In this document: in pieces, positions 1-64,000 of the stretch
Position numbering within the stretch: the first letter of the stretch is position 1
How the letters are laid out: every line of letters starts with the position of its first letter
Source: a virus
Lineage: Duplodnaviria > Caudoviricetes
DNA length: 64,000 nt
Virus record (IMG/VR): IMGVR_UViG_3300028797_000124
Location: 53,791 to 117,790 of that record
Direction: 5' to 3' (one strand)
The notes under the pieces: generated by a model
What the model was told of the DNA's origin: nothing
What the model saw: the letters and a program-made list of their open reading frames with translations, nothing else
The model's database searches: none
Made by a program: the position numbers and the translations under genes

Positions 1-2169
1 ACGATGTCCTTGCCAGTAAACATTCGTGTCACCCGTTACAAGTATAGGCTCCCACAGTTTACCCAGACCTTCTCCCCATATACTATCTTCACCATAGTAT
101 CTGAGATTGCTACCAGAAGCAACTGTGATAGGAAGCTGGATCTCCTGTTCATCAACAGAAGACATATCTTCAATCCAGAATATGCCGTTGAGCGTCCAAG
201 TACCATCATCAGCTTGAGCTTTACTCTTTACACAGAAATATGTATTATCAGGATCAAACTGTAGAGTCTTTCCATCGTAATTGTTCAAAGGAAGCAGCGG
301 GATATCAGAAGCCAGATCATCAAGTGGTTTATTAAAGTATTTCCACATTGCCGCAGAGAATATCGGAGGAACCGCATTCTGTTGAACGTTCTTTACCAAA
401 GGAGAACCATCAAGCCATTCCGCAACAGTTGGTGAAATGTATGTGGTTACCTTATAGAAGTTTTCCTGATATGTTCTTTGAACGTTCATGATGATTGGAG
501 TTGCATGGTATACTGCAGAAGCATCCTCATTATTATCATCGGAAACTTTACTCATCTCAGTCTTTGGAATGAGTGAGCATGTTACATAATCATTGATCCA
601 TGGATTAAAGTATCCGATTGCAAAAGGATCTTTCTGAATACGGATACCGAAAGGATTAGCAAAGATAAACTTCTCACCAATCTTGGCGGTAGAGTTTGCC
701 TTCTCAACAGTGATCTTTCCTTCGCCAGTATACGGAACGACCGTGTGCTTGTTTTCACCATAAACCCACAACCATCCGGGAGGAATGATTATCTCATTAT
801 TGTTGATGCTGTTGTTATTGTTTGCATATAACACATCATAGTTGATCTTACCATGGAGAGTGTTTGTTCTGTAAACATAATCATCGTCATCTTTCAGAGC
901 GATGAAACCAGACCAGATTCTACCCCATGGATCATCTCTTCTCTTGTAGAAGAAAGGATACAAAACGTTCTTGAAATAGAATGTCTTGAAGTACTCATCC
1001 AGATCATGATCTGTTGCGATCTGATTTGCTGTGTTGTATGCTTCAATGGTTTCTCTACGAACAGTCTCAATGTTACCAATGTTGGTACCACCCATACTTC
1101 CTGAGATTACGAATGCAGCCTTCATGACATTTCCGTTGTTTGAATAACGATTAGATGCTGTGATAACCTGAGGCTGATCATATCCTCCATAACCCATGAA
1201 CTGTTCACTCTTGTTTCCGTCGTTATCAAACGCAGTAAAGTTTGCAGCTTCACCATGGCAGGTATAAATGGTAATCTCATATGAAGAGTTTACCTTTGGA
1301 ACGAAATACTTCGAACCGTTTAACTGCCACATGAAACGGATTGTCTGGGGATTGTCCATGATGTAGTGAACATATGGATCAGTATCCTTAACAGAATCAT
1401 GTATCGGAAGAATATGATCATGAGGAATCCACTGTTCATTTCCTTTGCCATCAATATACTTGATATCAAATCCAGCGATATGATTCAAACAGCTTATAAC
1501 AGTATCCTGATTAGGAATACCATTTGCCATATTATTGACAACCGTGTGAACCTGACGTTCATACTCAGAAGCTTGAACAAGCAAACAAAGCCAAGTATCA
1601 GTAACACGATATATGATGTATGTATCTTTATTCTTTGCAACTGAGTTGAGCTGATCCTTATTAGTATACTGAACATTCCATGCTTGAACGGCATTCTCGA
1701 GAGTTGTCGTTTCGATGTTCTTGTACTGAATAAGGATATCATAATCAAGAGAATACACACTTCCGTTTGAAAGGTTGAACTTTGTATCCTTGTCAAGTGT
1801 GAATTCATATAAGCCGTTATCAGCGTTTAATACGGCATTGTTGTGTATGTCTTCAATCTTCAATTCGAGGAGGAAGTTACATGAAGACGGAATCGCAAAC
1901 GAATAACCGATGTTGAATATAGCAGCCTCAGCGTATATAGAATCCGCCAATACAGCTTTTGTTATAAACGATTCATTGAAGTAGAATGATGATGTGAACG
2001 CCATCTGTTCGATACCCTGAGACATATACTCAGTTATCATTGATAAACTACCGGTGTTCAATACATTCAAAGGAATTTCTTTAAACACTCTTGGTGCAAG
2101 AACACCTTGGATGTACTGTTTTATTTTGGAATCATCCGAATAGTTTTGCAGCATGATTTCATCAGCCAT
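1..2169 (-). CDS. Baseplate wedge protein (T4 gp6-like), runs off the left edge of the window
   Basis: Not in the ORF track. ATG at 2169 after a GAGG RBS; translates MADEIMLQNYSDDSKIKQYIQGVLAP...FYFNESFITKAVLADSIYAEAAIFNIGYSFAIPS, resembling the NExFxxxA..SI...A...GY motif of gp6/baseplate-J proteins. Confidence 0.65.
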   Translation of the reverse strand, partial: MADEIMLQNYSDDSKIKQYIQGVLAPRVFKEIPLNVLNTGSLSMITEYMSQGIEQMAFTSSFYFNESFITKAVLADSIYAEAAIFNIGYSFAIPSSCNFLLELKIEDIHNNAVLNADNGLYEFTLDKDTKFNLSNGSVYSLDYDILIQYKNIETTTLENAVQAWNVQYTNKDQLNSVAKNKDTYIIYRVTDTWLCLLVQASEYERQVHTVVNNMANGIPNQDTVISCLNHIAGFDIKYIDGKGNEQWIPHDHILPIHDSVKDTDPYVHYIMDNPQTIRFMWQLNGSKYFVPKVNSSYEITIYTCHGEAANFTAFDNDGNKSEQFMGYGGYDQPQVITASNRYSNNGNVMKAAFVISGSMGGTNIGNIETVRRETIEAYNTANQIATDHDLDEYFKTFYFKNVLYPFFYKRRDDPWGRIWSGFIALKDDDDYVYRTNTLHGKINYDVLYANNNNSINNNEIIIPPGWLWVYGENKHTVVPYTGEGKITVEKANSTAKIGEKFIFANPFGIRIQKDPFAIGYFNPWINDYVTCSLIPKTEMSKVSDDNNEDASAVYHATPIIMNVQRTYQENFYKVTTYISPTVAEWLDGSPLVKNVQQNAVPPIFSAAMWKYFNKPLDDLASDIPLLPLNNYDGKTLQFDPDNTYFCVKSKAQADDGTWTLNGIFWIEDMSSVDEQEIQLPITVASGSNLRYYGEDSIWGEGLGKLWEPILVTGDTNVYWQGHR

Positions 2170-2309
2170 TTCAATTACCTCACTTTCTTATAGTCTTCAT
2201 ACCGTCGAAAACCTCACGGTAATGTTCGAGCGCAAGATTATACCGAACGTATGTTACGAAAATGTCCATGATGTTTTCGTTCAAATATTATAATAAGGAG
2301 GAATAAATC

Positions 2310-5300
2310 ATGGCTCAAGATAAAGTTCAGCTCAAACGTGAAGAAGTCGTTGGAAATGATGTTGTGTTGCAGGATATAAATCCTAAGACCAAGACCAATT
2401 CCATTACAGATTCTGCCAAAGGAGTTCCGTTAGATCAGACTCTTGCATTGATCAAGAACATGATTAACAACAAACTCTCACGAGTTGTAAACTCTGTGAA
2501 TGGCAAAACTGGTATTGTTATACTTGATGCAAATGATGTTGGTCTTGGAAATGTTGACAACATTTCTTTCGGCGATATCAAGCGTTGGGTTATAGAATAT
2601 TTGGGTGATATCTTCGGTTCGAAGAGAATAATCCTCAGGGACTACCTCTCCCAGATTCATGAGATACTCGGCACGAATGACAAGATCTACGCAGATACTC
2701 CATTCTATGCCCAGGCTGGCGATGCGACGAACAATGACTTCATCGCATACATCGGTTACATATATTGGGATGAAACTACATCCTCATTGAGAGAGGAACA
2801 CAAGGAAATCAAGGTCATTGGTTTCACTGACGAGTCTCTCGTATACAATACAAACTGTGATATCGATCCGTATCATCCTGATGATCACAGGAATCTTTCA
2901 GGTGGTGGACTTGCTGTAAACATCTGGTCTAAGGAGGATGCCCTCAAGATCAGGCGTGCTGAGGGTCTCTTTACAAGAGACGGGTATGATCCTGCTGTTC
3001 TTAATGACACGGGTCTTTATATCGATAAGAGTAAAGTTGTTCCCAATGTATACTTCTTCGATGGAGTATATGGAACTCTTACGGGTGAAGGTACCGGTAT
3101 GCACAATATTGATGCTCTCGTATATTGGTCAAACGACCCACATGATACTACCGAAAGCAACCTTCCAATTCTCAATATCACGATAAATGGTCAGGCAATC
3201 GGAATGACATCGACTGCGGGTGGAGATCCTGTATACACGCTTCATCATCCATCTGATCTTCCTCTTAAAGTTGGAGATATCATTCTCACAAACTTTGCTT
3301 TCGATCAGTATATCAATCCCGATGATGCATCTCACAGAGAAAATGTTCTTTACCCAAGAATGCTTGACTCGTTGACATGCCGTCAACCTTCTCTCGGTGT
3401 TGTAACTCAGGTTGCTGATACAACTAATGATACGCCGTGTATAATCGATTTTAAACCACGAAGACCAAACGTTGGTCACGGCTTGAAACTGATTATAACC
3501 GACAGTGCTTCTGGAGTTGGTCCGGAAGATTCTGAGATTGGACTTGATCTCATGGAAGGTACTATTACAATGGGTGATGGCACTAATATTGATACCAATG
3601 ATGGAAACAATGTTTCGGGTATCAATGCTATAGACAAACATGATCCAATATCCAGATCTCCTCGTAGTTCTCAGGCAAAGCATCTGTACACTGTATATCC
3701 AACCGGAAAGAGTTCGGATTTGATCGGTGGAAGCATCGATGTAGATTCATCATTCATTCTTCCAAATTTCTCAATGTGCATAATTCCATCGGCCCTTAAT
3801 AAAGCTTCGAGTGAACCAGCGATCAAGAACTGGAATCCTACATCACCAATGTCAAACACTCATGCTGGTGAAGTTCTCGGTAACGCCCGCAAGTTTAACA
3901 TGGTTGGTGTGAACCTTGCAAAGGTTATTATGGATACAAATGTTGGTGATGATGATCACGCATTTGCAAGAAATGTTTCCGGTCTGAGAGTTAATACAAG
4001 TGATGACTTATTCGACGATGAGTGGTATGGATATGGTTCAGGTATAGATACTATACCAAACTATCTGACATCTGGTGGTATCTCTGTTAACGTCGGCGAC
4101 TTCCTTGGAATAGGCACACCAACAGAACTTTCAGCAGCTCCTGCTGAAAAAGGTAGCTACTATAACGAGGGTAAAGTCAATGTACGTATTGACAGAATGC
4201 AAGGTCTTAACGGTGTTGCTGGAAACAGGCTTGCTGTTAATATCGCCGGTGGATATTCATACGCTCCGGAAGGGATTACGCATAACTGGCTTGAGGGTGG
4301 TCTCACATTTGTTGATGGTGGTACCCGCGCTCCCGCTCAGGGTGTTCTTGCAGTTAATACCGCAGAGGAGGCTTCTGGTCTTGGTATTAAGAACTCATAT
4401 AGAGTCAATGTTAGACATACCAACTGGGGTAATCGTATAATGGCTGACACTTTCAACAACGTTCTGGTTGTTAAACCTGCCAAGTTTACCGAATCTTCGA
4501 CAGAAAGGGCATCACTTACAAAGTCTGGTCTTGAGGTTCACAAACAGATTCAAGAAGAAGATTTTGCAAATAAGATAACATTCACAAACATATACAATCA
4601 GAGAATGTGGTTATCTGAAGGACAACTCCATGACGATATAGTCCAGAACCCATCCAACTTTGATACTACTCACATATACATCGCGGGAGGAAAGCGTTTC
4701 ATATATGCTGAACCTCAAGGACAACAAACAGAAATAAGTTTGTTCATGTACTACTCGGATGAATCCGAATATAACGCGATTCTCACATGGATTAGAACAG
4801 GAAATGATTCTGATGTTCCGGATGCAACCTGGCCCATCCACGGATATACACTCACACCAAATGAACACACAACAGCAAATGATGAATGTCTGGCAATTCT
4901 TCGGAGACAGTGTCATGTGTTGATCGAGGAATATCCAAGTATATCGAATGATACCAGATATAGACTAAAGGCTTCTATTTCCGAACCAACAACATCTGCA
5001 GATCTTCGTTTTCCAGATCTTGATCACGATGGCAATGTTGATGCTACAGAGGCATCATCTGTACTTGCTTATTTCTCATTCTTAGTTACGGTTACGCGAG
5101 TATACTCAACTACAGTCGGTGGTCAAAAGGTGTTCTACACAGATCCAGGACTGACCACTCCACTCGAACCCGTTGTGGGCAGAGGATACATGGATATGAA
5201 TGATTATCTGGAGGATTCGGAACACGCAGGACACATATATTATATGCCATATAATGCGGTAAAGGATCCAGGATCTGATATCGTATATCTTAAGAAGTAC

Positions 5301-6116
5301 GAATTCGATCCGGGTAGATCAGCAACACTTCAGGATGTTATGTATGCCGATGTTGATAGAGACGGTCGTATTGATGCTGTAGATGGATCCCGCATATTGA
5401 CATACTATGCAAACTGTTCATCCGGAAAGTATCCTGGTATGACAGCGGAAGAATCATGGCGGGAATATCTAAGAGAAGCTATGGGTATCATTGTTGGTAG
5501 TGGTGCCCGTGAGGTTTATCAAGTATTGGATATGATATACGATCCAGGTGTTCGCGTTAGATATAATGAACAGAAGGGTCTTACAACATTCCCCAACTAC
5601 TTTGGAAACACAGCGTATGATACTCAGACACTCATGGAAAATGATATGAAGGATGCGCTTGCGATAAAGATTGCGGATACCACTTCGGGTATGTTTGAAT
5701 TCGATCCTGCTACTGCAGGTGGTTTGAGATTTGGTTCCAATGGATATCTTGCCGTAAGAGTCAACAACAACAATCATTATTCATCAATCCTTCCAATCAA
5801 AAACAATCCAGCACATATTGATGATCTCAGCACAGGTTCTCGTGGTCTGAGAATATATAATACTGATAGTGCTTTCAATGTACTCGGTATTCAACTCTCA
5901 AGAGACGGATCTCTCGATAATGGTGAACTGAAGATCGATGCCCAGGGATGCCTTAGACTTTCTGGAGCAATCCGCCCAGATGTTAAGAAACTTAAATTCA
6001 AATGCGGTGCACAAGAAGTTGAGTACGATGGTAACGATGAAGTTACTATCGAATTTGGTCCGGGTATGATCGTTACGGAACACAGCATAACATCAGAAGC
6101 ACATTCACAACTTTAA
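2310..6116 (+). CDS. Tail fibre / receptor-binding protein with an embedded dockerin-like domain
   Basis: AAGGAGG RBS; N-terminal phage tail repeat VNSVNGKTGIVILDANDVGLGNVDN; repeated G-L-x-V beta-shaft motifs; two EF-hand dockerin repeats DLDHDGNVDATEASSVLAYFS and DVDRDGRIDAVDGSRILTYYA. Confidence 0.65.
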   Translation: MAQDKVQLKREEVVGNDVVLQDINPKTKTNSITDSAKGVPLDQTLALIKNMINNKLSRVVNSVNGKTGIVILDANDVGLGNVDNISFGDIKRWVIEYLGDIFGSKRIILRDYLSQIHEILGTNDKIYADTPFYAQAGDATNNDFIAYIGYIYWDETTSSLREEHKEIKVIGFTDESLVYNTNCDIDPYHPDDHRNLSGGGLAVNIWSKEDALKIRRAEGLFTRDGYDPAVLNDTGLYIDKSKVVPNVYFFDGVYGTLTGEGTGMHNIDALVYWSNDPHDTTESNLPILNITINGQAIGMTSTAGGDPVYTLHHPSDLPLKVGDIILTNFAFDQYINPDDASHRENVLYPRMLDSLTCRQPSLGVVTQVADTTNDTPCIIDFKPRRPNVGHGLKLIITDSASGVGPEDSEIGLDLMEGTITMGDGTNIDTNDGNNVSGINAIDKHDPISRSPRSSQAKHLYTVYPTGKSSDLIGGSIDVDSSFILPNFSMCIIPSALNKASSEPAIKNWNPTSPMSNTHAGEVLGNARKFNMVGVNLAKVIMDTNVGDDDHAFARNVSGLRVNTSDDLFDDEWYGYGSGIDTIPNYLTSGGISVNVGDFLGIGTPTELSAAPAEKGSYYNEGKVNVRIDRMQGLNGVAGNRLAVNIAGGYSYAPEGITHNWLEGGLTFVDGGTRAPAQGVLAVNTAEEASGLGIKNSYRVNVRHTNWGNRIMADTFNNVLVVKPAKFTESSTERASLTKSGLEVHKQIQEEDFANKITFTNIYNQRMWLSEGQLHDDIVQNPSNFDTTHIYIAGGKRFIYAEPQGQQTEISLFMYYSDESEYNAILTWIRTGNDSDVPDATWPIHGYTLTPNEHTTANDECLAILRRQCHVLIEEYPSISNDTRYRLKASISEPTTSADLRFPDLDHDGNVDATEASSVLAYFSFLVTVTRVYSTTVGGQKVFYTDPGLTTPLEPVVGRGYMDMNDYLEDSEHAGHIYYMPYNAVKDPGSDIVYLKKYEFDPGRSATLQDVMYADVDRDGRIDAVDGSRILTYYANCSSGKYPGMTAEESWREYLREAMGIIVGSGAREVYQVLDMIYDPGVRVRYNEQKGLTTFPNYFGNTAYDTQTLMENDMKDALAIKIADTTSGMFEFDPATAGGLRFGSNGYLAVRVNNNNHYSSILPIKNNPAHIDDLSTGSRGLRIYNTDSAFNVLGIQLSRDGSLDNGELKIDAQGCLRLSGAIRPDVKKLKFKCGAQEVEYDGNDEVTIEFGPGMIVTEHSITSEAHSQL

Positions 6117-6127
6117 GGAGGTAGCAT

Positions 6128-6622
6128 ATGTCCGAAACTGTCAAAATGACTCTTAATCTGGACAACTCCCTCGAATATGCGGATGGAGGCTCGGGTCCTT
6201 TAAGAGTAAAGAAATCTCTGAAGTCGGGAAATACTTTATCATTTGAATCAGATGGATTATATGCAGAAGCAATACCAGGACAGCCCGGTTCCACAGGAAC
6301 CGGGTATCCTGATAACTATCGCTCTGCGAACGGTGTAATGTCAGGTGTTGCAACTCCAGAAAGTATGAACTCGGTACCGAAAAGAATGGTTGGTCCAAGT
6401 ATAATGCATCGTATATTTACAGCTTCAAGTCCAGATGGTTCGGACATACAACTCAGAACTATCGATAGAGTATATCCTGGCGATTTGTATCGCGTAAAAG
6501 ATACAACACATGGCAATTGGAATTATTACATAATCACAAAGGTTGCGTCAGACAACAGAGTTGTTACTGGTCATACTGGTGAGGTGGCTATAATTCCTTT
6601 AACACAAGAAGACGTAAACTAA
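6128..6622 (+). CDS. Small tail-fibre-associated protein
   Basis: AAGGAGG RBS; N-terminus similar to the next two genes; follows the fibre gene. Confidence 0.5.
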   Translation: MSETVKMTLNLDNSLEYADGGSGPLRVKKSLKSGNTLSFESDGLYAEAIPGQPGSTGTGYPDNYRSANGVMSGVATPESMNSVPKRMVGPSIMHRIFTASSPDGSDIQLRTIDRVYPGDLYRVKDTTHGNWNYYIITKVASDNRVVTGHTGEVAIIPLTQEDVN

Positions 6623-6635
6623 AGGAGGTGTTTAT

Positions 6636-7031
6636 ATGCCGGAGACAATTAAGATTACTTTAGATCCCGATGGTCAGTCTATTGGATTCAGCAACAATTC
6701 AATGGTACTTAAATTGTCAGCTAAAGCAAACAACGGTCTTTCATTTTCAGACGGTAAGTTGGTTGCAACAAAAGCTCCCGATGGTTCAGGAGGTTCTGGT
6801 GGTACTATGAACACTCCTGGAAATGCAATAGGTCCTGTAGATGCGACGGAGAACACATCTCTTAATACGGTGGGTTTCAATTCTACGGTTTCTCGCCACA
6901 AGAAATATACCGGAACGAATTCTTGGCTTCAAACAAATGATGGTCCGGTTATGACAAAGAACTCGAATGGTCAGATGGTACCAAATGGATCTATTGCACA
7001 TTACATGATATTGCACGCAACAGGAGGTTGA
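6636..7031 (+). CDS. Small tail-fibre-associated protein
   Basis: AAGGAGG RBS; LKLSAKANNGLSFSDGKL shaft-like motif and GSGG linker. Confidence 0.5.
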   Translation: MPETIKITLDPDGQSIGFSNNSMVLKLSAKANNGLSFSDGKLVATKAPDGSGGSGGTMNTPGNAIGPVDATENTSLNTVGFNSTVSRHKKYTGTNSWLQTNDGPVMTKNSNGQMVPNGSIAHYMILHATGG

Positions 7032-7035
7032 TGAC

Positions 7036-7761
7036 ATGTCAGAAAAGATAGTTATCGGTCTTGACCTCAACAACGGACTTCACGTTGATAGTGAAGATAA
7101 AGTTGGAGTTTACTATGAACAAAACGGAAACATGCATCTCGAAACAGACCCCGACCCAACAGACGGTAAGAATGGTATATACGTTGAAAATCTGAATGGT
7201 GCTGATGGTTCAGGTGGTGCTTCAAGATATGACGGTTGGACTATGAAGCCAGGTACTGGTTGGAATCTGAATGATTCAAGTCAGACTATAAATAATTTCA
7301 TAGATATGGATAGAGATGTTGTAAATCTCATATTCACATTCGGTCTATATAAAGTAACTACCCGCCACCCTACATCTATCTCATACAGTTCAGCTGTTAA
7401 AGATGTTCGTGCAATATGTAATGAAATTGTTGCACCTGTATACTACTCTCCTTCAAGCTATACCAGTTTCAAACCTGGAGCAGGAGAGTTGATCCAGCTT
7501 GTAAAGAATCCAACATTCAGAACGGTTCCATACACTGGAGGAACTGGTTCAACAATTGCTGTTGAAAGTGGCAATCGTATTGGAAACGACAATCTGGAAA
7601 CAGCAGTAATGTTCGTGATTATGGATATCGCATATTCACCCAATAACATCTACTGGGTAACAAGCATGAACCTGTGCTGTATATATTCAACCGTATCAGA
7701 CTTTGTGGTTGGTCAGAGTTATTCGGGATCACAATTATTCCAGCCACCTGGTTACGTATAA
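7036..7761 (+). CDS. Tail-fibre-associated protein
   Basis: GGAGG RBS; similar N-terminal motif and DGSGG linker. Confidence 0.5.
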   Translation: MSEKIVIGLDLNNGLHVDSEDKVGVYYEQNGNMHLETDPDPTDGKNGIYVENLNGADGSGGASRYDGWTMKPGTGWNLNDSSQTINNFIDMDRDVVNLIFTFGLYKVTTRHPTSISYSSAVKDVRAICNEIVAPVYYSPSSYTSFKPGAGELIQLVKNPTFRTVPYTGGTGSTIAVESGNRIGNDNLETAVMFVIMDIAYSPNNIYWVTSMNLCCIYSTVSDFVVGQSYSGSQLFQPPGYV

Positions 7762-7774
7762 GGAGGAAAAATCC

Positions 7775-9097
7775 ATGGAAATAAAAGATTATTTATCTTT
7801 TAAAGATGCCCATGAGAAACACGGCCTTCGTGGTCATGTTCAGGTATTCCGTGAGAACATGGAAACCGGCGAAGTTTCTCTGTGGGAAGAGAGTGATAAT
7901 ATAATCCCGATATCAGGATATCAGTGGATACTGATGAAGATGTTCGGTCTTTATCTCGACTCTAAACATGATCCTTCAGATGCTTCAAGATATGAAGTTA
8001 TCGATAAGGATTCTACAATAGCGATACCTGATCTCAATGCAAGAACCTCGTTGCCAATCGGTAAGAGTGTAAGCAATTACACTACAATGACAGATGATAT
8101 TTCTGCAAATCACTTCTGTCAAGGTTTCATGATTGGTAACGGTGGTGGTGCAGAAGATGGAATCACTACTAAGAATACGGACTATTCGTTCGTAGCTCTC
8201 AGAAACCCAATCCCATTCCAGCAGTCAAACTCCGATGGACTTCCTGCAAGCTTAGCAGGACAGTATCTCGGTGTACTGAATGGATCTGCCACAAACAATA
8301 CCGAGGGTATGGCAAAGTCTTACTACATCAAGAAGTTTGACGAGCGTCCGCACATCTACCATTCATGGTGGCGTGATAATCAGAAGTGGGATTATGTTGA
8401 TCCCGTTTCTACAACTGATCTCGGTCCTAATGCTACAACGGCAGCTAAGACAAATCGTATTGAGACATATATCGAGTGTAAACTCTCACTGTCAGATGAT
8501 GACTGCTTCTCATACTTCTCAAACGAGGGCAATACAGAAACACCTGCAATCAACGAGCTTGGTCTTGTTGCATTCGATGCTGATTCTGGCGCACGTTCTA
8601 CTCTCGAAGATCTCTACAGTAAAGATATCAAACAGCTGATATCTTTTATCTTTGATAACAATCGTTCAGCTCAGGTTCTTCCCGAGATTGTACGTCTTAC
8701 TGCAGAGATACTTAATGCATTGGATAATGTGCCTTCAGGTGGATCAAATGTACCGATCTCATCTTTCGGCAATACAAATATCAATGCATTTGTTGATACA
8801 TTGAGACAGCTGTCTGGTGAAACTGTTGAAACTCTCGAAGATCCAACAGTGCTTGAAGGTTATCAGGAACAGCTCTCAAATGTCAACAACATTGAAGTTA
8901 CGGCTTACTACAATCAGAAGCATGAGTTCATATATGAAGAAGATAAGTTCGTATACTATCTTTCTTCTGCAGAGTTCGATACTTTGACAACTGATGAAGC
9001 TCAGCGTATCAAGCTTGTAACTTACTATACATTCAATTCTATTCCTCTCCAGAAAAACTGGAGAACGCTCATCAACTACAGAATCTACGCTAACTAA
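7775..9097 (+). CDS. Virion structural (tail/baseplate) protein
   Basis: Start moved to ATG 7775 behind AAGGAGG; motifs LRGHVQVFRE, NII, INELGLV and terminal INYRIY typical of fibre-collar/baseplate proteins. Confidence 0.5.
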   Translation: MEIKDYLSFKDAHEKHGLRGHVQVFRENMETGEVSLWEESDNIIPISGYQWILMKMFGLYLDSKHDPSDASRYEVIDKDSTIAIPDLNARTSLPIGKSVSNYTTMTDDISANHFCQGFMIGNGGGAEDGITTKNTDYSFVALRNPIPFQQSNSDGLPASLAGQYLGVLNGSATNNTEGMAKSYYIKKFDERPHIYHSWWRDNQKWDYVDPVSTTDLGPNATTAAKTNRIETYIECKLSLSDDDCFSYFSNEGNTETPAINELGLVAFDADSGARSTLEDLYSKDIKQLISFIFDNNRSAQVLPEIVRLTAEILNALDNVPSGGSNVPISSFGNTNINAFVDTLRQLSGETVETLEDPTVLEGYQEQLSNVNNIEVTAYYNQKHEFIYEEDKFVYYLSSAEFDTLTTDEAQRIKLVTYYTFNSIPLQKNWRTLINYRIYAN

Positions 9098-9112
9098 GAA
9101 GGGGGTATTGTC

Positions 9113-9697
9113 ATGGGTGACAATCATGAAAATGTCAATACTCTCCTCAAGGAAGCTGGTTCAAGAGTTGCAGAGCTGGTTGCGGCGACTGTAGATCTAT
9201 ATAAGAAAATCAAATGGCGGGTTGTGAAGATTGAGATTCCGATTGTACCGGAACCTTCACACCGCCCCCGCTTGTCGGGTTATCGTGTATATGTCCCTGG
9301 TGCTGCTAAGAACCAGAGATTTTTCAACAAACATGTTCTCCCCAAGTTGCATGATTTGTTCATAACAAAACCATGCAGAGTTGATCTTGACATATATTGT
9401 CCAACTCCAAAGTCTTTCAACCGTACTCAAAAGATTATTGCGGAGATGGGTCTCCTTCGTCCATGGGTAAATACTGGAGATGTCGACAACTATGCTAAGG
9501 CTGCGTTGGACATGATCCAGCCAAACGAGAAAAGAGGACACATCGGAATAATGGAGAATGACTGTCTTGTGTACGAAATGGTCTCAAGAAAGTTCTACTC
9601 AGTTAACCCACGTTATGAGATGACAATCACATACATGGGTGAGATACCATCCGAAATAATGAAATTACTACGTTTGAAAGGAGACGATGAATTATGA
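9113..9697 (+). CDS. rusA: RusA-family Holliday junction resolvase
   Basis: PEPSHRPR, GDVDNYAKAALD and NDCLV motifs correspond to the RusA catalytic Asp/Lys pattern. Confidence 0.75.
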   Translation: MGDNHENVNTLLKEAGSRVAELVAATVDLYKKIKWRVVKIEIPIVPEPSHRPRLSGYRVYVPGAAKNQRFFNKHVLPKLHDLFITKPCRVDLDIYCPTPKSFNRTQKIIAEMGLLRPWVNTGDVDNYAKAALDMIQPNEKRGHIGIMENDCLVYEMVSRKFYSVNPRYEMTITYMGEIPSEIMKLLRLKGDDEL

Positions 9698-10707
9698 CAC
9701 TGACGGAAGAGATTCTGGACAATATCGATGCATATCGTATGGAAAGCCTTGTTGCCGAAGGTGCGGTTATCAAAGCACATATGGAAGCATGCATGCGCGA
9801 TATCCAGATACAGGAAGAATATTCTGAGCTGGGCATTATCACGGAAAGCGATAAATGGGATGGAAACATCATACCCAAACGAGATGGTGAGAATATCTTA
9901 AAATACATATTCTTTTTCATCCCTCGTTTGATCATAAATTTCTGCAGGAAAATCAAAGAATGGTGGAGCAATCGCAAAGCTGAAGCCGAGAGCAAGGCTG
10001 TTGCTGAGATGGATGAGAAATCCATGAGTAAGGTTGCCCAGTATGCCGGACAGATATGTGCTAAGATTAATTCTTCCATAAAGGGTGGCGGTCATCTTGA
10101 ATATAATGGCCATGGCTTCTCATATATGACCAGGATAAAAAGACCTGCTTCTGTACTTGACACATACAAAATGTTTGAAGAACGTTTCACCAGATACAAG
10201 GACGTTGTGAAAACATTCATTGAACAGACATCTGGTGGGGTGGCTTTAAACCCGACAGACACTAATAATTATTTGATAACAGAACTCGAGTCAGGTTCGC
10301 CGGCAATAACAGACCTTTGTGCAGAAGACTACACGATTCCTATATCTGAGGAGGGGTATGTCGAAAACTATCCGAAGATTAAGAAGAACGTAATTCAGCT
10401 TTCCAATAATACAATAAAAGCTATGCAAGAAGTTGAAAACATGTACAAACTCGTTCTTGCCCATCCAAATATGTCTGGTGATAATAAGATTCTTGCAACT
10501 CGATATATGAAGCTTGTTGAAAAGATTTATAATGTCTTCGTAAGATTCGAGAATGTTGTGAATGAGGATTTACATAATGCAAACAACGCATTCAAAAATA
10601 AGAACGCCATGATTCTCAAGTTGAGAAAGAAGATTCTTGAAGATCAAGAAACACCTACGGCAAGAGAAGACATGGAAGAAAAATTAGATAAGTGGGGTGT
10701 AAAGTAA
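9694..10707 (+). CDS. Putative internal head protein (paralog of 44113..45363)
   Basis: IITE-S processing-like site; shares ENI...FIPRLI block with the 44113 gene. Confidence 0.5.
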   Translation: MTLTEEILDNIDAYRMESLVAEGAVIKAHMEACMRDIQIQEEYSELGIITESDKWDGNIIPKRDGENILKYIFFFIPRLIINFCRKIKEWWSNRKAEAESKAVAEMDEKSMSKVAQYAGQICAKINSSIKGGGHLEYNGHGFSYMTRIKRPASVLDTYKMFEERFTRYKDVVKTFIEQTSGGVALNPTDTNNYLITELESGSPAITDLCAEDYTIPISEEGYVENYPKIKKNVIQLSNNTIKAMQEVENMYKLVLAHPNMSGDNKILATRYMKLVEKIYNVFVRFENVVNEDLHNANNAFKNKNAMILKLRKKILEDQETPTAREDMEEKLDKWGVK

Positions 10708-10708
10708 T

Positions 10709-12631
10709 ATGGCAATAGACGATCTCAAGGAATCCTTAGGCATCGATGATGATGATTTTAAAGGATTCAAAGACGGGGTCTCAGCCTTAGACAAATCCAC
10801 CGAAAAATTCCGTAAAGGTATCAAAGGTGCGAAATCTGTTGTAAAGGCTGCCCAGGGAAACATATTTGAATTCCCAGTATTCGTATCATCAAGTGTTCCA
10901 CTTGATTACGCAACAGCAACAACCTCTCTTCTTGAGCAGGTATTTGCTTCATATCTGCAGATGGCAATATCTGCAAATCCTGTGATCACTGCAAAGAGTG
11001 CAAAGAACGGTACTCAGTTTGCACACCTTAAGAGCGATACCAACAAGTATCTTGAATGTGTTGATACAACATATCAAATGGACGCTTGCCACAATGTAAT
11101 CGAGCTTGAACCAGATGCTCTCGGATATCGTATTGAAGGAGATAAGTTCATTGAGTTCTCCCTTATCTCTGTAGATGACGGTGAAGCTCGTATGATCAAC
11201 GAAGCGTGCAATTATCAGCCTCTCTCCGAGTTTGATCATTTCTTCCAAGAAGCATCACAAAATAAAAAGAATCTGACACAGACAACCGTACAGAGGACTA
11301 CACCCGATGGACAAAGGATAACTCAAACTTTTGAGTATGACAACAAAGAAATGCAGCGTCTTCGTGAGAGAATTAAGAATCTTGATGATCAGATTGCAGA
11401 TTTCAAAAAGCAAATCGAAGATTATGAGAACGAAGATAAAGCTAAAGCTGCAGCATCCGGTGTTGGTAATGCTGATAATTACAAATACCGAGAAGCGAAA
11501 GCGAAACTTGACTCTCTTGAAGCTGATAAAAAGAGGCTGCAACATCAGGCATCGGATACATTTTTGAAGCGTGAGGATGATATTCGTGACGCTCAGAAGA
11601 GAATATATGAACTCGACAAGGAGCTTAAAGAAGCTACTAATGAAGATGAGAAGAAGAAAATTCATGCTGAACGCAAGTTGGCTGAGAAGAAGCTGAAAGA
11701 TTATAAGGAAGATCATAAGAATCAGCAAGACAAGATTAAAGCTGAAACAGATAAGTTGAATGCTGAGATCAAGAACATGGCTGACAAATATAATCTTGAT
11801 CTTAAGAAGGATGAGCGTGAAGCTGAAAAGTATGAGTATGAAAAATCCAATCGTAGAGCTGAAGAACGTGACATGGCAAACCGCGGACGTGTTCGTGCTC
11901 CTCAGTTCATGGATGAAACCAAGATTCAGAAGCTCAATACTATGAAGCCTCTGATGATGACCGTGGACCTCAATGTCGAAGGCAAGGATGGTCGTATCGT
12001 TCAGGGTGTTGAATATGTGGTCGGCGTTAAGTGTCACAACCGTCTTGTCGATTCTTCAGTACTTCCCGAGGTTGTTGAATACCCGCTGAAGGAGATGAAC
12101 AAGATTACCCGCAAGGCTAAGTGGCGTGCAGGTGAGCTCAAGTTCTTCAAAGATATTCTCTTCAAGATTCCTCAGAAAAAGCAGACCGCTATCGACTCAC
12201 GCGATCCTAAGCGTAAGTGGTATCGTCGTTTATATGAGTTGGCTCATATAAAGGGTGATGCTCCCGCTAAGGCAATCATCAATGGTGATTCCGTTGTTAA
12301 AGCTTTCTTCAAGGATAAGCTTGGTAAATACGGTGACACTAACGGTGTAATTCCAAACGTTGCACTGGTTATCAGCAAGGCTGACGTTGATATCATCAAG
12401 CGTGAAACTAAGATCGATATGCTCAAAGGATCTTCTGCGGCTAAGTTCTGTAAGGAACTCTTCATGATCGGTATTGTTGTAATCGACAATGATGCCGAAA
12501 GTATTAAGGTTCTTCTCCCTGATCTTCATAACGATTACGAGGTTCATTCACTCGGTTCTGTAAACAAGCAGCTTTCTCTCCTTGATACTTCCGGTACCAA
12601 GACAAGAGACATGTTCAAATTACTTGGTTGA
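10709..12631 (+). CDS. Virion structural protein with long coiled-coil insert
   Basis: 640 aa; FFQE-A site followed by a ~200-aa K/E coiled coil; morphogenesis context. Confidence 0.5.
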   Translation: MAIDDLKESLGIDDDDFKGFKDGVSALDKSTEKFRKGIKGAKSVVKAAQGNIFEFPVFVSSSVPLDYATATTSLLEQVFASYLQMAISANPVITAKSAKNGTQFAHLKSDTNKYLECVDTTYQMDACHNVIELEPDALGYRIEGDKFIEFSLISVDDGEARMINEACNYQPLSEFDHFFQEASQNKKNLTQTTVQRTTPDGQRITQTFEYDNKEMQRLRERIKNLDDQIADFKKQIEDYENEDKAKAAASGVGNADNYKYREAKAKLDSLEADKKRLQHQASDTFLKREDDIRDAQKRIYELDKELKEATNEDEKKKIHAERKLAEKKLKDYKEDHKNQQDKIKAETDKLNAEIKNMADKYNLDLKKDEREAEKYEYEKSNRRAEERDMANRGRVRAPQFMDETKIQKLNTMKPLMMTVDLNVEGKDGRIVQGVEYVVGVKCHNRLVDSSVLPEVVEYPLKEMNKITRKAKWRAGELKFFKDILFKIPQKKQTAIDSRDPKRKWYRRLYELAHIKGDAPAKAIINGDSVVKAFFKDKLGKYGDTNGVIPNVALVISKADVDIIKRETKIDMLKGSSAAKFCKELFMIGIVVIDNDAESIKVLLPDLHNDYEVHSLGSVNKQLSLLDTSGTKTRDMFKLLG

Positions 12632-12646
12632 TGGGAGGAATGAACA

Positions 12647-13681
12647 ATGAGTATTTTCAATAAGAAAACGGTTGAAAAAGAAACCGCGATCATGGATCAT
12701 ATGAACCATGCGCTCGCTGAGATTTATAAGAACAAATCTGCTGATGAGTATAAGATGCGTGGTGACATATCACTTTCATCGGAGTATGCAACAATCGAAA
12801 GAATGGTATCTGACCTCAAGATTCTCAAAGGCTTTTCTTCTTCTGAAGCTGATGATATCAAGATGCTGTTTCTGACACTTCACAGACCTGTTTTCAAGAA
12901 GATGGTCTCAGAGTATCTCGCTTCTCCAAACGAAAGAAATCAGACCTTCACAACGGTATTTACCGTAGGCTACAGACTCCTTGTGGGTGAACTTTCCAGA
13001 ATCTTCGCTTCAACAGAGGCAACTGATAAGGGAATCGCTTATAAGCCTGATAAGATTTCTCGTAAGGAAAACGCTAAGTGGCTTATCAAACATTTCAACA
13101 AGTCTCTTGAGCAGAGAATAGATACTTATATCCGTTCACATGCTAACAAGCAGAAACCTGTTCAGGAAGCTCTCGTTGAGATCTCGGATGGATTCGGTAC
13201 AGTTGCAGGAATCGTTGCAACAGTATTTGATGTTATCAATCTCATCTTTACTGGTGCAAAGGAACTCAATCCTGTTTCATTCATCAGTGCTATGCTGACA
13301 CGTTCTTATGATAACAAGGTCAAGAAGTTCGAAGAAGTATCAGCAATGTATAATGCTACTAAGGAAGCATATGATGAGTACATGAAGATTCCTAAGGCTG
13401 ATCGTAAGGAAAAGATCGAAAGCAAGTACGTAAAGAATATTGACAAGTACAATATCAAGATGCAGAATCTTGCAGCTCAGATCGAACACTACGACTCAAG
13501 AGCTAAGGAGGAAGTAAAGGATATCAAGTCTTCTCCAAAGCCCAAGGCAACATCTGCTCCCAAGGGTGATACAACAACACCCGCAAAACCAACAGGTGAT
13601 GAAACTGAAGAGACTGATACAAAGGATACTCCAAATGATGACAACGGTGGCGGAGACGACACCGGCGGATTCGATTTCTAA
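12647..13681 (+). CDS. Virion structural protein
   Basis: GGAGG RBS; PVQE-A site; acidic low-complexity C-terminus. Confidence 0.5.
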   Translation: MSIFNKKTVEKETAIMDHMNHALAEIYKNKSADEYKMRGDISLSSEYATIERMVSDLKILKGFSSSEADDIKMLFLTLHRPVFKKMVSEYLASPNERNQTFTTVFTVGYRLLVGELSRIFASTEATDKGIAYKPDKISRKENAKWLIKHFNKSLEQRIDTYIRSHANKQKPVQEALVEISDGFGTVAGIVATVFDVINLIFTGAKELNPVSFISAMLTRSYDNKVKKFEEVSAMYNATKEAYDEYMKIPKADRKEKIESKYVKNIDKYNIKMQNLAAQIEHYDSRAKEEVKDIKSSPKPKATSAPKGDTTTPAKPTGDETEETDTKDTPNDDNGGGDDTGGFDF

Positions 13682-13690
13682 AAGATTAAG

Positions 13691-13708
13691 GGCGGGGGAA
13701 ACCCCGCC
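13691..13708 (+). terminator. Intrinsic terminator hairpin
   Basis: GGCGGGG-gaaa-CCCCGCC followed by an AT/T-rich tail right after the operon end. Confidence 0.75.
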
Positions 13709-13759
13709 TATAATTCTTTATATCCGTTATACATATTATTGATTAGGGAGGTTGATAAT

Positions 13760-14149
13760 ATGAAGATTGAGAATATCATCGATGTTATCACGTATTCCGT
13801 TCTATATTATTACTCTTTAATCAAGAGATTTGACATAACTGATACTCTAATATCAGGAGTGAAAACATCTATCCTGCGGATGTGGAATGAATATATGTCT
13901 GATATTGAGGATGAAGAGTATATTGATTTAATAGGCGTAATGTATGGTGAGCATACTAAAATACTTAACACTAATGACTCTAATTTGTATAAGAATATAA
14001 CACATGTAATAATCTCGTATTTTGATAAAGCTGATGTGATTGATACTGAGATGGAAGTACTGGAAATATACACGTACAACTATCTACCGGGAATGGTATT
14101 AACACACGCACAGATATCGAAGATTATTGAGTTCTATTTAAATCAATAA
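13760..14149 (+). CDS. Hypothetical protein
   Basis: GGAGG RBS before ATG 13760; AT-rich; preceded by a promoter-like motif at 13728-13744. Confidence 0.6.
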   Translation: MKIENIIDVITYSVLYYYSLIKRFDITDTLISGVKTSILRMWNEYMSDIEDEEYIDLIGVMYGEHTKILNTNDSNLYKNITHVIISYFDKADVIDTEMEVLEIYTYNYLPGMVLTHAQISKIIEFYLNQ

Positions 14150-14184
14150 ACAAGTAAACGGTATATAGAAAGGAATGATGATTA

Positions 14185-14376
14185 GTGTATTCCATAAAAA
14201 TCTATGATGAAAAGGGAACGTTTATCGGTGAATTGCCAACTGCTTCTGCGAATGACATAATGAGATACATCAACAAAGGATTTGTGGTTAAAGATCTCAG
14301 CACCGGACAACCTATAACTATGGAAGACATAAATGCATCCGTTGGTGCTTCTGATGGATTTATTGACATAGGATAA
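14185..14376 (+). CDS. Small hypothetical protein
   Basis: GAAAGGA RBS, GTG start, 63 aa. Confidence 0.55.
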   Translation: MYSIKIYDEKGTFIGELPTASANDIMRYINKGFVVKDLSTGQPITMEDINASVGASDGFIDIG

Positions 14377-14448
14377 GTATATAATTATTCTGGTTATGAC
14401 GGATGAACGTCCGTTAATAATACAAAATTATCAAGGAGGAAAATAACT

Positions 14449-14883
14449 ATGGCAACAACAAAAGGATTCTCAATGGCTGCTTTCATTGAGTATGGTAACG
14501 GCAAGCTGAACAACGTGTCTGGTAAGGATATGGAGATTCAGACAGCATTCAAGACAGACCTCAAGAAGGCAATCGCTCACGCAGGCTATCCTTCAAAGGA
14601 CGAGATCGGCATCATCGATGAGATCAACGATTTCGATATGTCCAACACACTCGAGTGCGTACCTACAATCGTTTCTGACTTCATGGCTGATACAGGAAGA
14701 AAGTTCGATCTCCCCGCACCTGATAAGAAGACATGCCCTGCTACAATCTACACTCAGCACGTTCCGGAGGAGACAAAGGAAGGCGTTTCCAAGCTCGGCG
14801 GCGTTGAGAAGAAGTGGACTTCAACCATTGCAGCTCACGAGGTTGTTAAGGTTAAGAACCACACAAAGGCATTCAAGAAGTAA
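14449..14883 (+). CDS. Highly expressed, possibly HU/IHF-like DNA-binding protein
   Basis: AAGGAGG RBS, strong codon bias (AAG/ATC/TTC); C-terminal TIYTQHVPEETKEG...TSTIAAHEVVKVK resembles the HU beta-arm. Confidence 0.4.
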   Translation: MATTKGFSMAAFIEYGNGKLNNVSGKDMEIQTAFKTDLKKAIAHAGYPSKDEIGIIDEINDFDMSNTLECVPTIVSDFMADTGRKFDLPAPDKKTCPATIYTQHVPEETKEGVSKLGGVEKKWTSTIAAHEVVKVKNHTKAFKK

Positions 14884-14927
14884 TCTACACTAATTCGTGT
14901 CAAGATACTCACCTCAGATATGTATTG

Positions 14928-14946
14928 GCCGGGGGATAACCCCGGC
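14928..14946 (+). terminator. Intrinsic terminator hairpin
   Basis: GCCGGGG-gataa-CCCCGGC after the 14883 stop. Confidence 0.65.
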
Positions 14947-14977
14947 TGATATGTATCATTTTTGAAAGGAGACCATT

Positions 14978-16171
14978 ATGGAAAATGAAAAGTATCCGTA
15001 TCCCACAGGAAAAACCATAAGCTTATTTATGCCAGATGGCAAAGGTTTAGATGAGACGATTATGTCATTGTCAGACTCATTGTCTGGGATCGGAAAACAA
15101 CAGGAATCAATAATCAAAATGCTGCTCAACATGGATGGTACATTAATACGGCTTATAAATGAACCAACCGAAGAACAAATGATGATGGCTGTTAAACAAA
15201 ACGGAATGGCAATTCAGTACATACTTCCAATGAAACAGACCGATGAAATGAAGATGGCTGCAATCGAAAGCAATCCGTTCTGTTTCGAATTTGTATATGA
15301 ACCAACAATGCCGATGTGGTTAAAGGCTCTTCAGGCTGAAATGCCGGAGGATGAAGAACTTGCAAAGAAACATCCTGTGAAGGTTCTTAAACAGATTGAA
15401 ATGTTACCATATCAAAAGCAATTATTATACACAACATTTCTTGATCAATACCCATCCGATATTAGTGTAATAGCAGATGATATATGTGAGATGGATGAGG
15501 CTGATGCTGTTGAAATATTTCAGTTTCTTTTTAAGCGCCATGGTGATGTTGTTGATGCTGATGAATGTCCCAAAAACATTATTGGAAAAATCATAGATAA
15601 TGTGATGGAAGACAATCCACGATTCCTCAGATACTGCCCTGTTGAATATTGGACTATGGAAAGAATGGTTAAGCTTTTAGAATATCATGTTTGTTATCTG
15701 GACGATGTATGCCACGTTGTCAAAGGATGGAATGATATCGGCATATCAGCACTCATCAGATATACTCTTGATATATGTAAAAACGAATCTGATATGCGGT
15801 ATGTTACAATACTTGCACGTAACAAGATCCCATACTCAGTTGACAATATTGCAACTATTTTGGAAAGTAAAAATGCTATCAATATATTGGAAACATTGTT
15901 CGTACACTGGAACATTGATAGAGACGGTGTTGAGTATATCTTTGATAAATTCCCTATTGAAGAAATCTTTGATAATATCAGATACACGACTTTCCATGAT
16001 ATGACGTCTAAACTTCCACTGTTCAAGAGAATAAAGTATAGACGTATGGCGAATAAACACATCAAGGAAACTGATAAGAATGATCATTCGCGTTATGAAG
16101 AACTCACAAACAAACCCCAAATCAATGGTGTTGAATTAAACAGCAAGGATAGTGATACAGATGGACAATAA
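14978..16171 (+). CDS. Helical-repeat protein (DUF4116-like repeats)
   Basis: PTEEQMMMAVKQNGMAIQYI and QTDEMKMAAIESNPFCFEFV repeats. Confidence 0.55.
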   Translation: MENEKYPYPTGKTISLFMPDGKGLDETIMSLSDSLSGIGKQQESIIKMLLNMDGTLIRLINEPTEEQMMMAVKQNGMAIQYILPMKQTDEMKMAAIESNPFCFEFVYEPTMPMWLKALQAEMPEDEELAKKHPVKVLKQIEMLPYQKQLLYTTFLDQYPSDISVIADDICEMDEADAVEIFQFLFKRHGDVVDADECPKNIIGKIIDNVMEDNPRFLRYCPVEYWTMERMVKLLEYHVCYLDDVCHVVKGWNDIGISALIRYTLDICKNESDMRYVTILARNKIPYSVDNIATILESKNAINILETLFVHWNIDRDGVEYIFDKFPIEEIFDNIRYTTFHDMTSKLPLFKRIKYRRMANKHIKETDKNDHSRYEELTNKPQINGVELNSKDSDTDGQ

Positions 16172-16430
16172 TGAAATATTAAGAGAAATAGCCGATGAGT
16201 TACACAATCTCAATCTCAACGTAATGGAACTGACGAAGGTTCTTAAAGCGAAACAATCACCTCAGCCAATTCAAACAGATGATGAATATGAAGAGGCTAT
16301 ACGCATTCACGAAGAACAGCTTGCAAGACAATCTGCGGAGATTACTGCAAAACAAATCGAATCTGATGATAAATATCTGAAACAGCAAGCTGGTCTTGAT
16401 AGACAATTGAAACATCTCGGAATAATGTAA
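16161..16430 (+). CDS. Hypothetical coiled-coil protein
   Basis: AAGGA RBS before ATG 16161; overlaps the previous stop. Confidence 0.55.
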   Translation: MDNNEILREIADELHNLNLNVMELTKVLKAKQSPQPIQTDDEYEEAIRIHEEQLARQSAEITAKQIESDDKYLKQQAGLDRQLKHLGIM

Positions 16431-16439
16431 GAATAAGGC

Positions 16440-16455
16440 GGGGGCGTATGCCCCC
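16440..16455. terminator. Terminator hairpin between convergent genes
   Basis: GGGGGC-gtat-GCCCCC. Confidence 0.6.
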
Positions 16456-16471
16456 ACCCTTCTTAACTTTT

Positions 16472-19400
16472 TTATCCGACTGAAAGTTTTGTAACCTGTG
16501 ATGGTATTCTTTCATCGAATAGCTTTGATGATCCACTGGTATTAGTAGGACCACCGTTTCCACCTTTACGACGTTTGAGCTCTTCGAGTATCGCTTCAAG
16601 CAATGCTTCCATAGACTCGGAACGAACGTTGTAGGTGTTTGCGAGAATTGCCTTAAGACGAGCATCTGTTGCTCTATCTTCAGCACGAGTAACCGCGTAG
16701 TTATTAACAACCGTTGTACCGGTTTCGGTATCGTAATATGTGTCTGTATCATACAAGTCATTGTTGACTGGTGTTGTGATATTGGAATTAGCATACTTGT
16801 TATTCCATCCGAGATAGTTATCCCAGAAATCCATCTCATTCATATCACCAGACGCATACCAGTTGTGTAGTAAGTCAAGCTGTTTCTTGAGGGGATCGTT
16901 GACTCTGTCCTTGCTGTCGAGATAGCTGTACATCCAATAATGTTTGTCTGTTGGGCCGTATGTCTCACCATGATGTTTATGACTCGCATTACGATATGAA
17001 AGCTTGTAGCTATCTGCAGCAGTTTTCGCCTTACCCATAGCAGTACCGCCATTCTTATTTTTTCCAGCAATGGCGCTTGAATGATAATCTACGAGCATTG
17101 GATACCATTCATTTCGTTTATCTGAGTTAACATCCGAATCGGTCCAATGTCCGAAATCCCACATCTTTTCATCGACAGAAGATGACGATCCTCCAGAAGG
17201 AGATATTTTTCCTCCACCGGTTGAATTGTTTGCATATGTTTGTAAAGCCTTAACTGCTTCATCAGCTTTGGCAAGTTCATCCGGCGGAACGACTGCTTCA
17301 TCTGCGGTATACAAACCATCACGCCAGTCATTATCCAGAACGATCCATTCAGCATTGACATAACCCGTCTGACCACCATATGACGCCTTATACCAGCCCT
17401 GTTTACCAGAGACTGAAAGCTCTTCAAGATGTGTACCATCTGGAATCCATGTGAGTACTGAACTATCATCCGAGGTACTCGATCTCAATCCGAGAGGTAC
17501 TCCAGTATTTGTCATTACAGTACCGGAATTCTTACCATTGAGCGAGTTGATCTGACGAGCGTTTTCAACTATTGCGGCATCTCCAGGTGAATTAACCATA
17601 CCGTATCCAGTTGACGCAGAACCCTTACCAGTTGGAGTTGTGTTCTTAGCAGCGGCAACATCAGGAGACCAATCTTTGAATCTCTCATAGAATTGATCCG
17701 CATATGTCTGACGTTTCGCAAGAGCAGCATACTTGTTTGTTGATGAAAGACCCTCATAGATATTGAGAACCTTCTCTGCTGCAGCCGCAGGAGTGCCAGC
17801 ATTATTAGCGCCTGTAAGTGCAGAATTGTAGTAGTTATTATTTGTAACCTCATCTTCCCATAATGCGAGCTGTGCTTCAAGACTGTTAAATGGAACTCCC
17901 ATCTTAGTACCCTTATTGAATACCGATTTAGTTCTGTTACCAGTCCACTGTGCAAGGCCAACACCAGGGTAGAAGTTTCCGTCACCATCCGGTTCATATG
18001 TTGGTCTATTAAGGCTTCCCCAACCACCATAAACTTTGGCAACCATGTCTGTTACATAACTATTCATATTCGCTTGAGACTTATATGCATTCATAACAGC
18101 GGGACTATTGATACCACCCATCTTCCAGTCACCTTCAAGACGGCTCGGGTTGTTTGCAGATTCAACTTCCCAAACACCCATGAATCCAGCTGCACCAGTC
18201 TTATTTGCACCATGCGATGTAAGATAAGCCCAGATTTTTTCCTGATCATTGTCACCGACAAGACCATCATATGTTGGCTTAACGTATCTGAGAATTTTAT
18301 CAGGATGGTCAGATGGTTGCATTGTCCATCTCAAGCCGTCACCACTTGAAACACCTTCAAGAACCTTTGGTGCGGCTCCAGCAGAATCAAGTATAGGTTG
18401 AGTTCCACCACCGTCGAGACCTCTGTGTGAACCACTACTATCCTTGCCGATATACATACCAACGTGTGATTCAGGATAAGAATCAGATTTACCAGATGTA
18501 AATATCCAGTCACCAGGACGGAGATCGCTCTCACTGTAAGGAAGAACTTCCCAATCCTCTTCAGCAGAATTGCCGTTCTGATCAACGATAGTTTTAGTAC
18601 CGTAAGACGATAAATTCTCATTGAAGTTGTATGTGAGTGGTCCGGTTGTATCATTGTCACTGCCCTTGAAGTCATAACCCATATGTCTGATAGATGCTGA
18701 CATGAAACCTGAGCAGTCTGGTCTGAAGTGTGACCAAGTATAACCATCATCAGCTGTAATAGGTCCAACATCACTATGGAGATATGTGCCCGAAGGATGT
18801 GCATCAACATATGCTTTGAACGCATAAGCCGCACCTTTCATGACGTCAAGGCCACTCTGTCCTCCACGTGCACTACCACTACCCAATGAATCCAGAGCGC
18901 TGTCAAGCTCAGTATAAGCATCACCGAGTTTGTCAAACAAACCACCAGTGATGTTACCGTTTTCATCAACCTTACCAGCATAATCATCAACAAACTTTTG
19001 GTTTGTCTTAGCCAGTTCAGCATATGCATCTTGACCTTTCTTAGAAGCTGCATCAAGTAATTCTGTCTTGGCGAGATATTCAGCTTGATTTGCTTTAGTT
19101 TCCCACCATTTGTCGAATTTCTTTTGATAATCCTCATCAGATTCTCCATCTTTCTGAGGATATTTTGTTTTGAAATCTTCGAGAGCAAGACCCTTGGCTT
19201 CTTCAGCATAAGTGTCGTAATCATCACCCATCTGTTTCTTAGCCTGTTCAACTGCTTCTTTTTTCTTTTCAGCATTGATGAGTTCTTCCGTTTCTTCCTC
19301 GTCAGATTTCTCCATTGAGAACAATCCGAGAATCTTGGCAGCCTCATCCTTAAGCTTCTTGAATGCTTCTTTGATAGCATCCGGGAATGTGTATCCGCTC

Positions 19401-22400
19401 TCTGCATCTTCATCACCAGAACCGTAGATACCCATAACCGCTGAACCAGCAACTGTAGAAGCTGGACGTCTATCGATACGACCAGTCAAAGGATTGGATA
19501 CATAGGCTCCACCATGATGATCAGTACCAACAACATTCATGAAATGATTATTACCATTTCTTGTTCCATAATCGGAACCAGAACCAACAACCGTGATCGG
19601 ATTAGTTGGTGAAGCGGATTTCAGCGACTGCTGTGTCACCTTTCCTGCGTGGACATTCATGCCCAATCCGCGAGCAGTATCTATATAATCACCAACGGAA
19701 GTTCCGCGGTGTGGATCATATGCACCTGATTGATTCATCATTCCAGCCAATGAACGTGCCGAAATTCTTCCTTCAGAGTTGCGATTATACATATCAGCGA
19801 GAGCTATAGGACCACAACCACGCTGATTCATATTCAGGTATCCACCCATACCACGTTGATATTCACCACCGTATGTATTGTATACGTTTGTGACATCACC
19901 GTTAGCGAACGTAGATTCAACCTGATTTCCGTCAGGTGCTTCAATTTGTTTGGTTTCTTTTTGTTCTTCTTCGTTTCTTCCAAGAAGTTCATCTGTCATA
20001 CCCATTGAATACAATGAAGCATAATCGAGTACGAGATTAACCGCACCCTGTGCAACAGATTTACCACCTTGAACAACGAATTCCTTACCTTGTGACATCA
20101 TCTCCTTACCAGTATCAAGTACACCAGAACCAAGTTTCTTAGCTCCAGCACCTATAACAGGAATCTTTCCTATCAGGCTTAATACACCACCGATAGCGGA
20201 TATAATACCACCGATACCCATCATCAATACACCAAATCCGATTTGGAGTACACCCATGATGATTTGAACAGCATCACCGATGATCTTGAGTATAGGTAAG
20301 AGAACGAACTTGAACAAGCCCATGAGAGGTGCGAGGATAACCTTCAAGAGGATACCAACGATCTTCAAGAGAGGAGTCAAGCATCCAATAATGGATTCAA
20401 GTAATGGAGAGAGTACTTCAAGTATAGGCTGAATAACATCCTTCATGATAGGCTGAATGATGTCGCAAACAACTTCTACTATCTGTACAATGAAGCCAGC
20501 AAGCTGCTTAACTATAGAACCAAGCTGCTTTACATAAGGCTTGAGAGTTTTGATTATTGCATGGAATGCGTCATTGAGAGGCATCAGAGCTTCTGTCAAA
20601 ATATCTGTTACTGTCGAAATCATCGCTTTGAAACCTTCAAGCGACATTACAATGGTGAGTACGATATTCGAAATACCCATGAGGACATTCATCATGCCAC
20701 CCATTGCAGCACCAGCACCTTCGGCTGCTCCAGCTTCAGCTGCACCCGCAGCAGCTCCTTCGGCCGCAGCACCACCTGCTCCACCGGTTGCAGCAGTCAT
20801 AGCAATACCTGCAGCACCGCTTCCACCACCGGAACCACCCAATGTTTTATTTAGAACAGCATCCTTGGTAGCCTCAGTAGCATCACCAGCTACACCTTCA
20901 AGAGGATTATCACTACCGCCACTTGCATCCTGAATTTCCTTACTCTCTTCATCCATCTTATCTTGAATACCTTCACCCAAATCATTGAGTGATTGTGTCA
21001 AAGATTGAACGAAACCGGGAGCTGCATCAGGTGAACCAGACCATGATACAATCTCAGTGATATTCGCCAAGTTCTTAGCCATTTCTTCTTGGAATCCTGC
21101 AAGTTTATCTTCTTCAGCCTGCATACTTTCATTCATTGCATCCGTGGCAGCAGAATCCATTTGAACATCTGTTGAAATGACATCCGACGGCTTTTCCTCT
21201 TTCTTGCCAGTTACTGCGGTTTTGATATCAGAAACAACATCTTTGATTGTTTCCAAGAAACCTGTAGCCTTAGAATCATCGATAGCCTGACGAGCTGGCT
21301 CACCCTGTTTCTTTACGTCAGCAGCGTGTTCGGCTTCCTTACGTTCACGATATGCTTTGGTAAAGCCTTTCATAAAGCCAGGTTTTTCAGCGAGCTTGTT
21401 TGCAAAACCTTCTTTGGCACCAGATAATTTACTGAGAATACCTTTCTTTTTATTGCCGTTTTCATCGACTGAAAGATCTTTGGTAAGTTTATCCTTTATT
21501 CCGCGCTTTTCCATCCATCCACCAACTTTATCTTTGATGGATTTTCCTATATTGGAGAAAGCCTTTGTTACACCATCCTTTATGGTTGTGACAGCTTTGT
21601 ATAAACCATCAACCATCGGCTTGATGAATTTTGTCATGGACTTGAACATTGTCTTGATACCAAATCCAAGACTCTTCATACCATACTTGATCTGACGAAG
21701 ACCGCGCATGATACCCCATTTTGCGAACTTGAGGATAGCTCCACCGAAACCTTTGATGATTTTGAATACTGAGAATAGAACGACTTTTATGTATCCTATT
21801 ACAGGAGCGAGGAAAAGTTTGAGACCTCCGAGTGCCATCTTGAGCAATTTACCCATTGTGGATTTTGGAGCATCTCCAGATGAATTATCCTTTTCGCCTT
21901 TAGCATTACGCTTCATCATAGGAATGACAGTCTGGTTAATTCTTCTCTGAAGATCTCTGTCTGATAATTTTGAAGTTAATGTTTGGATGTTCTGAATATC
22001 CATTGTGGATACATTACCATCAGTCATTGCTGTATTTGCCGAGCTTACTATAAGCTGCATGTTCAATGAATCCGAGTCATTTTCTTCAAAATGATTATCA
22101 GCACCAAATTGGGAAAGAATGTCTTCCCATTCTTCATTGAGTCGTTTGTTTGATTTGATACCACCATGAATAGCATCAGAGAGATTGGCACCCTTACCTT
22201 TTAAGAAACTTCCAGCATTATAAATCGGCTTTCCTACAGCACGTAGTGCACCGCCGGTACGAATCGTTTCACCCTCTTCATTAATAGATTTCTTTCCGAG
22301 GACAGCGCCACCAACTTTCTCTTTGGTAGAGCCCAAAACATCGGCAGTTTTTTCTCCAATGCTTGTATTGAGGATTTTTTCCTTTGTACCTTTAAAGAAA

Positions 22401-24598
22401 TCCTTAACACCTTCAGGTATTTTTTCAGATATATCTTTTTTCAGAGAATCAGTTATTTCCATCAATGCCTGAACATTAGGATCAATAGCATATTCTCTAC
22501 CATCACCAAAGAGGAAATTCTTAGCACCAGTTAAAATACCTTTGCCCGCTTCTTTTAGTTTGCCAGTTTTCTGATTCTTACGATATTTCGCGAGTTGTTT
22601 CTGCTCGCGTTCAGATCTTTCGCCCTCGTCTTTATCCAATATATCTTTTATATAGTCCGGAGCTTTATCATATTCTTCATTCTTTGACACATCCGGAACG
22701 GCTGCGTTGACAAAGTTTTCTGCAAGATTTCTATATGGAGCGGTTGCATTGTTAACAGCTTCGACAACGTTCGATGCCCCAGCAGTTGCAACACCCATAT
22801 TATGAGCATTTTTACCATACCCAGGGATCATCTTTATTTCTTCATATGGAACTTTACGAAGTTTTGCACTACCAGTAATGAATACATTCATTCCTCGGTT
22901 GAGCTGATTGAATATTCCCGCAACATAATCGAACGTCGAAGGGATACTCAACGATTGATTGGAACCTATTTGAGTGGGTGCAGCTGCATCTTTCTTCGTT
23001 TCATCGTTGAAAGTGGCACCTGTGTTATACTCTCTATAGTTTCGCTTGAAAGCATCAAGCCACATACTTTTTGTAATCATGCCTGCTTGATGTCCATTTA
23101 CATTAGTGCGTGCAAATGATTCAAATTCTTTATCAGCTCTCTCTGAAGACCGCTGAAGTTCTTGTCTATATTTGAAATCATCTATCTGTTCGATAATTCC
23201 CCAATAGAATTGCTTCCATTGCTCAACTGAACGATGTTTTGGATCGGCTATCGCCATAGCAGTTGCAGAGTCTTCAATAACTTGACGGGTCATTGGATCT
23301 CTTATGTCTTTTATCTGACCATTACCAAGTATAGTTTCACCGCTTAAATACATTTGAAACAACCATGCACCAGTCATTGTTCTGATAGCATTATTTATTT
23401 CTTGAGGGTCCAAACCGGTTCTTTTTTCCGCATTCCTGCGTTGTTCATGACCAACGGTACCAGCTTTGAAATAATTATCTGAAATTTGTCCAATAAATGC
23501 GTTTCCACGTTTACCACTAACGAGATTACCTTTCTCATTAACGGTTTTATCCGGACCGCCTACAGCTTTCAATATCTCTTTAAGATATCCAGGAATTACG
23601 GTGATAATAGATTTACGCGTCATTCCATCGAATACTGCCGGTTTATCATTGTATTGGTTTATTACTGAATTTTGGTAGTTTTTCGACCTGCTCTTCGTTA
23701 TGAGTTCTTCAAAAAAGTCTTCGAATATATGACCTTTTGATTTAAGAATCGTGGTCATTGTATTTTGAATGACTTCACCGACAGTATCATTGATGAATTC
23801 ACCAATGTCATTTATTGATTTCTTGCCGAGCTTATCCCATTTCTTATCCAGAATAGTCTGAGATAATATCATTGACATAACTGTCTCAGGTGTCACCATA
23901 CCGGATCCAAGCACAGTTTTACCAATGCTCATATATGTTCCGAGTGCGGAATCTTCAGCCTGTTCTTTACCCTTGGCCACCAGTCCCGATAAAGATATGC
24001 CGCCACCATAATCAAGAATTGAAGCTTTCTTGAGTTCTTCTTCTTCCTTCTTTGTACGAGCCGACGTCCACTCGACAATGAGGTCAAGACGCTTGCCTAT
24101 CTGAATGAGGGTATTATTGACATTATTAACAGAAGCTGTGAGCTCAGCAGTTCTTGTATTAATAGTAGAAATGATTTCCGCAGTATTAGCAATATGCAAA
24201 TCAGCCTGACGGCCAAATGCTTTATACATTGCACCGGTCTGTTTCTTTGCTATATCGGTCATCATATCCTTTGACAAAGGCTGAGACTTGTCTCCACCCG
24301 ATTCTGAATCAGCTGAGTCTATTTCAAAACCAGCATCAAAGTCATCATCGTCAAAATCAAAGTCTCCGAACATTCCACCTTCGTTATAGAACCAATCGCG
24401 AGTCTTCTTCAGGATTCCGGAACTCTTGAGTTCATTGAACTTCTTAGCACCATCGGAACCCATCTGTTTACCCATGTCAATTACTTCTTTAACATCATTG
24501 GCAAAAGATATAGCGTTATCAAAATAATCGGTGGTGGATTGCGCAATTCCACCAGCAACTATCTGCATACTTCTGCGGACGAAATCATTCATTGCCAT
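16472..24598 (-). CDS. Tape-measure / tail-associated multi-domain peptidoglycan hydrolase
   Basis: ~2700 aa; long helical region with hydrophobic segments, then C39-like peptidase (NQRGCGPIALA...HFMNVVG), NlpC/P60 (RPDCSGF...HVGMYIG), phage tail lysozyme (IWAYL...AAGFMG..EVES...GLAQWT) and SH3b (LRSSTSDDSSVLTWIPDG...GWYKASYGGQTGYV); start moved to ATG 24598 behind GAAAGGAGG. Confidence 0.8.
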   Translation of the reverse strand: MAMNDFVRRSMQIVAGGIAQSTTDYFDNAISFANDVKEVIDMGKQMGSDGAKKFNELKSSGILKKTRDWFYNEGGMFGDFDFDDDDFDAGFEIDSADSESGGDKSQPLSKDMMTDIAKKQTGAMYKAFGRQADLHIANTAEIISTINTRTAELTASVNNVNNTLIQIGKRLDLIVEWTSARTKKEEEELKKASILDYGGGISLSGLVAKGKEQAEDSALGTYMSIGKTVLGSGMVTPETVMSMILSQTILDKKWDKLGKKSINDIGEFINDTVGEVIQNTMTTILKSKGHIFEDFFEELITKSRSKNYQNSVINQYNDKPAVFDGMTRKSIITVIPGYLKEILKAVGGPDKTVNEKGNLVSGKRGNAFIGQISDNYFKAGTVGHEQRRNAEKRTGLDPQEINNAIRTMTGAWLFQMYLSGETILGNGQIKDIRDPMTRQVIEDSATAMAIADPKHRSVEQWKQFYWGIIEQIDDFKYRQELQRSSERADKEFESFARTNVNGHQAGMITKSMWLDAFKRNYREYNTGATFNDETKKDAAAPTQIGSNQSLSIPSTFDYVAGIFNQLNRGMNVFITGSAKLRKVPYEEIKMIPGYGKNAHNMGVATAGASNVVEAVNNATAPYRNLAENFVNAAVPDVSKNEEYDKAPDYIKDILDKDEGERSEREQKQLAKYRKNQKTGKLKEAGKGILTGAKNFLFGDGREYAIDPNVQALMEITDSLKKDISEKIPEGVKDFFKGTKEKILNTSIGEKTADVLGSTKEKVGGAVLGKKSINEEGETIRTGGALRAVGKPIYNAGSFLKGKGANLSDAIHGGIKSNKRLNEEWEDILSQFGADNHFEENDSDSLNMQLIVSSANTAMTDGNVSTMDIQNIQTLTSKLSDRDLQRRINQTVIPMMKRNAKGEKDNSSGDAPKSTMGKLLKMALGGLKLFLAPVIGYIKVVLFSVFKIIKGFGGAILKFAKWGIMRGLRQIKYGMKSLGFGIKTMFKSMTKFIKPMVDGLYKAVTTIKDGVTKAFSNIGKSIKDKVGGWMEKRGIKDKLTKDLSVDENGNKKKGILSKLSGAKEGFANKLAEKPGFMKGFTKAYRERKEAEHAADVKKQGEPARQAIDDSKATGFLETIKDVVSDIKTAVTGKKEEKPSDVISTDVQMDSAATDAMNESMQAEEDKLAGFQEEMAKNLANITEIVSWSGSPDAAPGFVQSLTQSLNDLGEGIQDKMDEESKEIQDASGGSDNPLEGVAGDATEATKDAVLNKTLGGSGGGSGAAGIAMTAATGGAGGAAAEGAAAGAAEAGAAEGAGAAMGGMMNVLMGISNIVLTIVMSLEGFKAMISTVTDILTEALMPLNDAFHAIIKTLKPYVKQLGSIVKQLAGFIVQIVEVVCDIIQPIMKDVIQPILEVLSPLLESIIGCLTPLLKIVGILLKVILAPLMGLFKFVLLPILKIIGDAVQIIMGVLQIGFGVLMMGIGGIISAIGGVLSLIGKIPVIGAGAKKLGSGVLDTGKEMMSQGKEFVVQGGKSVAQGAVNLVLDYASLYSMGMTDELLGRNEEEQKETKQIEAPDGNQVESTFANGDVTNVYNTYGGEYQRGMGGYLNMNQRGCGPIALADMYNRNSEGRISARSLAGMMNQSGAYDPHRGTSVGDYIDTARGLGMNVHAGKVTQQSLKSASPTNPITVVGSGSDYGTRNGNNHFMNVVGTDHHGGAYVSNPLTGRIDRRPASTVAGSAVMGIYGSGDEDAESGYTFPDAIKEAFKKLKDEAAKILGLFSMEKSDEEETEELINAEKKKEAVEQAKKQMGDDYDTYAEEAKGLALEDFKTKYPQKDGESDEDYQKKFDKWWETKANQAEYLAKTELLDAASKKGQDAYAELAKTNQKFVDDYAGKVDENGNITGGLFDKLGDAYTELDSALDSLGSGSARGGQSGLDVMKGAAYAFKAYVDAHPSGTYLHSDVGPITADDGYTWSHFRPDCSGFMSASIRHMGYDFKGSDNDTTGPLTYNFNENLSSYGTKTIVDQNGNSAEEDWEVLPYSESDLRPGDWIFTSGKSDSYPESHVGMYIGKDSSGSHRGLDGGGTQPILDSAGAAPKVLEGVSSGDGLRWTMQPSDHPDKILRYVKPTYDGLVGDNDQEKIWAYLTSHGANKTGAAGFMGVWEVESANNPSRLEGDWKMGGINSPAVMNAYKSQANMNSYVTDMVAKVYGGWGSLNRPTYEPDGDGNFYPGVGLAQWTGNRTKSVFNKGTKMGVPFNSLEAQLALWEDEVTNNNYYNSALTGANNAGTPAAAAEKVLNIYEGLSSTNKYAALAKRQTYADQFYERFKDWSPDVAAAKNTTPTGKGSASTGYGMVNSPGDAAIVENARQINSLNGKNSGTVMTNTGVPLGLRSSTSDDSSVLTWIPDGTHLEELSVSGKQGWYKASYGGQTGYVNAEWIVLDNDWRDGLYTADEAVVPPDELAKADEAVKALQTYANNSTGGGKISPSGGSSSSVDEKMWDFGHWTDSDVNSDKRNEWYPMLVDYHSSAIAGKNKNGGTAMGKAKTAADSYKLSYRNASHKHHGETYGPTDKHYWMYSYLDSKDRVNDPLKKQLDLLHNWYASGDMNEMDFWDNYLGWNNKYANSNITTPVNNDLYDTDTYYDTETGTTVVNNYAVTRAEDRATDARLKAILANTYNVRSESMEALLEAILEELKRRKGGNGGPTNTSGSSKLFDERIPSQVTKLSVG

Positions 24599-24636
24599 AT
24601 TAACCCCTCCTTTCAATTAAATTTATATAAAAGAAT

Positions 24637-24657
24637 ATGGGGGCGAGATGCCCCCAT
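24637..24657 (-). terminator. Terminator hairpin
   Basis: ATGGGGGC-gagat-GCCCCCAT downstream of the 24676 stop. Confidence 0.65.
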
Positions 24658-24675
24658 TTCCTTTCGGTTTGGGTA

Positions 24676-25443
24676 TCAAAAGAATTGAACAAGCTCATCT
24701 GTCTCATCACAATGGAACGATTCTGTCCATTCTTTGACAAGAGCATCACGCTTGTCCTGAGCACCTGCCCAGCTTTCGATTTCAACTTTGACATCTTTGA
24801 ATGCAGAACCAACAATCTGATTCTTAAGATCAGAATATAATGTACGTTGAACATCTAATGTCGCAAGTTGAATGAATGATTCTCTACATGATGTAGGAAT
24901 CGTTTCACAGTTTGGCTCATGATCACATTTGGCTATGAATAATATCCAGCTCTGATCAGGCCAATCAAGTAATTGTATTTTGTTATATCCCAACCATTTT
25001 GAAGTTGGTACCTTTGATGTTACACCAGTGAATTTGTTTACTGCAGCACCAGTAACAGTCGCGTTCATTATATCCTGAGGATAGTATGAACCAAATCCGA
25101 CGAATGGTGTAACTACCGTAAATGCGTTGGCACTTACATGATCGTTCTTTCCATCAACCGATGACGTTGTTATTGGATAAGCATCACAGTATGAGACTTC
25201 TGTTGTTGTGAGCTCGGGAGGAATAAAGTATATGCCACGCATTCTATCAATGTCGTTGGCATATCTCAAATCCTTTCGAGCACACTGGCATTCTTTTTCC
25301 TGTGGTTTAAACTGGGAGAATGTGCGAACAGAAGTCTTGATGATATCCTGAATAACGACTTCAATCGGTTCTTTATATGGAAGAGCGATTGTCTTTAAAC
25401 CGTTTGGCAGTTTAATGTCTTTGATAACATCAGAAATGTTCAT
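24676..25443 (-). CDS. Virion structural protein, possibly neck/adaptor
   Basis: 255-aa ORF in the head operon; neck assignment from context and size only. Confidence 0.45.
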   Translation of the reverse strand: MNISDVIKDIKLPNGLKTIALPYKEPIEVVIQDIIKTSVRTFSQFKPQEKECQCARKDLRYANDIDRMRGIYFIPPELTTTEVSYCDAYPITTSSVDGKNDHVSANAFTVVTPFVGFGSYYPQDIMNATVTGAAVNKFTGVTSKVPTSKWLGYNKIQLLDWPDQSWILFIAKCDHEPNCETIPTSCRESFIQLATLDVQRTLYSDLKNQIVGSAFKDVKVEIESWAGAQDKRDALVKEWTESFHCDETDELVQFF

Positions 25444-25457
25444 TCAATCATCTCCAA

Positions 25458-26084
25458 TCAATCTTCGTCATCATCAGGACCAGTTTCTCCATATTTCTGA
25501 ATATCTCCAGCCTTTATCTTCTTGGGGTGTAGAACGGGTGTATGATCGTCAACGAAGTCAGCACGAAGCTTGCCGGATATGTGGTACTCATAAGAAGAAC
25601 CTTCAGTTGCAAGCCAGAGATAGATCTGCATATCATCGCGACAAACCTTGGAAAGTTTGCGATACTGATTATCAGTCATTGTGATGAGCATATCAAATTC
25701 GGGATCAGCCTTAGCACGATCAACATTCTTCTCGAGGAGATCCTGAAGATCCTTTGTGCCGCGAAGGAAGTCTGCATAAGAATTCTTTATATCAGGAAGA
25801 TACAGCTTCTTACGATATTTCTTCTTGTTTGCGAACATATCGTCGTAGAAAGACTTAGCTGTACCGAGAACCTTACCTCTGAACTTTTCGGAATCCTTCT
25901 CTTTGTACTCAATGTAGCCATTAACGAATTCAACCATCTCTTTGAGGATCATACCGTAGTTGAGCTGAGTATACTTCTTTTCACGATACTTGGTTGAATA
26001 CTTATAGTCCTTCGCAACCTGTTCAAAAAGTCCTTTGTTTTCAACAACGAAACCTTTCATCGAAAGTGAATCTTTAGTAAGCAT
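25458..26084 (-). CDS. Hypothetical (head operon) protein
   Basis: GGAGG RBS before ATG 26084; biased codons. Confidence 0.55.
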   Translation of the reverse strand: MLTKDSLSMKGFVVENKGLFEQVAKDYKYSTKYREKKYTQLNYGMILKEMVEFVNGYIEYKEKDSEKFRGKVLGTAKSFYDDMFANKKKYRKKLYLPDIKNSYADFLRGTKDLQDLLEKNVDRAKADPEFDMLITMTDNQYRKLSKVCRDDMQIYLWLATEGSSYEYHISGKLRADFVDDHTPVLHPKKIKAGDIQKYGETGPDDDED

Positions 26085-26086
26085 TA

Positions 26087-27490
26087 TTAACCCCTCCATC
26101 CTTCCGGATAATTTACATTAACCATCCATGTACGATCAGCACGATTTACAGGACGGATCTTAAGAATCTGTGTGAGAAGACGATTAAGATCATTCTGGAA
26201 TTGTACGAGCTGTGGACGAGTGTGAGGAACGATGTACTTGGGATCGTTATTATCCAAGCATGAGATGTAGAAGTCGGTTATCTCCATCTTCTGGCAAACG
26301 TATCCAGAAATAAGCTGAGCATCGTTAACATCCTTGATGTCAGCTATCTCAAGAGTAATGTATGAGATCGTATCTCTCATCTTAAGATCCTTCAGCTTCT
26401 TGGGCTTCTTAGACAAGAAGCCTTCCTGAATCGGATCCTTGCCCTGACCAGCTTCAACAGCCTTGATTGCTTCAGGCAATACCTTCTTGAGAATTTCTTT
26501 GTTCTTACTCCACTTCTCAACAGCTTCCTTTGTACCAGGTTCATTATACATGATATCATCTGGCTTGAGGAATGGATTGGATATTGTGTCTGCAGCAACG
26601 GACATCTCTTCAGAAGCAACAGATATTACAGACAAAAGCTGAGCTGTACGCTTATCAAACTTATTTCCTTCAGCACACTTAGCTGCAAACTTAGAAACCT
26701 GACGACCTTCACTTGTGGTTTCATCAAGAACGTTGAGAGCTTTATCTGAAGCTTGCGGCTGATCAGGAAGCATGGGGTTATTAACGATATCATTCATCGT
26801 ATTGAGATGGTATACCAACTTAGCAGATACATCGGGTGTTAACATCGAGAAGAATCCTTCTTCGATTTCAACCTCATCGTAGTCATCTTCGTCAATAGAA
26901 TCCTCAGGACCATCAAGAACAGCTTTTCTCAATTCCTTTTCAGTACCAACGATATCTCCGGCGATAGCAGCAGGAAGTTCATCTTCGGGTTCAACACCGA
27001 GATAGTTGTCAACGACGTCAACAACAGTATTACCAGTATCACCACTCTTGGCGATATCTTTAACGAAGTTGGAACCGTTATCGATTTCGATCTGTCCACA
27101 TGTTGCACGACAGTTGTCATCGAGAGTACCGATTACGGGTTTAACCAAAGATATCAGATGTTTAGGTTCTTCGATTCCCTTATTAGCCATCGCACGAAGC
27201 GGCATAGTTGTTCCAACGGCATATGTTGCAGCATTGTCAACTGTTTTGGCATCATCGAATATTGCACCTGATTCGATTGCATCAGCCAGAGTTCCTTCCT
27301 GTACAGGAGTCAATTCCTTGGGAAACATGAGATGTGTTTTATCACCATGGTTGTATACTCTCAGAGCAGTACCATTGTAGGATTCAGCAACAAGTTTTCC
27401 ACCGAGTTCGATCTGAGAAAACTCGTTAAATGCTTCGATCTTCCGTGTCTTAATTATCTGACACAGTATATCTTTCGCGATATTATTCAT
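26087..27490 (-). CDS. Putative internal head protein
   Basis: Several processing-like sites (PVQE-G, IEE-G, PIQE-G). Confidence 0.5.
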   Translation of the reverse strand: MNNIAKDILCQIIKTRKIEAFNEFSQIELGGKLVAESYNGTALRVYNHGDKTHLMFPKELTPVQEGTLADAIESGAIFDDAKTVDNAATYAVGTTMPLRAMANKGIEEPKHLISLVKPVIGTLDDNCRATCGQIEIDNGSNFVKDIAKSGDTGNTVVDVVDNYLGVEPEDELPAAIAGDIVGTEKELRKAVLDGPEDSIDEDDYDEVEIEEGFFSMLTPDVSAKLVYHLNTMNDIVNNPMLPDQPQASDKALNVLDETTSEGRQVSKFAAKCAEGNKFDKRTAQLLSVISVASEEMSVAADTISNPFLKPDDIMYNEPGTKEAVEKWSKNKEILKKVLPEAIKAVEAGQGKDPIQEGFLSKKPKKLKDLKMRDTISYITLEIADIKDVNDAQLISGYVCQKMEITDFYISCLDNNDPKYIVPHTRPQLVQFQNDLNRLLTQILKIRPVNRADRTWMVNVNYPEGWRG

Positions 27491-27542
27491 AAATGATCAA
27501 CCCTTTCAATAATAAAATTTTATAACCCAGGAGGTTTTAGTT

Positions 27543-28115
27543 ATGATTAAAAATGATATCGAATTCTTTGTCCAGTGTGCAATACTCTTGATCGTGTTCT
27601 TAGCAGCAGTCATCGGATTTATTTCCGGTTACAGATTGGCAAGAGCTCGCAGAAGACGTGAAGAAGAAATGACACGTCTGATGTATTCTCTTTTAAGAAA
27701 GAACCAGACTCTGGATGATGACTACTACGCACTCAAAGAACAGAATCAACAGTATGCAAACGACATCAAACGTTTACAAGAGATGATCAATTCCCTCGGT
27801 GTTTTAGAACAGAAAAACGCAGCTTCAATATCATCGTTAACATCGAGTATCAATAATGTGATACAAGAAAACAGAAGACGTTCTGAGGAAAAAATTTATC
27901 CAACTCCCCAGCTCAGTGATATGATAAAAACAACCATTGGTGAGTTCTTCCATCAGGAAGTAGTAATGATAAGAGACATGAGATTTCCAGTATCTCCCGA
28001 AGATCCGGTTACGGTAAAGATCACGAAGAACACAATTAAAACATATCCTCATGTAGATGAAACATGGATTGCGAAGAAAGTAATAGAAACGATAACAGAA
28101 GCAATCAGAGAATAA
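27543..28115 (+). CDS. Membrane-anchored coiled-coil protein
   Basis: GGAGG RBS; N-terminal TM helix followed by RRRR and a coiled coil. Confidence 0.6.
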   Translation: MIKNDIEFFVQCAILLIVFLAAVIGFISGYRLARARRRREEEMTRLMYSLLRKNQTLDDDYYALKEQNQQYANDIKRLQEMINSLGVLEQKNAASISSLTSSINNVIQENRRRSEEKIYPTPQLSDMIKTTIGEFFHQEVVMIRDMRFPVSPEDPVTVKITKNTIKTYPHVDETWIAKKVIETITEAIRE

Positions 28116-28123
28116 CTATTGAA

Positions 28124-28144
28124 GGGCGGGGGTTATCCCCGCCC
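28124..28144. terminator. Bidirectional terminator
   Basis: GGGCGGGG-gttat-CCCCGCCC between convergent genes. Confidence 0.7.
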
Positions 28145-28189
28145 CTCTTTAGCTATTTATTTGGAATTACTCAGATGAGGCTTCAAGGA

Positions 28190-30421
28190 TTATTCCTTGC
28201 CAGCTGCATCCTCATCAACTGCCTCAGGGATGATAGCGCCAGCCTTGATATCAGGAACAAGAACAGTGTTCTTGCAGATAACACGACCCTGGATACCCTG
28301 AACGCTGATTGTCTGGTACTGAGCAGATGTAGTAACCATAACTGCTGCACCACCAGGATTCTGAGCGTCAGCATATGCTGCGTTCTCCGGGCTGTTTGTG
28401 AGGTGACGAGCGAAGCGGAGGTGCTTGTAGCTGATGTGGAACTTGTCCATTGGGTAAGCTACGATCTTGAAGAAGTACTCACGAGACTGAGTAGCACCTG
28501 CCTTGATAGCATCTTCCTGGTATGCGTCGATAACTGTGTAAGCATCAACACGGTTGGAAGCTACTACACGGATCGGAACTGAGCTGTCGGTAAGGAGACC
28601 GAAAGCGTGGTTCATCTGAACGCCGCCGATAGAGGTTGTCTTCTGAACAGTCCATGTTACGAACTTATCAAGGAGACGGCAAGCCTTCGGATTAGCGTAG
28701 ATTACGAAGCCGAGGTTCTCGAGCTTACCACGATCAGAAAGCTCGTAGATAACGCTGTTGATAGCGTTGTGGATTGCATTGGTTCTGTATTCCCAAGGAT
28801 CGCCTGCGAAGCTTGGAGAAATAGCAGTAGGATCGAGATCAGCGTACTCAGTATGAGTATAGCTCTCGAGGCTCCATACATCAGAATCATAGCCGTTGTA
28901 GAGTTCGAACTGCTCATCGAGGTACTCAAGGATTGACTGATCCTCGAACATCTCCTGGTTAGTTACGATCTCCTGTACGAGTCTGTTGTAGAGGTTGAAG
29001 TTCAGTGAGCTGTTTGCCTCAGCGAAGTCCTCAACTGTGAAAGGAAGCTGGAATCTGCAGCCATCAGCGATGAGGAACTTACGGATCTCAGGATACTCAC
29101 GGAAGCCGATAGTTCTCATGTTTGTCTCGTTAGAGATGCGACCGCTTACATATACGCCGTCGATAGCACCACATGTTGTGAATGTGAGTGTGCCCTTAAC
29201 GAAGTCAACACGACCAGAGAGCATATCAGAGATGCCTGTAACAAACTTGCCGGGAACAGGAATGTTCTTCTCGTCAACAACAGGAAGCTTCATGTTCTCT
29301 GTGATACCGCCGTTGAGGAATACGCCACCAGTCTGGATATCGATCTGGATACCAGCACCAGGGAGCTTAACCTTCTGAGCAGGCTGAGCAGGTGTAGTTA
29401 CCTTCTCATATACCTTAGCGCCCTCAGCAGTAGCCTCAGCCCATGTAGGATGAACTGCTTCGGGATCACCAGACTTACTGAACTGAACACCTGTTGTGCC
29501 AGCATCATCTGTGAAGTACTTCTGAGAAGTATAAGGATATGTCTGAGACTCTCCACCTTCAGCGCCCCAGTCAGCAGGAGCAGTAGTAATTTCCTTGTAT
29601 GTTATTACCTGCTCTGTAGCAGCAACCTGTACGTACTGGATGTTGAAGTCGTAAGAAAGTCTTGTTCTTACGTTAGGTGTGATTGAAGTCTTCTCACCTG
29701 TCTCATCATCTGTGAGCCATGTGAACATAGAGAACTTCTTGTTGGGAGCATCCTTGATCATCTGAGTTGTGATAGCTTCCTTATCATAGATCTTGATGCC
29801 CTTACCAGCGTTCCAGAGCTTTCTCCAGAGAGGAGTGCCGTCTTCATCCTTGAGCCAGTATACTGCAGGTACCTCGTACTCATCACCAGTCTGGTTGTTT
29901 ACGAGATACTTCTGGATGATACGCTGCTCAACGTTTACGCTGTTTGCAGTCTGTACCGGGATGATGTCCTTACCAAGGAATCTGATATACTGCTTAACGA
30001 GTGCAGGGAAGTCGAGAGTGCTCAGAGGAAGGTAGTTAGCTACGTTGTAAGACTCCTGGATGAAGCTCTTCTTAGAAGCATCCCAAGCCTCTTCGAGCTG
30101 GTCAGCAACCTGCTCCATATGAATTCTCTCAGCCTCGCTGTTAACAGGATAATTCTTGATCTCGTCAAGAATAGGCTGAAGCATTTCTGCCTTGTATGAC
30201 TCCATGATGGTGTCGTTGTTCATCATACGCTGTGCATCGCGCATAATGTTGAGACCGCCGTACTGGCGAGCCATAGAATTTGCAACAGTTTCGAAATTTT
30301 CATCAAACTTGTCCCCGAGGGTACTGAGCTCAGACTCTGATACTGAATTGATCAGGGTAGCCTGTTCTTTGAACCATGTATCGGAATGGGAACCAGTCAT
30401 TCTACCAGTGCTTAATGCCAT
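28190..30421 (-). CDS. Major capsid protein precursor (jumbo-phage type)
   Basis: 743 aa; very strong codon bias; FIQE-S propeptide site at ~aa 123; downstream of the prohead protease; size matches phiKZ-like capsid proteins. Confidence 0.75.
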   Translation of the reverse strand: MALSTGRMTGSHSDTWFKEQATLINSVSESELSTLGDKFDENFETVANSMARQYGGLNIMRDAQRMMNNDTIMESYKAEMLQPILDEIKNYPVNSEAERIHMEQVADQLEEAWDASKKSFIQESYNVANYLPLSTLDFPALVKQYIRFLGKDIIPVQTANSVNVEQRIIQKYLVNNQTGDEYEVPAVYWLKDEDGTPLWRKLWNAGKGIKIYDKEAITTQMIKDAPNKKFSMFTWLTDDETGEKTSITPNVRTRLSYDFNIQYVQVAATEQVITYKEITTAPADWGAEGGESQTYPYTSQKYFTDDAGTTGVQFSKSGDPEAVHPTWAEATAEGAKVYEKVTTPAQPAQKVKLPGAGIQIDIQTGGVFLNGGITENMKLPVVDEKNIPVPGKFVTGISDMLSGRVDFVKGTLTFTTCGAIDGVYVSGRISNETNMRTIGFREYPEIRKFLIADGCRFQLPFTVEDFAEANSSLNFNLYNRLVQEIVTNQEMFEDQSILEYLDEQFELYNGYDSDVWSLESYTHTEYADLDPTAISPSFAGDPWEYRTNAIHNAINSVIYELSDRGKLENLGFVIYANPKACRLLDKFVTWTVQKTTSIGGVQMNHAFGLLTDSSVPIRVVASNRVDAYTVIDAYQEDAIKAGATQSREYFFKIVAYPMDKFHISYKHLRFARHLTNSPENAAYADAQNPGGAAVMVTTSAQYQTISVQGIQGRVICKNTVLVPDIKAGAIIPEAVDEDAAGKE

Positions 30422-30440
30422 GGATTAACAACTCCTTTAT

Positions 30441-31052
30441 TTAAGAATTATTGTGCTGGGCCTCGCGCTCAGCTTTTTTCAAATTGCTATTGATGCGATC
30501 CATCAGAAGAGTGTACAGTGCATCGAGCTTTCTAAAGTAGAGAGCGTTCTCACCATACTTAGCATCCACGAATTTCTCAATAACATAGTTTTGTCCAGCT
30601 TCAAGAGCGGACTTGAGCTTGTTGACGTCCTCGTCGTTTTTATTGACAACTTCTATCGGTAATACCGAAGAGATCGTTTGAAGGTTTCCAATAATATCTT
30701 CAACCTCCTGATTTCTCGCAACGAACTTGTCATAAAGATCTTTGTTCAGAACATTGTTTGCCTTTTCAGACAACTGTTCATCTTCTTTATTATCTTCCGC
30801 ATTATCATTGTTGTCATCGGTGTTTTCGCCAGTGTCTTGATTTTCACCACCGCCATCTTCACCGGGAAAACTTAAGGCGTCAGCATTATCTGCTTCTTCT
30901 AATGGTGGTGGATTATCGTTAGAACCTGAGGTAGAGTCCGGAGGAGGTGCCTCTGTAGGAGCATCGGATGTATCACCCATGTCCATAGGCTGTAACAGAT
31001 CATCTCCTTCGGCTTCCATCACCATATAAAAGAGATTACTTTTTTCAGCCAT
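30441..31052 (-). CDS. Acidic head (scaffold/internal) protein
   Basis: AAAGGAG RBS before ATG 31052; MVME-A site then a D/E-rich region; adjacent to the capsid gene. Confidence 0.5.
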   Translation of the reverse strand: MAEKSNLFYMVMEAEGDDLLQPMDMGDTSDAPTEAPPPDSTSGSNDNPPPLEEADNADALSFPGEDGGGENQDTGENTDDNNDNAEDNKEDEQLSEKANNVLNKDLYDKFVARNQEVEDIIGNLQTISSVLPIEVVNKNDEDVNKLKSALEAGQNYVIEKFVDAKYGENALYFRKLDALYTLLMDRINSNLKKAEREAQHNNS

Positions 31053-31065
31053 TGCTTCATCTCCT

Positions 31066-33714
31066 TTACGAAACACTTCTCGCATGTTTAACGTTTGAAC
31101 GTGGTATGTCAGATGTGATACGTGTCATCTTAGCACGAAGTCTCATCATCTCATATTTGGCTTTAAGATCTCCAGCTTCATCAGCCTTCTGAATCTTATC
31201 GTCTAAGATTTTGATCTCCGCAGCCATCTCACCTTCTACCTCTCTCTTCAGACGTTCTTTATCGATTGCCTGAGAGGTCTTGAGTGCCGCATAAGCTGCA
31301 CCCAGGTAGGGGTTGATGGTGAACGCGATACCGAACATACCAAGCTTGAGTGCCAAACGTGTCGCTTTGAAAAGTGTTGAGCGATAGCCGGGACTCTCGA
31401 TGATTTCGGTTTTAACGGTATCTTCATTCCGCTTGATAAGCGAGTCGACTATTCCAGCCAACCACTGCTTTGTTCTCATAGCGGGTTTCAGAAGTGTTTT
31501 GGTTGCACCAATTCCCTTCTGAACAGAACGCTTTGACTTCTGTTGAACCTTGCGGGATTCTTTGTCCAGATCCATCATAGCATTTGTAAGTGAACCCTTA
31601 GGGGCTGTAGCTTCAGTAATTCTTGACAGGGGCTCTTCAGATTCCAAGAAAGCGAACACATTGTCCACTGAATATCCAGAAGCGAACTCCTGAACCTTAG
31701 AATCCTTAGTATCATTCTTACTGTTACTATTATTATTATTGTTAGACCCCTTATCAATATCTGCGGATACAGATACGGATAATTTGTCAGGTTTGTCAGA
31801 GGTTGTGGTGTTGTGACTGTTGGTATGTGTTGTAGTCACATTATTGGATTTGTTTATATTCTTTCCAGTAGATAAATCATTGTGAGTTGAATGATCACTG
31901 TGATCGTCTCTATTGAAAGAATTGTTGTAGTTGTTGGTGACGTTGATTACGATGTTCTTACCATCCTTAGTCGCGTTAGCTCCCAACATCTCATCGAGCT
32001 TGTCAGTATTTGCATCCATCTTAGCATCGATAGAATCAGTAAGTTCATCAACCGAATTCGTCGGAGTATCCGGAGGAACCTGAACTTCAGTCTGAGTAAC
32101 CTTGGGTGATGTACCCATCTCATCAGACAGACGAACACGAGTCTTCATATACTCAGGAATATCACCCTTGTCAGTTTCCTGAATTACAGTATCCTTATAA
32201 TCCTTCAGCATCCAATCAATTCTGATCGGTGAAAGACCTTCATTGTAGATACGAGTATCAAGAGTATTGATCTCATCACGAAGGATCTGATGATACTGTT
32301 CACAAAGCATGATATCAGAAATGCTCATATCACCAAATTCCTTGACGGAAGCTGTGGTGTATTCAACAACTTCTTCAGCTGTCGGAAGTTCATTCTCAAC
32401 AGCAGCCTTTACTTCAGGCTTGTAAACGTTTGTGCTCTTAGAGTTCTTATTGACACGAGCACGAATGCGTTTAACGAAATCATCCTCAGATGGGAACTTT
32501 GCCTTCTTTACCTTATCTGGGATAAGATTATAAAGAATATCAAAGTAGATTCTTGAGTCGAAGATATTGAAGATCGTGAGCAGATTGTTGTTTGTGATTG
32601 CAGCGGATGCATCATTGTAGAAGTTAATCTCACAGAAGTCGATAATGAACTGAATTGTTCCCTTCTTATCAGTCTTGAAAGTAGAGAACAGATCGTAGTT
32701 AGAGAATCTCTTTGCACCAGGATTGTTATCAATAATCGATTTGTACGAATTGATGTATGGTCTGAACAGAGTCATGTCCATGTCCTGGTTAGGATACTTC
32801 TTCGTATTGTTGAATACCTTAGCAAGTATAAAAGGTATAACGTTGGATGAGAAGTCATCTGCCTGTGGGTAACGACCCTTGGGATCATCAAAGAAATCAA
32901 GAAGATCCTCAGAGCTCTTACATTTCTCAAGACCATCTTTCAATTGATCGATAGCCTTTCTGAACTGAGCAGAGATATGGAACTTATCCTTCTTCTCATC
33001 ATACTTAATATGAATGGGCTTACGCTTCGTGAAGTAATTTACCTCAGCAGCTTCCTGAACAGGTGTGATTTCCTTATCGGTATCATCAACCTGAATTTCC
33101 ATAGGAGAATCCTGGAAGTTGTAGAAACGCTTAACTTCTTCCTGTTCATCCAATCCCTTCGGCATAGTAATCTGCTTGGAATCAAACAAGCTTTTTATGT
33201 ATGCTGCTCCGTCGAAGATTGGGGTATGGAGATCGTCCTGAACCTTCTCGATCTCAGAGATATTGATATCCTGAGAGAAGAGTTCGATGACACTCTTGTA
33301 TTTTGAAGGCTTAGTGAACAGCTCCATTGAATAGATACCGTTCATAAGCTTGGAGAATTCATCAAAGTGATCTGCAATAAACTGCAAAGCTTTGAATGAA
33401 ACGAATGCATCAATGTGATCAATAGTAACGGAATCGTTATTGTCACATATCTGCTCATACGGATGATCATCGTACTTATTTGATACGGTGTTGATTGCAT
33501 TTACGATGCGTTCAACTTCCTCGGGATTATCAACCCAAGAGGATTCAACACCATTCATCAAGCCGACTATTTTCATTACTGAGTCATCAACCTCGTAGTC
33601 TCCGTCAACAACGGGGAAGTTTTTCTGCTTAAAATTAGAAGAAAAAAATTGATTCAGTGAATCGATTGTTTTTTCGATATTGTCAAAGTATGACTTCTTA
33701 ACTACAATTCCCAT
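31066..33714 (-). CDS. Large internal head protein
   Basis: 882 aa; VQE-A, IQE-T, VQE-F, FLE-S and ITE-A sites; C-terminal hydrophobic hairpin. Confidence 0.5.
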   Translation of the reverse strand: MGIVVKKSYFDNIEKTIDSLNQFFSSNFKQKNFPVVDGDYEVDDSVMKIVGLMNGVESSWVDNPEEVERIVNAINTVSNKYDDHPYEQICDNNDSVTIDHIDAFVSFKALQFIADHFDEFSKLMNGIYSMELFTKPSKYKSVIELFSQDINISEIEKVQDDLHTPIFDGAAYIKSLFDSKQITMPKGLDEQEEVKRFYNFQDSPMEIQVDDTDKEITPVQEAAEVNYFTKRKPIHIKYDEKKDKFHISAQFRKAIDQLKDGLEKCKSSEDLLDFFDDPKGRYPQADDFSSNVIPFILAKVFNNTKKYPNQDMDMTLFRPYINSYKSIIDNNPGAKRFSNYDLFSTFKTDKKGTIQFIIDFCEINFYNDASAAITNNNLLTIFNIFDSRIYFDILYNLIPDKVKKAKFPSEDDFVKRIRARVNKNSKSTNVYKPEVKAAVENELPTAEEVVEYTTASVKEFGDMSISDIMLCEQYHQILRDEINTLDTRIYNEGLSPIRIDWMLKDYKDTVIQETDKGDIPEYMKTRVRLSDEMGTSPKVTQTEVQVPPDTPTNSVDELTDSIDAKMDANTDKLDEMLGANATKDGKNIVINVTNNYNNSFNRDDHSDHSTHNDLSTGKNINKSNNVTTTHTNSHNTTTSDKPDKLSVSVSADIDKGSNNNNNSNSKNDTKDSKVQEFASGYSVDNVFAFLESEEPLSRITEATAPKGSLTNAMMDLDKESRKVQQKSKRSVQKGIGATKTLLKPAMRTKQWLAGIVDSLIKRNEDTVKTEIIESPGYRSTLFKATRLALKLGMFGIAFTINPYLGAAYAALKTSQAIDKERLKREVEGEMAAEIKILDDKIQKADEAGDLKAKYEMMRLRAKMTRITSDIPRSNVKHARSVS

Positions 33715-33715
33715 A

Positions 33716-34591
33716 TTACAGACCCCTCTCCATTATGAACGAGAGAGCCTCTCTCCTTACATCACCTGCAAGCGGAATAGCAATCTTAGTAGCATCCTGT
33801 TCAACAATGATATTACCATTGTGAATACCCATGATCTCATCAGTTGAAATCTGGAAAGATTCACAAACAACCTGCATTGTCTCGCTCTTCTCGGTACAGT
33901 ATTTTGCCAGTTCCTTTAAGAAGATAATCTGACCAACTGCTTCGGGAGTAATGATTGCAGATTCTGTAACAACGCCGGGAGCGATATCACCATCAGCATT
34001 AGGATGCGACGGGAAGTCAACAAGGTCAAATGTGATAACCTTAGATACTCTGATATTCGGCATACTTCTCGGAGCGTTCGGAATCATATTACCCAGCAAA
34101 CGTACTGAGAATGAGGGAACAGCACCAAGGTCAACTACCTCTGATACAACTGAAAGGCCAGCATCTGTTCTGGGGTGTGTTGTGATTGTAGCCTTCAAGC
34201 GGTCGCCCTCAAGACGATCGTTGTTGATGAAGTGAGAAGTATTCAGAGGATCCGGAATTGTCATTCTGATATCTGTGAGCTGAGTACCCTTGATGTCAGG
34301 ATTTGGATGGTTTAATTCACCACGCCATTTGTTCTGACGCTTCAGTGTCTGAATTCTCTCATCGTTATTTATAACCGAAACAACATTCTGTGCATCGTAT
34401 CTACGCTGCATTCTGTTGTAACAGCCGTATGTCTGAAGTGTTGCCTCGAAGATAATGAAAGGCTTGCCTTCGATAGACTTCTTAAGCTTATATCCACGAG
34501 GGGATATTTCAGACGAAGTAGGAGCTTCCTGAATAAAACAAGCAGTCTCATACTTGTTTGTCTGAGTAGACTTCATCGGCATATATCTCAT
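33716..34591 (-). CDS. Prohead (head maturation) protease, T4 gp21-like
   Basis: NRMQRRY, WRGELNHP, PSFSVR and ITFDLVDFPSH match the His/Ser/Asp motifs of prohead core proteases. Confidence 0.85.
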   Translation of the reverse strand: MRYMPMKSTQTNKYETACFIQEAPTSSEISPRGYKLKKSIEGKPFIIFEATLQTYGCYNRMQRRYDAQNVVSVINNDERIQTLKRQNKWRGELNHPNPDIKGTQLTDIRMTIPDPLNTSHFINNDRLEGDRLKATITTHPRTDAGLSVVSEVVDLGAVPSFSVRLLGNMIPNAPRSMPNIRVSKVITFDLVDFPSHPNADGDIAPGVVTESAIITPEAVGQIIFLKELAKYCTEKSETMQVVCESFQISTDEIMGIHNGNIIVEQDATKIAIPLAGDVRREALSFIMERGL

Positions 34592-34604
34592 TCCTTTCTA
34601 TAGA

Positions 34605-35801
34605 TTATTTTACATCATTTATGCGGTTCAGTATATATGTAGCCACCAGGCAGATGTGAGCCTTTACGATAGAAGCATCTACTTTATACTTCTTAGAGAA
34701 AGGAACTATTATCGGTTTACCCGCGATAGCCCTGTCGATTGCGGTAGGAAGGTTTGTGATTCTGCCGATATATGCAGCAGTGTTTATATCTTCCACAGAG
34801 TGTCCCTCTTTTATCAGGAACACGTAAAAGATGTTATCGATGATTGTACCGATATCCTCATGCTTGATCTTCTTGGTAGAATAATCATACAGAGTTTCCA
34901 TCTTTACATTTTTGAGCTTTGCGATTGGAGGATAAAGTTTACCTTGAGAATAGTACAACTCATCCTTATTCTTGATAAGTCTGAGAAGATTGTTTCTCAA
35001 CGTTGTGTAGTTGTTTGTAACAACATAATCCTCATCACCTGTCAAGTCAGCACCAATGAGATTACCGTTTTCCAGGTTCTCATAGTATCTGTTTGACAAT
35101 CCCTTCATATTCTGATTCATACTGTTTCTGAGACGGTTCAAGAATGCAACCATTACCTCAGCAGACATATTCACAGACATCTTGGTTCTGTAGAATCCAT
35201 ATGATGTTTCAACAGTAGTTGATATCCAGTTGATGATATTCTCGGTCTTAACAATCTGCCATGAGTTATCAAGCTGCATGAAAGTATATGTCATTACCGA
35301 CTCATTCAAACCGGATGGAAAATACTTATTGAAAATGACGGCATAAACCGAGAGACCCAGCTGCTGTCTGGCTGAGTCCCTCAACAGTCTATTGCCGATC
35401 ATATCAGAATAAAAAAGAGCAATCGCGTGAATAACGTTAGTTGGAGACGATGTTATCGTTGCGAATTCCGATGACGATGATACCGATTTAAGAACATCCT
35501 TGAGAACGACCTTAAATGATTTCACCGTGAAGTTGAACATTGCGAACAAGCCGTCAACATACTTTCGTGGGAAAGTAACTGCTTTAGTCGGATATTCACG
35601 AGACAACATCGTCGCGTTTTCCCCAAGAAAAGAAGAACCATAATCGATGTATTGTTTTCTACCAGCCGGTTTCTCCAATACAGAGATGACGGGATCTATC
35701 AGCTCTTCACGGAGCTTCTGATTCTTGGGATCATGCACAGCTTCCTGAAGAAAAAGTAACGTGGCTTCAGCTTCAGTCAACTCTTGTTCCATGATGAGCA
35801 T
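34605..35801 (-). CDS. Virion protein
   Basis: 398 aa; N-terminal FLQE-A site; head operon. Confidence 0.5.
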   Translation of the reverse strand: MLIMEQELTEAEATLLFLQEAVHDPKNQKLREELIDPVISVLEKPAGRKQYIDYGSSFLGENATMLSREYPTKAVTFPRKYVDGLFAMFNFTVKSFKVVLKDVLKSVSSSSEFATITSSPTNVIHAIALFYSDMIGNRLLRDSARQQLGLSVYAVIFNKYFPSGLNESVMTYTFMQLDNSWQIVKTENIINWISTTVETSYGFYRTKMSVNMSAEVMVAFLNRLRNSMNQNMKGLSNRYYENLENGNLIGADLTGDEDYVVTNNYTTLRNNLLRLIKNKDELYYSQGKLYPPIAKLKNVKMETLYDYSTKKIKHEDIGTIIDNIFYVFLIKEGHSVEDINTAAYIGRITNLPTAIDRAIAGKPIIVPFSKKYKVDASIVKAHICLVATYILNRINDVK

Positions 35802-35811
35802 TTATATCACC

Positions 35812-36312
35812 TCAGCGTCTCTTCTTCTTTTTGCTTGTATAAACGGGCTTATCAGTCTCTTCTTCAGCAGGAGTATCTTCGTCAACGATATCGTCAACGG
35901 GGAATCCTTCATCTGCAGGAACTTCCTCAACGGGCTCTTCTACAGCGGGAGCTTCAACTACTGCATCGAGAACAACAGGCTCTTCAACCTGCTCGATCTC
36001 TACAGGCTTTTCTTCAACCACAGGCTCTTCTACCTTTGGTGCTTCTACTTTAGGAGCCTTCTTTGCAGCCTTCTTCTTTGGAGCCGGTGTAGGTGCAGGA
36101 GCCGGAGTAGCCACAGCCTGTCTTACAACTTCGCCGAATATTTCATTTATATTCTTCTTGGTAATGCGCACGCCTGTTGCAGCAACATATACCTTGAAAG
36201 AAGCATAGTTAAGGATTACAGCAACGGTATCCTTAGAAAGGTCCTTGCCATAGACAGGAGCAAGCAGTCCTACCTTAGGAATGAGACCAACACCTGAAAT
36301 GTTTACCTTCAT
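35812..36312 (-). CDS. Hypothetical protein with P/E/V/A-rich tail
   Basis: GAGG RBS; biased codons; globular N-terminus then low-complexity region. Confidence 0.6.
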   Translation of the reverse strand: MKVNISGVGLIPKVGLLAPVYGKDLSKDTVAVILNYASFKVYVAATGVRITKKNINEIFGEVVRQAVATPAPAPTPAPKKKAAKKAPKVEAPKVEEPVVEEKPVEIEQVEEPVVLDAVVEAPAVEEPVEEVPADEGFPVDDIVDEDTPAEEETDKPVYTSKKKKRR

Positions 36313-36331
36313 TTTATATGACCTCTTTTCA

Positions 36332-37072
36332 TCATGTTTTTTGTTTCATAGCCGTACGAACAGCTTCGGTCGAATAGTATGATTCTGAAATCAAATCGGT
36401 TTTTAAACCCATAGCTTTGAAATACAGATCAGCCTGCATGAGTGTAGGCTTATCATATGCATTTGTTTTGATATCCGCTAATTTAACGGAACCATGTTCG
36501 GCAATCGACTGAATCATGTTGTCGTATTCGGTTACGTTATCACCACGGGCACCACAGAATTCAGAAAGAATAACATCTCCACCGACACCGGCAAGAAGTT
36601 CATTCTCAATACCTGTAGTAGTACCACCCTTGGAATCACCCTTAGCTGCACCTGTTTGCTCATCACGGTTTGTATCTGTAATAGCAAGACCAGTTTTCTT
36701 TGTTACCAACTGCTGGGGGCGCTTGATATTCAGATATCCGACGAGCACGGGCTGCTTGGTTCTTACAGGTCGGTTGGGATTTGACGATACGTGTGGTATA
36801 TAAACGTTTTCGAAAAGTTTGATATTGAGAAACTTTGCAGCCTTTTCAATGTTCTCATACTTCAACGTACGAGAGCCATCACCAAACTCTTCGATGTCAA
36901 GACGAAGATTTGATTTGTCATCCGCAAGGAATCTGGTTACCCAATCCGAAAACTGTTTATCATTCATTGTCTGAAACATGTTGCGATATTTCTTTGCGTT
37001 GATGCCTGTTGGATCCATACGCATTAAAACACCATCAATCAGTGTTTCGATCTTCTTACGTTTATCTGTCAT
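36332..37072 (-). CDS. Phage multisubunit RNA polymerase beta-subunit C-terminal fragment (virion RNAP type)
   Basis: PVLVGYLNIKRPQQLVTKK...RDEQTGAAKGDSKGG...GIENELL...LSEFCGARGD parallels the RpoB C-terminal VGYxY..KL.H...R...T.QP..G...GG...GEME...L.E...D; size and N-terminus resemble the small phiKZ-type vRNAP subunit. Confidence 0.7.
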   Translation of the reverse strand: MTDKRKKIETLIDGVLMRMDPTGINAKKYRNMFQTMNDKQFSDWVTRFLADDKSNLRLDIEEFGDGSRTLKYENIEKAAKFLNIKLFENVYIPHVSSNPNRPVRTKQPVLVGYLNIKRPQQLVTKKTGLAITDTNRDEQTGAAKGDSKGGTTTGIENELLAGVGGDVILSEFCGARGDNVTEYDNMIQSIAEHGSVKLADIKTNAYDKPTLMQADLYFKAMGLKTDLISESYYSTEAVRTAMKQKT

Positions 37073-37102
37073 GGATTATCACATCCTTTCATATAGAATA
37101 TT

Positions 37103-37129
37103 TATAGCGGGGGTAGATCCCCCGCTATA
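37103..37129 (-). terminator. Terminator/attenuator hairpin
   Basis: TATAGCGGGGG-tagat-CCCCCGCTATA perfect 11-bp stem. Confidence 0.65.
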
Positions 37130-37131
37130 CT

Positions 37132-37620
37132 TTAGATGTACACTTTACGGGAATAGAGCTGATTAAGTTTGTCGTATGTGATACCGATTATGACACCTTG
37201 GGTTTTCTCGCCATATGTCAGAGTATCACTACCGCTTATTTTTACTATCAATGCATTAGTACCATCCTGAGATCTGTCAATGTAAACATCTATGTCTATA
37301 TCGACAGTCTGAAGACGGTTACACTGATCCATGAGTTTGGATTTAATTTCACCTGGGATATTGGGATCATCCGCATATTCATGAAGATACTTCTCAACAT
37401 CTATTCCGAGCTCTGGTATTGATGGATACTGACCCGGCTTCATTTTCAGCAGGGTCAGTATAGCATTAACACACATGTCGAAAGTTGATATGACTTTCGG
37501 TTTATTATATGCATCGACATCCATCAATACATCATATCCCAACTTCTGGAAAGTTCGGGGATATCTGTTTGTGACCTCTGCGAGGGTGATACCCTTTTCA
37601 TCGAGAGCCATATCAACCAT
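37132..37620 (-). CDS. Baseplate wedge gp25-like protein
   Basis: ILTLLKMKPGQYPSIPELGIDVEKYLHE matches the gp25 L.T..GE.P..P..G..L..YLFE motif. Confidence 0.65.
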   Translation of the reverse strand: MVDMALDEKGITLAEVTNRYPRTFQKLGYDVLMDVDAYNKPKVISTFDMCVNAILTLLKMKPGQYPSIPELGIDVEKYLHEYADDPNIPGEIKSKLMDQCNRLQTVDIDIDVYIDRSQDGTNALIVKISGSDTLTYGEKTQGVIIGITYDKLNQLYSRKVYI

Positions 37621-37648
37621 TCACCTCTGTATTGTAAGATAACATGAT

Positions 37649-38392
37649 TTATTCAGGTTTATTGAAATCCGATTTGACATAGTCTTTGTCGAATTCATCA
37701 TACTTTTTATCCACAATCTTGATATAGTGGATTCCACTTTTACCAGCTTCTGCAATCATTCTCTTATCCTTCAGATGTTCGATCTCTCGAGAATGTTCCA
37801 TCCTTGGATGTGTGTTATCACTCTCCTTGATTTCTACCTCTAAGGATAATGAAGGGATGTAGAAGTCCGGAATGTAGATGTGCTCTGTTCCATCTGCCCA
37901 TTTATACGAATACGTATTTGGTGATGGAGCAATGACATCATTGGGACTCCAATCCAGATCCTGGAGATGTTTGAGGAAGTCCTCTTCATATGTACCGATG
38001 ATACGGAACTTATGATTTTCATCCCACACATAATCCTTTGCATTCGCATGGTTTGCAAGCATCTTGCGTTGCATATCACCCTCATTCAGAAGATGCTCTT
38101 TACCGTAGACATTCTTCATACGACTCTTCATCAACTGAACATAAGCGTCTTTGCACTTTGGATCAGAGCAGATGCGTTCATATTTGAGCGTGTCTTCGTT
38201 GAAATGGACGGGATTTCTATTACACATTACACAGAGGCGGCCTGGTTCCTTGTGAACGAGTAAAGAATATGCCCACTCCAGTGGTTCATAATCTTCAGGT
38301 ACTTGGTCATTATGTTTAATGGCGATATGCTTGCAAAACTTTTGTTTGTCATTGGTGACAAACTGGCAGAATGGACATTTAGTATTTCTCAT
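37649..38392 (-). CDS. Zn-finger + TnsA/T4 gp4-like PD-(D/E)XK endonuclease (head completion nuclease-like)
   Basis: CPFC..H...H and CxxC motifs; HIYIPDFYIPSLSLEVEIK. Confidence 0.65.
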   Translation of the reverse strand: MRNTKCPFCQFVTNDKQKFCKHIAIKHNDQVPEDYEPLEWAYSLLVHKEPGRLCVMCNRNPVHFNEDTLKYERICSDPKCKDAYVQLMKSRMKNVYGKEHLLNEGDMQRKMLANHANAKDYVWDENHKFRIIGTYEEDFLKHLQDLDWSPNDVIAPSPNTYSYKWADGTEHIYIPDFYIPSLSLEVEIKESDNTHPRMEHSREIEHLKDKRMIAEAGKSGIHYIKIVDKKYDEFDKDYVKSDFNKPE

Positions 38393-38536
38393 AAATAACC
38401 ATTCCTTTCATCATATATAATGATTTAGTTGATTGTTCCAAATGATAAACCTGAAATAATACTGTACCGGGAAAACTCAAGAATAACTTCCTTTATAGGA
38501 ATTTTACAAATCAAAAAGAAAGCGAGGAACCAGCTT

Positions 38537-41500
38537 ATGAATCCACGTGTGGAAGGGGATTCAAGGACTGTAAAGCCGTTCAAGTTTAGCGATTCATTCT
38601 TGGCCGGATTCAATTCCTTGATCACCACTTACGACAAGAAAATCGAAGACCTTAACAAAGTAAAGTCTTTAATCGATAAGGATGCCCATCATGGCGTCTG
38701 CAACTGCTCCTACAAAATGAGATATATCACACCATCCGATATTTCTACATTTATATCTAATCTCGAGCGGGCGATGGAGAATCATCTCTTCAAGCCTCAT
38801 ACCTCCGACTGTGACCTTTTTGCAGTAGAATCTGTAAAGCGTTTCCTGAAGGATAACGGATGCGTTCCATTTGATGCTCCAAGTATCATGGGTAATCCAG
38901 GAGCTGATGTTCCTAAGGGAGCTACACTTACTGATCTTACATTCGCTGCCGAGAGTGAATGTTTCAATCTTCTCGTATATTCAAAGTATGAACTCGACAA
39001 GAGAGTTGACTGTATGAGAGAAGATGTCGGCAAAATTCAGAATATGCATTTCTCAGCTGCAGTGAAAGCTTTCGTTCAGAAGATCCCAGGCATCATGGAT
39101 AAGAAGGCATCATTCGTTATGTCAGATTCTCTTCTGGCTAAAGCATGTGAAGTATATATCGAAGACTTCATCATGTTCGCTCTTCGTCTGAATCTCTGTA
39201 CAGTTCTTCAGATGTTAGCTTATGCCGTCCCCAGGGTAGCATACAAAAATGAACCCGCTTCAGATCAGAGCAATGAGTCTGCAAACAATGCTGACAACTG
39301 GGATGAGAACAATGATTTCTTCCAACAGGAAGCTGTTGATTCAACTCAGGTATCTCCTGTATTCTTTGTATTCACTCAGGGCAAGTCTCCTGTAATCAGT
39401 AAAGCAATTAAGAAGGCTACTGATTCTGATTACTCACATATCTCAATCTCATTCGATGCTTCATTGGATAACATGTATTCTTTTGGAGGAACATCCTTCA
39501 GAAAAGAATCTATCCATGACAATAAGAGAAAGGATCTCGACATCCAGGTATTCGGCACATTCATTACCAAGGATGCTGTTGAAAAGATGAAGGATCTTTG
39601 CGGCGATTTCATTACCAATGTGAAGAAAACATCTTTTGATTATCCCGCACTTGTTAAGAAACTCTTTGGTTCTGATAAGAAGGATAATTCAGGTTATAAG
39701 CAGATATGTACAACATTCGTCAACAGACTTCTGGCTCTTGCTGGTACAAATCTCAGTGAGAAGAATATTCCTTCTCCCGAAGAAATGCGTGAAACGGCTC
39801 AGAGTAAACCTGATCAGATATTCGAACTCTTCTCAGGTAACAGCACAGAATACAAGCGTCAGGATGCTACAAAGAAACTTAAGGCAATGGGTAAAGACCC
39901 CAATGCTAAACGCTTCGATGAAGTTGTTACAGAATGCTGTACCGGATTCCTGAAGACCAATGACTATGTGATCACAAACAAGATTCCTTTCAACTGCAAC
40001 ATGAGAGACGTAGTTCTCCAGGATATGCATCCTCAGTTCAAGGATACTGTTTCTGCTCTTAAGTTTATAATGAACGACGAGAGATCTCCTGTACATCAGC
40101 TCGTTATTCAGTATTATACTGAGCCGATTGATGAGTATGATCCTGAGCAGATAATCAAGATGTTCTTTGGTTGTCCTCGTCATAATCATTGGGAGTGTGA
40201 ACCTAACTCGCGTGATGCGCTGGCTAATAACGCGGCTAACATGAATACTGATGTAAACTGGCTTGACAAGATCACATATGGCAACATGTTCTATGATGGT
40301 AATTATCGTAGAGATGGTCTCGGTAATCAGCATACACATCCAATCATGAACTCTTTCGATGCAATCTACAAGATGTTCGGTGGTTGTGATAATGTATGCG
40401 ACAACCAGGGCTTGGCTAATAGCTTGATCAGAATATCACGCGTTATGAAGGCTATCGTTGAAAGATACTGCGACGGAAGCATTCCTAACTGGGAGATGTG
40501 TCGTGATATACTTTCCGTATTCGGTGAGATCTTTACACGTCACATGCTTCGTCTCTACTATAACAACAACCGTCATATCATCGCAAAGGATCAGATTAAT
40601 GATACCATCGTTCCCGGATATATGTTCGCTGAAGGATATGTTCTTGAGGCTAATGGTTTCACTTCTCAAAATGATCAAAATAAAGTCAAACAGGCTACAA
40701 AAACAACGGGAAACTTTGCTAAGAGAATGATCGAATGGTTCCGTGATAAGCTCGCAACATTCCTCCCAAATTATTTCCAGAACTCTCTCCAGAAGCAGTG
40801 TGAATGGTTCAATAAGAATGGTGAAGCTAAATACAATGAGATCTTGAAAGCGAACACGGATGGTCAATACAAATTCCCAAAGAAAGATAAATATTATCAT
40901 TACAACATCACATTTGATCCAAGTAATATCGATGTTCCAACCATTCTCAAAAAGTATGTTGATGATGAAAACAAAGACTTAGTTGAAATGAAGAAGGAAC
41001 TCATGAATGCGTTCCCGAATGCTCAGGACAAGGAGATTGCGAGTAAGCTTGCAAGTGCCGATCCCAAGCAGCTTCCCGACCAAATAAAGAATGCGATTCT
41101 TTTCAGCAATACCGAAGGTGGTCAGATTGATACTGATTATGAGATCAAGGCAAAACCTGACTGGGAAGAAATATATGAAACCATGAAATTCATGTGTGAA
41201 GCGGGACAGGATGGAAAATGTCGCGGTGGCAAATGGTCTGAGGATATGGTGAAACTTTCTAATTCACTTCAGAAAGCTGTTAAGGATCTCCAGAGTGAAG
41301 TGGACGCAGAAAACAAAGCATCTGAGAACAAGACAGAGGTTCAACAAAATAGCTACACAATTAAACTCGATGGTTCAGTATTCCAAGAAGGCGATCCAGT
41401 CACACCAGAGCCTCAGAACAATGCTCAACAGACTAAATCAACTGGAAGAAAAGAAGCAGTCCTCAAAGAACTCCAGAATGTTGCATCTTCATTCTATGTA

Positions 41501-41674
41501 ACATCGTTGAATACTATTGTAAAAGATCTCTTTACAGATGTCTATAATAACTTTAAAGGAGTCATCGATGATTACGAAACAATGAAGAATGGCGGTACTG
41601 ATGCGAATGCGCAGCAGGGTGCAAATAACACCAACAATGTCGGAACACCCACTGGTCAGCCCGAATCAAAATAA
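38537..41674 (+). CDS. Large internal head protein with a permuted papain-like (YiiX/NlpC-P60) domain
   Basis: ISKAIKKATDSDYSHISISFD...YSFG...QICTTFVNRLL (His before Cys), bounded by FFQQE-A and VVTE-C sites; start moved to ATG 38537 behind GAGG. Confidence 0.6.
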   Translation: MNPRVEGDSRTVKPFKFSDSFLAGFNSLITTYDKKIEDLNKVKSLIDKDAHHGVCNCSYKMRYITPSDISTFISNLERAMENHLFKPHTSDCDLFAVESVKRFLKDNGCVPFDAPSIMGNPGADVPKGATLTDLTFAAESECFNLLVYSKYELDKRVDCMREDVGKIQNMHFSAAVKAFVQKIPGIMDKKASFVMSDSLLAKACEVYIEDFIMFALRLNLCTVLQMLAYAVPRVAYKNEPASDQSNESANNADNWDENNDFFQQEAVDSTQVSPVFFVFTQGKSPVISKAIKKATDSDYSHISISFDASLDNMYSFGGTSFRKESIHDNKRKDLDIQVFGTFITKDAVEKMKDLCGDFITNVKKTSFDYPALVKKLFGSDKKDNSGYKQICTTFVNRLLALAGTNLSEKNIPSPEEMRETAQSKPDQIFELFSGNSTEYKRQDATKKLKAMGKDPNAKRFDEVVTECCTGFLKTNDYVITNKIPFNCNMRDVVLQDMHPQFKDTVSALKFIMNDERSPVHQLVIQYYTEPIDEYDPEQIIKMFFGCPRHNHWECEPNSRDALANNAANMNTDVNWLDKITYGNMFYDGNYRRDGLGNQHTHPIMNSFDAIYKMFGGCDNVCDNQGLANSLIRISRVMKAIVERYCDGSIPNWEMCRDILSVFGEIFTRHMLRLYYNNNRHIIAKDQINDTIVPGYMFAEGYVLEANGFTSQNDQNKVKQATKTTGNFAKRMIEWFRDKLATFLPNYFQNSLQKQCEWFNKNGEAKYNEILKANTDGQYKFPKKDKYYHYNITFDPSNIDVPTILKKYVDDENKDLVEMKKELMNAFPNAQDKEIASKLASADPKQLPDQIKNAILFSNTEGGQIDTDYEIKAKPDWEEIYETMKFMCEAGQDGKCRGGKWSEDMVKLSNSLQKAVKDLQSEVDAENKASENKTEVQQNSYTIKLDGSVFQEGDPVTPEPQNNAQQTKSTGRKEAVLKELQNVASSFYVTSLNTIVKDLFTDVYNNFKGVIDDYETMKNGGTDANAQQGANNTNNVGTPTGQPESK

Positions 41675-41693
41675 TGAAAGGAGATAGTAAGCA

Positions 41694-44096
41694 ATGGCTG
41701 AAAATAATAACATGATAAATCATTCAGCAACAGCGGCGGTTAGCGATGCGACCGCCGCAGCCAATGCTGCAGCAAATATGAACGATAGTTCTGTTGAATC
41801 TGCCGCAAAGGATGCAACTGCTGGTGTTGAGATGCCTAAAGGTGTAAACGAAGAAGCAGATCTTAAGATTGAAGCACCGAAGAAAAATGAAGTAATCGAT
41901 ACGATCAATAATGCTCCAGATCTTGTGACCGCAACCGAGTCTGTTGCAGCAATGTATTGTATACCTTCATCTTGCATAGTTGAAGATCCTTTTACAGACA
42001 GAATGGCTGTAAAGAACGGAACAATCGTTGTTCCTTCAAATTCAACAGCAAAGCCTTCCGAGAACGGAAAGGTTATCATTCAATCCATCGGCGCTCTTCT
42101 CGACTACATCTCCCAGAGAGCTGATGATAAGCTCGACAAGTTCCAGGCTGATAATATCAGAGATGGAATCAACAAAGAAAAGGTTGCTGATATGACCAAT
42201 CCTTCAAAGGGTAAAGTTGTAGCAACTCAGTTCGATGCCAACGGAGATCCTGTAGTAGTATATGACTCCGGTCTTGCTGATATGGCAAATACTAAGGAAG
42301 CCCAGGAAACATTCGACGCTATGAAGAATGGTGGAGACGTTCCTGAATATAAGGGTGGTACTGAAGATTATTCTTACTTCACTAAGGAAGAAGAAGATAT
42401 CACGGGAGGTCAGGATATCTCCGGTGGTGATTCAGGTGTGGATGTTACAAGTGGAAATGAAGCTCCATCTGCTGCAGGTTCTGGTCCGGAAACCGATATC
42501 GCAACCAACGATTCTACCACTGAAACCAATGTAAGTGAGAGCCTTCATGAAGAAGGATATCTCCTTGATGCAATCGGACAGCGTGGAAACACACGCCATC
42601 TCGGTTATGATATCATGATGGAACAAGGTTTCAACTTCGTTAAACCTGTTGATTTCTTTGTGGAGTCTGCTACAAAGAAAAAGAATCGCCAGATAACTGC
42701 TGTTGGCATCGAACACATGAAGTTTGATAATACAAAACTTCTTAAGGCTATAAAGCTTCTTAATGATGCAAGAAAAGAACAGACTGGCGGTAAGGGTAAG
42801 ATCAATCTTGAAACATTAATCAACAATCCTAAATATCAGGAAGCTATCGATTGCCTCAACGACCAGTTCAATGCTCGTCTGAATATCCGCTTCATCAAGA
42901 CTCAGGATAAGATAAACCGCGAGTTCACTTCGGTATATAATGATATCAAGACACATCTCACGATATCCAAGTCCAAGGGATTCCAGCTTGGTGGTCTTCC
43001 TATAGATATCTTCGTTACAAATACTGCACTCGATGAAGATGCTCCCGATGATATATCACTCTTTGGTCAGCACGTTATCAGTGTATTCTGTCATGAGATA
43101 TTCCACAATATCATGGCTGTTCTTAAGAGCAAGGAATCTCAGTTCACAGCATCTCTCGTTGAAACATTGACACTTGCACAGAACATCCCATCTGCTTCTA
43201 ATCGTCGTAAGCTTATTTGCAACTACGTAAATACTCTCGACGATTTCGGCGGCTTAAAGATGAACGTGTTCACTAAGAGAGCACTTGTAAAGCACCTCAC
43301 ATATCTCTCAACAATCTGTCATGATGAACAGGCCGTTGCTGAATATGAGAAGGCTGTCAGAAGCAAGAAGGTTGAAGGTATCGATGAGCAGATCAAGAAG
43401 ATGGAAAAGAGAGTTCGTAAACTCAAGTTCCATACTTATGGTCCAACAAGATACTTCATACCTGCAGCAATGACTATTGGTACTATTATCGGTATGGCTT
43501 CTGCAGAAGCAGCATTCCCAATGTTCGCAGTATTATTCGGATTTTCATTCGGTACTCTCTGGGGAACTGCGATCGGTCATGCTGTTCAAATCGATACAAT
43601 CAACAAGATCAAGAATGGTACTATCAAAAACTATGAAGAGCACTGGTGTGATATGTTTGCTGCCTGCTACAATCTGCCTGTTACATTCTTCATGGTTGGT
43701 AAACCAAGAAGCGGCGCTGCTAATGATTATGCTGTCGAAACACTGAAGCGTTACGATGAGCTTGAGCGTGAAGCAATGCAGCTTATGATGATCAAGTATC
43801 CTACCATCACTGAACGCAATCAGTCCGCTGTCAAGTATGCTAAGAAAGTACTTGATTCCAAGGTTAAACTTGATCCTTCTATCAAGAAATACATGGAGTG
43901 GATAGTTGCAAATTATTCCAAGACTCTTGATGTTGATATCGACGAGAACTATTCCAAGGGAACATTCGATCCTAAGACTGCTGAAGATCTGGATAAACAC
44001 ATCGAGAAGCTGATCGGTTCTGCGAATATCAATGTTACAGAATCCGATATCTCTTGGCTTGATGATCTCGTAGATGATACCGAATACTACTATTGA
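41694..44096 (+). CDS. Virion-associated zincin metalloprotease with transmembrane segments
   Basis: FCHEIFHN (HExxH) plus downstream EEHWCDMFA; two hydrophobic helices; acidic N-terminal region ending near FFVE-S. Confidence 0.65.
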   Translation: MAENNNMINHSATAAVSDATAAANAAANMNDSSVESAAKDATAGVEMPKGVNEEADLKIEAPKKNEVIDTINNAPDLVTATESVAAMYCIPSSCIVEDPFTDRMAVKNGTIVVPSNSTAKPSENGKVIIQSIGALLDYISQRADDKLDKFQADNIRDGINKEKVADMTNPSKGKVVATQFDANGDPVVVYDSGLADMANTKEAQETFDAMKNGGDVPEYKGGTEDYSYFTKEEEDITGGQDISGGDSGVDVTSGNEAPSAAGSGPETDIATNDSTTETNVSESLHEEGYLLDAIGQRGNTRHLGYDIMMEQGFNFVKPVDFFVESATKKKNRQITAVGIEHMKFDNTKLLKAIKLLNDARKEQTGGKGKINLETLINNPKYQEAIDCLNDQFNARLNIRFIKTQDKINREFTSVYNDIKTHLTISKSKGFQLGGLPIDIFVTNTALDEDAPDDISLFGQHVISVFCHEIFHNIMAVLKSKESQFTASLVETLTLAQNIPSASNRRKLICNYVNTLDDFGGLKMNVFTKRALVKHLTYLSTICHDEQAVAEYEKAVRSKKVEGIDEQIKKMEKRVRKLKFHTYGPTRYFIPAAMTIGTIIGMASAEAAFPMFAVLFGFSFGTLWGTAIGHAVQIDTINKIKNGTIKNYEEHWCDMFAACYNLPVTFFMVGKPRSGAANDYAVETLKRYDELEREAMQLMMIKYPTITERNQSAVKYAKKVLDSKVKLDPSIKKYMEWIVANYSKTLDVDIDENYSKGTFDPKTAEDLDKHIEKLIGSANINVTESDISWLDDLVDDTEYYY

Positions 44097-44112
44097 GAAA
44101 GGAATGAAAATA

Positions 44113-45363
44113 ATGAGTAAATATTCACTTCAGACGGAGTGCCTCGAGAACATCGAGGCATACTCCGATGAACAGTTTGCAGCTGAAATGACTGTTATCG
44201 AATCCGCTATGGCGATATTCGACAAAGCAATTCTTATGATGGAACTTTCCAACAGCGACATTGATCTCCCGGATTGTTCTCTGTTTATGGAATCAACTTT
44301 CTTCCAAGAAGAGGAAACAACCACACCTCAACAGGATGCTGGACAACCCGAGGGAGCACCTGCACCTGCACCTGCGGCAACAAACAGTGCGGGCAATAAT
44401 AATGCCAATGCAAACAAAGCAGCAAATACTAACAACAAGAATGCCAAAGTAACCGATAATCCCGATGAATACAATAAAGATCATCACTTCAGAAAAGCAA
44501 ATAAAGAAGGTAAACTTGAAAATATCTTCATCTCAATCCTTCTTTTCATACCACGTCTTATCACTCTTCCAATCAAACTGATTGTGAATGCTATAAAGAA
44601 TAATAAGAGTGGTGATGCTGCCAAGAAGGCTGAATCTGCAACACCTGAAGAAAAGAAGAAAGCTACCGAAAATATCAAAGCTGAAGGTGGTCAAAACGGT
44701 GTTACTGTTGATGAAAACGGCAAACTAACAGCCAGTGAGAAAAATGCCAAAGGTGAAACAATAACAGTATCATATGATCCAAACACCGGAGAACTCACAT
44801 TGCCTCAAGAAGATATCGGAAAAACGATGACCGCTGTCGTCGATGACGCTGAAAAACTTGCAAATGGTGATCTCACTTCTGCACAGGCAATACTCGCGGC
44901 ACCGGAACAGACAAACGCGGCTCCCACTCAACCACAATATCAGACCGTAAAGGCTGTAAACTGGGATCAGCAACGTGAGGCTTTCTTGAAAGAAGCTAAC
45001 AAATACAGAGCGTCTCTTGAGCAGGCAATGAACAAGGTTAAGGTGACAATCGACAATCTGAGCAAGAATAATGCTGCGGGAGTTGATGTTAGAAAACCTC
45101 TTGCTGCAAGAAGAGCTGATATCAAGGTTCTCAAAGGACATATCAAGTCTCTTGATGACATGCTCAAAGAATTTGAAACCAAACGTAAGTTGAATGATAA
45201 AATCCTGACAGATTTTAATGCTAAACTTGATATAATCAGACAGAATTCCGTTAATGATATGAACGATGCGAGTGCAAAGGCAACTCAGAACAGTGCTCAG
45301 CTTGCACAGAATAATGCCGAAGCACTTTCTAATCAACCGCTTTCTGGAGGTTATGTTGTATAA
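44113..45363 (+). CDS. Putative internal head protein (paralog of 9694..10707)
   Basis: FME-S and FFQE-E sites; ENIFISILLFIPRLI block. Confidence 0.5.
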   Translation: MSKYSLQTECLENIEAYSDEQFAAEMTVIESAMAIFDKAILMMELSNSDIDLPDCSLFMESTFFQEEETTTPQQDAGQPEGAPAPAPAATNSAGNNNANANKAANTNNKNAKVTDNPDEYNKDHHFRKANKEGKLENIFISILLFIPRLITLPIKLIVNAIKNNKSGDAAKKAESATPEEKKKATENIKAEGGQNGVTVDENGKLTASEKNAKGETITVSYDPNTGELTLPQEDIGKTMTAVVDDAEKLANGDLTSAQAILAAPEQTNAAPTQPQYQTVKAVNWDQQREAFLKEANKYRASLEQAMNKVKVTIDNLSKNNAAGVDVRKPLAARRADIKVLKGHIKSLDDMLKEFETKRKLNDKILTDFNAKLDIIRQNSVNDMNDASAKATQNSAQLAQNNAEALSNQPLSGGYVV

Positions 45364-45381
45364 GAAAGGAGGGTAATCCAA

Positions 45382-45507
45382 ATGGATGACAAGAACAAAA
45401 CAACAACCCAGCCAACACCTGATGAGAACGGTAACGTAGTTGGTGAAGCTACATTCGAAGAGTGTTCTAACGGTCGTGGTGAGAACGAAGACGAAGAAGA
45501 TCTCTAA
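45382..45507 (+). CDS. 41-aa acidic peptide upstream of the endolysin
   Basis: Not in the ORF track; strong GAAAGGAGG RBS; MDDKNKTTTQPTPDENGNVVGEATFEECSNGRGENEDEEDL. Confidence 0.55.
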   Translation: MDDKNKTTTQPTPDENGNVVGEATFEECSNGRGENEDEEDL

Positions 45508-45528
45508 TAGTGAAAGGAGGAAAACCGT

Positions 45529-46854
45529 ATGGCTTTCACTAATTCCTCATTGGTTACTTACACAAGAATATCTCCTAATAGAAATTCTCCGCGTAATCAG
45601 CCAATATCAAAAATAACAATTCATCACCAAGCGGGTGTCAACAGTGTCGAAGGTTTCGGAAACATTGTCGCATCTCCTGCGAGAGGAATGTCTGCAAACT
45701 ATGCGATCGGCAATGATGGCCGTATAGGTCTGTATTGTCCTGAGTGCGATAGATCATGGTGTTCCTCTTCACCGTGGAATGATAACCGTGCAATCACCAT
45801 TGAAGTTTCAAACTCGGCATATGGTGATGATACAGGTTGGCCTGTATCGGCTGCGGCTTATGCTTCATTGATCAAGCTGTGTGTTGATATCTGTAAGAGA
45901 AACGGAATCCCTAAGCTGGTATTCACCGGTGATAAAGAAGGTTCTCTCACATTCCACTACATGTTTGCAGCAACGGCTTGTCCAGGTCCCTGGATTAAGG
46001 CACGTGCTCAGGAAATATGTGATAAGGTAAATGCTCAGCTCGGTGATGTTAAACCCACTCCGGAACCTCAGGCTGGTTTGTATACAGTTGACCTCAAAGC
46101 CAACGACAACATCTATGATGCTGCTGGTGGTAAGAAGGTTGGTTCAATCAACATGTCGACTAAGTATACGATCGTTGAGGACAAGAAGGTTGGATACATA
46201 ACCTACGGCAAACTGAAGAGTGGTGCAGGTTGGGTAATCGTTAAAGATGAAACTCCTGTTAAACCAGCACCCACACCAACACCTTCCACATTCAAGACTG
46301 GCGATTTGGTAAAGATCACTGGTACGAAATACTACAACGGCATATCAATCCCAAGTTGGGTAGCTGCTGAGAACTGGTACATTTCTTCCATCAGCGGAGA
46401 TAGAGCAGTGCTTGGCCAGAATGAGGCTAAGAACAGAAACATCCAGTCTCCTATAAATACTAAGGATATTGCGATGGTAACTGCTAAGGTCAATACCTAT
46501 ACCAAATCTCTGAAGTCCACAGATCTGTTGTATTCTTCCGCAGGCGGTAGAATAATCGGCACGGTTGGTGCAACTGGCGTGTTCACAATCGTTGAGGATA
46601 AGACTATAAACGGTGTCGTTTATGGTAAGCTGAAGAGCGGTGCTGGATGGGTTGTATGTTACAACAACTCAACCATCAAGGTTGGTGACTGGGTAAAGGT
46701 TATCAACCCGATCATCTACGGTACAACAAGAAAGTTCACAGTATTCGTTGATAAGTACAAGGTGCTTGAAGTGAATGGTGACAGACTTGTTATATCTTCC
46801 GATGGTAAGAACGTAACGACCGCAATTGCAAAGATCAATGTGCAAAAAATATAA
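45529..46854 (+). CDS. N-acetylmuramoyl-L-alanine amidase endolysin with repeated cell-wall-binding domains
   Basis: KITIHHQAG, SANY, AITIEVSN, LTFH..FAATACPG (Amidase_2); two YGKLKSGAGWV repeats and SH3-like modules. Confidence 0.85.
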   Translation: MAFTNSSLVTYTRISPNRNSPRNQPISKITIHHQAGVNSVEGFGNIVASPARGMSANYAIGNDGRIGLYCPECDRSWCSSSPWNDNRAITIEVSNSAYGDDTGWPVSAAAYASLIKLCVDICKRNGIPKLVFTGDKEGSLTFHYMFAATACPGPWIKARAQEICDKVNAQLGDVKPTPEPQAGLYTVDLKANDNIYDAAGGKKVGSINMSTKYTIVEDKKVGYITYGKLKSGAGWVIVKDETPVKPAPTPTPSTFKTGDLVKITGTKYYNGISIPSWVAAENWYISSISGDRAVLGQNEAKNRNIQSPINTKDIAMVTAKVNTYTKSLKSTDLLYSSAGGRIIGTVGATGVFTIVEDKTINGVVYGKLKSGAGWVVCYNNSTIKVGDWVKVINPIIYGTTRKFTVFVDKYKVLEVNGDRLVISSDGKNVTTAIAKINVQKI

Positions 46855-46863
46855 AAAGATATT

Positions 46864-46884
46864 CCGGGGGCAGTGTGCCCCCGG
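46864..46884. terminator. Terminator hairpin between the endolysin and array B
   Basis: CCGGGGGCA-gtg-TGCCCCCGG with T-rich flanks on both strands. Confidence 0.7.
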
Positions 46885-46929
46885 TTTATCCTTTGTTATT
46901 GGTGTTTCGATGTCAGTACGAAGCATCAC

Positions 46930-47742
46930 ATATCATGACCACGCCTTCGCCTTAATCAACGTGACAACAGTCGACTATGCTTTACCCTAACTTATATCAA
47001 CCGCTGCGACATGACACATTACCAGCCGACACTTTACCTCTACAGGACGCGACCGCACCCCGCGAAACGGGACCGCACCGTGACAGAACTTCGCCATACG
47101 GACCATCACCCTGCCTACACGATATACAATCGAACCCTACCGACCCAAACCTCGACAAGACTTTACGAAAGAACACTTGACTTTACTTTACCTTACCATC
47201 ACTTCAAGGCACACCCCACACAAGATATTACCGTACCGCTACCCTGCTCTACGCCGCATGACAATACGTGGCTGCACCAATACCAACACCTTACTACTCC
47301 TGACGATACAGGACCGAAACTATACGCTCTGTAACCACGTCTAACCGGACCATAACTTCACCCTACTGGACTTAACGGCCTTGCACTGAACGGCACAGTA
47401 CCTCCACCTTACGCGACGGTACGCGACGAACCTTTACCAAAACCGAATCAGCACCGTACCTGACCGTTCATAACCAGTCTACACCATTACCAAACAATAC
47501 CATTACCAAACAGCATGAAACATAACCTCACCTCACCAATACTGTGCATTACCATACGCTCAATATAATACATAATTATACCGTTGCTTTATACCGCAAC
47601 ACGTCACCTCACCCATGCGTGACAAAATATAACAGTAATACACACTACAATACCATCACGAGAGCTTATAGTACGAGACCTCTCAGCACCAGAACCATGC
47701 AAAACCCTACTCGACCTGGCTGAACCTAAACTTTACTTTACA
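46930..47742 (-). ncRNA. 5-nt-periodic array B (GY-NNN on minus strand), candidate guide-RNA array
   Basis: Plus strand parses as NNN-RC pentamers, e.g. cgctac cctgc tctac gccgc atgac aatac gtggc tgcac (47237-47277); C/A-rich; no credible ORF; bounded by hairpins. Strand and RNA status are inferred. Confidence 0.6.
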
Positions 47743-47766
47743 TCATTCTTTCGAATAAACAAATGC

Positions 47767-47784
47767 GGGGGTCATTCGACCCCC
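47767..47784 (-). terminator. Hairpin after the Cas7-like/HNH pair
   Basis: GGGGGTC-attc-GACCCCC. Confidence 0.6.
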
Positions 47785-47813
47785 ACGATAAATAGGAAGT
47801 TAGCCATGAATAC

Positions 47814-48245
47814 TCATAACAATTTATACCAATATAAATTGCTAACACGAAGGTCCGTGTAATCTTCATTTCTAAAACGAGCAACATACTTTCCTTCGGT
47901 TGGCATTGGCCTAAAGGTTGTCAATATAAGCTGAGCGGCATCAAGTTTCATTTTTCTGGAACAAGATATCTTGAGCTTACCATCCCATTCCTGTGGCTTT
48001 ACTATTGTTCCAGACACACGGATCTGACCGTCTGTGGAGCATTCAATATATGGATAGTTTGGATGAACTCTCCACTCAAAGTAATCGAGTGTTTTGCCGA
48101 TAATGTCGCAGTATACCTGGGCATTGTCGTCATTCAGGCACATGTCCAGAATATCAGATTTTGATATGTTGTTTTTGACAATGAATCTCGAAAGCTTTTT
48201 AAGTTTCCTTTTGAGTTTCTCTTCTGATTCTGGGATCATACTCAT
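47814..48245 (-). CDS. Degenerate NUMOD4/HNH-like protein
   Basis: EWRVHPNYPYIECSTDGQIR (NUMOD4-like) and ARFRNEDYTDLRVSNLYW (HNH-like, His residues absent); TAATG overlap with the upstream gene. Confidence 0.55.
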   Translation of the reverse strand: MSMIPESEEKLKRKLKKLSRFIVKNNISKSDILDMCLNDDNAQVYCDIIGKTLDYFEWRVHPNYPYIECSTDGQIRVSGTIVKPQEWDGKLKISCSRKMKLDAAQLILTTFRPMPTEGKYVARFRNEDYTDLRVSNLYWYKLL

Positions 48246-49036
48246 TACTCAAAATCCTCCTCAATCTCTCCAATTTCTTCATGATTTATATAATCACAAA
48301 GAGCATCGTTGAAATCAGCATCCTTCGTAGTAACGCCGAGGATAGTTTTGGTGTTTCCACCAATGATCTCACCATCATCGGAAAACTCTTCCCAAAGGAA
48401 TGTTCCCTTTTTGCCGGATCCACGCCACTGGCCAGTACCACTGAATCTTCCCATATTGAGAGCTTCTTCAATCGGGTATCTATATTCAGAATTTGACATA
48501 AGTATTGTGAACCTTGTCCTCGTTCTGGGTGGACATGTAATCGAGGATGCGAGAGCTATTCTCTCACCCTGTTGGGTATTTGCTCTGAGTGGGCGCTGTA
48601 ACATACCTGTCGATTCTCCCTTAGGGAGCACAAGTATTGAGAATTTGTTCGCAAATGCGATACCGTTATCGAGTCTCTTTTTATAATTTGTGAGTGCACC
48701 AGAAGCAGTTTTCTTGTTGTCCAGTTTGAGAAATCCAATTTTCTCCTTCATAAACCCGAGCCATGTGTGGTTCGAAAGTGCAGGTTTTCCGTCAACTGTG
48801 AGGAACTTAGTTGTTCCATTCTCGAGAACTTGTTCTGCACCAAGTGCAGAGATTTCATCAGCCATGTCTGCATCCGTCGCCTTATCTGCAACATACTTGC
48901 TATAAACATCAGCATTTCCCGGGCACGATCCAAGAATCTCCGACGTGAAGATGATTCTGATATTCATCTTCTCAACGAATCCTCCAAATGTTGCTGATGT
49001 GACAACTGTATCCGCCTTTTTAGTTTTAGCAGCCAT
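48245..49036 (-). CDS. Stand-alone Cas7/RAMP-fold-like protein
   Basis: beta1 NIRIIFTSEILG; DGKPALSNHTWLGFMK (cf. G.P.IPGSSLKG); ITCPPRTRTRFTI (cf. E.VP.G..F.F.I); C-terminal G-rich loop EALNMGRFSGTGQWRGSGKKGTF. Confidence 0.65.
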   Translation of the reverse strand: MAAKTKKADTVVTSATFGGFVEKMNIRIIFTSEILGSCPGNADVYSKYVADKATDADMADEISALGAEQVLENGTTKFLTVDGKPALSNHTWLGFMKEKIGFLKLDNKKTASGALTNYKKRLDNGIAFANKFSILVLPKGESTGMLQRPLRANTQQGERIALASSITCPPRTRTRFTILMSNSEYRYPIEEALNMGRFSGTGQWRGSGKKGTFLWEEFSDDGEIIGGNTKTILGVTTKDADFNDALCDYINHEEIGEIEEDFE

Positions 49037-49119
49037 AATATGACCCTTTCTACCCTTTTCCCTGGGTGCAAGGAATTTTGAATTTTACCACAGATACCAA
49101 AAGATATTTGATTCTATAG

Positions 49120-49134
49120 CATATTAATAATATA
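49120..49134 (-). promoter_or_regulatory. Putative phage early promoter TATATTATTAATATG for the Cas7-like gene
   Basis: Exact 15-mer also at 52771-52785 (-) and 62254-62268 (+), each just downstream of a terminator-like hairpin. Confidence 0.6.
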
Positions 49135-49161
49135 ATTATCAAAAAAGAAAATAATAGGAAT

Positions 49162-49188
49162 TTATCAGGGGCATAAAGCCCCTGATAA
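49162..49188 (-). terminator. Terminator at the 3' end of array A
   Basis: TTATCAGGGGC-ataaa-GCCCCTGATAA followed on the minus strand by a T-rich tract. Confidence 0.75.
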
Positions 49189-49206
49189 TTCTTTACTATC
49201 CTATAG

Positions 49207-49630
49207 CTCACCGGACCATAACCTTACACACCTCAACACAAGTCCACTTGAATCTACGTTACCGGGACTAAGCAAGATTACGCAGAAGAGTACCATGACA
49301 TTGCCCTACATTACCTGACCATACCACCACCTCACATGACATTACGCGACCTTACCATGGCATTACCCTACGTTCCTTGACCAAACCATTGCTGAACATA
49401 TCTTACCCACACTAAACCGACACAATGCCTCACCATGCACCCCGTCACGTCACCAGCACTATACTGCACCGAACGATGCGCGACCTCACTCCACCAACAC
49501 CATACCCTTACCTCTCGACATACCACGAAACGTATCCTTACCAATGCTTTAACAGCACTTAACAGTACTTAACAACACCGAAGCCGGACACGACATTGCG
49601 TTACGTAACCATTACAATACGAGACTTACG
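49207..49630 (-). ncRNA. 5-nt-periodic array A (GY-NNN on minus strand) with 31-nt units, candidate guide-RNA array
   Basis: Units start at 49263, 49294, 49325, 49356, 49387 and 49418 (31-nt spacing), each one hexamer plus five pentamers mostly ending in AC/GC, e.g. caccac ctcac atgac attac gcgac cttac. Confidence 0.65.
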
Positions 49631-49678
49631 ATCTGGGAACTTAATCCCAACTTGGCTCAATGGTTGCTATATGCATTC

Positions 49679-50818
49679 TTATTCGTCATTGAGATCTTTA
49701 AGCATTGACATAAATTCTGAGATCTTGTTGCGATCAATATTTGATTGATCGTATGTGTCTACCTTACGCTTTCTTGGCTCAACCTTGACATTATCATCTT
49801 TCGCTTTAGGTCCCTTGTAATGTTCTTTTCTGGTAAATTCTTTACCGTACTTAGAATGAGCTTTATGTTCACGGACAAGCCATTTATCGGTGTGACGAGT
49901 TATTTCACGTCCACTGAAATTGTGCTCACACATGTATATGCGTTTTATATTCCTGAGAGGTTGGTTGTTATACATGTATATGGGAGATTGATCAGTCTTG
50001 CTTTGTTCCCATGTATTAGTTTCCCATATCTCACGTATCTCTGGATTATTTAATGCAAAAACACATGTGCACCAGCTATCGAGTGAACCCATCATAACAT
50101 TTACAATCTTAAGGGAAATTGTATCATCAATTTCGTCAGTATGATCGATGAACCGGTCTCTGAATGATTTCCTGTGTGCTCGAGATGTACTTACCAGGAA
50201 AAATCCCGAAAATATCGGACGGCAGATTTTGTTTTCTTCATCAAACATCAATCCAATGGTTGTGGCAGTTTCAGGATACACACACTCAGATCCAGAATAT
50301 AATGACACTGACATGATTCCGAAATCGAAAGGTTCAAATTTACCACTTTCAATATTAGCCTTGTTATCAAGATACTTCTTTTTCTTAATAATCATATGGA
50401 TGTGTATAGCTGTGTTGTTTGAAGGATCTTTGATATTAATCAACATATCATCATATGGTAATTTTTCAAAATAATATAAGAAATCAGTGTGGTCTTTGGT
50501 TTCTTTAAAATGTGAATCAAGATCCTTCATGATTGGAATACTCGTATCTATCAGCACTTTTGGTTTGTGCTTTAACACCTCTTCGATCAATCTCTCAGAA
50601 TAATGTTCAGAATATATATCAAAACCTAATGGAGATCTTATTCTAATTGGCGGGGCAGGAACGACCCCATCCCAATTGCCAATCTTTTTCGCAAACTTAT
50701 TAATTTTGCGCTGGATTTCTCTATTGGTGCTATTTCGATCGAAACCGAAATCGTGTTGTGCCATCTCGTTCTGGATATCCTGGTCATTGTTAGTCTGTTT
50801 TGGTATTCTTGCTTTCAT
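49679..50818 (-). CDS. Hypothetical phage protein with C-terminal WxVRxH motif
   Basis: KWLVREHKAHSKYGKEFTRKEHYKG resembles the W.VRGH.R...G...W...H.KG tail of many uncharacterised phage proteins. Confidence 0.55.
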   Translation of the reverse strand: MKARIPKQTNNDQDIQNEMAQHDFGFDRNSTNREIQRKINKFAKKIGNWDGVVPAPPIRIRSPLGFDIYSEHYSERLIEEVLKHKPKVLIDTSIPIMKDLDSHFKETKDHTDFLYYFEKLPYDDMLINIKDPSNNTAIHIHMIIKKKKYLDNKANIESGKFEPFDFGIMSVSLYSGSECVYPETATTIGLMFDEENKICRPIFSGFFLVSTSRAHRKSFRDRFIDHTDEIDDTISLKIVNVMMGSLDSWCTCVFALNNPEIREIWETNTWEQSKTDQSPIYMYNNQPLRNIKRIYMCEHNFSGREITRHTDKWLVREHKAHSKYGKEFTRKEHYKGPKAKDDNVKVEPRKRKVDTYDQSNIDRNKISEFMSMLKDLNDE

Positions 50819-50821
50819 TTA

Positions 50822-51691
50822 TTACACCCCAAACTTTGCTGATATTTCTTTATACGCACGACCAGTTCTTACCGTACTTACCAATGCAACGTCAACTTCG
50901 ACATTGTATTTTGCATTAATTGCTTTGATTATTGCATTGGAATTGGCACCCCTGTTTGCCGATATGGCTTCCATGATAAAGATCTCTTTCACCCCTCCAC
51001 CAAGCGTTGATACTTTTCCAGTATTGAAGAGATTCCATCTGATGATAGCAACCTCCAAAATATCATTTGCCGACATGTCTGGTGTTATTGTTTTGATGAC
51101 ATCATAAGCATTTTTATTCAAAAGCGCCATGATTTCTTTAGCGCTTTCAGGCGATGCACCAAATTTGTCGGGAAGATTTTTTCTCAGAGATTGAATGTGA
51201 TCATTACTAATAAGGAAATAATCATCAGTATATCTCTCAAATGTTCCTTTCTTTACGAGTCTCTGGATGGCGCGTTCAGGCATATCTTTCCATTTTTTCA
51301 TGACGGCGTCGATTGTTTTTGTTAATGTCTTTCCGTCACATTTCTTGGAGATAAACTCGGCAATCTCGAGCGCTTCGGCTTTCTGGATCTGTTTATTCAC
51401 TCTTGGTTTCGACCCTTCTCCAGTCCTTACCTTTGTCTCCTTGACATCGTTATCTTCCAAAGGTTCGAGAGTAATCTCTGGTTCATATACCTCGATAGGC
51501 GTAACAGTTTCCTCAATATCGTCAGAAGATAATGATATCCCCGTTCTCCAATTCTGAATGCTGTTTAAATACTCAGATATATCAACCAACTCGGTTGAAA
51601 TCTTTTTGAGGGAATCATATGTGATACCAAGCCTTTCCATCTCTGAGTTAAAAACCGTTATCGCATTTACCGCGTTTACAACACCATTCAT
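50822..51691 (-). CDS. Putative DNA-binding protein (HNH-associated helical modules)
   Basis: Modules ERAIQRLVKKGTFERYTDDYF and ALVSTVRTGRAYKEISAKF resemble the C-terminal modules of 57439..58488. Confidence 0.45.
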   Translation of the reverse strand: MNGVVNAVNAITVFNSEMERLGITYDSLKKISTELVDISEYLNSIQNWRTGISLSSDDIEETVTPIEVYEPEITLEPLEDNDVKETKVRTGEGSKPRVNKQIQKAEALEIAEFISKKCDGKTLTKTIDAVMKKWKDMPERAIQRLVKKGTFERYTDDYFLISNDHIQSLRKNLPDKFGASPESAKEIMALLNKNAYDVIKTITPDMSANDILEVAIIRWNLFNTGKVSTLGGGVKEIFIMEAISANRGANSNAIIKAINAKYNVEVDVALVSTVRTGRAYKEISAKFGV

Positions 51692-52683
51692 TAGTTAACA
51701 CCTCCTGCTTTCTTTGTACGATAATCAGCATATATTGTTGAAATTGTCTTTGCTGTTGATGATTTCCCATTAATCACATTTCCGATATTAGATGGGTTAA
51801 CATCGCATCCAAATTTTTCTTTTATGAGTTTTGCATAATACGATGCTTTCTTATCAGCCTTTGTATCAAGGATTGAAATTGTCATGATCTCAATTTCCTG
51901 ATTTGAAATCTTCTGGTTCAGCCCGACTTTTCTGCGTAACATTTCTTCGACTAATTCGACATCCTTTGTTTGCTTCAATAAACCATAACAATCCAACCCG
52001 GTTCTTTCACCCATCTGATCTAACGTTGGTACAATGCTTCCATCTTCATAGATGAAGAACTTATCGGTGATTGTCGAAAAAGCTTTCTTGGTTTTGATTT
52101 CTTCAATGAACTCCCTGGACACCGGGGGATACGATCCTTCATACTTTGTCAAGGTAACATCTATATCTCCATCGGCGTCTATCAATCTTCTTGAGATATC
52201 TTCGATTAGAGATACTTTTGGATCTGGGCGATCTCCTTCATACCAGAAAATGTTATTCGGCGAAAGATTACGGCGGTCCCCGTCTTTGTATCCAATATAG
52301 TTTACCTTACTTGGATCATCTGACTTTATGCCAAAAGCCATTGCGACTAAAGTACTACACCTCTTAATGTCAGCACCTTTCTTAATACGCATGTCGCCAT
52401 CATACCAGAACGGAGTAAACAATCCTCCAGTGACGGCGTCGTAAAATTTTCCATCAGACGAAACGTTGATACCGGCTGAGCGAGCTTGATTCATCTCGAT
52501 TTCAGCATCTGAATCTCCGAAAAAAGCATCCAGTTTCTCAAGACCGATTTTAGCAGGTGCGCTTATTGAAGCGATTGCTTCCACTTCGGTTCTTGATGCT
52601 GAGTTTCTGAGATCTCCAGCACAGTTCTTCACGGCTTTGACGGCTTCCGTTATTGTCATTATTGCTTTGGATATGTCTGTCAT
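51691..52683 (-). CDS. Degenerate HNH-like protein
   Basis: LVAMAFG...YIGYKDGDRRNLSPNNIFW (HNH-like without His) plus a helical module ending TITDKFF. Confidence 0.5.
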   Translation of the reverse strand: MTDISKAIMTITEAVKAVKNCAGDLRNSASRTEVEAIASISAPAKIGLEKLDAFFGDSDAEIEMNQARSAGINVSSDGKFYDAVTGGLFTPFWYDGDMRIKKGADIKRCSTLVAMAFGIKSDDPSKVNYIGYKDGDRRNLSPNNIFWYEGDRPDPKVSLIEDISRRLIDADGDIDVTLTKYEGSYPPVSREFIEEIKTKKAFSTITDKFFIYEDGSIVPTLDQMGERTGLDCYGLLKQTKDVELVEEMLRRKVGLNQKISNQEIEIMTISILDTKADKKASYYAKLIKEKFGCDVNPSNIGNVINGKSSTAKTISTIYADYRTKKAGGVN

Positions 52684-52770
52684 GAATATTCAACTCCCTT
52701 TGTTTAATATGTTGACACGTAGAAACTGTTATTGTTTAACCTCCTTTCATTTGTATCAGTTTCCTAATGT

Positions 52771-52785
52771 CATATTAATAATATA
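52771..52785 (-). promoter_or_regulatory. Putative phage early promoter TATATTATTAATATG
   Basis: Exact copy of the 15-mer; heads the 52683-49679 operon that ends in array A. Confidence 0.6.
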
Positions 52786-52810
52786 CATTTGAAATATAAA
52801 AATATATGAT

Positions 52811-52827
52811 GGGGCCCTAAGGGCCCC
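52811..52827. terminator. Hairpin
   Basis: GGGGCCC-taa-GGGCCCC followed by TTTT. Confidence 0.55.
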
Positions 52828-53223
52828 TTTTACGAAAATTTTATATGCTACCCCAAACAAGAGACAATACTTCCATAGAGAATATATTGTCTTACACACT
52901 TACTGACAAGCGTAAGCGTTTTTTGTTTATTGGTATACTAATATACTTTGTGTATCTTTTATTTCTGTATGATAACCGTTCCGGTTTTATTTAAACAAAA
53001 AATTATCGTAGGGTAACCCTGATATGCATTAATATAAAACAAGTATTACAAAATGGGAAAACCCATTCACCGGTTTTCCCAAACCCTTTCTGGGATTGAT
53101 AATGAAATATTGTGGATTGGCATAAATTCCAATCACACAAATTTCTTATCAATTTATGTATATTATTTTTCAGGATAGGAGAGATTACTATCAAACAACA
53201 AATTTTAAGAAGGAGGTATTATC

Positions 53224-55077
53224 ATGGAAAATTCAGAAAAGATGGTCAAGTTGAGAAATCCAGAGTATCCAATGGGTTCTCAGTTATTTGATGTCAGATA
53301 CTATTCGCATCCAACAGAATGTTTCGAAGTAGTTATCTTCAACGCACTTACCAAGAAACTTGAAGTGTATTATGAAGAACCATTCATCGATATCTGGTTT
53401 GTGAAGAAGGATTGTAGAGAATTGTACATTTCCAAATATGATGGAATGCCAATTCAGGCATCACAGATTCCAATGGAACATTTATATCCAGTAAAGTGCA
53501 AACCATCCCAGATATGTAAGGTCATTGCAGAGAATGTCAAAGATGACAAATGGTGTAGTGAATACACTGAATATTTTGAGAGAAACTGCAGATCTCTCAA
53601 ATATGCTGCATTGAAGAGACATATGTGTGAGTGTCCATGGGTATTGAAAGCAGATTTCACGGAGGATGTTTACTACCGGTTGAAATGGCTGGAAAAGAAT
53701 GGTAGAGAATCTGATATCTCGAATGTAACTTACGCTCTGTTGGATATTGAGTGTGATGTCATTGATAAGACAATTAACATGCGTGATATCTATGATGTTT
53801 CTCAACCAGTCAATGCAGCAACTCTCATCTTACCATCAGAGAAGATATGTTCTGTATTCATTCTCGGTCCAAGACCAAAGTACAAGATCCATTCCAGATT
53901 CCATGAATTATTGGAAAAACAGGAAAAGGATTTTGAATGGTTAAAGACTCATCAAGAAGAATTCAAAAGAATGATTGTAGAGGATGATAAGGATAATCTC
54001 ACATATCTCAATGGATATGATATCAGATTACACATATTCGATTTCGAAGATGAAATCAATCTGATCAAAACAATCTTCGATTACATCAACAAATATAGAC
54101 CTTGGTTCTGTATGAGTTGGAATGCTAAATTTGACCACAACTATCTCATGAACAGAATAACTCGTCTTGGATATTCACCGTATGATATCATCATCCCAAA
54201 GGAATTCAAGACTCAGAAGTTATATTATCACGAAGACACAAACGCAGAAGCGGATTTCTCCAATTCCAAGGATTGGTGGTTTACTTCGACTTATACTCAG
54301 TACGTTTGTCAACAACGTCAGTATGCTGCGATTAGAAAGTCTCAACAGAAACCTCGTTCGTTGTCTTTGAACTATACTGGTAGTCAGGTTGCAGGTATTG
54401 TCAAGTTGAGTGATAAGAGAGAAGGAACATTCCGTGAATGGGCGTATCTCGATTTCATCATATTCATCTTGTACAATGTGCGAGATGTTGTCGTTCAACT
54501 TGCAATTGAAACGAAGGTCGGTGATTGCCGTTCGGTATACTCACGATCGTACATGTTTGCTACACAGTATTCGAAACTCTTCCAGGAAACACATATCGTT
54601 CGTAATGAACGTGAAGTATTCTATGAGAAGGACGGATACGTTCAGGCAAACAGATTGTTGATTCCACCGGATATTGACTCTCACTACAAAGGCGCATTCG
54701 TTGCACCAACAGAAAAGAACGCTCCAACAGGATACGTTCTCAATGGTAAGAAGATTAACAATGTTATCTTCGGAGCATCTGATGCTGATGCTGCTTCGTA
54801 TTATCCATCATCCAAGATGGGCACTAACCAGGATCCGATGACATTGGAATATAAGATGAAGATCAACAATGAGGTATTTATGAATGGTATGTGTAGCAAC
54901 AGATCATTGAGCCAGTCGTATGTGTGGATAGATTCAGATGGTGATCCCCATGCAGAAGATATTGGTGGATATCTCGTAAACTCATGGAAGAACAAGAACT
55001 ATATGAGTGTAGGCTTCAACTTCTTCGGCTTACCATCTATTACAGACTGCTTCAAGTATATTGATGCAAATTTATAA
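53224..55077 (+). CDS. Family B DNA polymerase, N-terminal (exonuclease + motif A) subunit of a split enzyme
   Basis: ExoI LLDIECD, ExoII SWNAKFD, ExoIII YNVRDV, YKGAFV and motif A DADAASYYPS; no KxxxNSxYG or YGDTDS. Confidence 0.8.
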   Translation: MENSEKMVKLRNPEYPMGSQLFDVRYYSHPTECFEVVIFNALTKKLEVYYEEPFIDIWFVKKDCRELYISKYDGMPIQASQIPMEHLYPVKCKPSQICKVIAENVKDDKWCSEYTEYFERNCRSLKYAALKRHMCECPWVLKADFTEDVYYRLKWLEKNGRESDISNVTYALLDIECDVIDKTINMRDIYDVSQPVNAATLILPSEKICSVFILGPRPKYKIHSRFHELLEKQEKDFEWLKTHQEEFKRMIVEDDKDNLTYLNGYDIRLHIFDFEDEINLIKTIFDYINKYRPWFCMSWNAKFDHNYLMNRITRLGYSPYDIIIPKEFKTQKLYYHEDTNAEADFSNSKDWWFTSTYTQYVCQQRQYAAIRKSQQKPRSLSLNYTGSQVAGIVKLSDKREGTFREWAYLDFIIFILYNVRDVVVQLAIETKVGDCRSVYSRSYMFATQYSKLFQETHIVRNEREVFYEKDGYVQANRLLIPPDIDSHYKGAFVAPTEKNAPTGYVLNGKKINNVIFGASDADAASYYPSSKMGTNQDPMTLEYKMKINNEVFMNGMCSNRSLSQSYVWIDSDGDPHAEDIGGYLVNSWKNKNYMSVGFNFFGLPSITDCFKYIDANL

Positions 55078-55095
55078 TCGATTAGGAGTGATATA

Positions 55096-57372
55096 ATGAA
55101 CTATTTTGATGATGATATTGAATCCGTTGAAGCATCGGATGTATCAGAGATTTACATGTGTGAATACGGAATCAACATCAACCTTCAGAGATCGATCCCG
55201 ATGATCAATGATGGTGTCAAGCTCGTTGTAAGAAGAATACTGTACATGATGTATTTGAAATATCGTAATGTCGGTGTTAAGGGTACATCACTCATAGGTG
55301 ACGCTTTGAAGATACATCCTCACGGAGATTTGGGAATGGGTGGAATCATCTCGAGAATGTGTCAGGAATTCTCAAACAATATCCCGCTGCTGAATGCTCC
55401 ATCCAATACAGGTAATGCAACAACTGGTGATGATTATGCTTCTCCAAGATACATCATCAATATTACATTATCTGACTTTGCCAAGGATGTACTCTTTGAT
55501 GAGTTTGATGGTAAAGTAAATATGAGAGAGTCTTCGGATATCGCAATCAAAGAACCGATAGCTCTCCCATCTAAGTTTCCGATTATTCTGTTGAATGGTA
55601 CTTCTGGTATCGGTTGGACTTTGTCAACAGATGTTCCTCCATATAATCTCAATGAAATTGCAGATGCAACCATAAAGCTGCTGAAGAATCCTCAGGCCAA
55701 AGTAAATCTTGTACCTGACCTTCCGACTGGATGTGATATCATCGTTAAGGATCCTAACACATTCATCATGCAGTCTTCATTCGAGATTGATCCCGTCAAC
55801 TATGTAATCACAATCAAGAATACTCCATATCTGAAATATCTCGATGATATAGACAAAGCTCTCAGAGCAATTCAGGATTCTGAGAATAAGATAAAGGAAA
55901 TTGATGATGCTTGTGATGAATCTGATCTTGAAGCGGGTAAGGTTGAGTATGTCATCAGATGCAGACCTTGTAATCTGTATCAGCTGGTGAATACGCTCTT
56001 CCGCAGAGTGCCCGGTTTCAGAACAACAATCTCAACAAGAAACATGCTCGTGGTTACACCGAATTTCCGCACAGATCATTATGACGTTCGTCAGATACTC
56101 TGTTCATGGATTGGACATCGTCTCAGAGAGAAACGCAATTGGTTCTTGAGACAGCTCGTTGCGTTAGGTACAGAGTATAATATGAACGAAGTAAAGGCAT
56201 TCCTGTTGTCACCTAAGAATCTGGATAAGACTGTGAAGGTGTATCGTTCATGTGATGAAAAGAAGGATATTGGTCCGGCTCTCATGAAAGCATATCCTGG
56301 AAAGGTATCTTCATCTCAGGGTGAATATATGTCTGGAATTGAGATGTATCGTGTAACCAAGAAGGAATATGAGCGAACTATTGAAAGAATGGAACAGCTC
56401 GAAAAAGAGATCAAGAGAATAAAGGGAATCGTAAAAGAACCTGAAAAGATCAAGGAAGCTATCATTGATGAGATCAAGGAAATCAAACAGAAGTATGGAT
56501 ATCCGAGAAGATCAAAGATACTCAATCTTGAATCTGATACTGATGTGAATATTGGTGTTGTTCAGATACTTCCCGAAGGAACAATTCTCTTCTCCGAAAC
56601 AGAGAATCCTGAACATCTTTCGTCAGATATAACTCCACTTGCTGGAGACAATGTTTGTCTGGTAGATGACAAGGGATATTTCCTCTGGGTAGATACAAAC
56701 AAAGTATTGCATGATAAGCCGATGACACTCACATCAATCGGTAAACAGCAGATGGGCAAATGTGTTGCAGCGTTATCCAATCCTGATAATTCGGTAGTAT
56801 TGTTGTCGAATCGTGGTAGAATCAAGTTCATGCCAATCACATCAATACCAACCAATGCAACAAAGAAGCCACTCATTCCACTTGATGATGATGAATACAT
56901 CGTATCTGTTATTGAAGTACGTGATGCTTCTCAGGATATACTCGTATACACTTCGGATGGTATGGGTAAACGTGTTCAGATATCCGACCTCAACCTTGTT
57001 AAGTCGGTAGATGCACAGGGTCAGTTCATTGTAAGAAATGATGCTGAGGTTGCTGGTATGTTCACAATCAATCCCAATAAGCAGTGGCTTGTATATGTAA
57101 CACGTCTTGGTAGAATCAGAGTTAACCATGCGAAGTTCTTGAATGCAGCAAAGAAGTTTGGTGATCTCAAACCGATAATCAAACTCTCACAGCAGGATGA
57201 TTTGATTGCGGTATTCTGTACCAACAAGGAGCAGAAGATCACACTCAATCATGCAGACTCAAGAACAACATCTGTTAACATTGATTCGATTGAACCGACA
57301 ACAATGGCTACACCCCCGGTTCGTCCAAAACACGTCCCGGGTGTACGTGTATTACGTGCTACAGTTCAATGA
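55096..57372 (+). CDS. gyrA: Type IIA topoisomerase subunit A (GyrA/ParC-like) with C-terminal beta-pinwheel
   Basis: RSIPMINDGVKLVVRRILY, HPHGD, ASPRY (catalytic Tyr), FPIILLNGTSGIG, PPYNLNE, PDLPTG; repeated C-terminal blades. Confidence 0.9.
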   Translation: MNYFDDDIESVEASDVSEIYMCEYGININLQRSIPMINDGVKLVVRRILYMMYLKYRNVGVKGTSLIGDALKIHPHGDLGMGGIISRMCQEFSNNIPLLNAPSNTGNATTGDDYASPRYIINITLSDFAKDVLFDEFDGKVNMRESSDIAIKEPIALPSKFPIILLNGTSGIGWTLSTDVPPYNLNEIADATIKLLKNPQAKVNLVPDLPTGCDIIVKDPNTFIMQSSFEIDPVNYVITIKNTPYLKYLDDIDKALRAIQDSENKIKEIDDACDESDLEAGKVEYVIRCRPCNLYQLVNTLFRRVPGFRTTISTRNMLVVTPNFRTDHYDVRQILCSWIGHRLREKRNWFLRQLVALGTEYNMNEVKAFLLSPKNLDKTVKVYRSCDEKKDIGPALMKAYPGKVSSSQGEYMSGIEMYRVTKKEYERTIERMEQLEKEIKRIKGIVKEPEKIKEAIIDEIKEIKQKYGYPRRSKILNLESDTDVNIGVVQILPEGTILFSETENPEHLSSDITPLAGDNVCLVDDKGYFLWVDTNKVLHDKPMTLTSIGKQQMGKCVAALSNPDNSVVLLSNRGRIKFMPITSIPTNATKKPLIPLDDDEYIVSVIEVRDASQDILVYTSDGMGKRVQISDLNLVKSVDAQGQFIVRNDAEVAGMFTINPNKQWLVYVTRLGRIRVNHAKFLNAAKKFGDLKPIIKLSQQDDLIAVFCTNKEQKITLNHADSRTTSVNIDSIEPTTMATPPVRPKHVPGVRVLRATVQ

Positions 57373-57377
57373 AGAAA

Positions 57378-57406
57378 TACATAGGGCGGGAATCCCGCCC
57401 TATGTA
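57378..57406 (+). terminator. Terminator hairpin
   Basis: TACATAGGGCGGGA-a-TCCCGCCCTATGTA long inverted repeat after gyrA. Confidence 0.7.
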
Positions 57407-57438
57407 TATTTATAATTATTTGAAAGGAGTTGATACAA

Positions 57439-58488
57439 ATGAATCAACAAATTATATGGAGAGAAGAAACCCATCCAGATATTCTCCCAGGTTATTTAGT
57501 ATCACCCCAAGGATATATTAAATTCAAAGGCATGAATGATAAAGATGCAATAATCGAACCATCGTATCATTCAACCAATGGATATGATTTCGTTCTTCTC
57601 AATGATAAAGATGGTAATTTACAATTATTTCCATTAGATGATATTATTGCATATGCGTATATCTCAATACCATCATCATTGAAAAATAAACTCATTAAAG
57701 TATCCCATATCAATGGTGATACACGTGATATATCATTGGATAATTTGAAATGGGTTGAAGATATCGAAGAATGGAAAGTATGTACATATCCCGGAGTTAA
57801 ACCCGATATGTATGAAGTATCATCATGGGGTAGAGTGAGAAACTGTAAAAGTCTGATAATTTTAAAAGGTGAGATAGATAGACATGGATATATTAAATAT
57901 GGATTAATGACCGAAACCAGATCTCACATACGAGTTTTATGTCATCGACTTGTTTTATGTCAATTTGGAATATTTAAACTAAAATATACCGTAAATCATA
58001 TCAATGGTATAAAGACTCATAATATACCAAAAAATCTTGAATCATTGACATCTAAAGAAAATACGCAGCATGCTATTAAATTTGGATTGAAACTTTTTGG
58101 TGAGAAGCACTGGAACGCTAAGGTTACAATAAATGATGTCAAACAAATATCAAAAATGATAGTGCATTTTAAAGGCAACGTTGATATCATATATAATGAA
58201 GCTGTAAAAAATGGAATACCTTGTACAAAGAATATTATAAATCAAATATTGTGGAAACAGAATTGGAAAAATGTGTCTGATAAATATTTCAACAAAGGAC
58301 AATTCAGACAACAAATAACAAATGAGGAAGCGCGTATGATTTGTAAACTTCTGATTGATACAAATTTTGATGTTGATAAAACAACAGATGAGTTTAATCA
58401 GAATTCAGATATTGTGATATCTCGGCGAATTGTATACAACATCAAAACAAAAGCCAGATGGAAACACATATCTGACGAATTCTTTTAA
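57439..58488 (+). CDS. NUMOD4/HNH homing endonuclease (tandem HNH domains)
   Basis: EEWKVCTYPG..MYEVSSWGRVRN, HRLV, VNHINGIKTHNIPKNLE; second degenerate VSHINGDTRDISLDNLKW; AT-rich. Confidence 0.75.
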   Translation: MNQQIIWREETHPDILPGYLVSPQGYIKFKGMNDKDAIIEPSYHSTNGYDFVLLNDKDGNLQLFPLDDIIAYAYISIPSSLKNKLIKVSHINGDTRDISLDNLKWVEDIEEWKVCTYPGVKPDMYEVSSWGRVRNCKSLIILKGEIDRHGYIKYGLMTETRSHIRVLCHRLVLCQFGIFKLKYTVNHINGIKTHNIPKNLESLTSKENTQHAIKFGLKLFGEKHWNAKVTINDVKQISKMIVHFKGNVDIIYNEAVKNGIPCTKNIINQILWKQNWKNVSDKYFNKGQFRQQITNEEARMICKLLIDTNFDVDKTTDEFNQNSDIVISRRIVYNIKTKARWKHISDEFF

Positions 58489-58519
58489 GGTTTTAAGAGC
58501 AACAATATCATGATAATAT

Positions 58520-58539
58520 GCCGGGGATAAAACCCCGGC
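58520..58539 (+). terminator. Terminator hairpin
   Basis: GCCGGGG-ataaaa-CCCCGGC then TTT. Confidence 0.7.
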
Positions 58540-58569
58540 TTTATCTTATTTTGAAAGGATTGTGATTAA

Positions 58570-59331
58570 ATGGATTTCAAAGAAGATGTAAATTGTAATA
58601 ATGGTTTATTGGAAAACTTCGTTGATTACATACGTAATGAAATTCTGAATGGTTTAAAGGACCACCCCGATCTTGATAAATTTATCGCCGACAACCACAT
58701 ACCTTTATATCTGAAAACATTCTCTGTCGCGGGTTTAATTGATGATGAGCTGAGTTTTCACAAAGGTCATATCACAAAAGACTTTACTAAAAGATTATTA
58801 CGCGATTGGCGTGATAAGGAAGAAAATTCAAACGCTTCTGTACTTACAGAATGGGAATATAAAGATGGAAAAGTATACATCATGCGTTTCACTGTAAGAA
58901 TTACAATAGCTGCATTGGCTAAAGATATATGTGATAATATTTTCGATCTGAATCTGTTTAAAAAGAAACTTCGTTGGATGTTGAAACATGAGGTTGGTCA
59001 TATGGTTGACTACATGAGAAACCGTCATAATATCCCAGTCGAAGAATTGAATAGATTACTCACACAGGATCGTGAAGATTATGCCAAGTATTATGACGAA
59101 CTCGCTCAGATAAAAGAATGGACATATGAGATGATGAGAAATGACAATCGTAAATATTACAGTATGCATCAAGAAGCTGCCGCAAACATTGCTGCTGAAA
59201 TTGATGTCGAAGATCTGATAGAGATCGACGAAGAGATTCGAAGCAAATATCATAACAAGCAAGTGACAATACAAATATCTCAGAGCGGCATTCATGATAT
59301 TCCACCTAAGGAGGAAACAAACAATGGCTGA
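58570..59331 (+). CDS. Zincin-like metallopeptidase (paralog 1)
   Basis: WMLKHEVGH...EAAAN. Confidence 0.6.
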   Translation: MDFKEDVNCNNGLLENFVDYIRNEILNGLKDHPDLDKFIADNHIPLYLKTFSVAGLIDDELSFHKGHITKDFTKRLLRDWRDKEENSNASVLTEWEYKDGKVYIMRFTVRITIAALAKDICDNIFDLNLFKKKLRWMLKHEVGHMVDYMRNRHNIPVEELNRLLTQDREDYAKYYDELAQIKEWTYEMMRNDNRKYYSMHQEAAANIAAEIDVEDLIEIDEEIRSKYHNKQVTIQISQSGIHDIPPKEETNNG

Positions 59332-60133
59332 TAAATCAAGAATTGATGTTCCATATATTGGTGGAATATTAACAACTTTTATCAAACGAATATCCAATGA
59401 GTTCCAAAAGCTTCTCAATGATAATGAGATACTCAATAAATTCGTTGATGATGTAGGTTATGAAAACATCAACGTCCATGTTCGTGTTGCGACTATGTCA
59501 TCTTGGATTATCAAAGAAATACTGAAAATGCCAAAACTGAATAGAAAAGCTATTCTAAATAAGGCTTCCGATTTTCGCACTAAAGAATCGTCTTCAATAT
59601 TTACATTGGAAACCATATACGATTTCAAAGATGGTAAGGTATATGTTAAAGGTTGTGATTTAATAATCAGACGTGCTGCGCTTGCTAATGATATAGCAAC
59701 ACACATTGTTGATTTGAATTATATCTGGAAAATGTATAAATGGATGCTTCGCCATGAAATGGGCCATTTTATTGATCATGTTGTAAATGATCATGGCGAA
59801 TCAATTGAAGAGTACAAAAGAAAACGGGAAGAAGTAGAAGAAAATTATAGAAAGCATTATGAATGGCTTGACGATTATATTAAGCAACCAAATCATTCTG
59901 TCAACACCATCAATAAGGCATATTACAATATACCATCTGAAGCCCGTGCTAATGAATACGGGGGTGTTAATATTGACGAAATGATAAAACTTGATGATGA
60001 ATATGCGAAGAAACATAAAGGAAAGATTACAACAATTGATATTAAGACATTTAAGACACGACCCGAAATAAAGGATGGAAAGAGGAATGATAAAAATGTT
60101 CAAGTGGATAATGAAGAAAACAAAGAAAAATAA
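59324..60133 (+). CDS. Zincin-like metallopeptidase (paralog 2)
   Basis: AAGGAGG RBS before ATG 59324; WMLRHEMGH...EARAN; shares KDGKVY and AALA.DI blocks with paralog 1. Confidence 0.6.
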   Translation: MADKSRIDVPYIGGILTTFIKRISNEFQKLLNDNEILNKFVDDVGYENINVHVRVATMSSWIIKEILKMPKLNRKAILNKASDFRTKESSSIFTLETIYDFKDGKVYVKGCDLIIRRAALANDIATHIVDLNYIWKMYKWMLRHEMGHFIDHVVNDHGESIEEYKRKREEVEENYRKHYEWLDDYIKQPNHSVNTINKAYYNIPSEARANEYGGVNIDEMIKLDDEYAKKHKGKITTIDIKTFKTRPEIKDGKRNDKNVQVDNEENKEK

Positions 60134-60347
60134 TGCGGGTAAACCACCCGTATTTCCTAAAACTGAATCATGTGAGATATTAACCGTTACAAGAACAGAA
60201 GAATTCATTCCACATTTCGTATACTCCAATAAGAGAAACGAAATAATCGATTCAATATATCTCACAGAATCACAGGCATTTCAACTTAATAAACTTATGA
60301 GAATTAACGGTGTCGATAATATGGACATCGTATTTTTGAGGAAATAA
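60087..60347 (+). CDS. Hypothetical protein
   Basis: ORF in operon; start uncertain. Confidence 0.4.
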   Translation: MIKMFKWIMKKTKKNNAGKPPVFPKTESCEILTVTRTEEFIPHFVYSNKRNEIIDSIYLTESQAFQLNKLMRINGVDNMDIVFLRK

Positions 60348-60349
60348 TT

Positions 60350-60646
60350 ATGGAAAAGAATCCAAGACATTTGGGACTTCTCCAGAAAGTATATGAATTC
60401 TGTGAGAAGTATCGTTTATCACATGATGTTGCCGATACTCGTTTGATAATGCTCAATGGTTTAAGAACAATGGCGTTAGAAAACAGAATGAATAGCATTA
60501 CAAATGAAGAGGAATCTGCTGAAAAGCACTACATCGAAGTGTCCGTATACTACATGAACGAGTTCATGACAACAGGACCATTCACACCAGAACAGTTAAA
60601 TGATCTGGCAAATATTGGTACGGAAATAAAGTTCGTATCTAAATGA
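60350..60646 (+). CDS. Hypothetical protein
   Basis: GAGG RBS; 98 aa. Confidence 0.55.
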   Translation: MEKNPRHLGLLQKVYEFCEKYRLSHDVADTRLIMLNGLRTMALENRMNSITNEEESAEKHYIEVSVYYMNEFMTTGPFTPEQLNDLANIGTEIKFVSK

Positions 60647-60679
60647 TACTATACAATGGATAGAAAGGAGGTGATTTTC

Positions 60680-62191
60680 GTGGCCAAGTTTACTCTATAC
60701 ATCAGAGCTACGTCGATAAAAATAACACCTGGTATTGAAGCGTCGGTTCCATTGGATCCGTTGATCGAGATGTTGACATATGATGACGAGTTTGCGGAAG
60801 AAACCAAAACTCTTGGATACATCTACGACGAAGCGGATGATGCAATATACTTCCATAAAGGAGTAGACGTCAACTATGTGATCAAACTACTTGGGGAATG
60901 TAAGGTTGTCAATCAAATGTACGATGAATACAAACCGATGAAGTTTGAATATGAAGAGATTGTTGGTCCAAGAAATGATGAGCAACGTGACGTTATAAAC
61001 TTCATTGCAGGTTTGAAACATTTTGCTGATACCAGAAATGCTCGTCAGATATTCCTCGTGAAGAAACCTGGATTCGGTAAAACCTACTGTGCGGGTGTTG
61101 GAATGTGTCTGTGGAAAACCAAGACATTAGTAATCACACATCGTGATAATCTTCGTAATCAATGGATGGACTCATTGTATAACATGTCCGGTCTGTCATC
61201 AAGAGAAGTCCATGAAATCACCTCATCTGAAGAATTGTATGACATTGCACATGGTAATTTTAAAGGAAACTATGATGTGTATCTGATGACACATGCCACG
61301 TTTATTGCCGGTATGAAACGCATTGGCAATATGAAAGATGCGCAGAATATCACAAAGAATCTTGGTATAGGTTTAAAGATCATTGATGAAGCACATCTAT
61401 ATTTCAAGAGCACAATACTGATAGATTGTGTTTTCAATGTATATAGAAATCTATATCTTACAGCTACGGATGGTAGATCTCAGAAGGAAGAAAACAAAAT
61501 CTTCCGGCACGTATTCTCCAATGCCGTTTACTATAAACCTTCTGCATTCCTTGATTCCAATCAACCAAAGAAGTGGGTTAACTATATTACGATGGCTGTA
61601 AATACTCACGTTTTACCTAACATCTACAAATATAGAATAGCTGGTGGAAAAGGTATGAATCCGGCTTCGTATGGTAAGTGGGTTATCAAGAATGACAGGA
61701 AGAACACTCACTTCAAATGCTGTACTGATCTTGTGCGTTCATTGTACATGGAAGATGAACATGCAAAGGTCATCATCTTTATGCCTTTGATCGAACTTTG
61801 TCAAGATTGTGCATACTGGATTAACAAGCATTTGTCTCGCGACAAAACCTTTCCATATGACTTGACGATTCGTACGATTAATTCGTCGAATTCTAAACGT
61901 GAGAATGAAATGAACAAGCGTGCGGATGTAATAGTAACGACCATTGCATCTGCTGGAACAGGTACCGATATTCCCGGTATCACTGATATCATATGTTGTT
62001 CACCCTTTGTATCAAAGATTACAGCTGAACAAACATTTGGTCGTATAAGATATATCCCTAAACAATGTCACTATTATGACATCTATGATACGTCAGTTCA
62101 AATGGACAAGTTCTGGTTGCGTTCCAGATACAAGAAGTTCAAAGAACTGGCGAAGAGTGTACAACACTTAAATTGGTCTGAGGACACATAA
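60680..62191 (+). CDS. Superfamily 2 DNA helicase (UvsW/XPB-like)
   Basis: KKPGFGKT, IIDEAH, LYLTAT, GTGTDIP, QTFGRIR; GTG start behind AAAGGAGG. Confidence 0.85.
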   Translation: MAKFTLYIRATSIKITPGIEASVPLDPLIEMLTYDDEFAEETKTLGYIYDEADDAIYFHKGVDVNYVIKLLGECKVVNQMYDEYKPMKFEYEEIVGPRNDEQRDVINFIAGLKHFADTRNARQIFLVKKPGFGKTYCAGVGMCLWKTKTLVITHRDNLRNQWMDSLYNMSGLSSREVHEITSSEELYDIAHGNFKGNYDVYLMTHATFIAGMKRIGNMKDAQNITKNLGIGLKIIDEAHLYFKSTILIDCVFNVYRNLYLTATDGRSQKEENKIFRHVFSNAVYYKPSAFLDSNQPKKWVNYITMAVNTHVLPNIYKYRIAGGKGMNPASYGKWVIKNDRKNTHFKCCTDLVRSLYMEDEHAKVIIFMPLIELCQDCAYWINKHLSRDKTFPYDLTIRTINSSNSKRENEMNKRADVIVTTIASAGTGTDIPGITDIICCSPFVSKITAEQTFGRIRYIPKQCHYYDIYDTSVQMDKFWLRSRYKKFKELAKSVQHLNWSEDT

Positions 62192-62202
62192 AGAAGAATT
62201 CG

Positions 62203-62220
62203 CCGGCCCATCTGGGCCGG
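62203..62220 (+). terminator. Terminator hairpin
   Basis: CCGGCCCA-tc-TGGGCCGG then T-rich tail. Confidence 0.6.
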
Positions 62221-62253
62221 TTACGTTTCTTCTATTTTTTCATATTTGATATG

Positions 62254-62268
62254 TATATTATTAATATG
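62254..62268 (+). promoter_or_regulatory. Putative phage early promoter TATATTATTAATATG
   Basis: Third exact copy of the 15-mer. Confidence 0.5.
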
Positions 62269-62330
62269 CTCACTACAGAAAATATCTTACGAAAGGATGA
62301 TGCTAATGTAGAGATATCTTTTGAATGACA

Positions 62331-62768
62331 TTAACTCTGTGGTGCTGCTACTGTATCCGATGCCAGGTTTTCGAAACCGGGAGCTGGACGACATGGTGGG
62401 ATAACAACATCAGGATTATACTTCTTCAACTCATTCTCAAGCCATGAGATATGAGTGTTGTTATCTATTACTATCCATTCCATGAGTTTATTCAAACGAC
62501 TTTCAAGTTCTCCAACTCGTTTGCTTAACTCACGATTCTGTTCCCTGGATTCTTCTGCCTCGCGCTTATGGGTTTCGGTGATGTCCTTGAGCTGTTTGTT
62601 GATGTACTCCATATGCTCGCGTTCCACGGCTTTGCGTTTCTCTTCAACATCAGCCTCAACCATGGCTGCCTCAGCTTTGTACTTACGTCTGCTCATGAAA
62701 GCGGTAACAAGTGAGCACAAGCCACCAGATCCAAGAACAGCGATGAGAAGTGTGATAACATCTTTCAT
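62331..62768 (-). CDS. Holin-like membrane protein
   Basis: N-terminal TM helix ITLLIAVLGSGGLCSLVTAF followed by a basic patch and coiled coil. Confidence 0.5.
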   Translation of the reverse strand: MKDVITLLIAVLGSGGLCSLVTAFMSRRKYKAEAAMVEADVEEKRKAVEREHMEYINKQLKDITETHKREAEESREQNRELSKRVGELESRLNKLMEWIVIDNNTHISWLENELKKYNPDVVIPPCRPAPGFENLASDTVAAPQS

Positions 62769-62881
62769 GATTTCTCTTCCTTTCTAATATCCGTAAAAGT
62801 CCGAAGATTGCTATGATCTCGGACTTCATAGTTCTCTTCTTTAAATATCCGTTTAATATTTAATAAAACGCAAGAACTATA

Positions 62882-62890
62882 TGGTATAAT
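62882..62890 (+). promoter_or_regulatory. Host sigmaA-type extended -10 promoter
   Basis: TGgTATAAT about 200 nt upstream of the 63091 gene. Confidence 0.45.
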
Positions 62891-63090
62891 AGAAAGGCCC
62901 AACGGCTGTACTATTATGGGGGTAACTTTTCGCTCGAAGTTGCCTCTGAGCGAGCGTATGAAAAACAAAGTAAAGAAACCTGAAGTGGCAAGAAAGGAAA
63001 CCGAAAGGTCGTAAATCGGATCCATTAGCAGCATCATAGGGATGCTGAAAATACGGATCGGAAGATTCTAAAACGAAAGGACTAAAAGAA

Positions 63091-64000
63091 ATGTCATTCA
63101 AAAGCTTCATCAAGAGCAAACAGTTTAAGAAGGGTGTAGCGTGTGTTACAGCCGCAGCTCTCTCAGTAGGTGCCACTACCTATTCGGGACATGTGAAATA
63201 TCACAAGATGGCTGCATCTGCAAATCCTAAGAATGCCGAGGTAATCGATCTCGATGAATTGATCGTACCGCTTTCATTCACAGGACATGCAGAAACTGAA
63301 ATACCTACTACAACGACAACATGTATCACAACAACATCCTTCACGACAGCAACAACTTCTACTGAGACAAGCACATCAACTACCACAACTATGAACGAAA
63401 CAACTGCTGCAACAACTCTCAGTACAACAGATGTTGTGACATCAACAACGACTTCAGAAGTGACCGAACCTGTGATAGAGGCACAAACTGAGGAAGTTAT
63501 TGAAACACCTGTTGAGGTTTGTGAACCTGCAGAAGCTCCCAGAGAATATGTGGTTTACAAGCCATCAACTCACTATATACACAAGAATACCTGCAGATGG
63601 TATAATAGTGAGTGCTATGAGATCGACTCTACAGAAGGTCTCGAGGCAAGAAAGTGTTCGGAGTGTAATCCGGACATGGCCATTATTACACCGTACCAGG
63701 AGCCGACTCCTGCTACAACGGATACAGCAATAGCTGTGACAGATTATGAGTACATCATTCTCTGCAATCTTGTAGCTGGTGAATACGGTTCCGACTGGGT
63801 TTCTACCTACGATAAGGGTGCTGTTGTTGCTACAGTTATCCACAGAATGTGGGAAGGAACCAGATGGACATATGGTGCGCCTGCGACTATTTACAACGTA
63901 ATCGCAGCTCCGTACCAGTATGACGGCAAGTACTTATCGGGCTCATACTCTTCAAAAGTTACTCAGTCCTGTAAGGATGCCGTAACGTATGCACTGAATA
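63091..64000 (+). CDS. Secreted/anchored SleB-like (Hydrolase_2) cell-wall hydrolase, runs off the right edge
   Basis: Not in the ORF track; GAAAGGA RBS; signal/TM segment, Thr-rich linker, HYIHKNTC...CSEC Zn module, then LCNLVAGEYG...AVVATVIHR...TIYNVIAAPYQY. Confidence 0.65.
   Translation, partial: MSFKSFIKSKQFKKGVACVTAAALSVGATTYSGHVKYHKMAASANPKNAEVIDLDELIVPLSFTGHAETEIPTTTTTCITTTSFTTATTSTETSTSTTTTMNETTAATTLSTTDVVTSTTTSEVTEPVIEAQTEEVIETPVEVCEPAEAPREYVVYKPSTHYIHKNTCRWYNSECYEIDSTEGLEARKCSECNPDMAIITPYQEPTPATTDTAIAVTDYEYIILCNLVAGEYGSDWVSTYDKGAVVATVIHRMWEGTRWTYGAPATIYNVIAAPYQYDGKYLSGSYSSKVTQSCKDAVTYALN

What the first reader, a model, noticed from the sequence alone, without database searches (positions are those of the whole stretch)
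46930..49630. Candidate non-CRISPR RNA-guided system: solo Cas7/RAMP-like gene flanked by two 5-nt-periodic arrays
Seen: a 263-aa ORF (48245-49036, -) with RAMP-like motifs (beta1, GKP-x-L helix, PP-x-T-x-T-x-F strand, C-terminal G-rich loop SGTGQWRGSGKKG). It lies between two non-coding tracts (49207-49630 and ~46930-47742) in which a fixed dinucleotide recurs every 5 nt (plus NNN-RC; minus GY-NNN) while the intervening triplets vary. The gene has its own promoter motif and the arrays end at terminator hairpins. No cas1/2/5/6/8/10 or repeat-spacer CRISPR is visible in the window. Established: Cas7-family proteins polymerise on guide RNA with a fixed nucleotide step per subunit. Inference: each pentamer is one subunit footprint, GY is the protein-read constant and NNN is the programmable base-pairing part, giving gapped recognition of host or competing phage nucleic acid. 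From memory, and unverified, phage RAMP proteins beside GGY-NN pentamer arrays have been reported as 'VIPR'. This locus would be a GY-NNN variant, so novelty must be checked against that.
Basis: partly seen in the sequence, partly recalled or inferred. Interest (0 to 1): 0.95.

Follow-up and report, generated by a model that had tools for sequence, protein, structure and literature searches.

The report
Phage VIPR system with GY-NNN guides
A 118-kb phage carries a VIPR system: a small Cas7-like protein flanked by two arrays of about 40 short guide RNAs written in five-base steps. It is real, but it is one more example of a CRISPR-related DNA-silencing system first described in 2026 preprints.

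Summary
Two non-coding tracts (46914-47745 and 49191-49627, minus strand) show a strong 5-nt period (z about 10-12 against shuffles). They are the only such tracts in the 118-kb phage genome. The unit is G-T/C-N-N-N on the strand of the 263-aa gene.

The protein folds as a Cas7-type RAMP (best match Csm3, Z 12.2). It aligns end to end, weakly, with the characterised SUSP1 Vipr protein (hhalign E 5e-5) and shares its G-loop W-R motif. Of 152 homologous loci, 148 have a G-periodic 5-nt tract next to the gene.

This is therefore a VIPR system (bioRxiv 10.64898/2026.04.26.720920). It is of the sort whose Methods and legends mention YNNNG repeats and 'staggered' arrays. This scan has reported the same kind on other DNA.

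What I add:
- The arrays are built of tail-less modules of 5k+1 nt, joined at an extra G.
- Modules are gained and lost between phages that encode identical proteins.
- The G-loop residue that reads the first G in SUSP1 (Asp) is Gln here, matching the loss of that G.
- An HNH-like gene is coupled to vipr.

Targets and the reading rule were not found. Verdict: a new member of a known kind, of modest interest.

The parts
49191..49627 (-). Upstream vrRNA array B. About 87 pentamers (G-Y-N-N-N) in about 15 runs, 12 of them modules of 21 nt or more. It follows the stop of the 379-aa gene directly.
   Evidence: Lag-5 identity 0.43; z 10.4; segmentation and +1 shifts at 14 of 14 junctions. The RNA is no more structured than shuffles, z -0.30.
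49162..49188 (-). Terminator-like hairpin (11 pairs) with a T-rich tail, ending array B.
49037..49161 (-). AT-rich spacer upstream of vipr with a possible promoter (TTGATA-18-TATAGA by eye) and a ribosome-binding site.
   Evidence: Sequence. Not confirmed by the consensus scan.
48245..49036 (-). vipr: a 263-aa Cas7-like RAMP. The core is residues about 21-220, with a G-loop G-T-G-Q203-W204-R205 and an Arg-rich thumb hairpin Q147-R148-P-L-R151. The N-terminal 20 residues and the acidic C-terminal tail are specific to this clade.
   Evidence: AF2 pLDDT 81.8. Foldseek top hits are all Cas7/Csm3/Cmr4/Csf2. VIA Z 12.2 to Csm3, and the first 44 rows are all RAMPs. hhalign to the SUSP1 Vipr family gives E 6.5e-5 and 4.9e-5.
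47814..48245 (-). 143-aa HNH-homing-endonuclease-like gene. Its start overlaps the vipr stop by 1 nt. Candidate accessory (vap-like) gene.
   Evidence: phrog_959 'HNH endonuclease', E 9e-12. The only significant fold match is I-HmuI 1u3e, E 7.7e-4, from a low-confidence model. A 72%-identical orthologue sits in the same place in L082.
47765..47786 (-). Terminator-like hairpin between the protein operon and array A.
46914..47745 (-). Downstream vrRNA array A. About 165 pentamers in about 27 runs, 21 of them modules of 21 nt or more. A less regular AT-rich stretch lies near 47560-47650.
   Evidence: Lag-5 identity 0.41; z 11.6; +1 shifts at 24 of 26 junctions.
46864..46884 (.). Bidirectional terminator-like hairpin shared by array A (-) and the endolysin gene (+).

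Best explanation
This is a VIPR (Viral Interference Programmable Repeat) system of a large phage.

Shown here:
- A Cas7-like RAMP gene is flanked on its own strand by two long tracts of G-Y-N-N-N pentamers.
- The gene-array pairing is conserved across a large phage-borne family.
- The tracts are built of modules of 5-8 pentamers plus one extra G (5k+1 nt).
- Modules are gained and lost as units.

Inferred from the published SUSP1 system:
- The tracts are transcribed with or beside vipr.
- Each module becomes one short, tail-less guide.
- One Vipr protomer binds each pentamer and sequesters the constant G-Y in its G-loop/thumb pocket.
- The variable bases are presented to double-stranded DNA, which is read discontinuously.
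- Binding silences genes of competing phages, satellites or prophages in the same host.

My preferred detail, at about 55%: the unit is really x-G-Y-N-N. That is the canonical two-base code with one skipped target base, in which the first G of GGY is no longer read because the Asp that reads it in SUSP1 is Gln here. The extra G at each junction then restores one full GGY per module and marks the guide boundary. The coupled HNH-like protein is a DNA-binding or nicking helper.
For: Fold. The AF2 model has pLDDT 81.8. All top Foldseek hits are Cas7-family proteins. VIA gives Z 12.2 (156 aligned, rmsd 3.7) to Csm3, and the first 44 rows are all RAMPs. The family profile hits the G-loops of Csm4 and type VII Cas7 by sequence at E about 1e-3.

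Link to Vipr. SUSP1 has the same layout: array, 195-aa vipr, 146-aa gene, array, all on one strand, with GGT-NN repeats. Profile-profile alignment with the SUSP1 Vipr family gives E 6.5e-5 over 108 columns and E 4.9e-5 over 173 collinear columns running from beta-1 to the G-loop. The SUSP1 Vipr ORF is the top hit of our family HMM among 199 SUSP1 ORFs. The G-loop reads G-x-G-Q-W-R against G-x-G-D177-W178-R179, and the paper assigns D177 to G1, W178 to G2 and R179 to Y3.

Arrays. Period 5 is significant and unique in the genome. A G-periodic tract on the gene strand lies next to the gene in 80 of 80 IMG/VR loci and 68 of 72 genome loci. Family-wide, 1842 of 2556 runs have a length of 1 mod 5.

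Module turnover. Three contigs encoding the identical protein carry 62, 35 and 44 modules in collinear order, and only 10 are shared by all three.

The paper names YNNNG repeats and staggered arrays offset by 1 nt.

Support for x-G-Y-N-N. Position 4 carries 0.02 bits. It also changes most between related modules: 30, 59 and 75 changes at positions 2, 3 and 4, p 7e-5. Gln sits at the D177 site in 89 of 90 loci, all with xG arrays. Two neighbouring guides (49386-49356 and 49324-49294) differ at 1 of 12 positions 2/3 but at 2 of 6 positions 4.

Phage origin. Head protein, DNA polymerase, topoisomerase II, helicase and endolysin are all present.
Against: - Sequence homology to a characterised Vipr is weak: hhalign probability 64-68%, and HMM-to-sequence E 0.043.
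- The SUSP1 structure (PDB 36pp) is not in the fold libraries, so no direct structural comparison was possible.
- The thumb Arg equivalent to SUSP1 R138 cannot be assigned from the alignment.
- There is no expression data.
- No promoter was found for array A, which lies between two terminator-like hairpins.
- No target was found under any of nine reading rules, either in the phage's own genome or in 0.7 Mb of related loci.
- Five exact pattern scans of IMG/VR gave only chance-level hits.
- Position 3 also varies a good deal, so the two-base reading is not proven.
- The HNH-like gene is absent from relatives L085-L088. It could simply be a homing-endonuclease gene that landed there.
Confidence: 0.85

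Rival explanations
1. Same VIPR-type machine, but with a truly different code. Only G-Y is sequestered, and all three variable bases of each pentamer pair with the target, which is then read in steps of 3 or 4 nt.
For: All three positions are close to uninformative (0.11, 0.13 and 0.02 bits). The paper itself writes the variant as YNNNG. Both residues that read G1 in SUSP1 appear to be replaced, which could free that nucleotide to pair rather than merely to be ignored.
Against: Position 4 is distinctly the least constrained between related guides, as expected for an unread base. The published geometry gives the target 2 paired bases plus 1 skipped base per protomer, and a different step needs a different filament. 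Decoded NNN targets with 0 or 1 skipped base found nothing in IMG/VR or locally, although the two-base rule found nothing either.
Confidence: 0.3
2. The complex targets RNA rather than DNA. It would work like the Csm3/Cmr4 backbones it most resembles in fold, binding or cutting transcripts of competitors.
For: The best structural matches are the RNA-targeting type III and type VII Cas7 proteins.
Against: The characterised VIPR systems bind double-stranded DNA and target both strands. Type I and type IV (DNA-binding) Cas7 proteins are also among the matches. No catalytic residues were identified here.
Confidence: 0.08
3. The tracts act as DNA and are not guides. They could be protein-binding iterons, bent DNA, or a packaging or replication element, and the RAMP-like protein binds them or is unrelated.
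For: No expression data exist. No promoter was found for array A. Five bases is about half a helical turn.
Against: The periodic base is always G on the strand of the gene, in both upstream and downstream arrays, across about 150 loci. That is a strand-specific, transcript-like property. The arrays end at intrinsic-terminator-like hairpins on that strand. Modules turn over like guides. The partner is an RNA-binding RAMP fold with an intact G-loop.
Confidence: 0.03
4. An anti-CRISPR device. A phage Cas7 mimic, with or without decoy RNA, poisons host class 1 CRISPR complexes.
For: Phages are known, from my own knowledge, to carry solitary Cas-like genes and RNA decoys. The fold is Cas7.
Against: A decoy would copy host CRISPR repeats, which are about 30 nt and conserved. 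These tracts have hypervariable 5-nt units and no repeat-spacer structure, and about 40 different modules are costly for a decoy. The homologous SUSP1 system has been shown to be a guide system.
Confidence: 0.02

Closest known systems
VIPR systems with alternative YNNNG/NNNNG repeats and 'staggered' vrRNA arrays (bioRxiv 10.64898/2026.04.26.720920, Methods and legend of fig. S18)
   Same: A solitary Vipr RAMP gene in a phage. Long flanking non-coding tracts on the same strand. A pentamer unit with constant G-Y and three variable bases. Consecutive guides offset by 1 nt, with the end of one marking the start of the next. No CRISPR array.
   Different: I could not see the figures or data tables, so which of the seven types this clade belongs to, or whether it was in their NCBI-derived set at all, is unknown. 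The nearest 99 homologues carry no NCBI or UniRef source, but MAG contigs in GenBank do encode more distant members. This locus has two arrays with about 40 modules and an HNH-like partner.
Type II VIPR of Escherichia phage SUSP1 (Vipr 195 aa, PDB 36pp; vap1; four vrRNAs)
   Same: The gene order array-vipr-small gene-array on one strand. A RAMP with an alpha-bundle insert, a thumb and a G-loop ending in W-R...G-[RK]-F. One pentamer per presumed protomer. Carried by a phage.
   Different: SUSP1 repeats are GGY-NN, in separate vrRNAs of about 100 nt with 9-16 repeats. Each has a leader and a conserved 3' pseudoknot tail. Here the unit is xGY-NN/GY-NNN, the guides are 5-8 units long, tail-less and abutting, and no Rfam or conserved structure is present. 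G-loop Asp177 is Gln, and His17 aligns with Ser. The proteins are only marginally alignable. The partner gene is unrelated to vap1.
Class 1 CRISPR backbone proteins (Csm3, Cmr4, type VII Cas7, type IV Csf2, Cas7-11 domains)
   Same: An RRM/RAMP fold with a G-rich loop and a thumb (Z 10-12). The presumed mode of action is polymerisation along a guide RNA with a fixed step.
   Different: There is no repeat-spacer array and no other cas genes nearby. The step is 5 nt rather than 6 nt. The guide is written as a periodic code instead of a contiguous spacer. Sequence identity is only 10-16%.

Membership tests
VIPR system | Vipr protein: a minimal RAMP with an RRM core, a glycine-rich loop and a thumb | tested here: met
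   AF2 pLDDT 81.8. All top Foldseek and VIA matches are Cas7-type RAMPs, Z up to 12.2. Invariant G196, G200, W204 and G211 form the G-loop, and Q147-R148-P-L-R151 forms a beta-hairpin.
VIPR system | Sequence homology of the protein to an experimentally characterised Vipr (SUSP1) | tested here: inconclusive
   hhalign E 6.5e-5 at probability 64%, and E 4.9e-5 at probability 68% over 173 collinear columns. The family HMM ranks the SUSP1 Vipr ORF first of 199 ORFs, but only at E 0.043. This is suggestive, not decisive.
VIPR system | Tandem pentanucleotide repeats with a conserved G(G)Y part and hypervariable N, in the intergenic DNA flanking vipr on its strand | tested here: met
   G 0.90, Y 0.92, then three near-random positions; z 10-12. 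The same association holds in 148 of 152 homologous loci. The form is the YNNNG variant named in the paper, not canonical GGY-NN.
VIPR system | Minimal locus without a CRISPR array, carried by a virus | tested here: met
   No repeat-spacer array in the 117,790-bp genome. Phage head, polymerase, topoisomerase II, helicase and endolysin genes are present. Other cas genes were not searched for exhaustively.
VIPR system | Accessory vap gene next to vipr | tested here: inconclusive
   A 143-aa HNH-like gene overlaps the vipr stop and is conserved in L082-L084. It is absent in L085-L088. It has no similarity to SUSP1 vap1. The paper lists HNH domains among vap proteins.
VIPR system | vrRNAs are expressed, processed and co-purify with Vipr | not testable with these tools
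   Needs small-RNA sequencing and pull-down.
VIPR system | Guides decode to natural targets by a gapped rule (NN plus one skipped base) | tested here: inconclusive
   No matches above shuffled controls under nine rules in the phage's own genome or in 0.7 Mb of related loci. IMG/VR exact scans gave 0, 0, 0, 1 and 11 hits, which is chance level, and no two guides hit the same contig.
Type II VIPR (SUSP1 clade) | GGY-NN repeats, vrRNAs of about 100 nt with a conserved 3' tail or pseudoknot, and vap1 | tested here: not met
   The first G is absent. Modules are 26-41 nt and abut without tails. There is no conserved structure. The partner is unrelated to vap1.
CRISPR-Cas class 1 | A repeat-spacer array and a multi-gene cas operon | tested here: not met
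   No CRISPR-like repeats in the genome. The neighbours are an HNH-like gene, an endolysin and genes of unknown function.

The most novel reading that the evidence does not exclude
This clade may be a distinct functional variant of VIPR. Its guides would be very short, tail-less units of 5-8 protomers, about one helical turn of the published filament. They would be cut or delimited at a single extra G (a once-per-guide GGY), read by a code that differs from GGY/NN (three paired bases, or a relaxed first position), and coupled to an HNH-like effector. If the module rule and code hold, it would give a far more compact format for multiplexed programmable DNA recognition: about 40 guides in 1.3 kb.
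Probability: 0.25. Interest if true: 0.6.

Novelty: new member of a known kind. Interest (0 to 1): 0.32.

Why it matters
VIPR is a very recent discovery, and only the GGY-NN type II systems have been studied at the bench. This locus is a clean, complete natural example of the little-described G-Y-NNN 'staggered' form, with about 40 guides in two arrays.

Three observations give testable handles on how guides are delimited, how the constant part is read, and how the guide repertoire evolves:
- the 5k+1 module rule;
- the Asp-to-Gln change at the residue that reads the first G in SUSP1;
- module-level turnover between phages with identical proteins.

The family is abundant: at least 570 IMG/VR contigs, and 1105 clusters at 50% identity. 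It is concentrated in gut and rumen Clostridia phages, so it probably shapes phage-phage competition in those communities. It does not open a new category.

Tried and rejected
- Pfam, PHROGs and PDB sequence searches with the 263-aa protein alone gave nothing. Only fold and profile methods worked.
- megablast of the locus against 50,697 phage records found no match. tblastn found only four unannotated gut 'Bacteriophage sp.' records.
- Rfam found no family, including hammerhead ribozymes, in the locus.
- The array RNA is not more structured than shuffles, so there is no tail or pseudoknot.
- Target search, local. Nine decoding rules (positions 2-4, 2-3 or 3-4, with 0-3 skipped bases) were run against the phage's own genome and 0.7 Mb of related loci. 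Results were indistinguishable from shuffled guides.
- Target search, IMG/VR. Five exact scans gave only chance-level hits, and none of the 12 hit contigs was matched by a second guide.
- Reading the triplets as codons gave no stop-codon depletion (7 seen, about 9.5 expected by my own arithmetic frequencies). One guide decodes as G-E-R-I-S-A-I-A, which recalls the family's own GERIALAS motif, but it fits only 4-5 of 8 codons. I treat it as chance.
- A covariation test between G-loop residue and GG or xG arrays within the family was not informative, because all members are Gln with xG.
- The supplementary tables of the VIPR paper are not held, so the VIPR type could not be assigned.
- The period-5 blip at 901-1050 is ordinary coding sequence.
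Full report
1. THE OBSERVATION

Both tracts are strongly 5-nt periodic. Identity at lag 5 is 0.41 and 0.43, with echoes at lags 10, 15 and 20. The neighbouring genes give 0.21-0.25. Against dinucleotide-preserving shuffles the signal lies at z = 11.6 and 10.4, and no shuffle comes near it. A sliding scan finds no other such tract in the window or in the whole 117,790-bp contig of which the window is bases 53791-117790.

A phase-tolerant model on the minus strand gives the unit G (0.90), T (0.80; C 0.12), then N, N, N. The variable positions carry only 0.11, 0.13 and 0.02 bits. The arrays run from about 49627 to 49191 and from 47745 to 46914. Each ends at a terminator-like hairpin on that strand.

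2. HIGHER-ORDER STRUCTURE

The register slips by +1 at almost every break: 24 of 26 junctions in array A and 14 of 14 in array B. The runs are therefore 31, 36 or 41 nt, that is 5k+1. The junction is an extra G (…N-N-N-G|G-T-…) with a weak surrounding consensus G-Y-A-A-T-G-G-T-A.

The same rule holds in close relatives and across the family. There, 1842 of 2556 runs have a length of 1 mod 5, and the commonest lengths are 26, 31 and 36 nt. The window holds 33 modules of 21 nt or more, and about 250 pentamers in all.

3. THE PROTEIN

No Pfam, PHROG or PDB sequence match exists for the 263-aa protein. It does have 99 close unnamed metagenomic homologues. It also belongs to a family of 1105 clusters at 50% identity.

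With a 55-sequence alignment, AlphaFold2 gives pLDDT 81.8 and pTM 0.77. Foldseek's significant hits are all Cas7-type proteins: Csm3, Cmr4, type VII Cas7, Csf2 and Cas7-11. An independent all-against-representatives alignment puts Csm3 first at Z 12.2 (156 residues, rmsd 3.7), and the first 44 rows are all RAMPs. The family profile also finds the G-loops of Csm4 and type VII Cas7 by sequence, at E about 1e-3.

4. WHAT IS KNOWN

In outline:
- VIPR consists of a Vipr RAMP and vrRNAs of GGY/NN pentamers.
- One protomer binds each repeat. The GGY bases are flipped into protein pockets.
- The NN bases pair with double-stranded DNA, with one target base skipped per unit.
- Natural targets are competing phages, satellites and prophages.

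The Methods add that some loci have NNNGG, YNNNG or NNNNG repeats. A figure legend describes 'staggered' arrays whose vrRNAs are offset by 1 nt, the end of one marking the start of the next. GY-NNN read in another register is YNNNG. The 5k+1 modules fit the staggered description, although I could not see the figure.

5. LINK TO A CHARACTERISED VIPR

I found the SUSP1 locus in KT454805. It reads array, 195-aa vipr, 146-aa gene, array, all on one strand, with GGT-NN repeats and tails. This is the same layout as here.

The evidence for protein homology is as follows:
- PDB 36pp is annotated 'SUSP1 Vipr protein'. It is not in the fold libraries.
- Profile-profile comparison of our family with the SUSP1 family gives E 6.5e-5 over the C-terminal 108 columns.
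- With larger alignments it gives E 4.9e-5 over 173 collinear columns, from beta-1 to the G-loop. Probabilities are only 64-68%.
- The SUSP1 Vipr ORF is the best of 199 SUSP1 ORFs for our family HMM, at E 0.043.

The G-loop aligns as G-x-G-Q203-W204-R205 against G-x-G-D177-W178-R179. In the structure paper, D177 and H17 read G1, W178 stacks on G2, and R179 holds Y3. Here W and R are kept. Asp is Gln in 89 of 90 loci. H17 aligns with Ser37 in a low-confidence region. That matches a repeat which has lost the first G but kept G-Y. This is an inference from alignment, not a structural result.

6. CONSERVATION OF THE PAIRING

At least 570 IMG/VR contigs encode a relative. All 80 loci fetched have a period-5 tract directly upstream or downstream of the gene. 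The periodic base is G on the gene's strand, and the second base is T, C or A depending on the clade.

In species-representative genomes, 68 of 72 loci show the same pairing. Two of the four exceptions are short contigs, and most records are gut or rumen Clostridia MAGs.

Three contigs encoding the identical 284-aa homologue carry 62, 35 and 44 modules in collinear order. Only 10 are common to all three. So modules are the unit of gain and loss. No module of the window is shared with relatives; the best identity is 0.69.

7. THE READING RULE

Between related modules (120 minimum-spanning-tree edges), changes fall as follows:

| Pentamer position | Changes |
|---|---|
| G | 8 |
| Y (mostly C/T) | 54 |
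| 2 | 30 |
| 3 | 59 |
| 4 | 75 |

The difference among the three variable positions is significant, p 7e-5. Position 4, which occupies the place of G1, is thus the least constrained and the least informative.

Two neighbouring guides (49386-49356 and 49324-49294) are near-duplicates. They differ at 1 of 12 positions 2/3 and at 2 of 6 positions 4.

I therefore lean to x-G-Y-N-N, the canonical code with an unread first base. Position 3 also varies a good deal, so the rule is open.

8. TARGETS

None was found.
- There is no excess over shuffled guides under nine rules, in the phage's own genome or in 0.7 Mb of related loci. The absence of self-matches agrees with the paper's report that there is no self-targeting.
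- Five decoded guides scanned exactly against IMG/VR gave 0, 0, 0, 1 and 11 hits. That is the chance level for 24, 18 and 16 specified bases.
- None of the hit contigs is matched by a second guide.

9. THE PARTNER GENE

The 143-aa ORF overlaps the vipr stop by one base. It matches PHROG 'HNH endonuclease' families at E 9e-12. In a low-confidence model (pLDDT 62), its only significant structural match is the HNH homing endonuclease I-HmuI.

Orthologues of 59-73% identity exist. Those whose contigs were read (L082-L084) lie directly after vipr. The relatives L085-L088 lack the gene.

From memory of the I-HmuI motif, which I have not verified, the catalytic His position appears to be replaced (…Y-V-A-R-F-R-N-E-D-Y…N-L-Y-W). 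It may therefore bind DNA rather than cut it. It may equally be an unrelated homing-endonuclease remnant.

10. VERDICT

The locus is a VIPR system of the published YNNNG/staggered sort, so it is a new member of a known kind. This scan had already reported such loci on other DNA. Examples are a 277-kb phage with GY+NNN guides and a gut phage with single-G pentamers.

What remains open, and mildly interesting, is the guide-delimiting rule, the code, and the role of the HNH-like partner.

Noticed in passing
window 49294-49386 (-): Two guides one module apart are near-duplicates: GTTTG GTCAA GGAAC GTAGG GTAAT GCCAT and GTATG GTCAG GTAAT GTAGG GCAAT GTCAT. They probably aim at two alleles of one target. 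Read as reverse-complement codons, both begin with ATG (MIPVLQ and MIPILH).
   Followed up: partly
L085, L086, L087 (arrays from about 4860 onward): Three metagenomic contigs encode the identical 284-aa Vipr homologue, but their arrays are 2.1, 1.3 and 1.5 kb long (62, 35 and 44 modules). Blocks are inserted or deleted at module boundaries. In this clade the last pentamer of a module is almost always GC rather than GT (93%).
   Followed up: partly
window 45529-46854 (+): Endolysin: an N-acetylmuramoyl-L-alanine amidase (Pfam Amidase_2, E 1e-17) followed by three repeats of a motif (…YGKLKSGAGWV…) that looks like a cell-wall-binding domain. This hints at a Gram-positive host, in line with the Clostridia MAGs that carry relatives of vipr.
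   Followed up: no
window 41694-44096 (+): An 800-aa protein with an HExxH-like motif (…FCHEIFHN…) and hydrophobic C-terminal segments. Possibly a metallopeptidase-like virion or lysis-associated protein.
   Followed up: no
window 49679-52683 (-): Three consecutive genes of 379, 289 and 330 aa upstream of array B have no family match. The 330-aa protein carries an HNH_3-like '…NNIFWYEG' motif. Array B starts about 50 nt after the 379-aa gene's stop, so it may be read through from that operon.
   Followed up: no
window 16472-24616 (-): A 2714-aa ORF. A close relative (L082) has a 2693-aa gene with Phage_lysozyme2 and Peptidase_M23 domains next to its array. It is probably a giant virion-associated lytic or tail protein.
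   Followed up: no
L141 and L142 (JAGCAN010000001.1, 86 kb, Oscillospiraceae MAG): One contig carries two vipr homologues about 48 kb apart. Each matches the query at 37% identity over residues 24-216.
   Followed up: no
window 47560-47650 (-): Inside array A the periodicity weakens in an AT-rich stretch that contains a small hairpin (GTTGC…GCAAC) and a TATAAT. It could be an internal promoter or a boundary between two sub-arrays.
   Followed up: no

What the first reader, a model, noticed from the sequence alone, without database searches (positions are those of the whole stretch)
49207..49630. Array A has a second-order 31-nt register (hexamer + 5 pentamers)
Seen: phase slips of +1 nt occur at an extra C after AC (GGT on minus). 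Units begin at 49263, 49294, 49325, 49356, 49387 and 49418, exactly 31 nt apart (cgggac taagc aagat tacgc agaag agtac | catgac attgc cctac attac ctgac catac | caccac ctcac atgac attac gcgac cttac | catggc attac cctac gttcc ttgac caaac | cattgc tgaac atatc ttacc cacac taaac), followed by 36- and 41-nt units. The variable triplets differ between units, so this is not a simple satellite. Inference: the hexamer is a processing or filament-boundary mark, and each unit is a separate ~31-nt guide carrying ~18 variable nt.
Basis: partly seen in the sequence, partly recalled or inferred. Interest (0 to 1): 0.85.

Follow-up and report, generated by a model that had tools for sequence, protein, structure and literature searches.

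The report
Staggered guide-RNA array of phage VIPR
The 31-base register is real and is shared by many related phages, but it belongs to a VIPR system, a phage RNA-guided DNA-silencing system first described in 2026 preprints, so this is a new and somewhat unusual member of a known kind.

Summary
On the minus (sense) strand, array A is a run of G-Y-N-N-N pentamers. Its phase slips are almost always +1, and the added base is G. Five consecutive 31-nt blocks (49263-49417) are followed by blocks of 36 and 41 nt.

The same grammar holds in array B, in close relatives, and beside about 150 further homologues of the neighbouring 263-aa gene. Slips are far more evenly spaced than chance. The periodic G evolves about four times more slowly than the variable positions.

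The 263-aa protein folds as a minimal Cas7/Csm3-type RAMP. It is a distant relative of SUSP1 Vipr (PDB 36pp).

The locus is therefore a VIPR system (bioRxiv 10.64898/2026.04.26.720920 and .720927). In these systems one Vipr protomer binds each pentamer. The preprint already lists YNNNG repeats and "staggered arrays with overlapping vrRNAs" offset by 1 nt.

Earlier notes of this scan on other genomes had reached VIPR, and that lead took me to the papers.

What is new here is the quantified grammar: 5n+1 blocks of mostly 5-7 repeats, the extra G completing a GGY, and a boundary consensus.

The parts
49207..49630 (-). Array A. Upstream staggered vrRNA array of about 85 G-Y-N-N-N repeats on the minus strand, in blocks of 5n+1 nt.
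   Evidence: Parse; autocorrelation; RNA fold no more stable than shuffles, z=-0.47; no Rfam match.
49263..49417 (-). Five consecutive 31-nt blocks, each of six repeats plus one extra G. This is the register named in the finding.
   Evidence: The blocks at 49294 and 49356 are paralogous, sharing 15/18 variable positions.
49162..49188 (-). Terminator-like hairpin that closes array A on the minus strand. It lies just upstream of the vipr promoter region.
   Evidence: 11-pair stem, read on both strands.
48245..49036 (-). vipr gene. It encodes a 263-aa minimal RAMP (Cas7/Csm3-like) protein with the G-loop GTGQWRGSG.
   Evidence: AF2 model with pLDDT 80. Csm3/Cmr4/type VII Cas7 are the top structural hits, with Z up to 12. 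hhalign to the SUSP1 Vipr family gives E=1e-4. There are 2,217 representative relatives. Between strains pN/pS is about 0.07.
47814..48245 (-). 143-aa HNH-endonuclease-like gene that overlaps the vipr stop codon. It is a candidate accessory (vap-like) gene or a homing endonuclease.
   Evidence: PHROG 959, E=9e-12. 72% identical to the syntenic gene in L002. Absent from L005-L007. No similarity to SUSP1 vap1.
47765..47786 (-). Terminator-like hairpin between the HNH gene and array B.
46900..47750 (-). Array B. Downstream staggered vrRNA array of about 167 repeats, with blocks mostly of 36 nt.
   Evidence: A metatranscriptome contig covers 46925-47472 (weak evidence).
46864..46884 (.). Bidirectional intrinsic terminator. 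It ends array B on the minus strand and the endolysin gene on the plus strand.
   Evidence: The equivalent terminator follows the array in L002.

Best explanation
Arrays A and B are vrRNA arrays of a VIPR (Viral Interference Programmable Repeat) system carried by a rumen jumbo phage.

The minus strand is transcribed into G-Y-N-N-N repeats, which the preprint writes as YNNNG. By analogy with the solved SUSP1 complex, one copy of the adjacent 263-aa Vipr protein binds each pentamer. It sequesters the fixed G-Y and exposes the variable bases, which read double-stranded DNA of competing genetic elements in a gapped fashion.

The second-order register is the 'staggered' array architecture. Every 5-8 repeats (most often 6, giving 31 nt, or 7, giving 36 nt) one extra G is inserted. 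This shifts the pentamer frame by +1 and creates a full canonical GGY at the start of the next block. I read this GG junction as punctuation that ends one short vrRNA or filament and starts the next.

Shown here:
- the grammar of the arrays;
- its conservation and its linkage to the Vipr-like gene;
- the RAMP fold of the protein.

Inferred from the preprints: one protomer per repeat and DNA targeting.

Not shown: that the RNA is cut, or the filament interrupted, at the junctions.
For: Fold of the protein
- RAMP/Cas7 fold.
- A weak G-loop match to Csm4/Cas7 in PDB sequences.

Relation to the published Vipr
- SUSP1 Vipr is PDB 36pp.
- hhalign of the window's family against SUSP1 Vipr is colinear over 180 columns, E=0.0015.
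- Against the SUSP1-type family profile it gives E=1e-4, probability 57%.
- The G-loop D-W-R of SUSP1 aligns to Q-W-R here. W178 and R179 contact G2 and Y3; D177 and H17 contact G1. This fits an array that keeps G-Y but has lost the first G inside blocks.

Locus layout
- The order is array, vipr, small gene, array, on one strand, as in SUSP1.

Linkage of gene and array
- A sense-strand array with G every 5 nt lies next to the gene in 80/80 IMG/VR loci and 72/79 genome loci. It is also present in L002-L008 and L010.
- No other gene family is shared by these loci.

Grammar across the family
- 70 distinct arrays hold 6,174 pentamers, 1,078 hexamers and only 145 tetramers. Block lengths peak at 21, 26, 31, 36 and 41 nt.
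- Slips are evenly spaced.

Boundary signal
- In the L005 clade the last unit is G-C-N-W-U-G and the first is G-U-A-U. In the window, G-Y conformity is 97% at block ends against 85% inside blocks.

Selection
- The periodic G differs at 2.7% of sites between strains. The other positions differ at 7-12%. The gene has pS=0.235.

Array turnover
- Most indels between strains are 5n or 5n+1 nt long.

Literature
- YNNNG repeats, staggered arrays, one protomer per repeat, and a helix of six subunits per turn.
Against: - No small-RNA ends were available, so processing at the GG junction is unproven. The preprint itself confirmed only the ribozyme-interspersed and single-vrRNA architectures by sRNA-seq, not the staggered one.
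- Blocks of 5-7 repeats are shorter than the 9-16 repeats of characterised vrRNAs. Under the NN code they would give only 10-14 informative bases, which is low for specific targeting.
- There is no structured 3' tail or ribozyme between blocks.
- No natural target was found under any rule tried.
- Sequence homology to the characterised Vipr is weak (probability 17-57%).
- Array B sits behind a terminator-like hairpin, and no promoter of its own is recognisable.
Confidence: 0.6

Rival explanations
1. This is the same VIPR system, but the filament runs continuously through the array. The extra G is an unread bulge. It would re-phase the RNA against the helical protein filament about once per turn and would not be a guide boundary.
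For: The SUSP1 binary filament has six subunits per turn and the DNA-bound form has five. This is close to the modal 5-7 repeats per block. Short blocks alone give little specificity. No tail, ribozyme or hairpin separates the blocks.
Against: Block length varies from 4 to 10 repeats within a single array, whereas a strict helical requirement should give one value. SUSP1 vrRNAs run 15 repeats with no slip. The junction carries its own sequence consensus beyond the G. Blocks are gained and lost as units between strains.
Confidence: 0.25
2. The 31/36-nt register is only history. An ancestral block of six or seven pentamers plus one base was amplified in tandem, and the slip itself has no function.
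For: TRF finds a 31-nt repeat with 63% matches. Two blocks of array A share 15/18 variable positions. Arrays differ between strains by block-sized indels.
Against: All other block pairs are at chance identity, with a median of 28%. Even so, the extra base is G in 90-100% of junctions, and +1 slips outnumber -1 slips about 7:1 across 70 arrays from many phyla. Block lengths differ within arrays. The junction consensus is conserved within clades.
Confidence: 0.08
3. The array is not an RNA guide at all. It would be a decayed pentanucleotide microsatellite or a DNA-level structural or binding array. The 5.17-bp mean period is about half a helical turn.
For: The mean period of 31/6 to 36/7 nt doubles to about 10.3 bp. 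Short perfect pentamer runs exist, such as ACTTT x4.4 at 47175.
Against: Only positions 1-2 carry information (0.8-1.6 bits, against 0.01-0.16 at positions 3-5), which decay of a microsatellite would not produce. The array always lies on the sense strand of a RAMP gene and ends in an intrinsic terminator. RNA contigs cover both arrays (weak evidence). The homologous SUSP1 arrays are shown to be RNAs bound by Vipr.
Confidence: 0.03
4. The solo Cas7-like protein and its RNA are an anti-CRISPR decoy. They would poison or sequester host type III or type I complexes rather than act as a targeting system of their own.
For: The closest solved folds are Csm3/Cmr4. Phage RNA anti-CRISPRs that mimic repeats are known (PMC10651486).
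Against: The arrays do not resemble CRISPR repeats. Their period is 5 nt, not the 6 nt of Cas7 backbones. The family occurs across many phyla whatever the host CRISPR type. The characterised relatives act as DNA silencers.
Confidence: 0.03

Closest known systems
VIPR systems with staggered vrRNA arrays and YNNNG/NNNNG repeats (bioRxiv 10.64898/2026.04.26.720920, fig. S18 legend and type-classification methods)
   Same: Phage-encoded minimal RAMP gene with flanking sense-strand pentanucleotide arrays. One conserved G-containing motif per 5 nt alternates with variable bases. Successive units are offset by 1 nt, so that the end of one marks the start of the next. There are no cas genes and no CRISPR repeats.
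   Different: The preprint gives no numbers for the stagger in its text, and it did not confirm this architecture by RNA sequencing. Here the stagger is quantified: the slip is +1 G; blocks are 26-41 nt, mode 31/36; and there is a junction consensus. I could not assign the type (I-VII). The host is a rumen jumbo phage with an AR9/PBS1-like polymerase.
Type II VIPR of Escherichia phage SUSP1 (Vipr YP_009199429.1, PDB 36pp; bioRxiv 10.64898/2026.04.26.720927)
   Same: Same gene order on one strand: array, vipr, small gene, arrays. The pentamer period is the same. The G-loop W-R is conserved. Homology is weak but colinear (E 1e-4 to 1.5e-3).
   Different: In SUSP1:
- the repeats are GGY/NN;
- each vrRNA has 9-16 repeats with no slip, its own promoter and a pseudoknotted 3' tail;
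- the accessory gene is vap1.

Here:
- the repeats are xGY/NN(N);
- the first G is present only at block starts;
- there are no tails;
- blocks hold 5-8 repeats;
- the G-loop has Q in place of the G1-reading Asp;
- the neighbouring gene is an HNH protein unrelated to vap1.
Cas7 backbone of class 1 CRISPR effectors (Csm3/Cmr4; e.g. PDB 6IFK, 9G9A)
   Same: RRM core, glycine-rich loop and thumb. The protein polymerises along a guide RNA with a fixed step. The best structural matches have Z 10-12.
   Different: The CRISPR Cas7 step is 6 nt and is not base-specific. It needs Cas5/Cas6-defined repeat handles and works with other Cas subunits. Here the step is 5 nt with a fixed G-Y, the gene stands alone, and there are no CRISPR repeats.
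TIGR-Tas systems (PMC12045711)
   Same: Phage-borne single small protein next to a long array of short conserved and variable segments ending in an intrinsic terminator. The array is processed into roughly 36-nt guides with split spacers.
   Different: Tas proteins have a Nop domain, not a RAMP fold. TIGR units have edge and loop repeats and two spacers of about 9 nt. They have no 5-nt period.

Membership tests
VIPR system | Vipr protein: a minimal single-RRM RAMP with a glycine-rich loop and a thumb | tested here: met
   AF2 model with pLDDT 80. All top Foldseek and VIA hits are Csm3, Cmr4, type VII Cas7 or gRAMP domains, with Z up to 12. The G-loop GTGQWRGSG is invariant or nearly so.
VIPR system | Sequence homology to an experimentally characterised Vipr (SUSP1, PDB 36pp) | tested here: inconclusive
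   hhalign profile against the single sequence: E=0.0015, probability 17%, colinear over 180 columns. Profile against profile: E=1e-4, probability 57% over the C-terminal 107 columns including the G-loop. tblastn finds nothing.
VIPR system | Adjacent sense-strand tandem pentanucleotide array with a conserved G-containing motif alternating with hypervariable bases (GGY/NN or NNNGG, YNNNG, NNNNG) | tested here: met
   In G-Y-N-N-N, G is 87-95%, Y is 90-96%, and positions 3-5 carry <0.2 bit. The same holds next to the gene in about 160 loci.
VIPR system | Minimal viral locus: no other cas genes, no CRISPR array | tested here: met
   There is one Vipr-like gene in the 118-kb record. Neighbours have no Cas, Pfam or PADLOC matches. 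No other gene family is shared across the loci.
VIPR system | vrRNA is expressed and co-purifies with Vipr | not testable with these tools
   The only data are contigs from one metatranscriptome, covering 46925-47472, 48529-48876 and 49120-49387. DNA carry-over is not excluded, and there is no strand or end information.
VIPR system | Gapped (1-nt-skip) recognition of DNA of competing elements | tested here: inconclusive
   Eight pairing rules, tried on 1.2 Mb of local sequence, gave hits no better than controls. Four IMG/VR pattern scans gave either nothing or 11 chance-like hits in unrelated genes.
Staggered vrRNA array (VIPR fig. S18) | Successive vrRNAs offset by 1 nt, with the end of one marking the start of the next | tested here: met
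   At the DNA level, +1 slips with an added G come every 5-8 repeats. That these slips are RNA ends is not tested.
Class 1 CRISPR-Cas effector | CRISPR repeat-spacer array and partner subunits (Cas5, Cas6, Cas8/10, Cas11) | tested here: not met
   TRF and repeat scans show no direct repeats of CRISPR size. No partner genes were found.

The most novel reading that the evidence does not exclude
The single extra G is a complete, minimal punctuation system. It restores a canonical GGY at the start of each block in a lineage whose Vipr has lost the first-G pocket (D to Q, H to S/T). In doing so it sets where a filament starts and stops. One long transcript, without tails, ribozymes or a dedicated nuclease, would then be read as dozens of one-turn (5-8 protomer) mini-guides. 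Alternatively, these repeats read three bases each, which would be a second variant of the noncontiguous code.
Probability: 0.3. Interest if true: 0.65.

Novelty: new member of a known kind. Interest (0 to 1): 0.45.

Why it matters
VIPR is a months-old discovery. Only its type II form, with discrete tailed vrRNAs, has been studied in detail.

The family seen here is very large: 2,217 representative clusters, in gut and rumen phages and prophages of Firmicutes, Bacteroidota and other phyla. It appears to use the staggered, tail-less architecture throughout.

The quantified grammar gives a concrete handle on two questions. How are guides delimited when there is no handle or tail? And is the code two or three bases per repeat in YNNNG systems? 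The grammar consists of +1 G, blocks of 5-8 repeats, a junction consensus, and loss of the G1-reading residues.

If the junction alone phases the filaments, it would be the simplest guide-array punctuation known, and it would be useful for multiplexed programmable repression.

It also flags a rumen jumbo phage as carrying about 45 candidate guides.

Tried and rejected
- Homo-oligomer prediction of the 263-aa protein (three copies) gave no verdict. One control scored within 0.2 of the complex. It is not used as evidence either way.
- Contiguous complementarity of 30-nt windows of both arrays to the phage's own 118 kb: best 22/30, the same as the reversed-sequence control.
- Gapped target search under eight rules (variable positions 3-4, 4-5 or 3-5; skip 0-3) against 1.2 Mb of local loci: no better than controls.
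- IMG/VR exact-pattern scans:
  - a 10-repeat block under the NN/1-skip rule, 0 hits;
  - an 8-repeat block as a contiguous 24-mer, 0 hits;
  - the same block under NN/1-skip, 11 hits in unrelated genes and frames, as expected by chance.
- Rfam at gathering and at E<=1: no family in the arrays, so no hammerhead spacers. None either in the odd L009 repeats.
- Pfam, PHROGs and PADLOC do not know the protein family.
- blastn and tblastn against GenBank phages: only uncultured gut phages.
- Early literature searches with Cas7 and periodicity wording found nothing.
- Testing whether indel breakpoints fall on block boundaries was inconclusive, because gap placement is ambiguous in repeats.
- A coding reading was rejected: the longest ORF in array A is 58 aa, and the 5-nt period is incompatible with codons.

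Full report
**What is in the sequence.**
The window is the last 64 kb of a 117.8-kb IMG/VR phage record. Its family-B DNA polymerase is distantly AR9/PBS1-like. Near-identical DNA occurs in bovine, sheep and goat gut runs.

A scan of the whole record for dinucleotides recurring at lag 5 finds only two places: array A at about 49207-49630 and array B at about 46900-47750. In both, AC recurs every 5 nt on the + strand.

In array A the AC autocorrelation peaks at lags 5, 10/11, 15/16, 20/21, 25/26 and 31. The lag-31 peak (30 pairs) is as high as the lag-5 peak (31 pairs).

With equal penalties for +1 and -1 slips, hexamers outnumber tetramers 15:2 in A and 25:3 in B. The added base is C on the + strand in about 90% of cases. 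Slips are spaced more evenly than random placement: P=0.005 for A, <0.0002 elsewhere.

Only two of the five positions carry information, which a decayed microsatellite would not give.

Blocks are unique at their variable positions, with a median identity of 28%. The exception is the pair at 49294 and 49356, which share 15/18.

**Which strand, and what surrounds it.**
The flanking genes are on the minus strand. Terminator-like hairpins on the minus strand follow array A (49188-49162), the HNH gene (47786-47765) and array B (46884-46864).

The sense RNA is therefore G-Y-N-N-N with an extra G at each slip. In other words, a GG doublet occurs every 5-8 repeats.

The RNA folds no better than shuffles, z=-0.47, and matches no Rfam family.

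Contigs from one metatranscriptome cover parts of both arrays and of the gene between them. This is only a weak hint of transcription.

**The protein between the arrays.**
The 263-aa ORF (48245-49036, minus strand) has no Pfam, PHROG or PADLOC match.

It has many relatives: 99 close ones and 2,217 representative clusters at E<=0.001.

Its AlphaFold model (pLDDT 80) matches Csm3, Cmr4, type VII and type IV Cas7 and gRAMP domains. Foldseek gives E about 1e-5, and VIA gives Z up to 12.

It is under strong purifying selection: pN=0.016 against pS=0.235 in 15 independent strain pairs.

**Gene and array travel together.**
Close relatives (58-68% identity) carry GT/GC pentamer arrays directly downstream on the gene's strand, ending in an intrinsic terminator. 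They show the same 5n+1 blocks. L005 has 417 repeats over 2.1 kb, with blocks mostly of 31 and 36 nt.

Relatives at about 40% identity in temperate phages keep a G every 5 nt. In L008 this holds in 62 of 62 pentamers. Their autocorrelation peaks fall at 26, 31 and 36.

The strongest sense-strand G-period-5 signal lies immediately beside the gene in 80 of 80 IMG/VR loci and in 72 of 79 loci from bacterial assemblies of many phyla.

No other gene family is shared.

Pooled over 70 distinct arrays there are 6,174 pentamers, 1,078 hexamers and 145 tetramers. Block lengths peak at 21, 26, 31, 36 and 41 nt.

Between strains the periodic G differs at 2.7% of sites, against 7-12% for the other positions.

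Arrays change mainly by indels of 5n or 5n+1 nt.

Junctions carry their own consensus. In the L005 clade the last unit is G-C-N-W-U-G and the first is G-U-A-U. In the window, G-Y conformity is 97% at block ends against 85% inside.

**What it is.**
I read the papers myself.

The preprint 10.64898/2026.04.26.720920 describes phage-encoded Vipr proteins. These are minimal RAMPs that branch before Cas5, Cas6 and Cas7. It also describes vrRNAs made of GGY/NN pentamers whose NN bases read double-stranded DNA with one skipped base per repeat. The systems silence competing phages and satellites.

Its methods list alternative NNNGG, YNNNG and NNNNG repeats. Its text and the fig. [quoted passage not shown] That architecture was not among those confirmed by small-RNA sequencing.

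The structural preprint 10.64898/2026.04.26.720927 reports the following:
- one protomer binds each repeat;
- the helix has six subunits per turn, or five when DNA is bound;
- G1 is read by H17 and D177;
- G2 is read by the thumb R138 and by W178;
- Y3 is read by R179 and neighbouring residues.

**Comparison with SUSP1.**
SUSP1's locus has the same order as the window. Its Vipr is PDB 36pp.

The window's family aligns to it weakly but colinearly. D-W-R of the G-loop falls on Q-W-R, and H17 falls on S/T.

That pattern fits the array seen here. G2 and Y3 are kept in every repeat. The G1 position is free inside blocks, and a full GGY appears only where the extra G is inserted. This structural reading is inference.

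**Verdict on the interpretation.**
The Cas7-like partner, the 5n+1 rule in homologous arrays and the boundary character of the junction are supported.

The claim that each 31-nt unit is a separately processed guide agrees with the published sketch of staggered arrays. It remains untested, because I had no reads with ends.

A continuous filament in which the G is bulged roughly once per helical turn remains a serious rival. Blocks of 5-7 repeats would give only 10-14 informative bases under the NN code.

Target searches under several rules found nothing above chance. The databases and the exact-match tools on hand were not adequate for that question.

**Novelty.**
The system and the existence of staggered arrays are already described, so this is a new member of a known kind.

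The added value is the quantified grammar, its generality across a very large gut and rumen clade, and the link between the lost G1-reading residues and the xGY repeat.

Noticed in passing
window 47814-48245 (-): A 143-aa HNH-endonuclease-like gene overlaps the vipr stop codon. It is 72% identical and syntenic in L002-L004 but absent from L005-L007. It could be a nuclease-type VIPR accessory gene or a homing endonuclease. A second HNH-like ORF lies at 51691-52683.
   Followed up: partly
L009:6620-7060: A Vipr homologue at about 37% identity is followed not by a pentamer array but by six structured units of about 100 nt. Each has a conserved CAGCTA...CTTACTTCA core inside a variable stem. There is no Rfam match. 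It may be another vrRNA architecture.
   Followed up: partly
P0100, P0101: Two representative proteins of 432-458 aa match the Vipr profile twice, so tandem-fused double Vipr proteins exist.
   Followed up: no
window 49294-49324 and 49356-49386: Two 31-nt blocks share 15 of 18 variable positions. If they are guides, they would address variants of one target.
   Followed up: partly
window 46860-49700 compared with runs X3, X5 and X19: Related rumen strains differ inside the arrays by 5-nt insertions or deletions (47188, 47536) and by larger skips (about 47, 58 and 119 nt). The vipr gene differs only by point changes.
   Followed up: partly
L005, L006, L007 genes at 6001-6855: The three vipr genes differ at 5-6% of nucleotides yet encode an identical protein. 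Their arrays range from about 1.3 to 2.1 kb.
   Followed up: yes
window 47750-47720 (-) and L002:7290-7330: Array B and the L002 array both begin with a shared GATGTAAAG-like motif just after a terminator-like hairpin. It may be a start signal for the array transcript in phages with non-canonical RNA polymerases.
   Followed up: no
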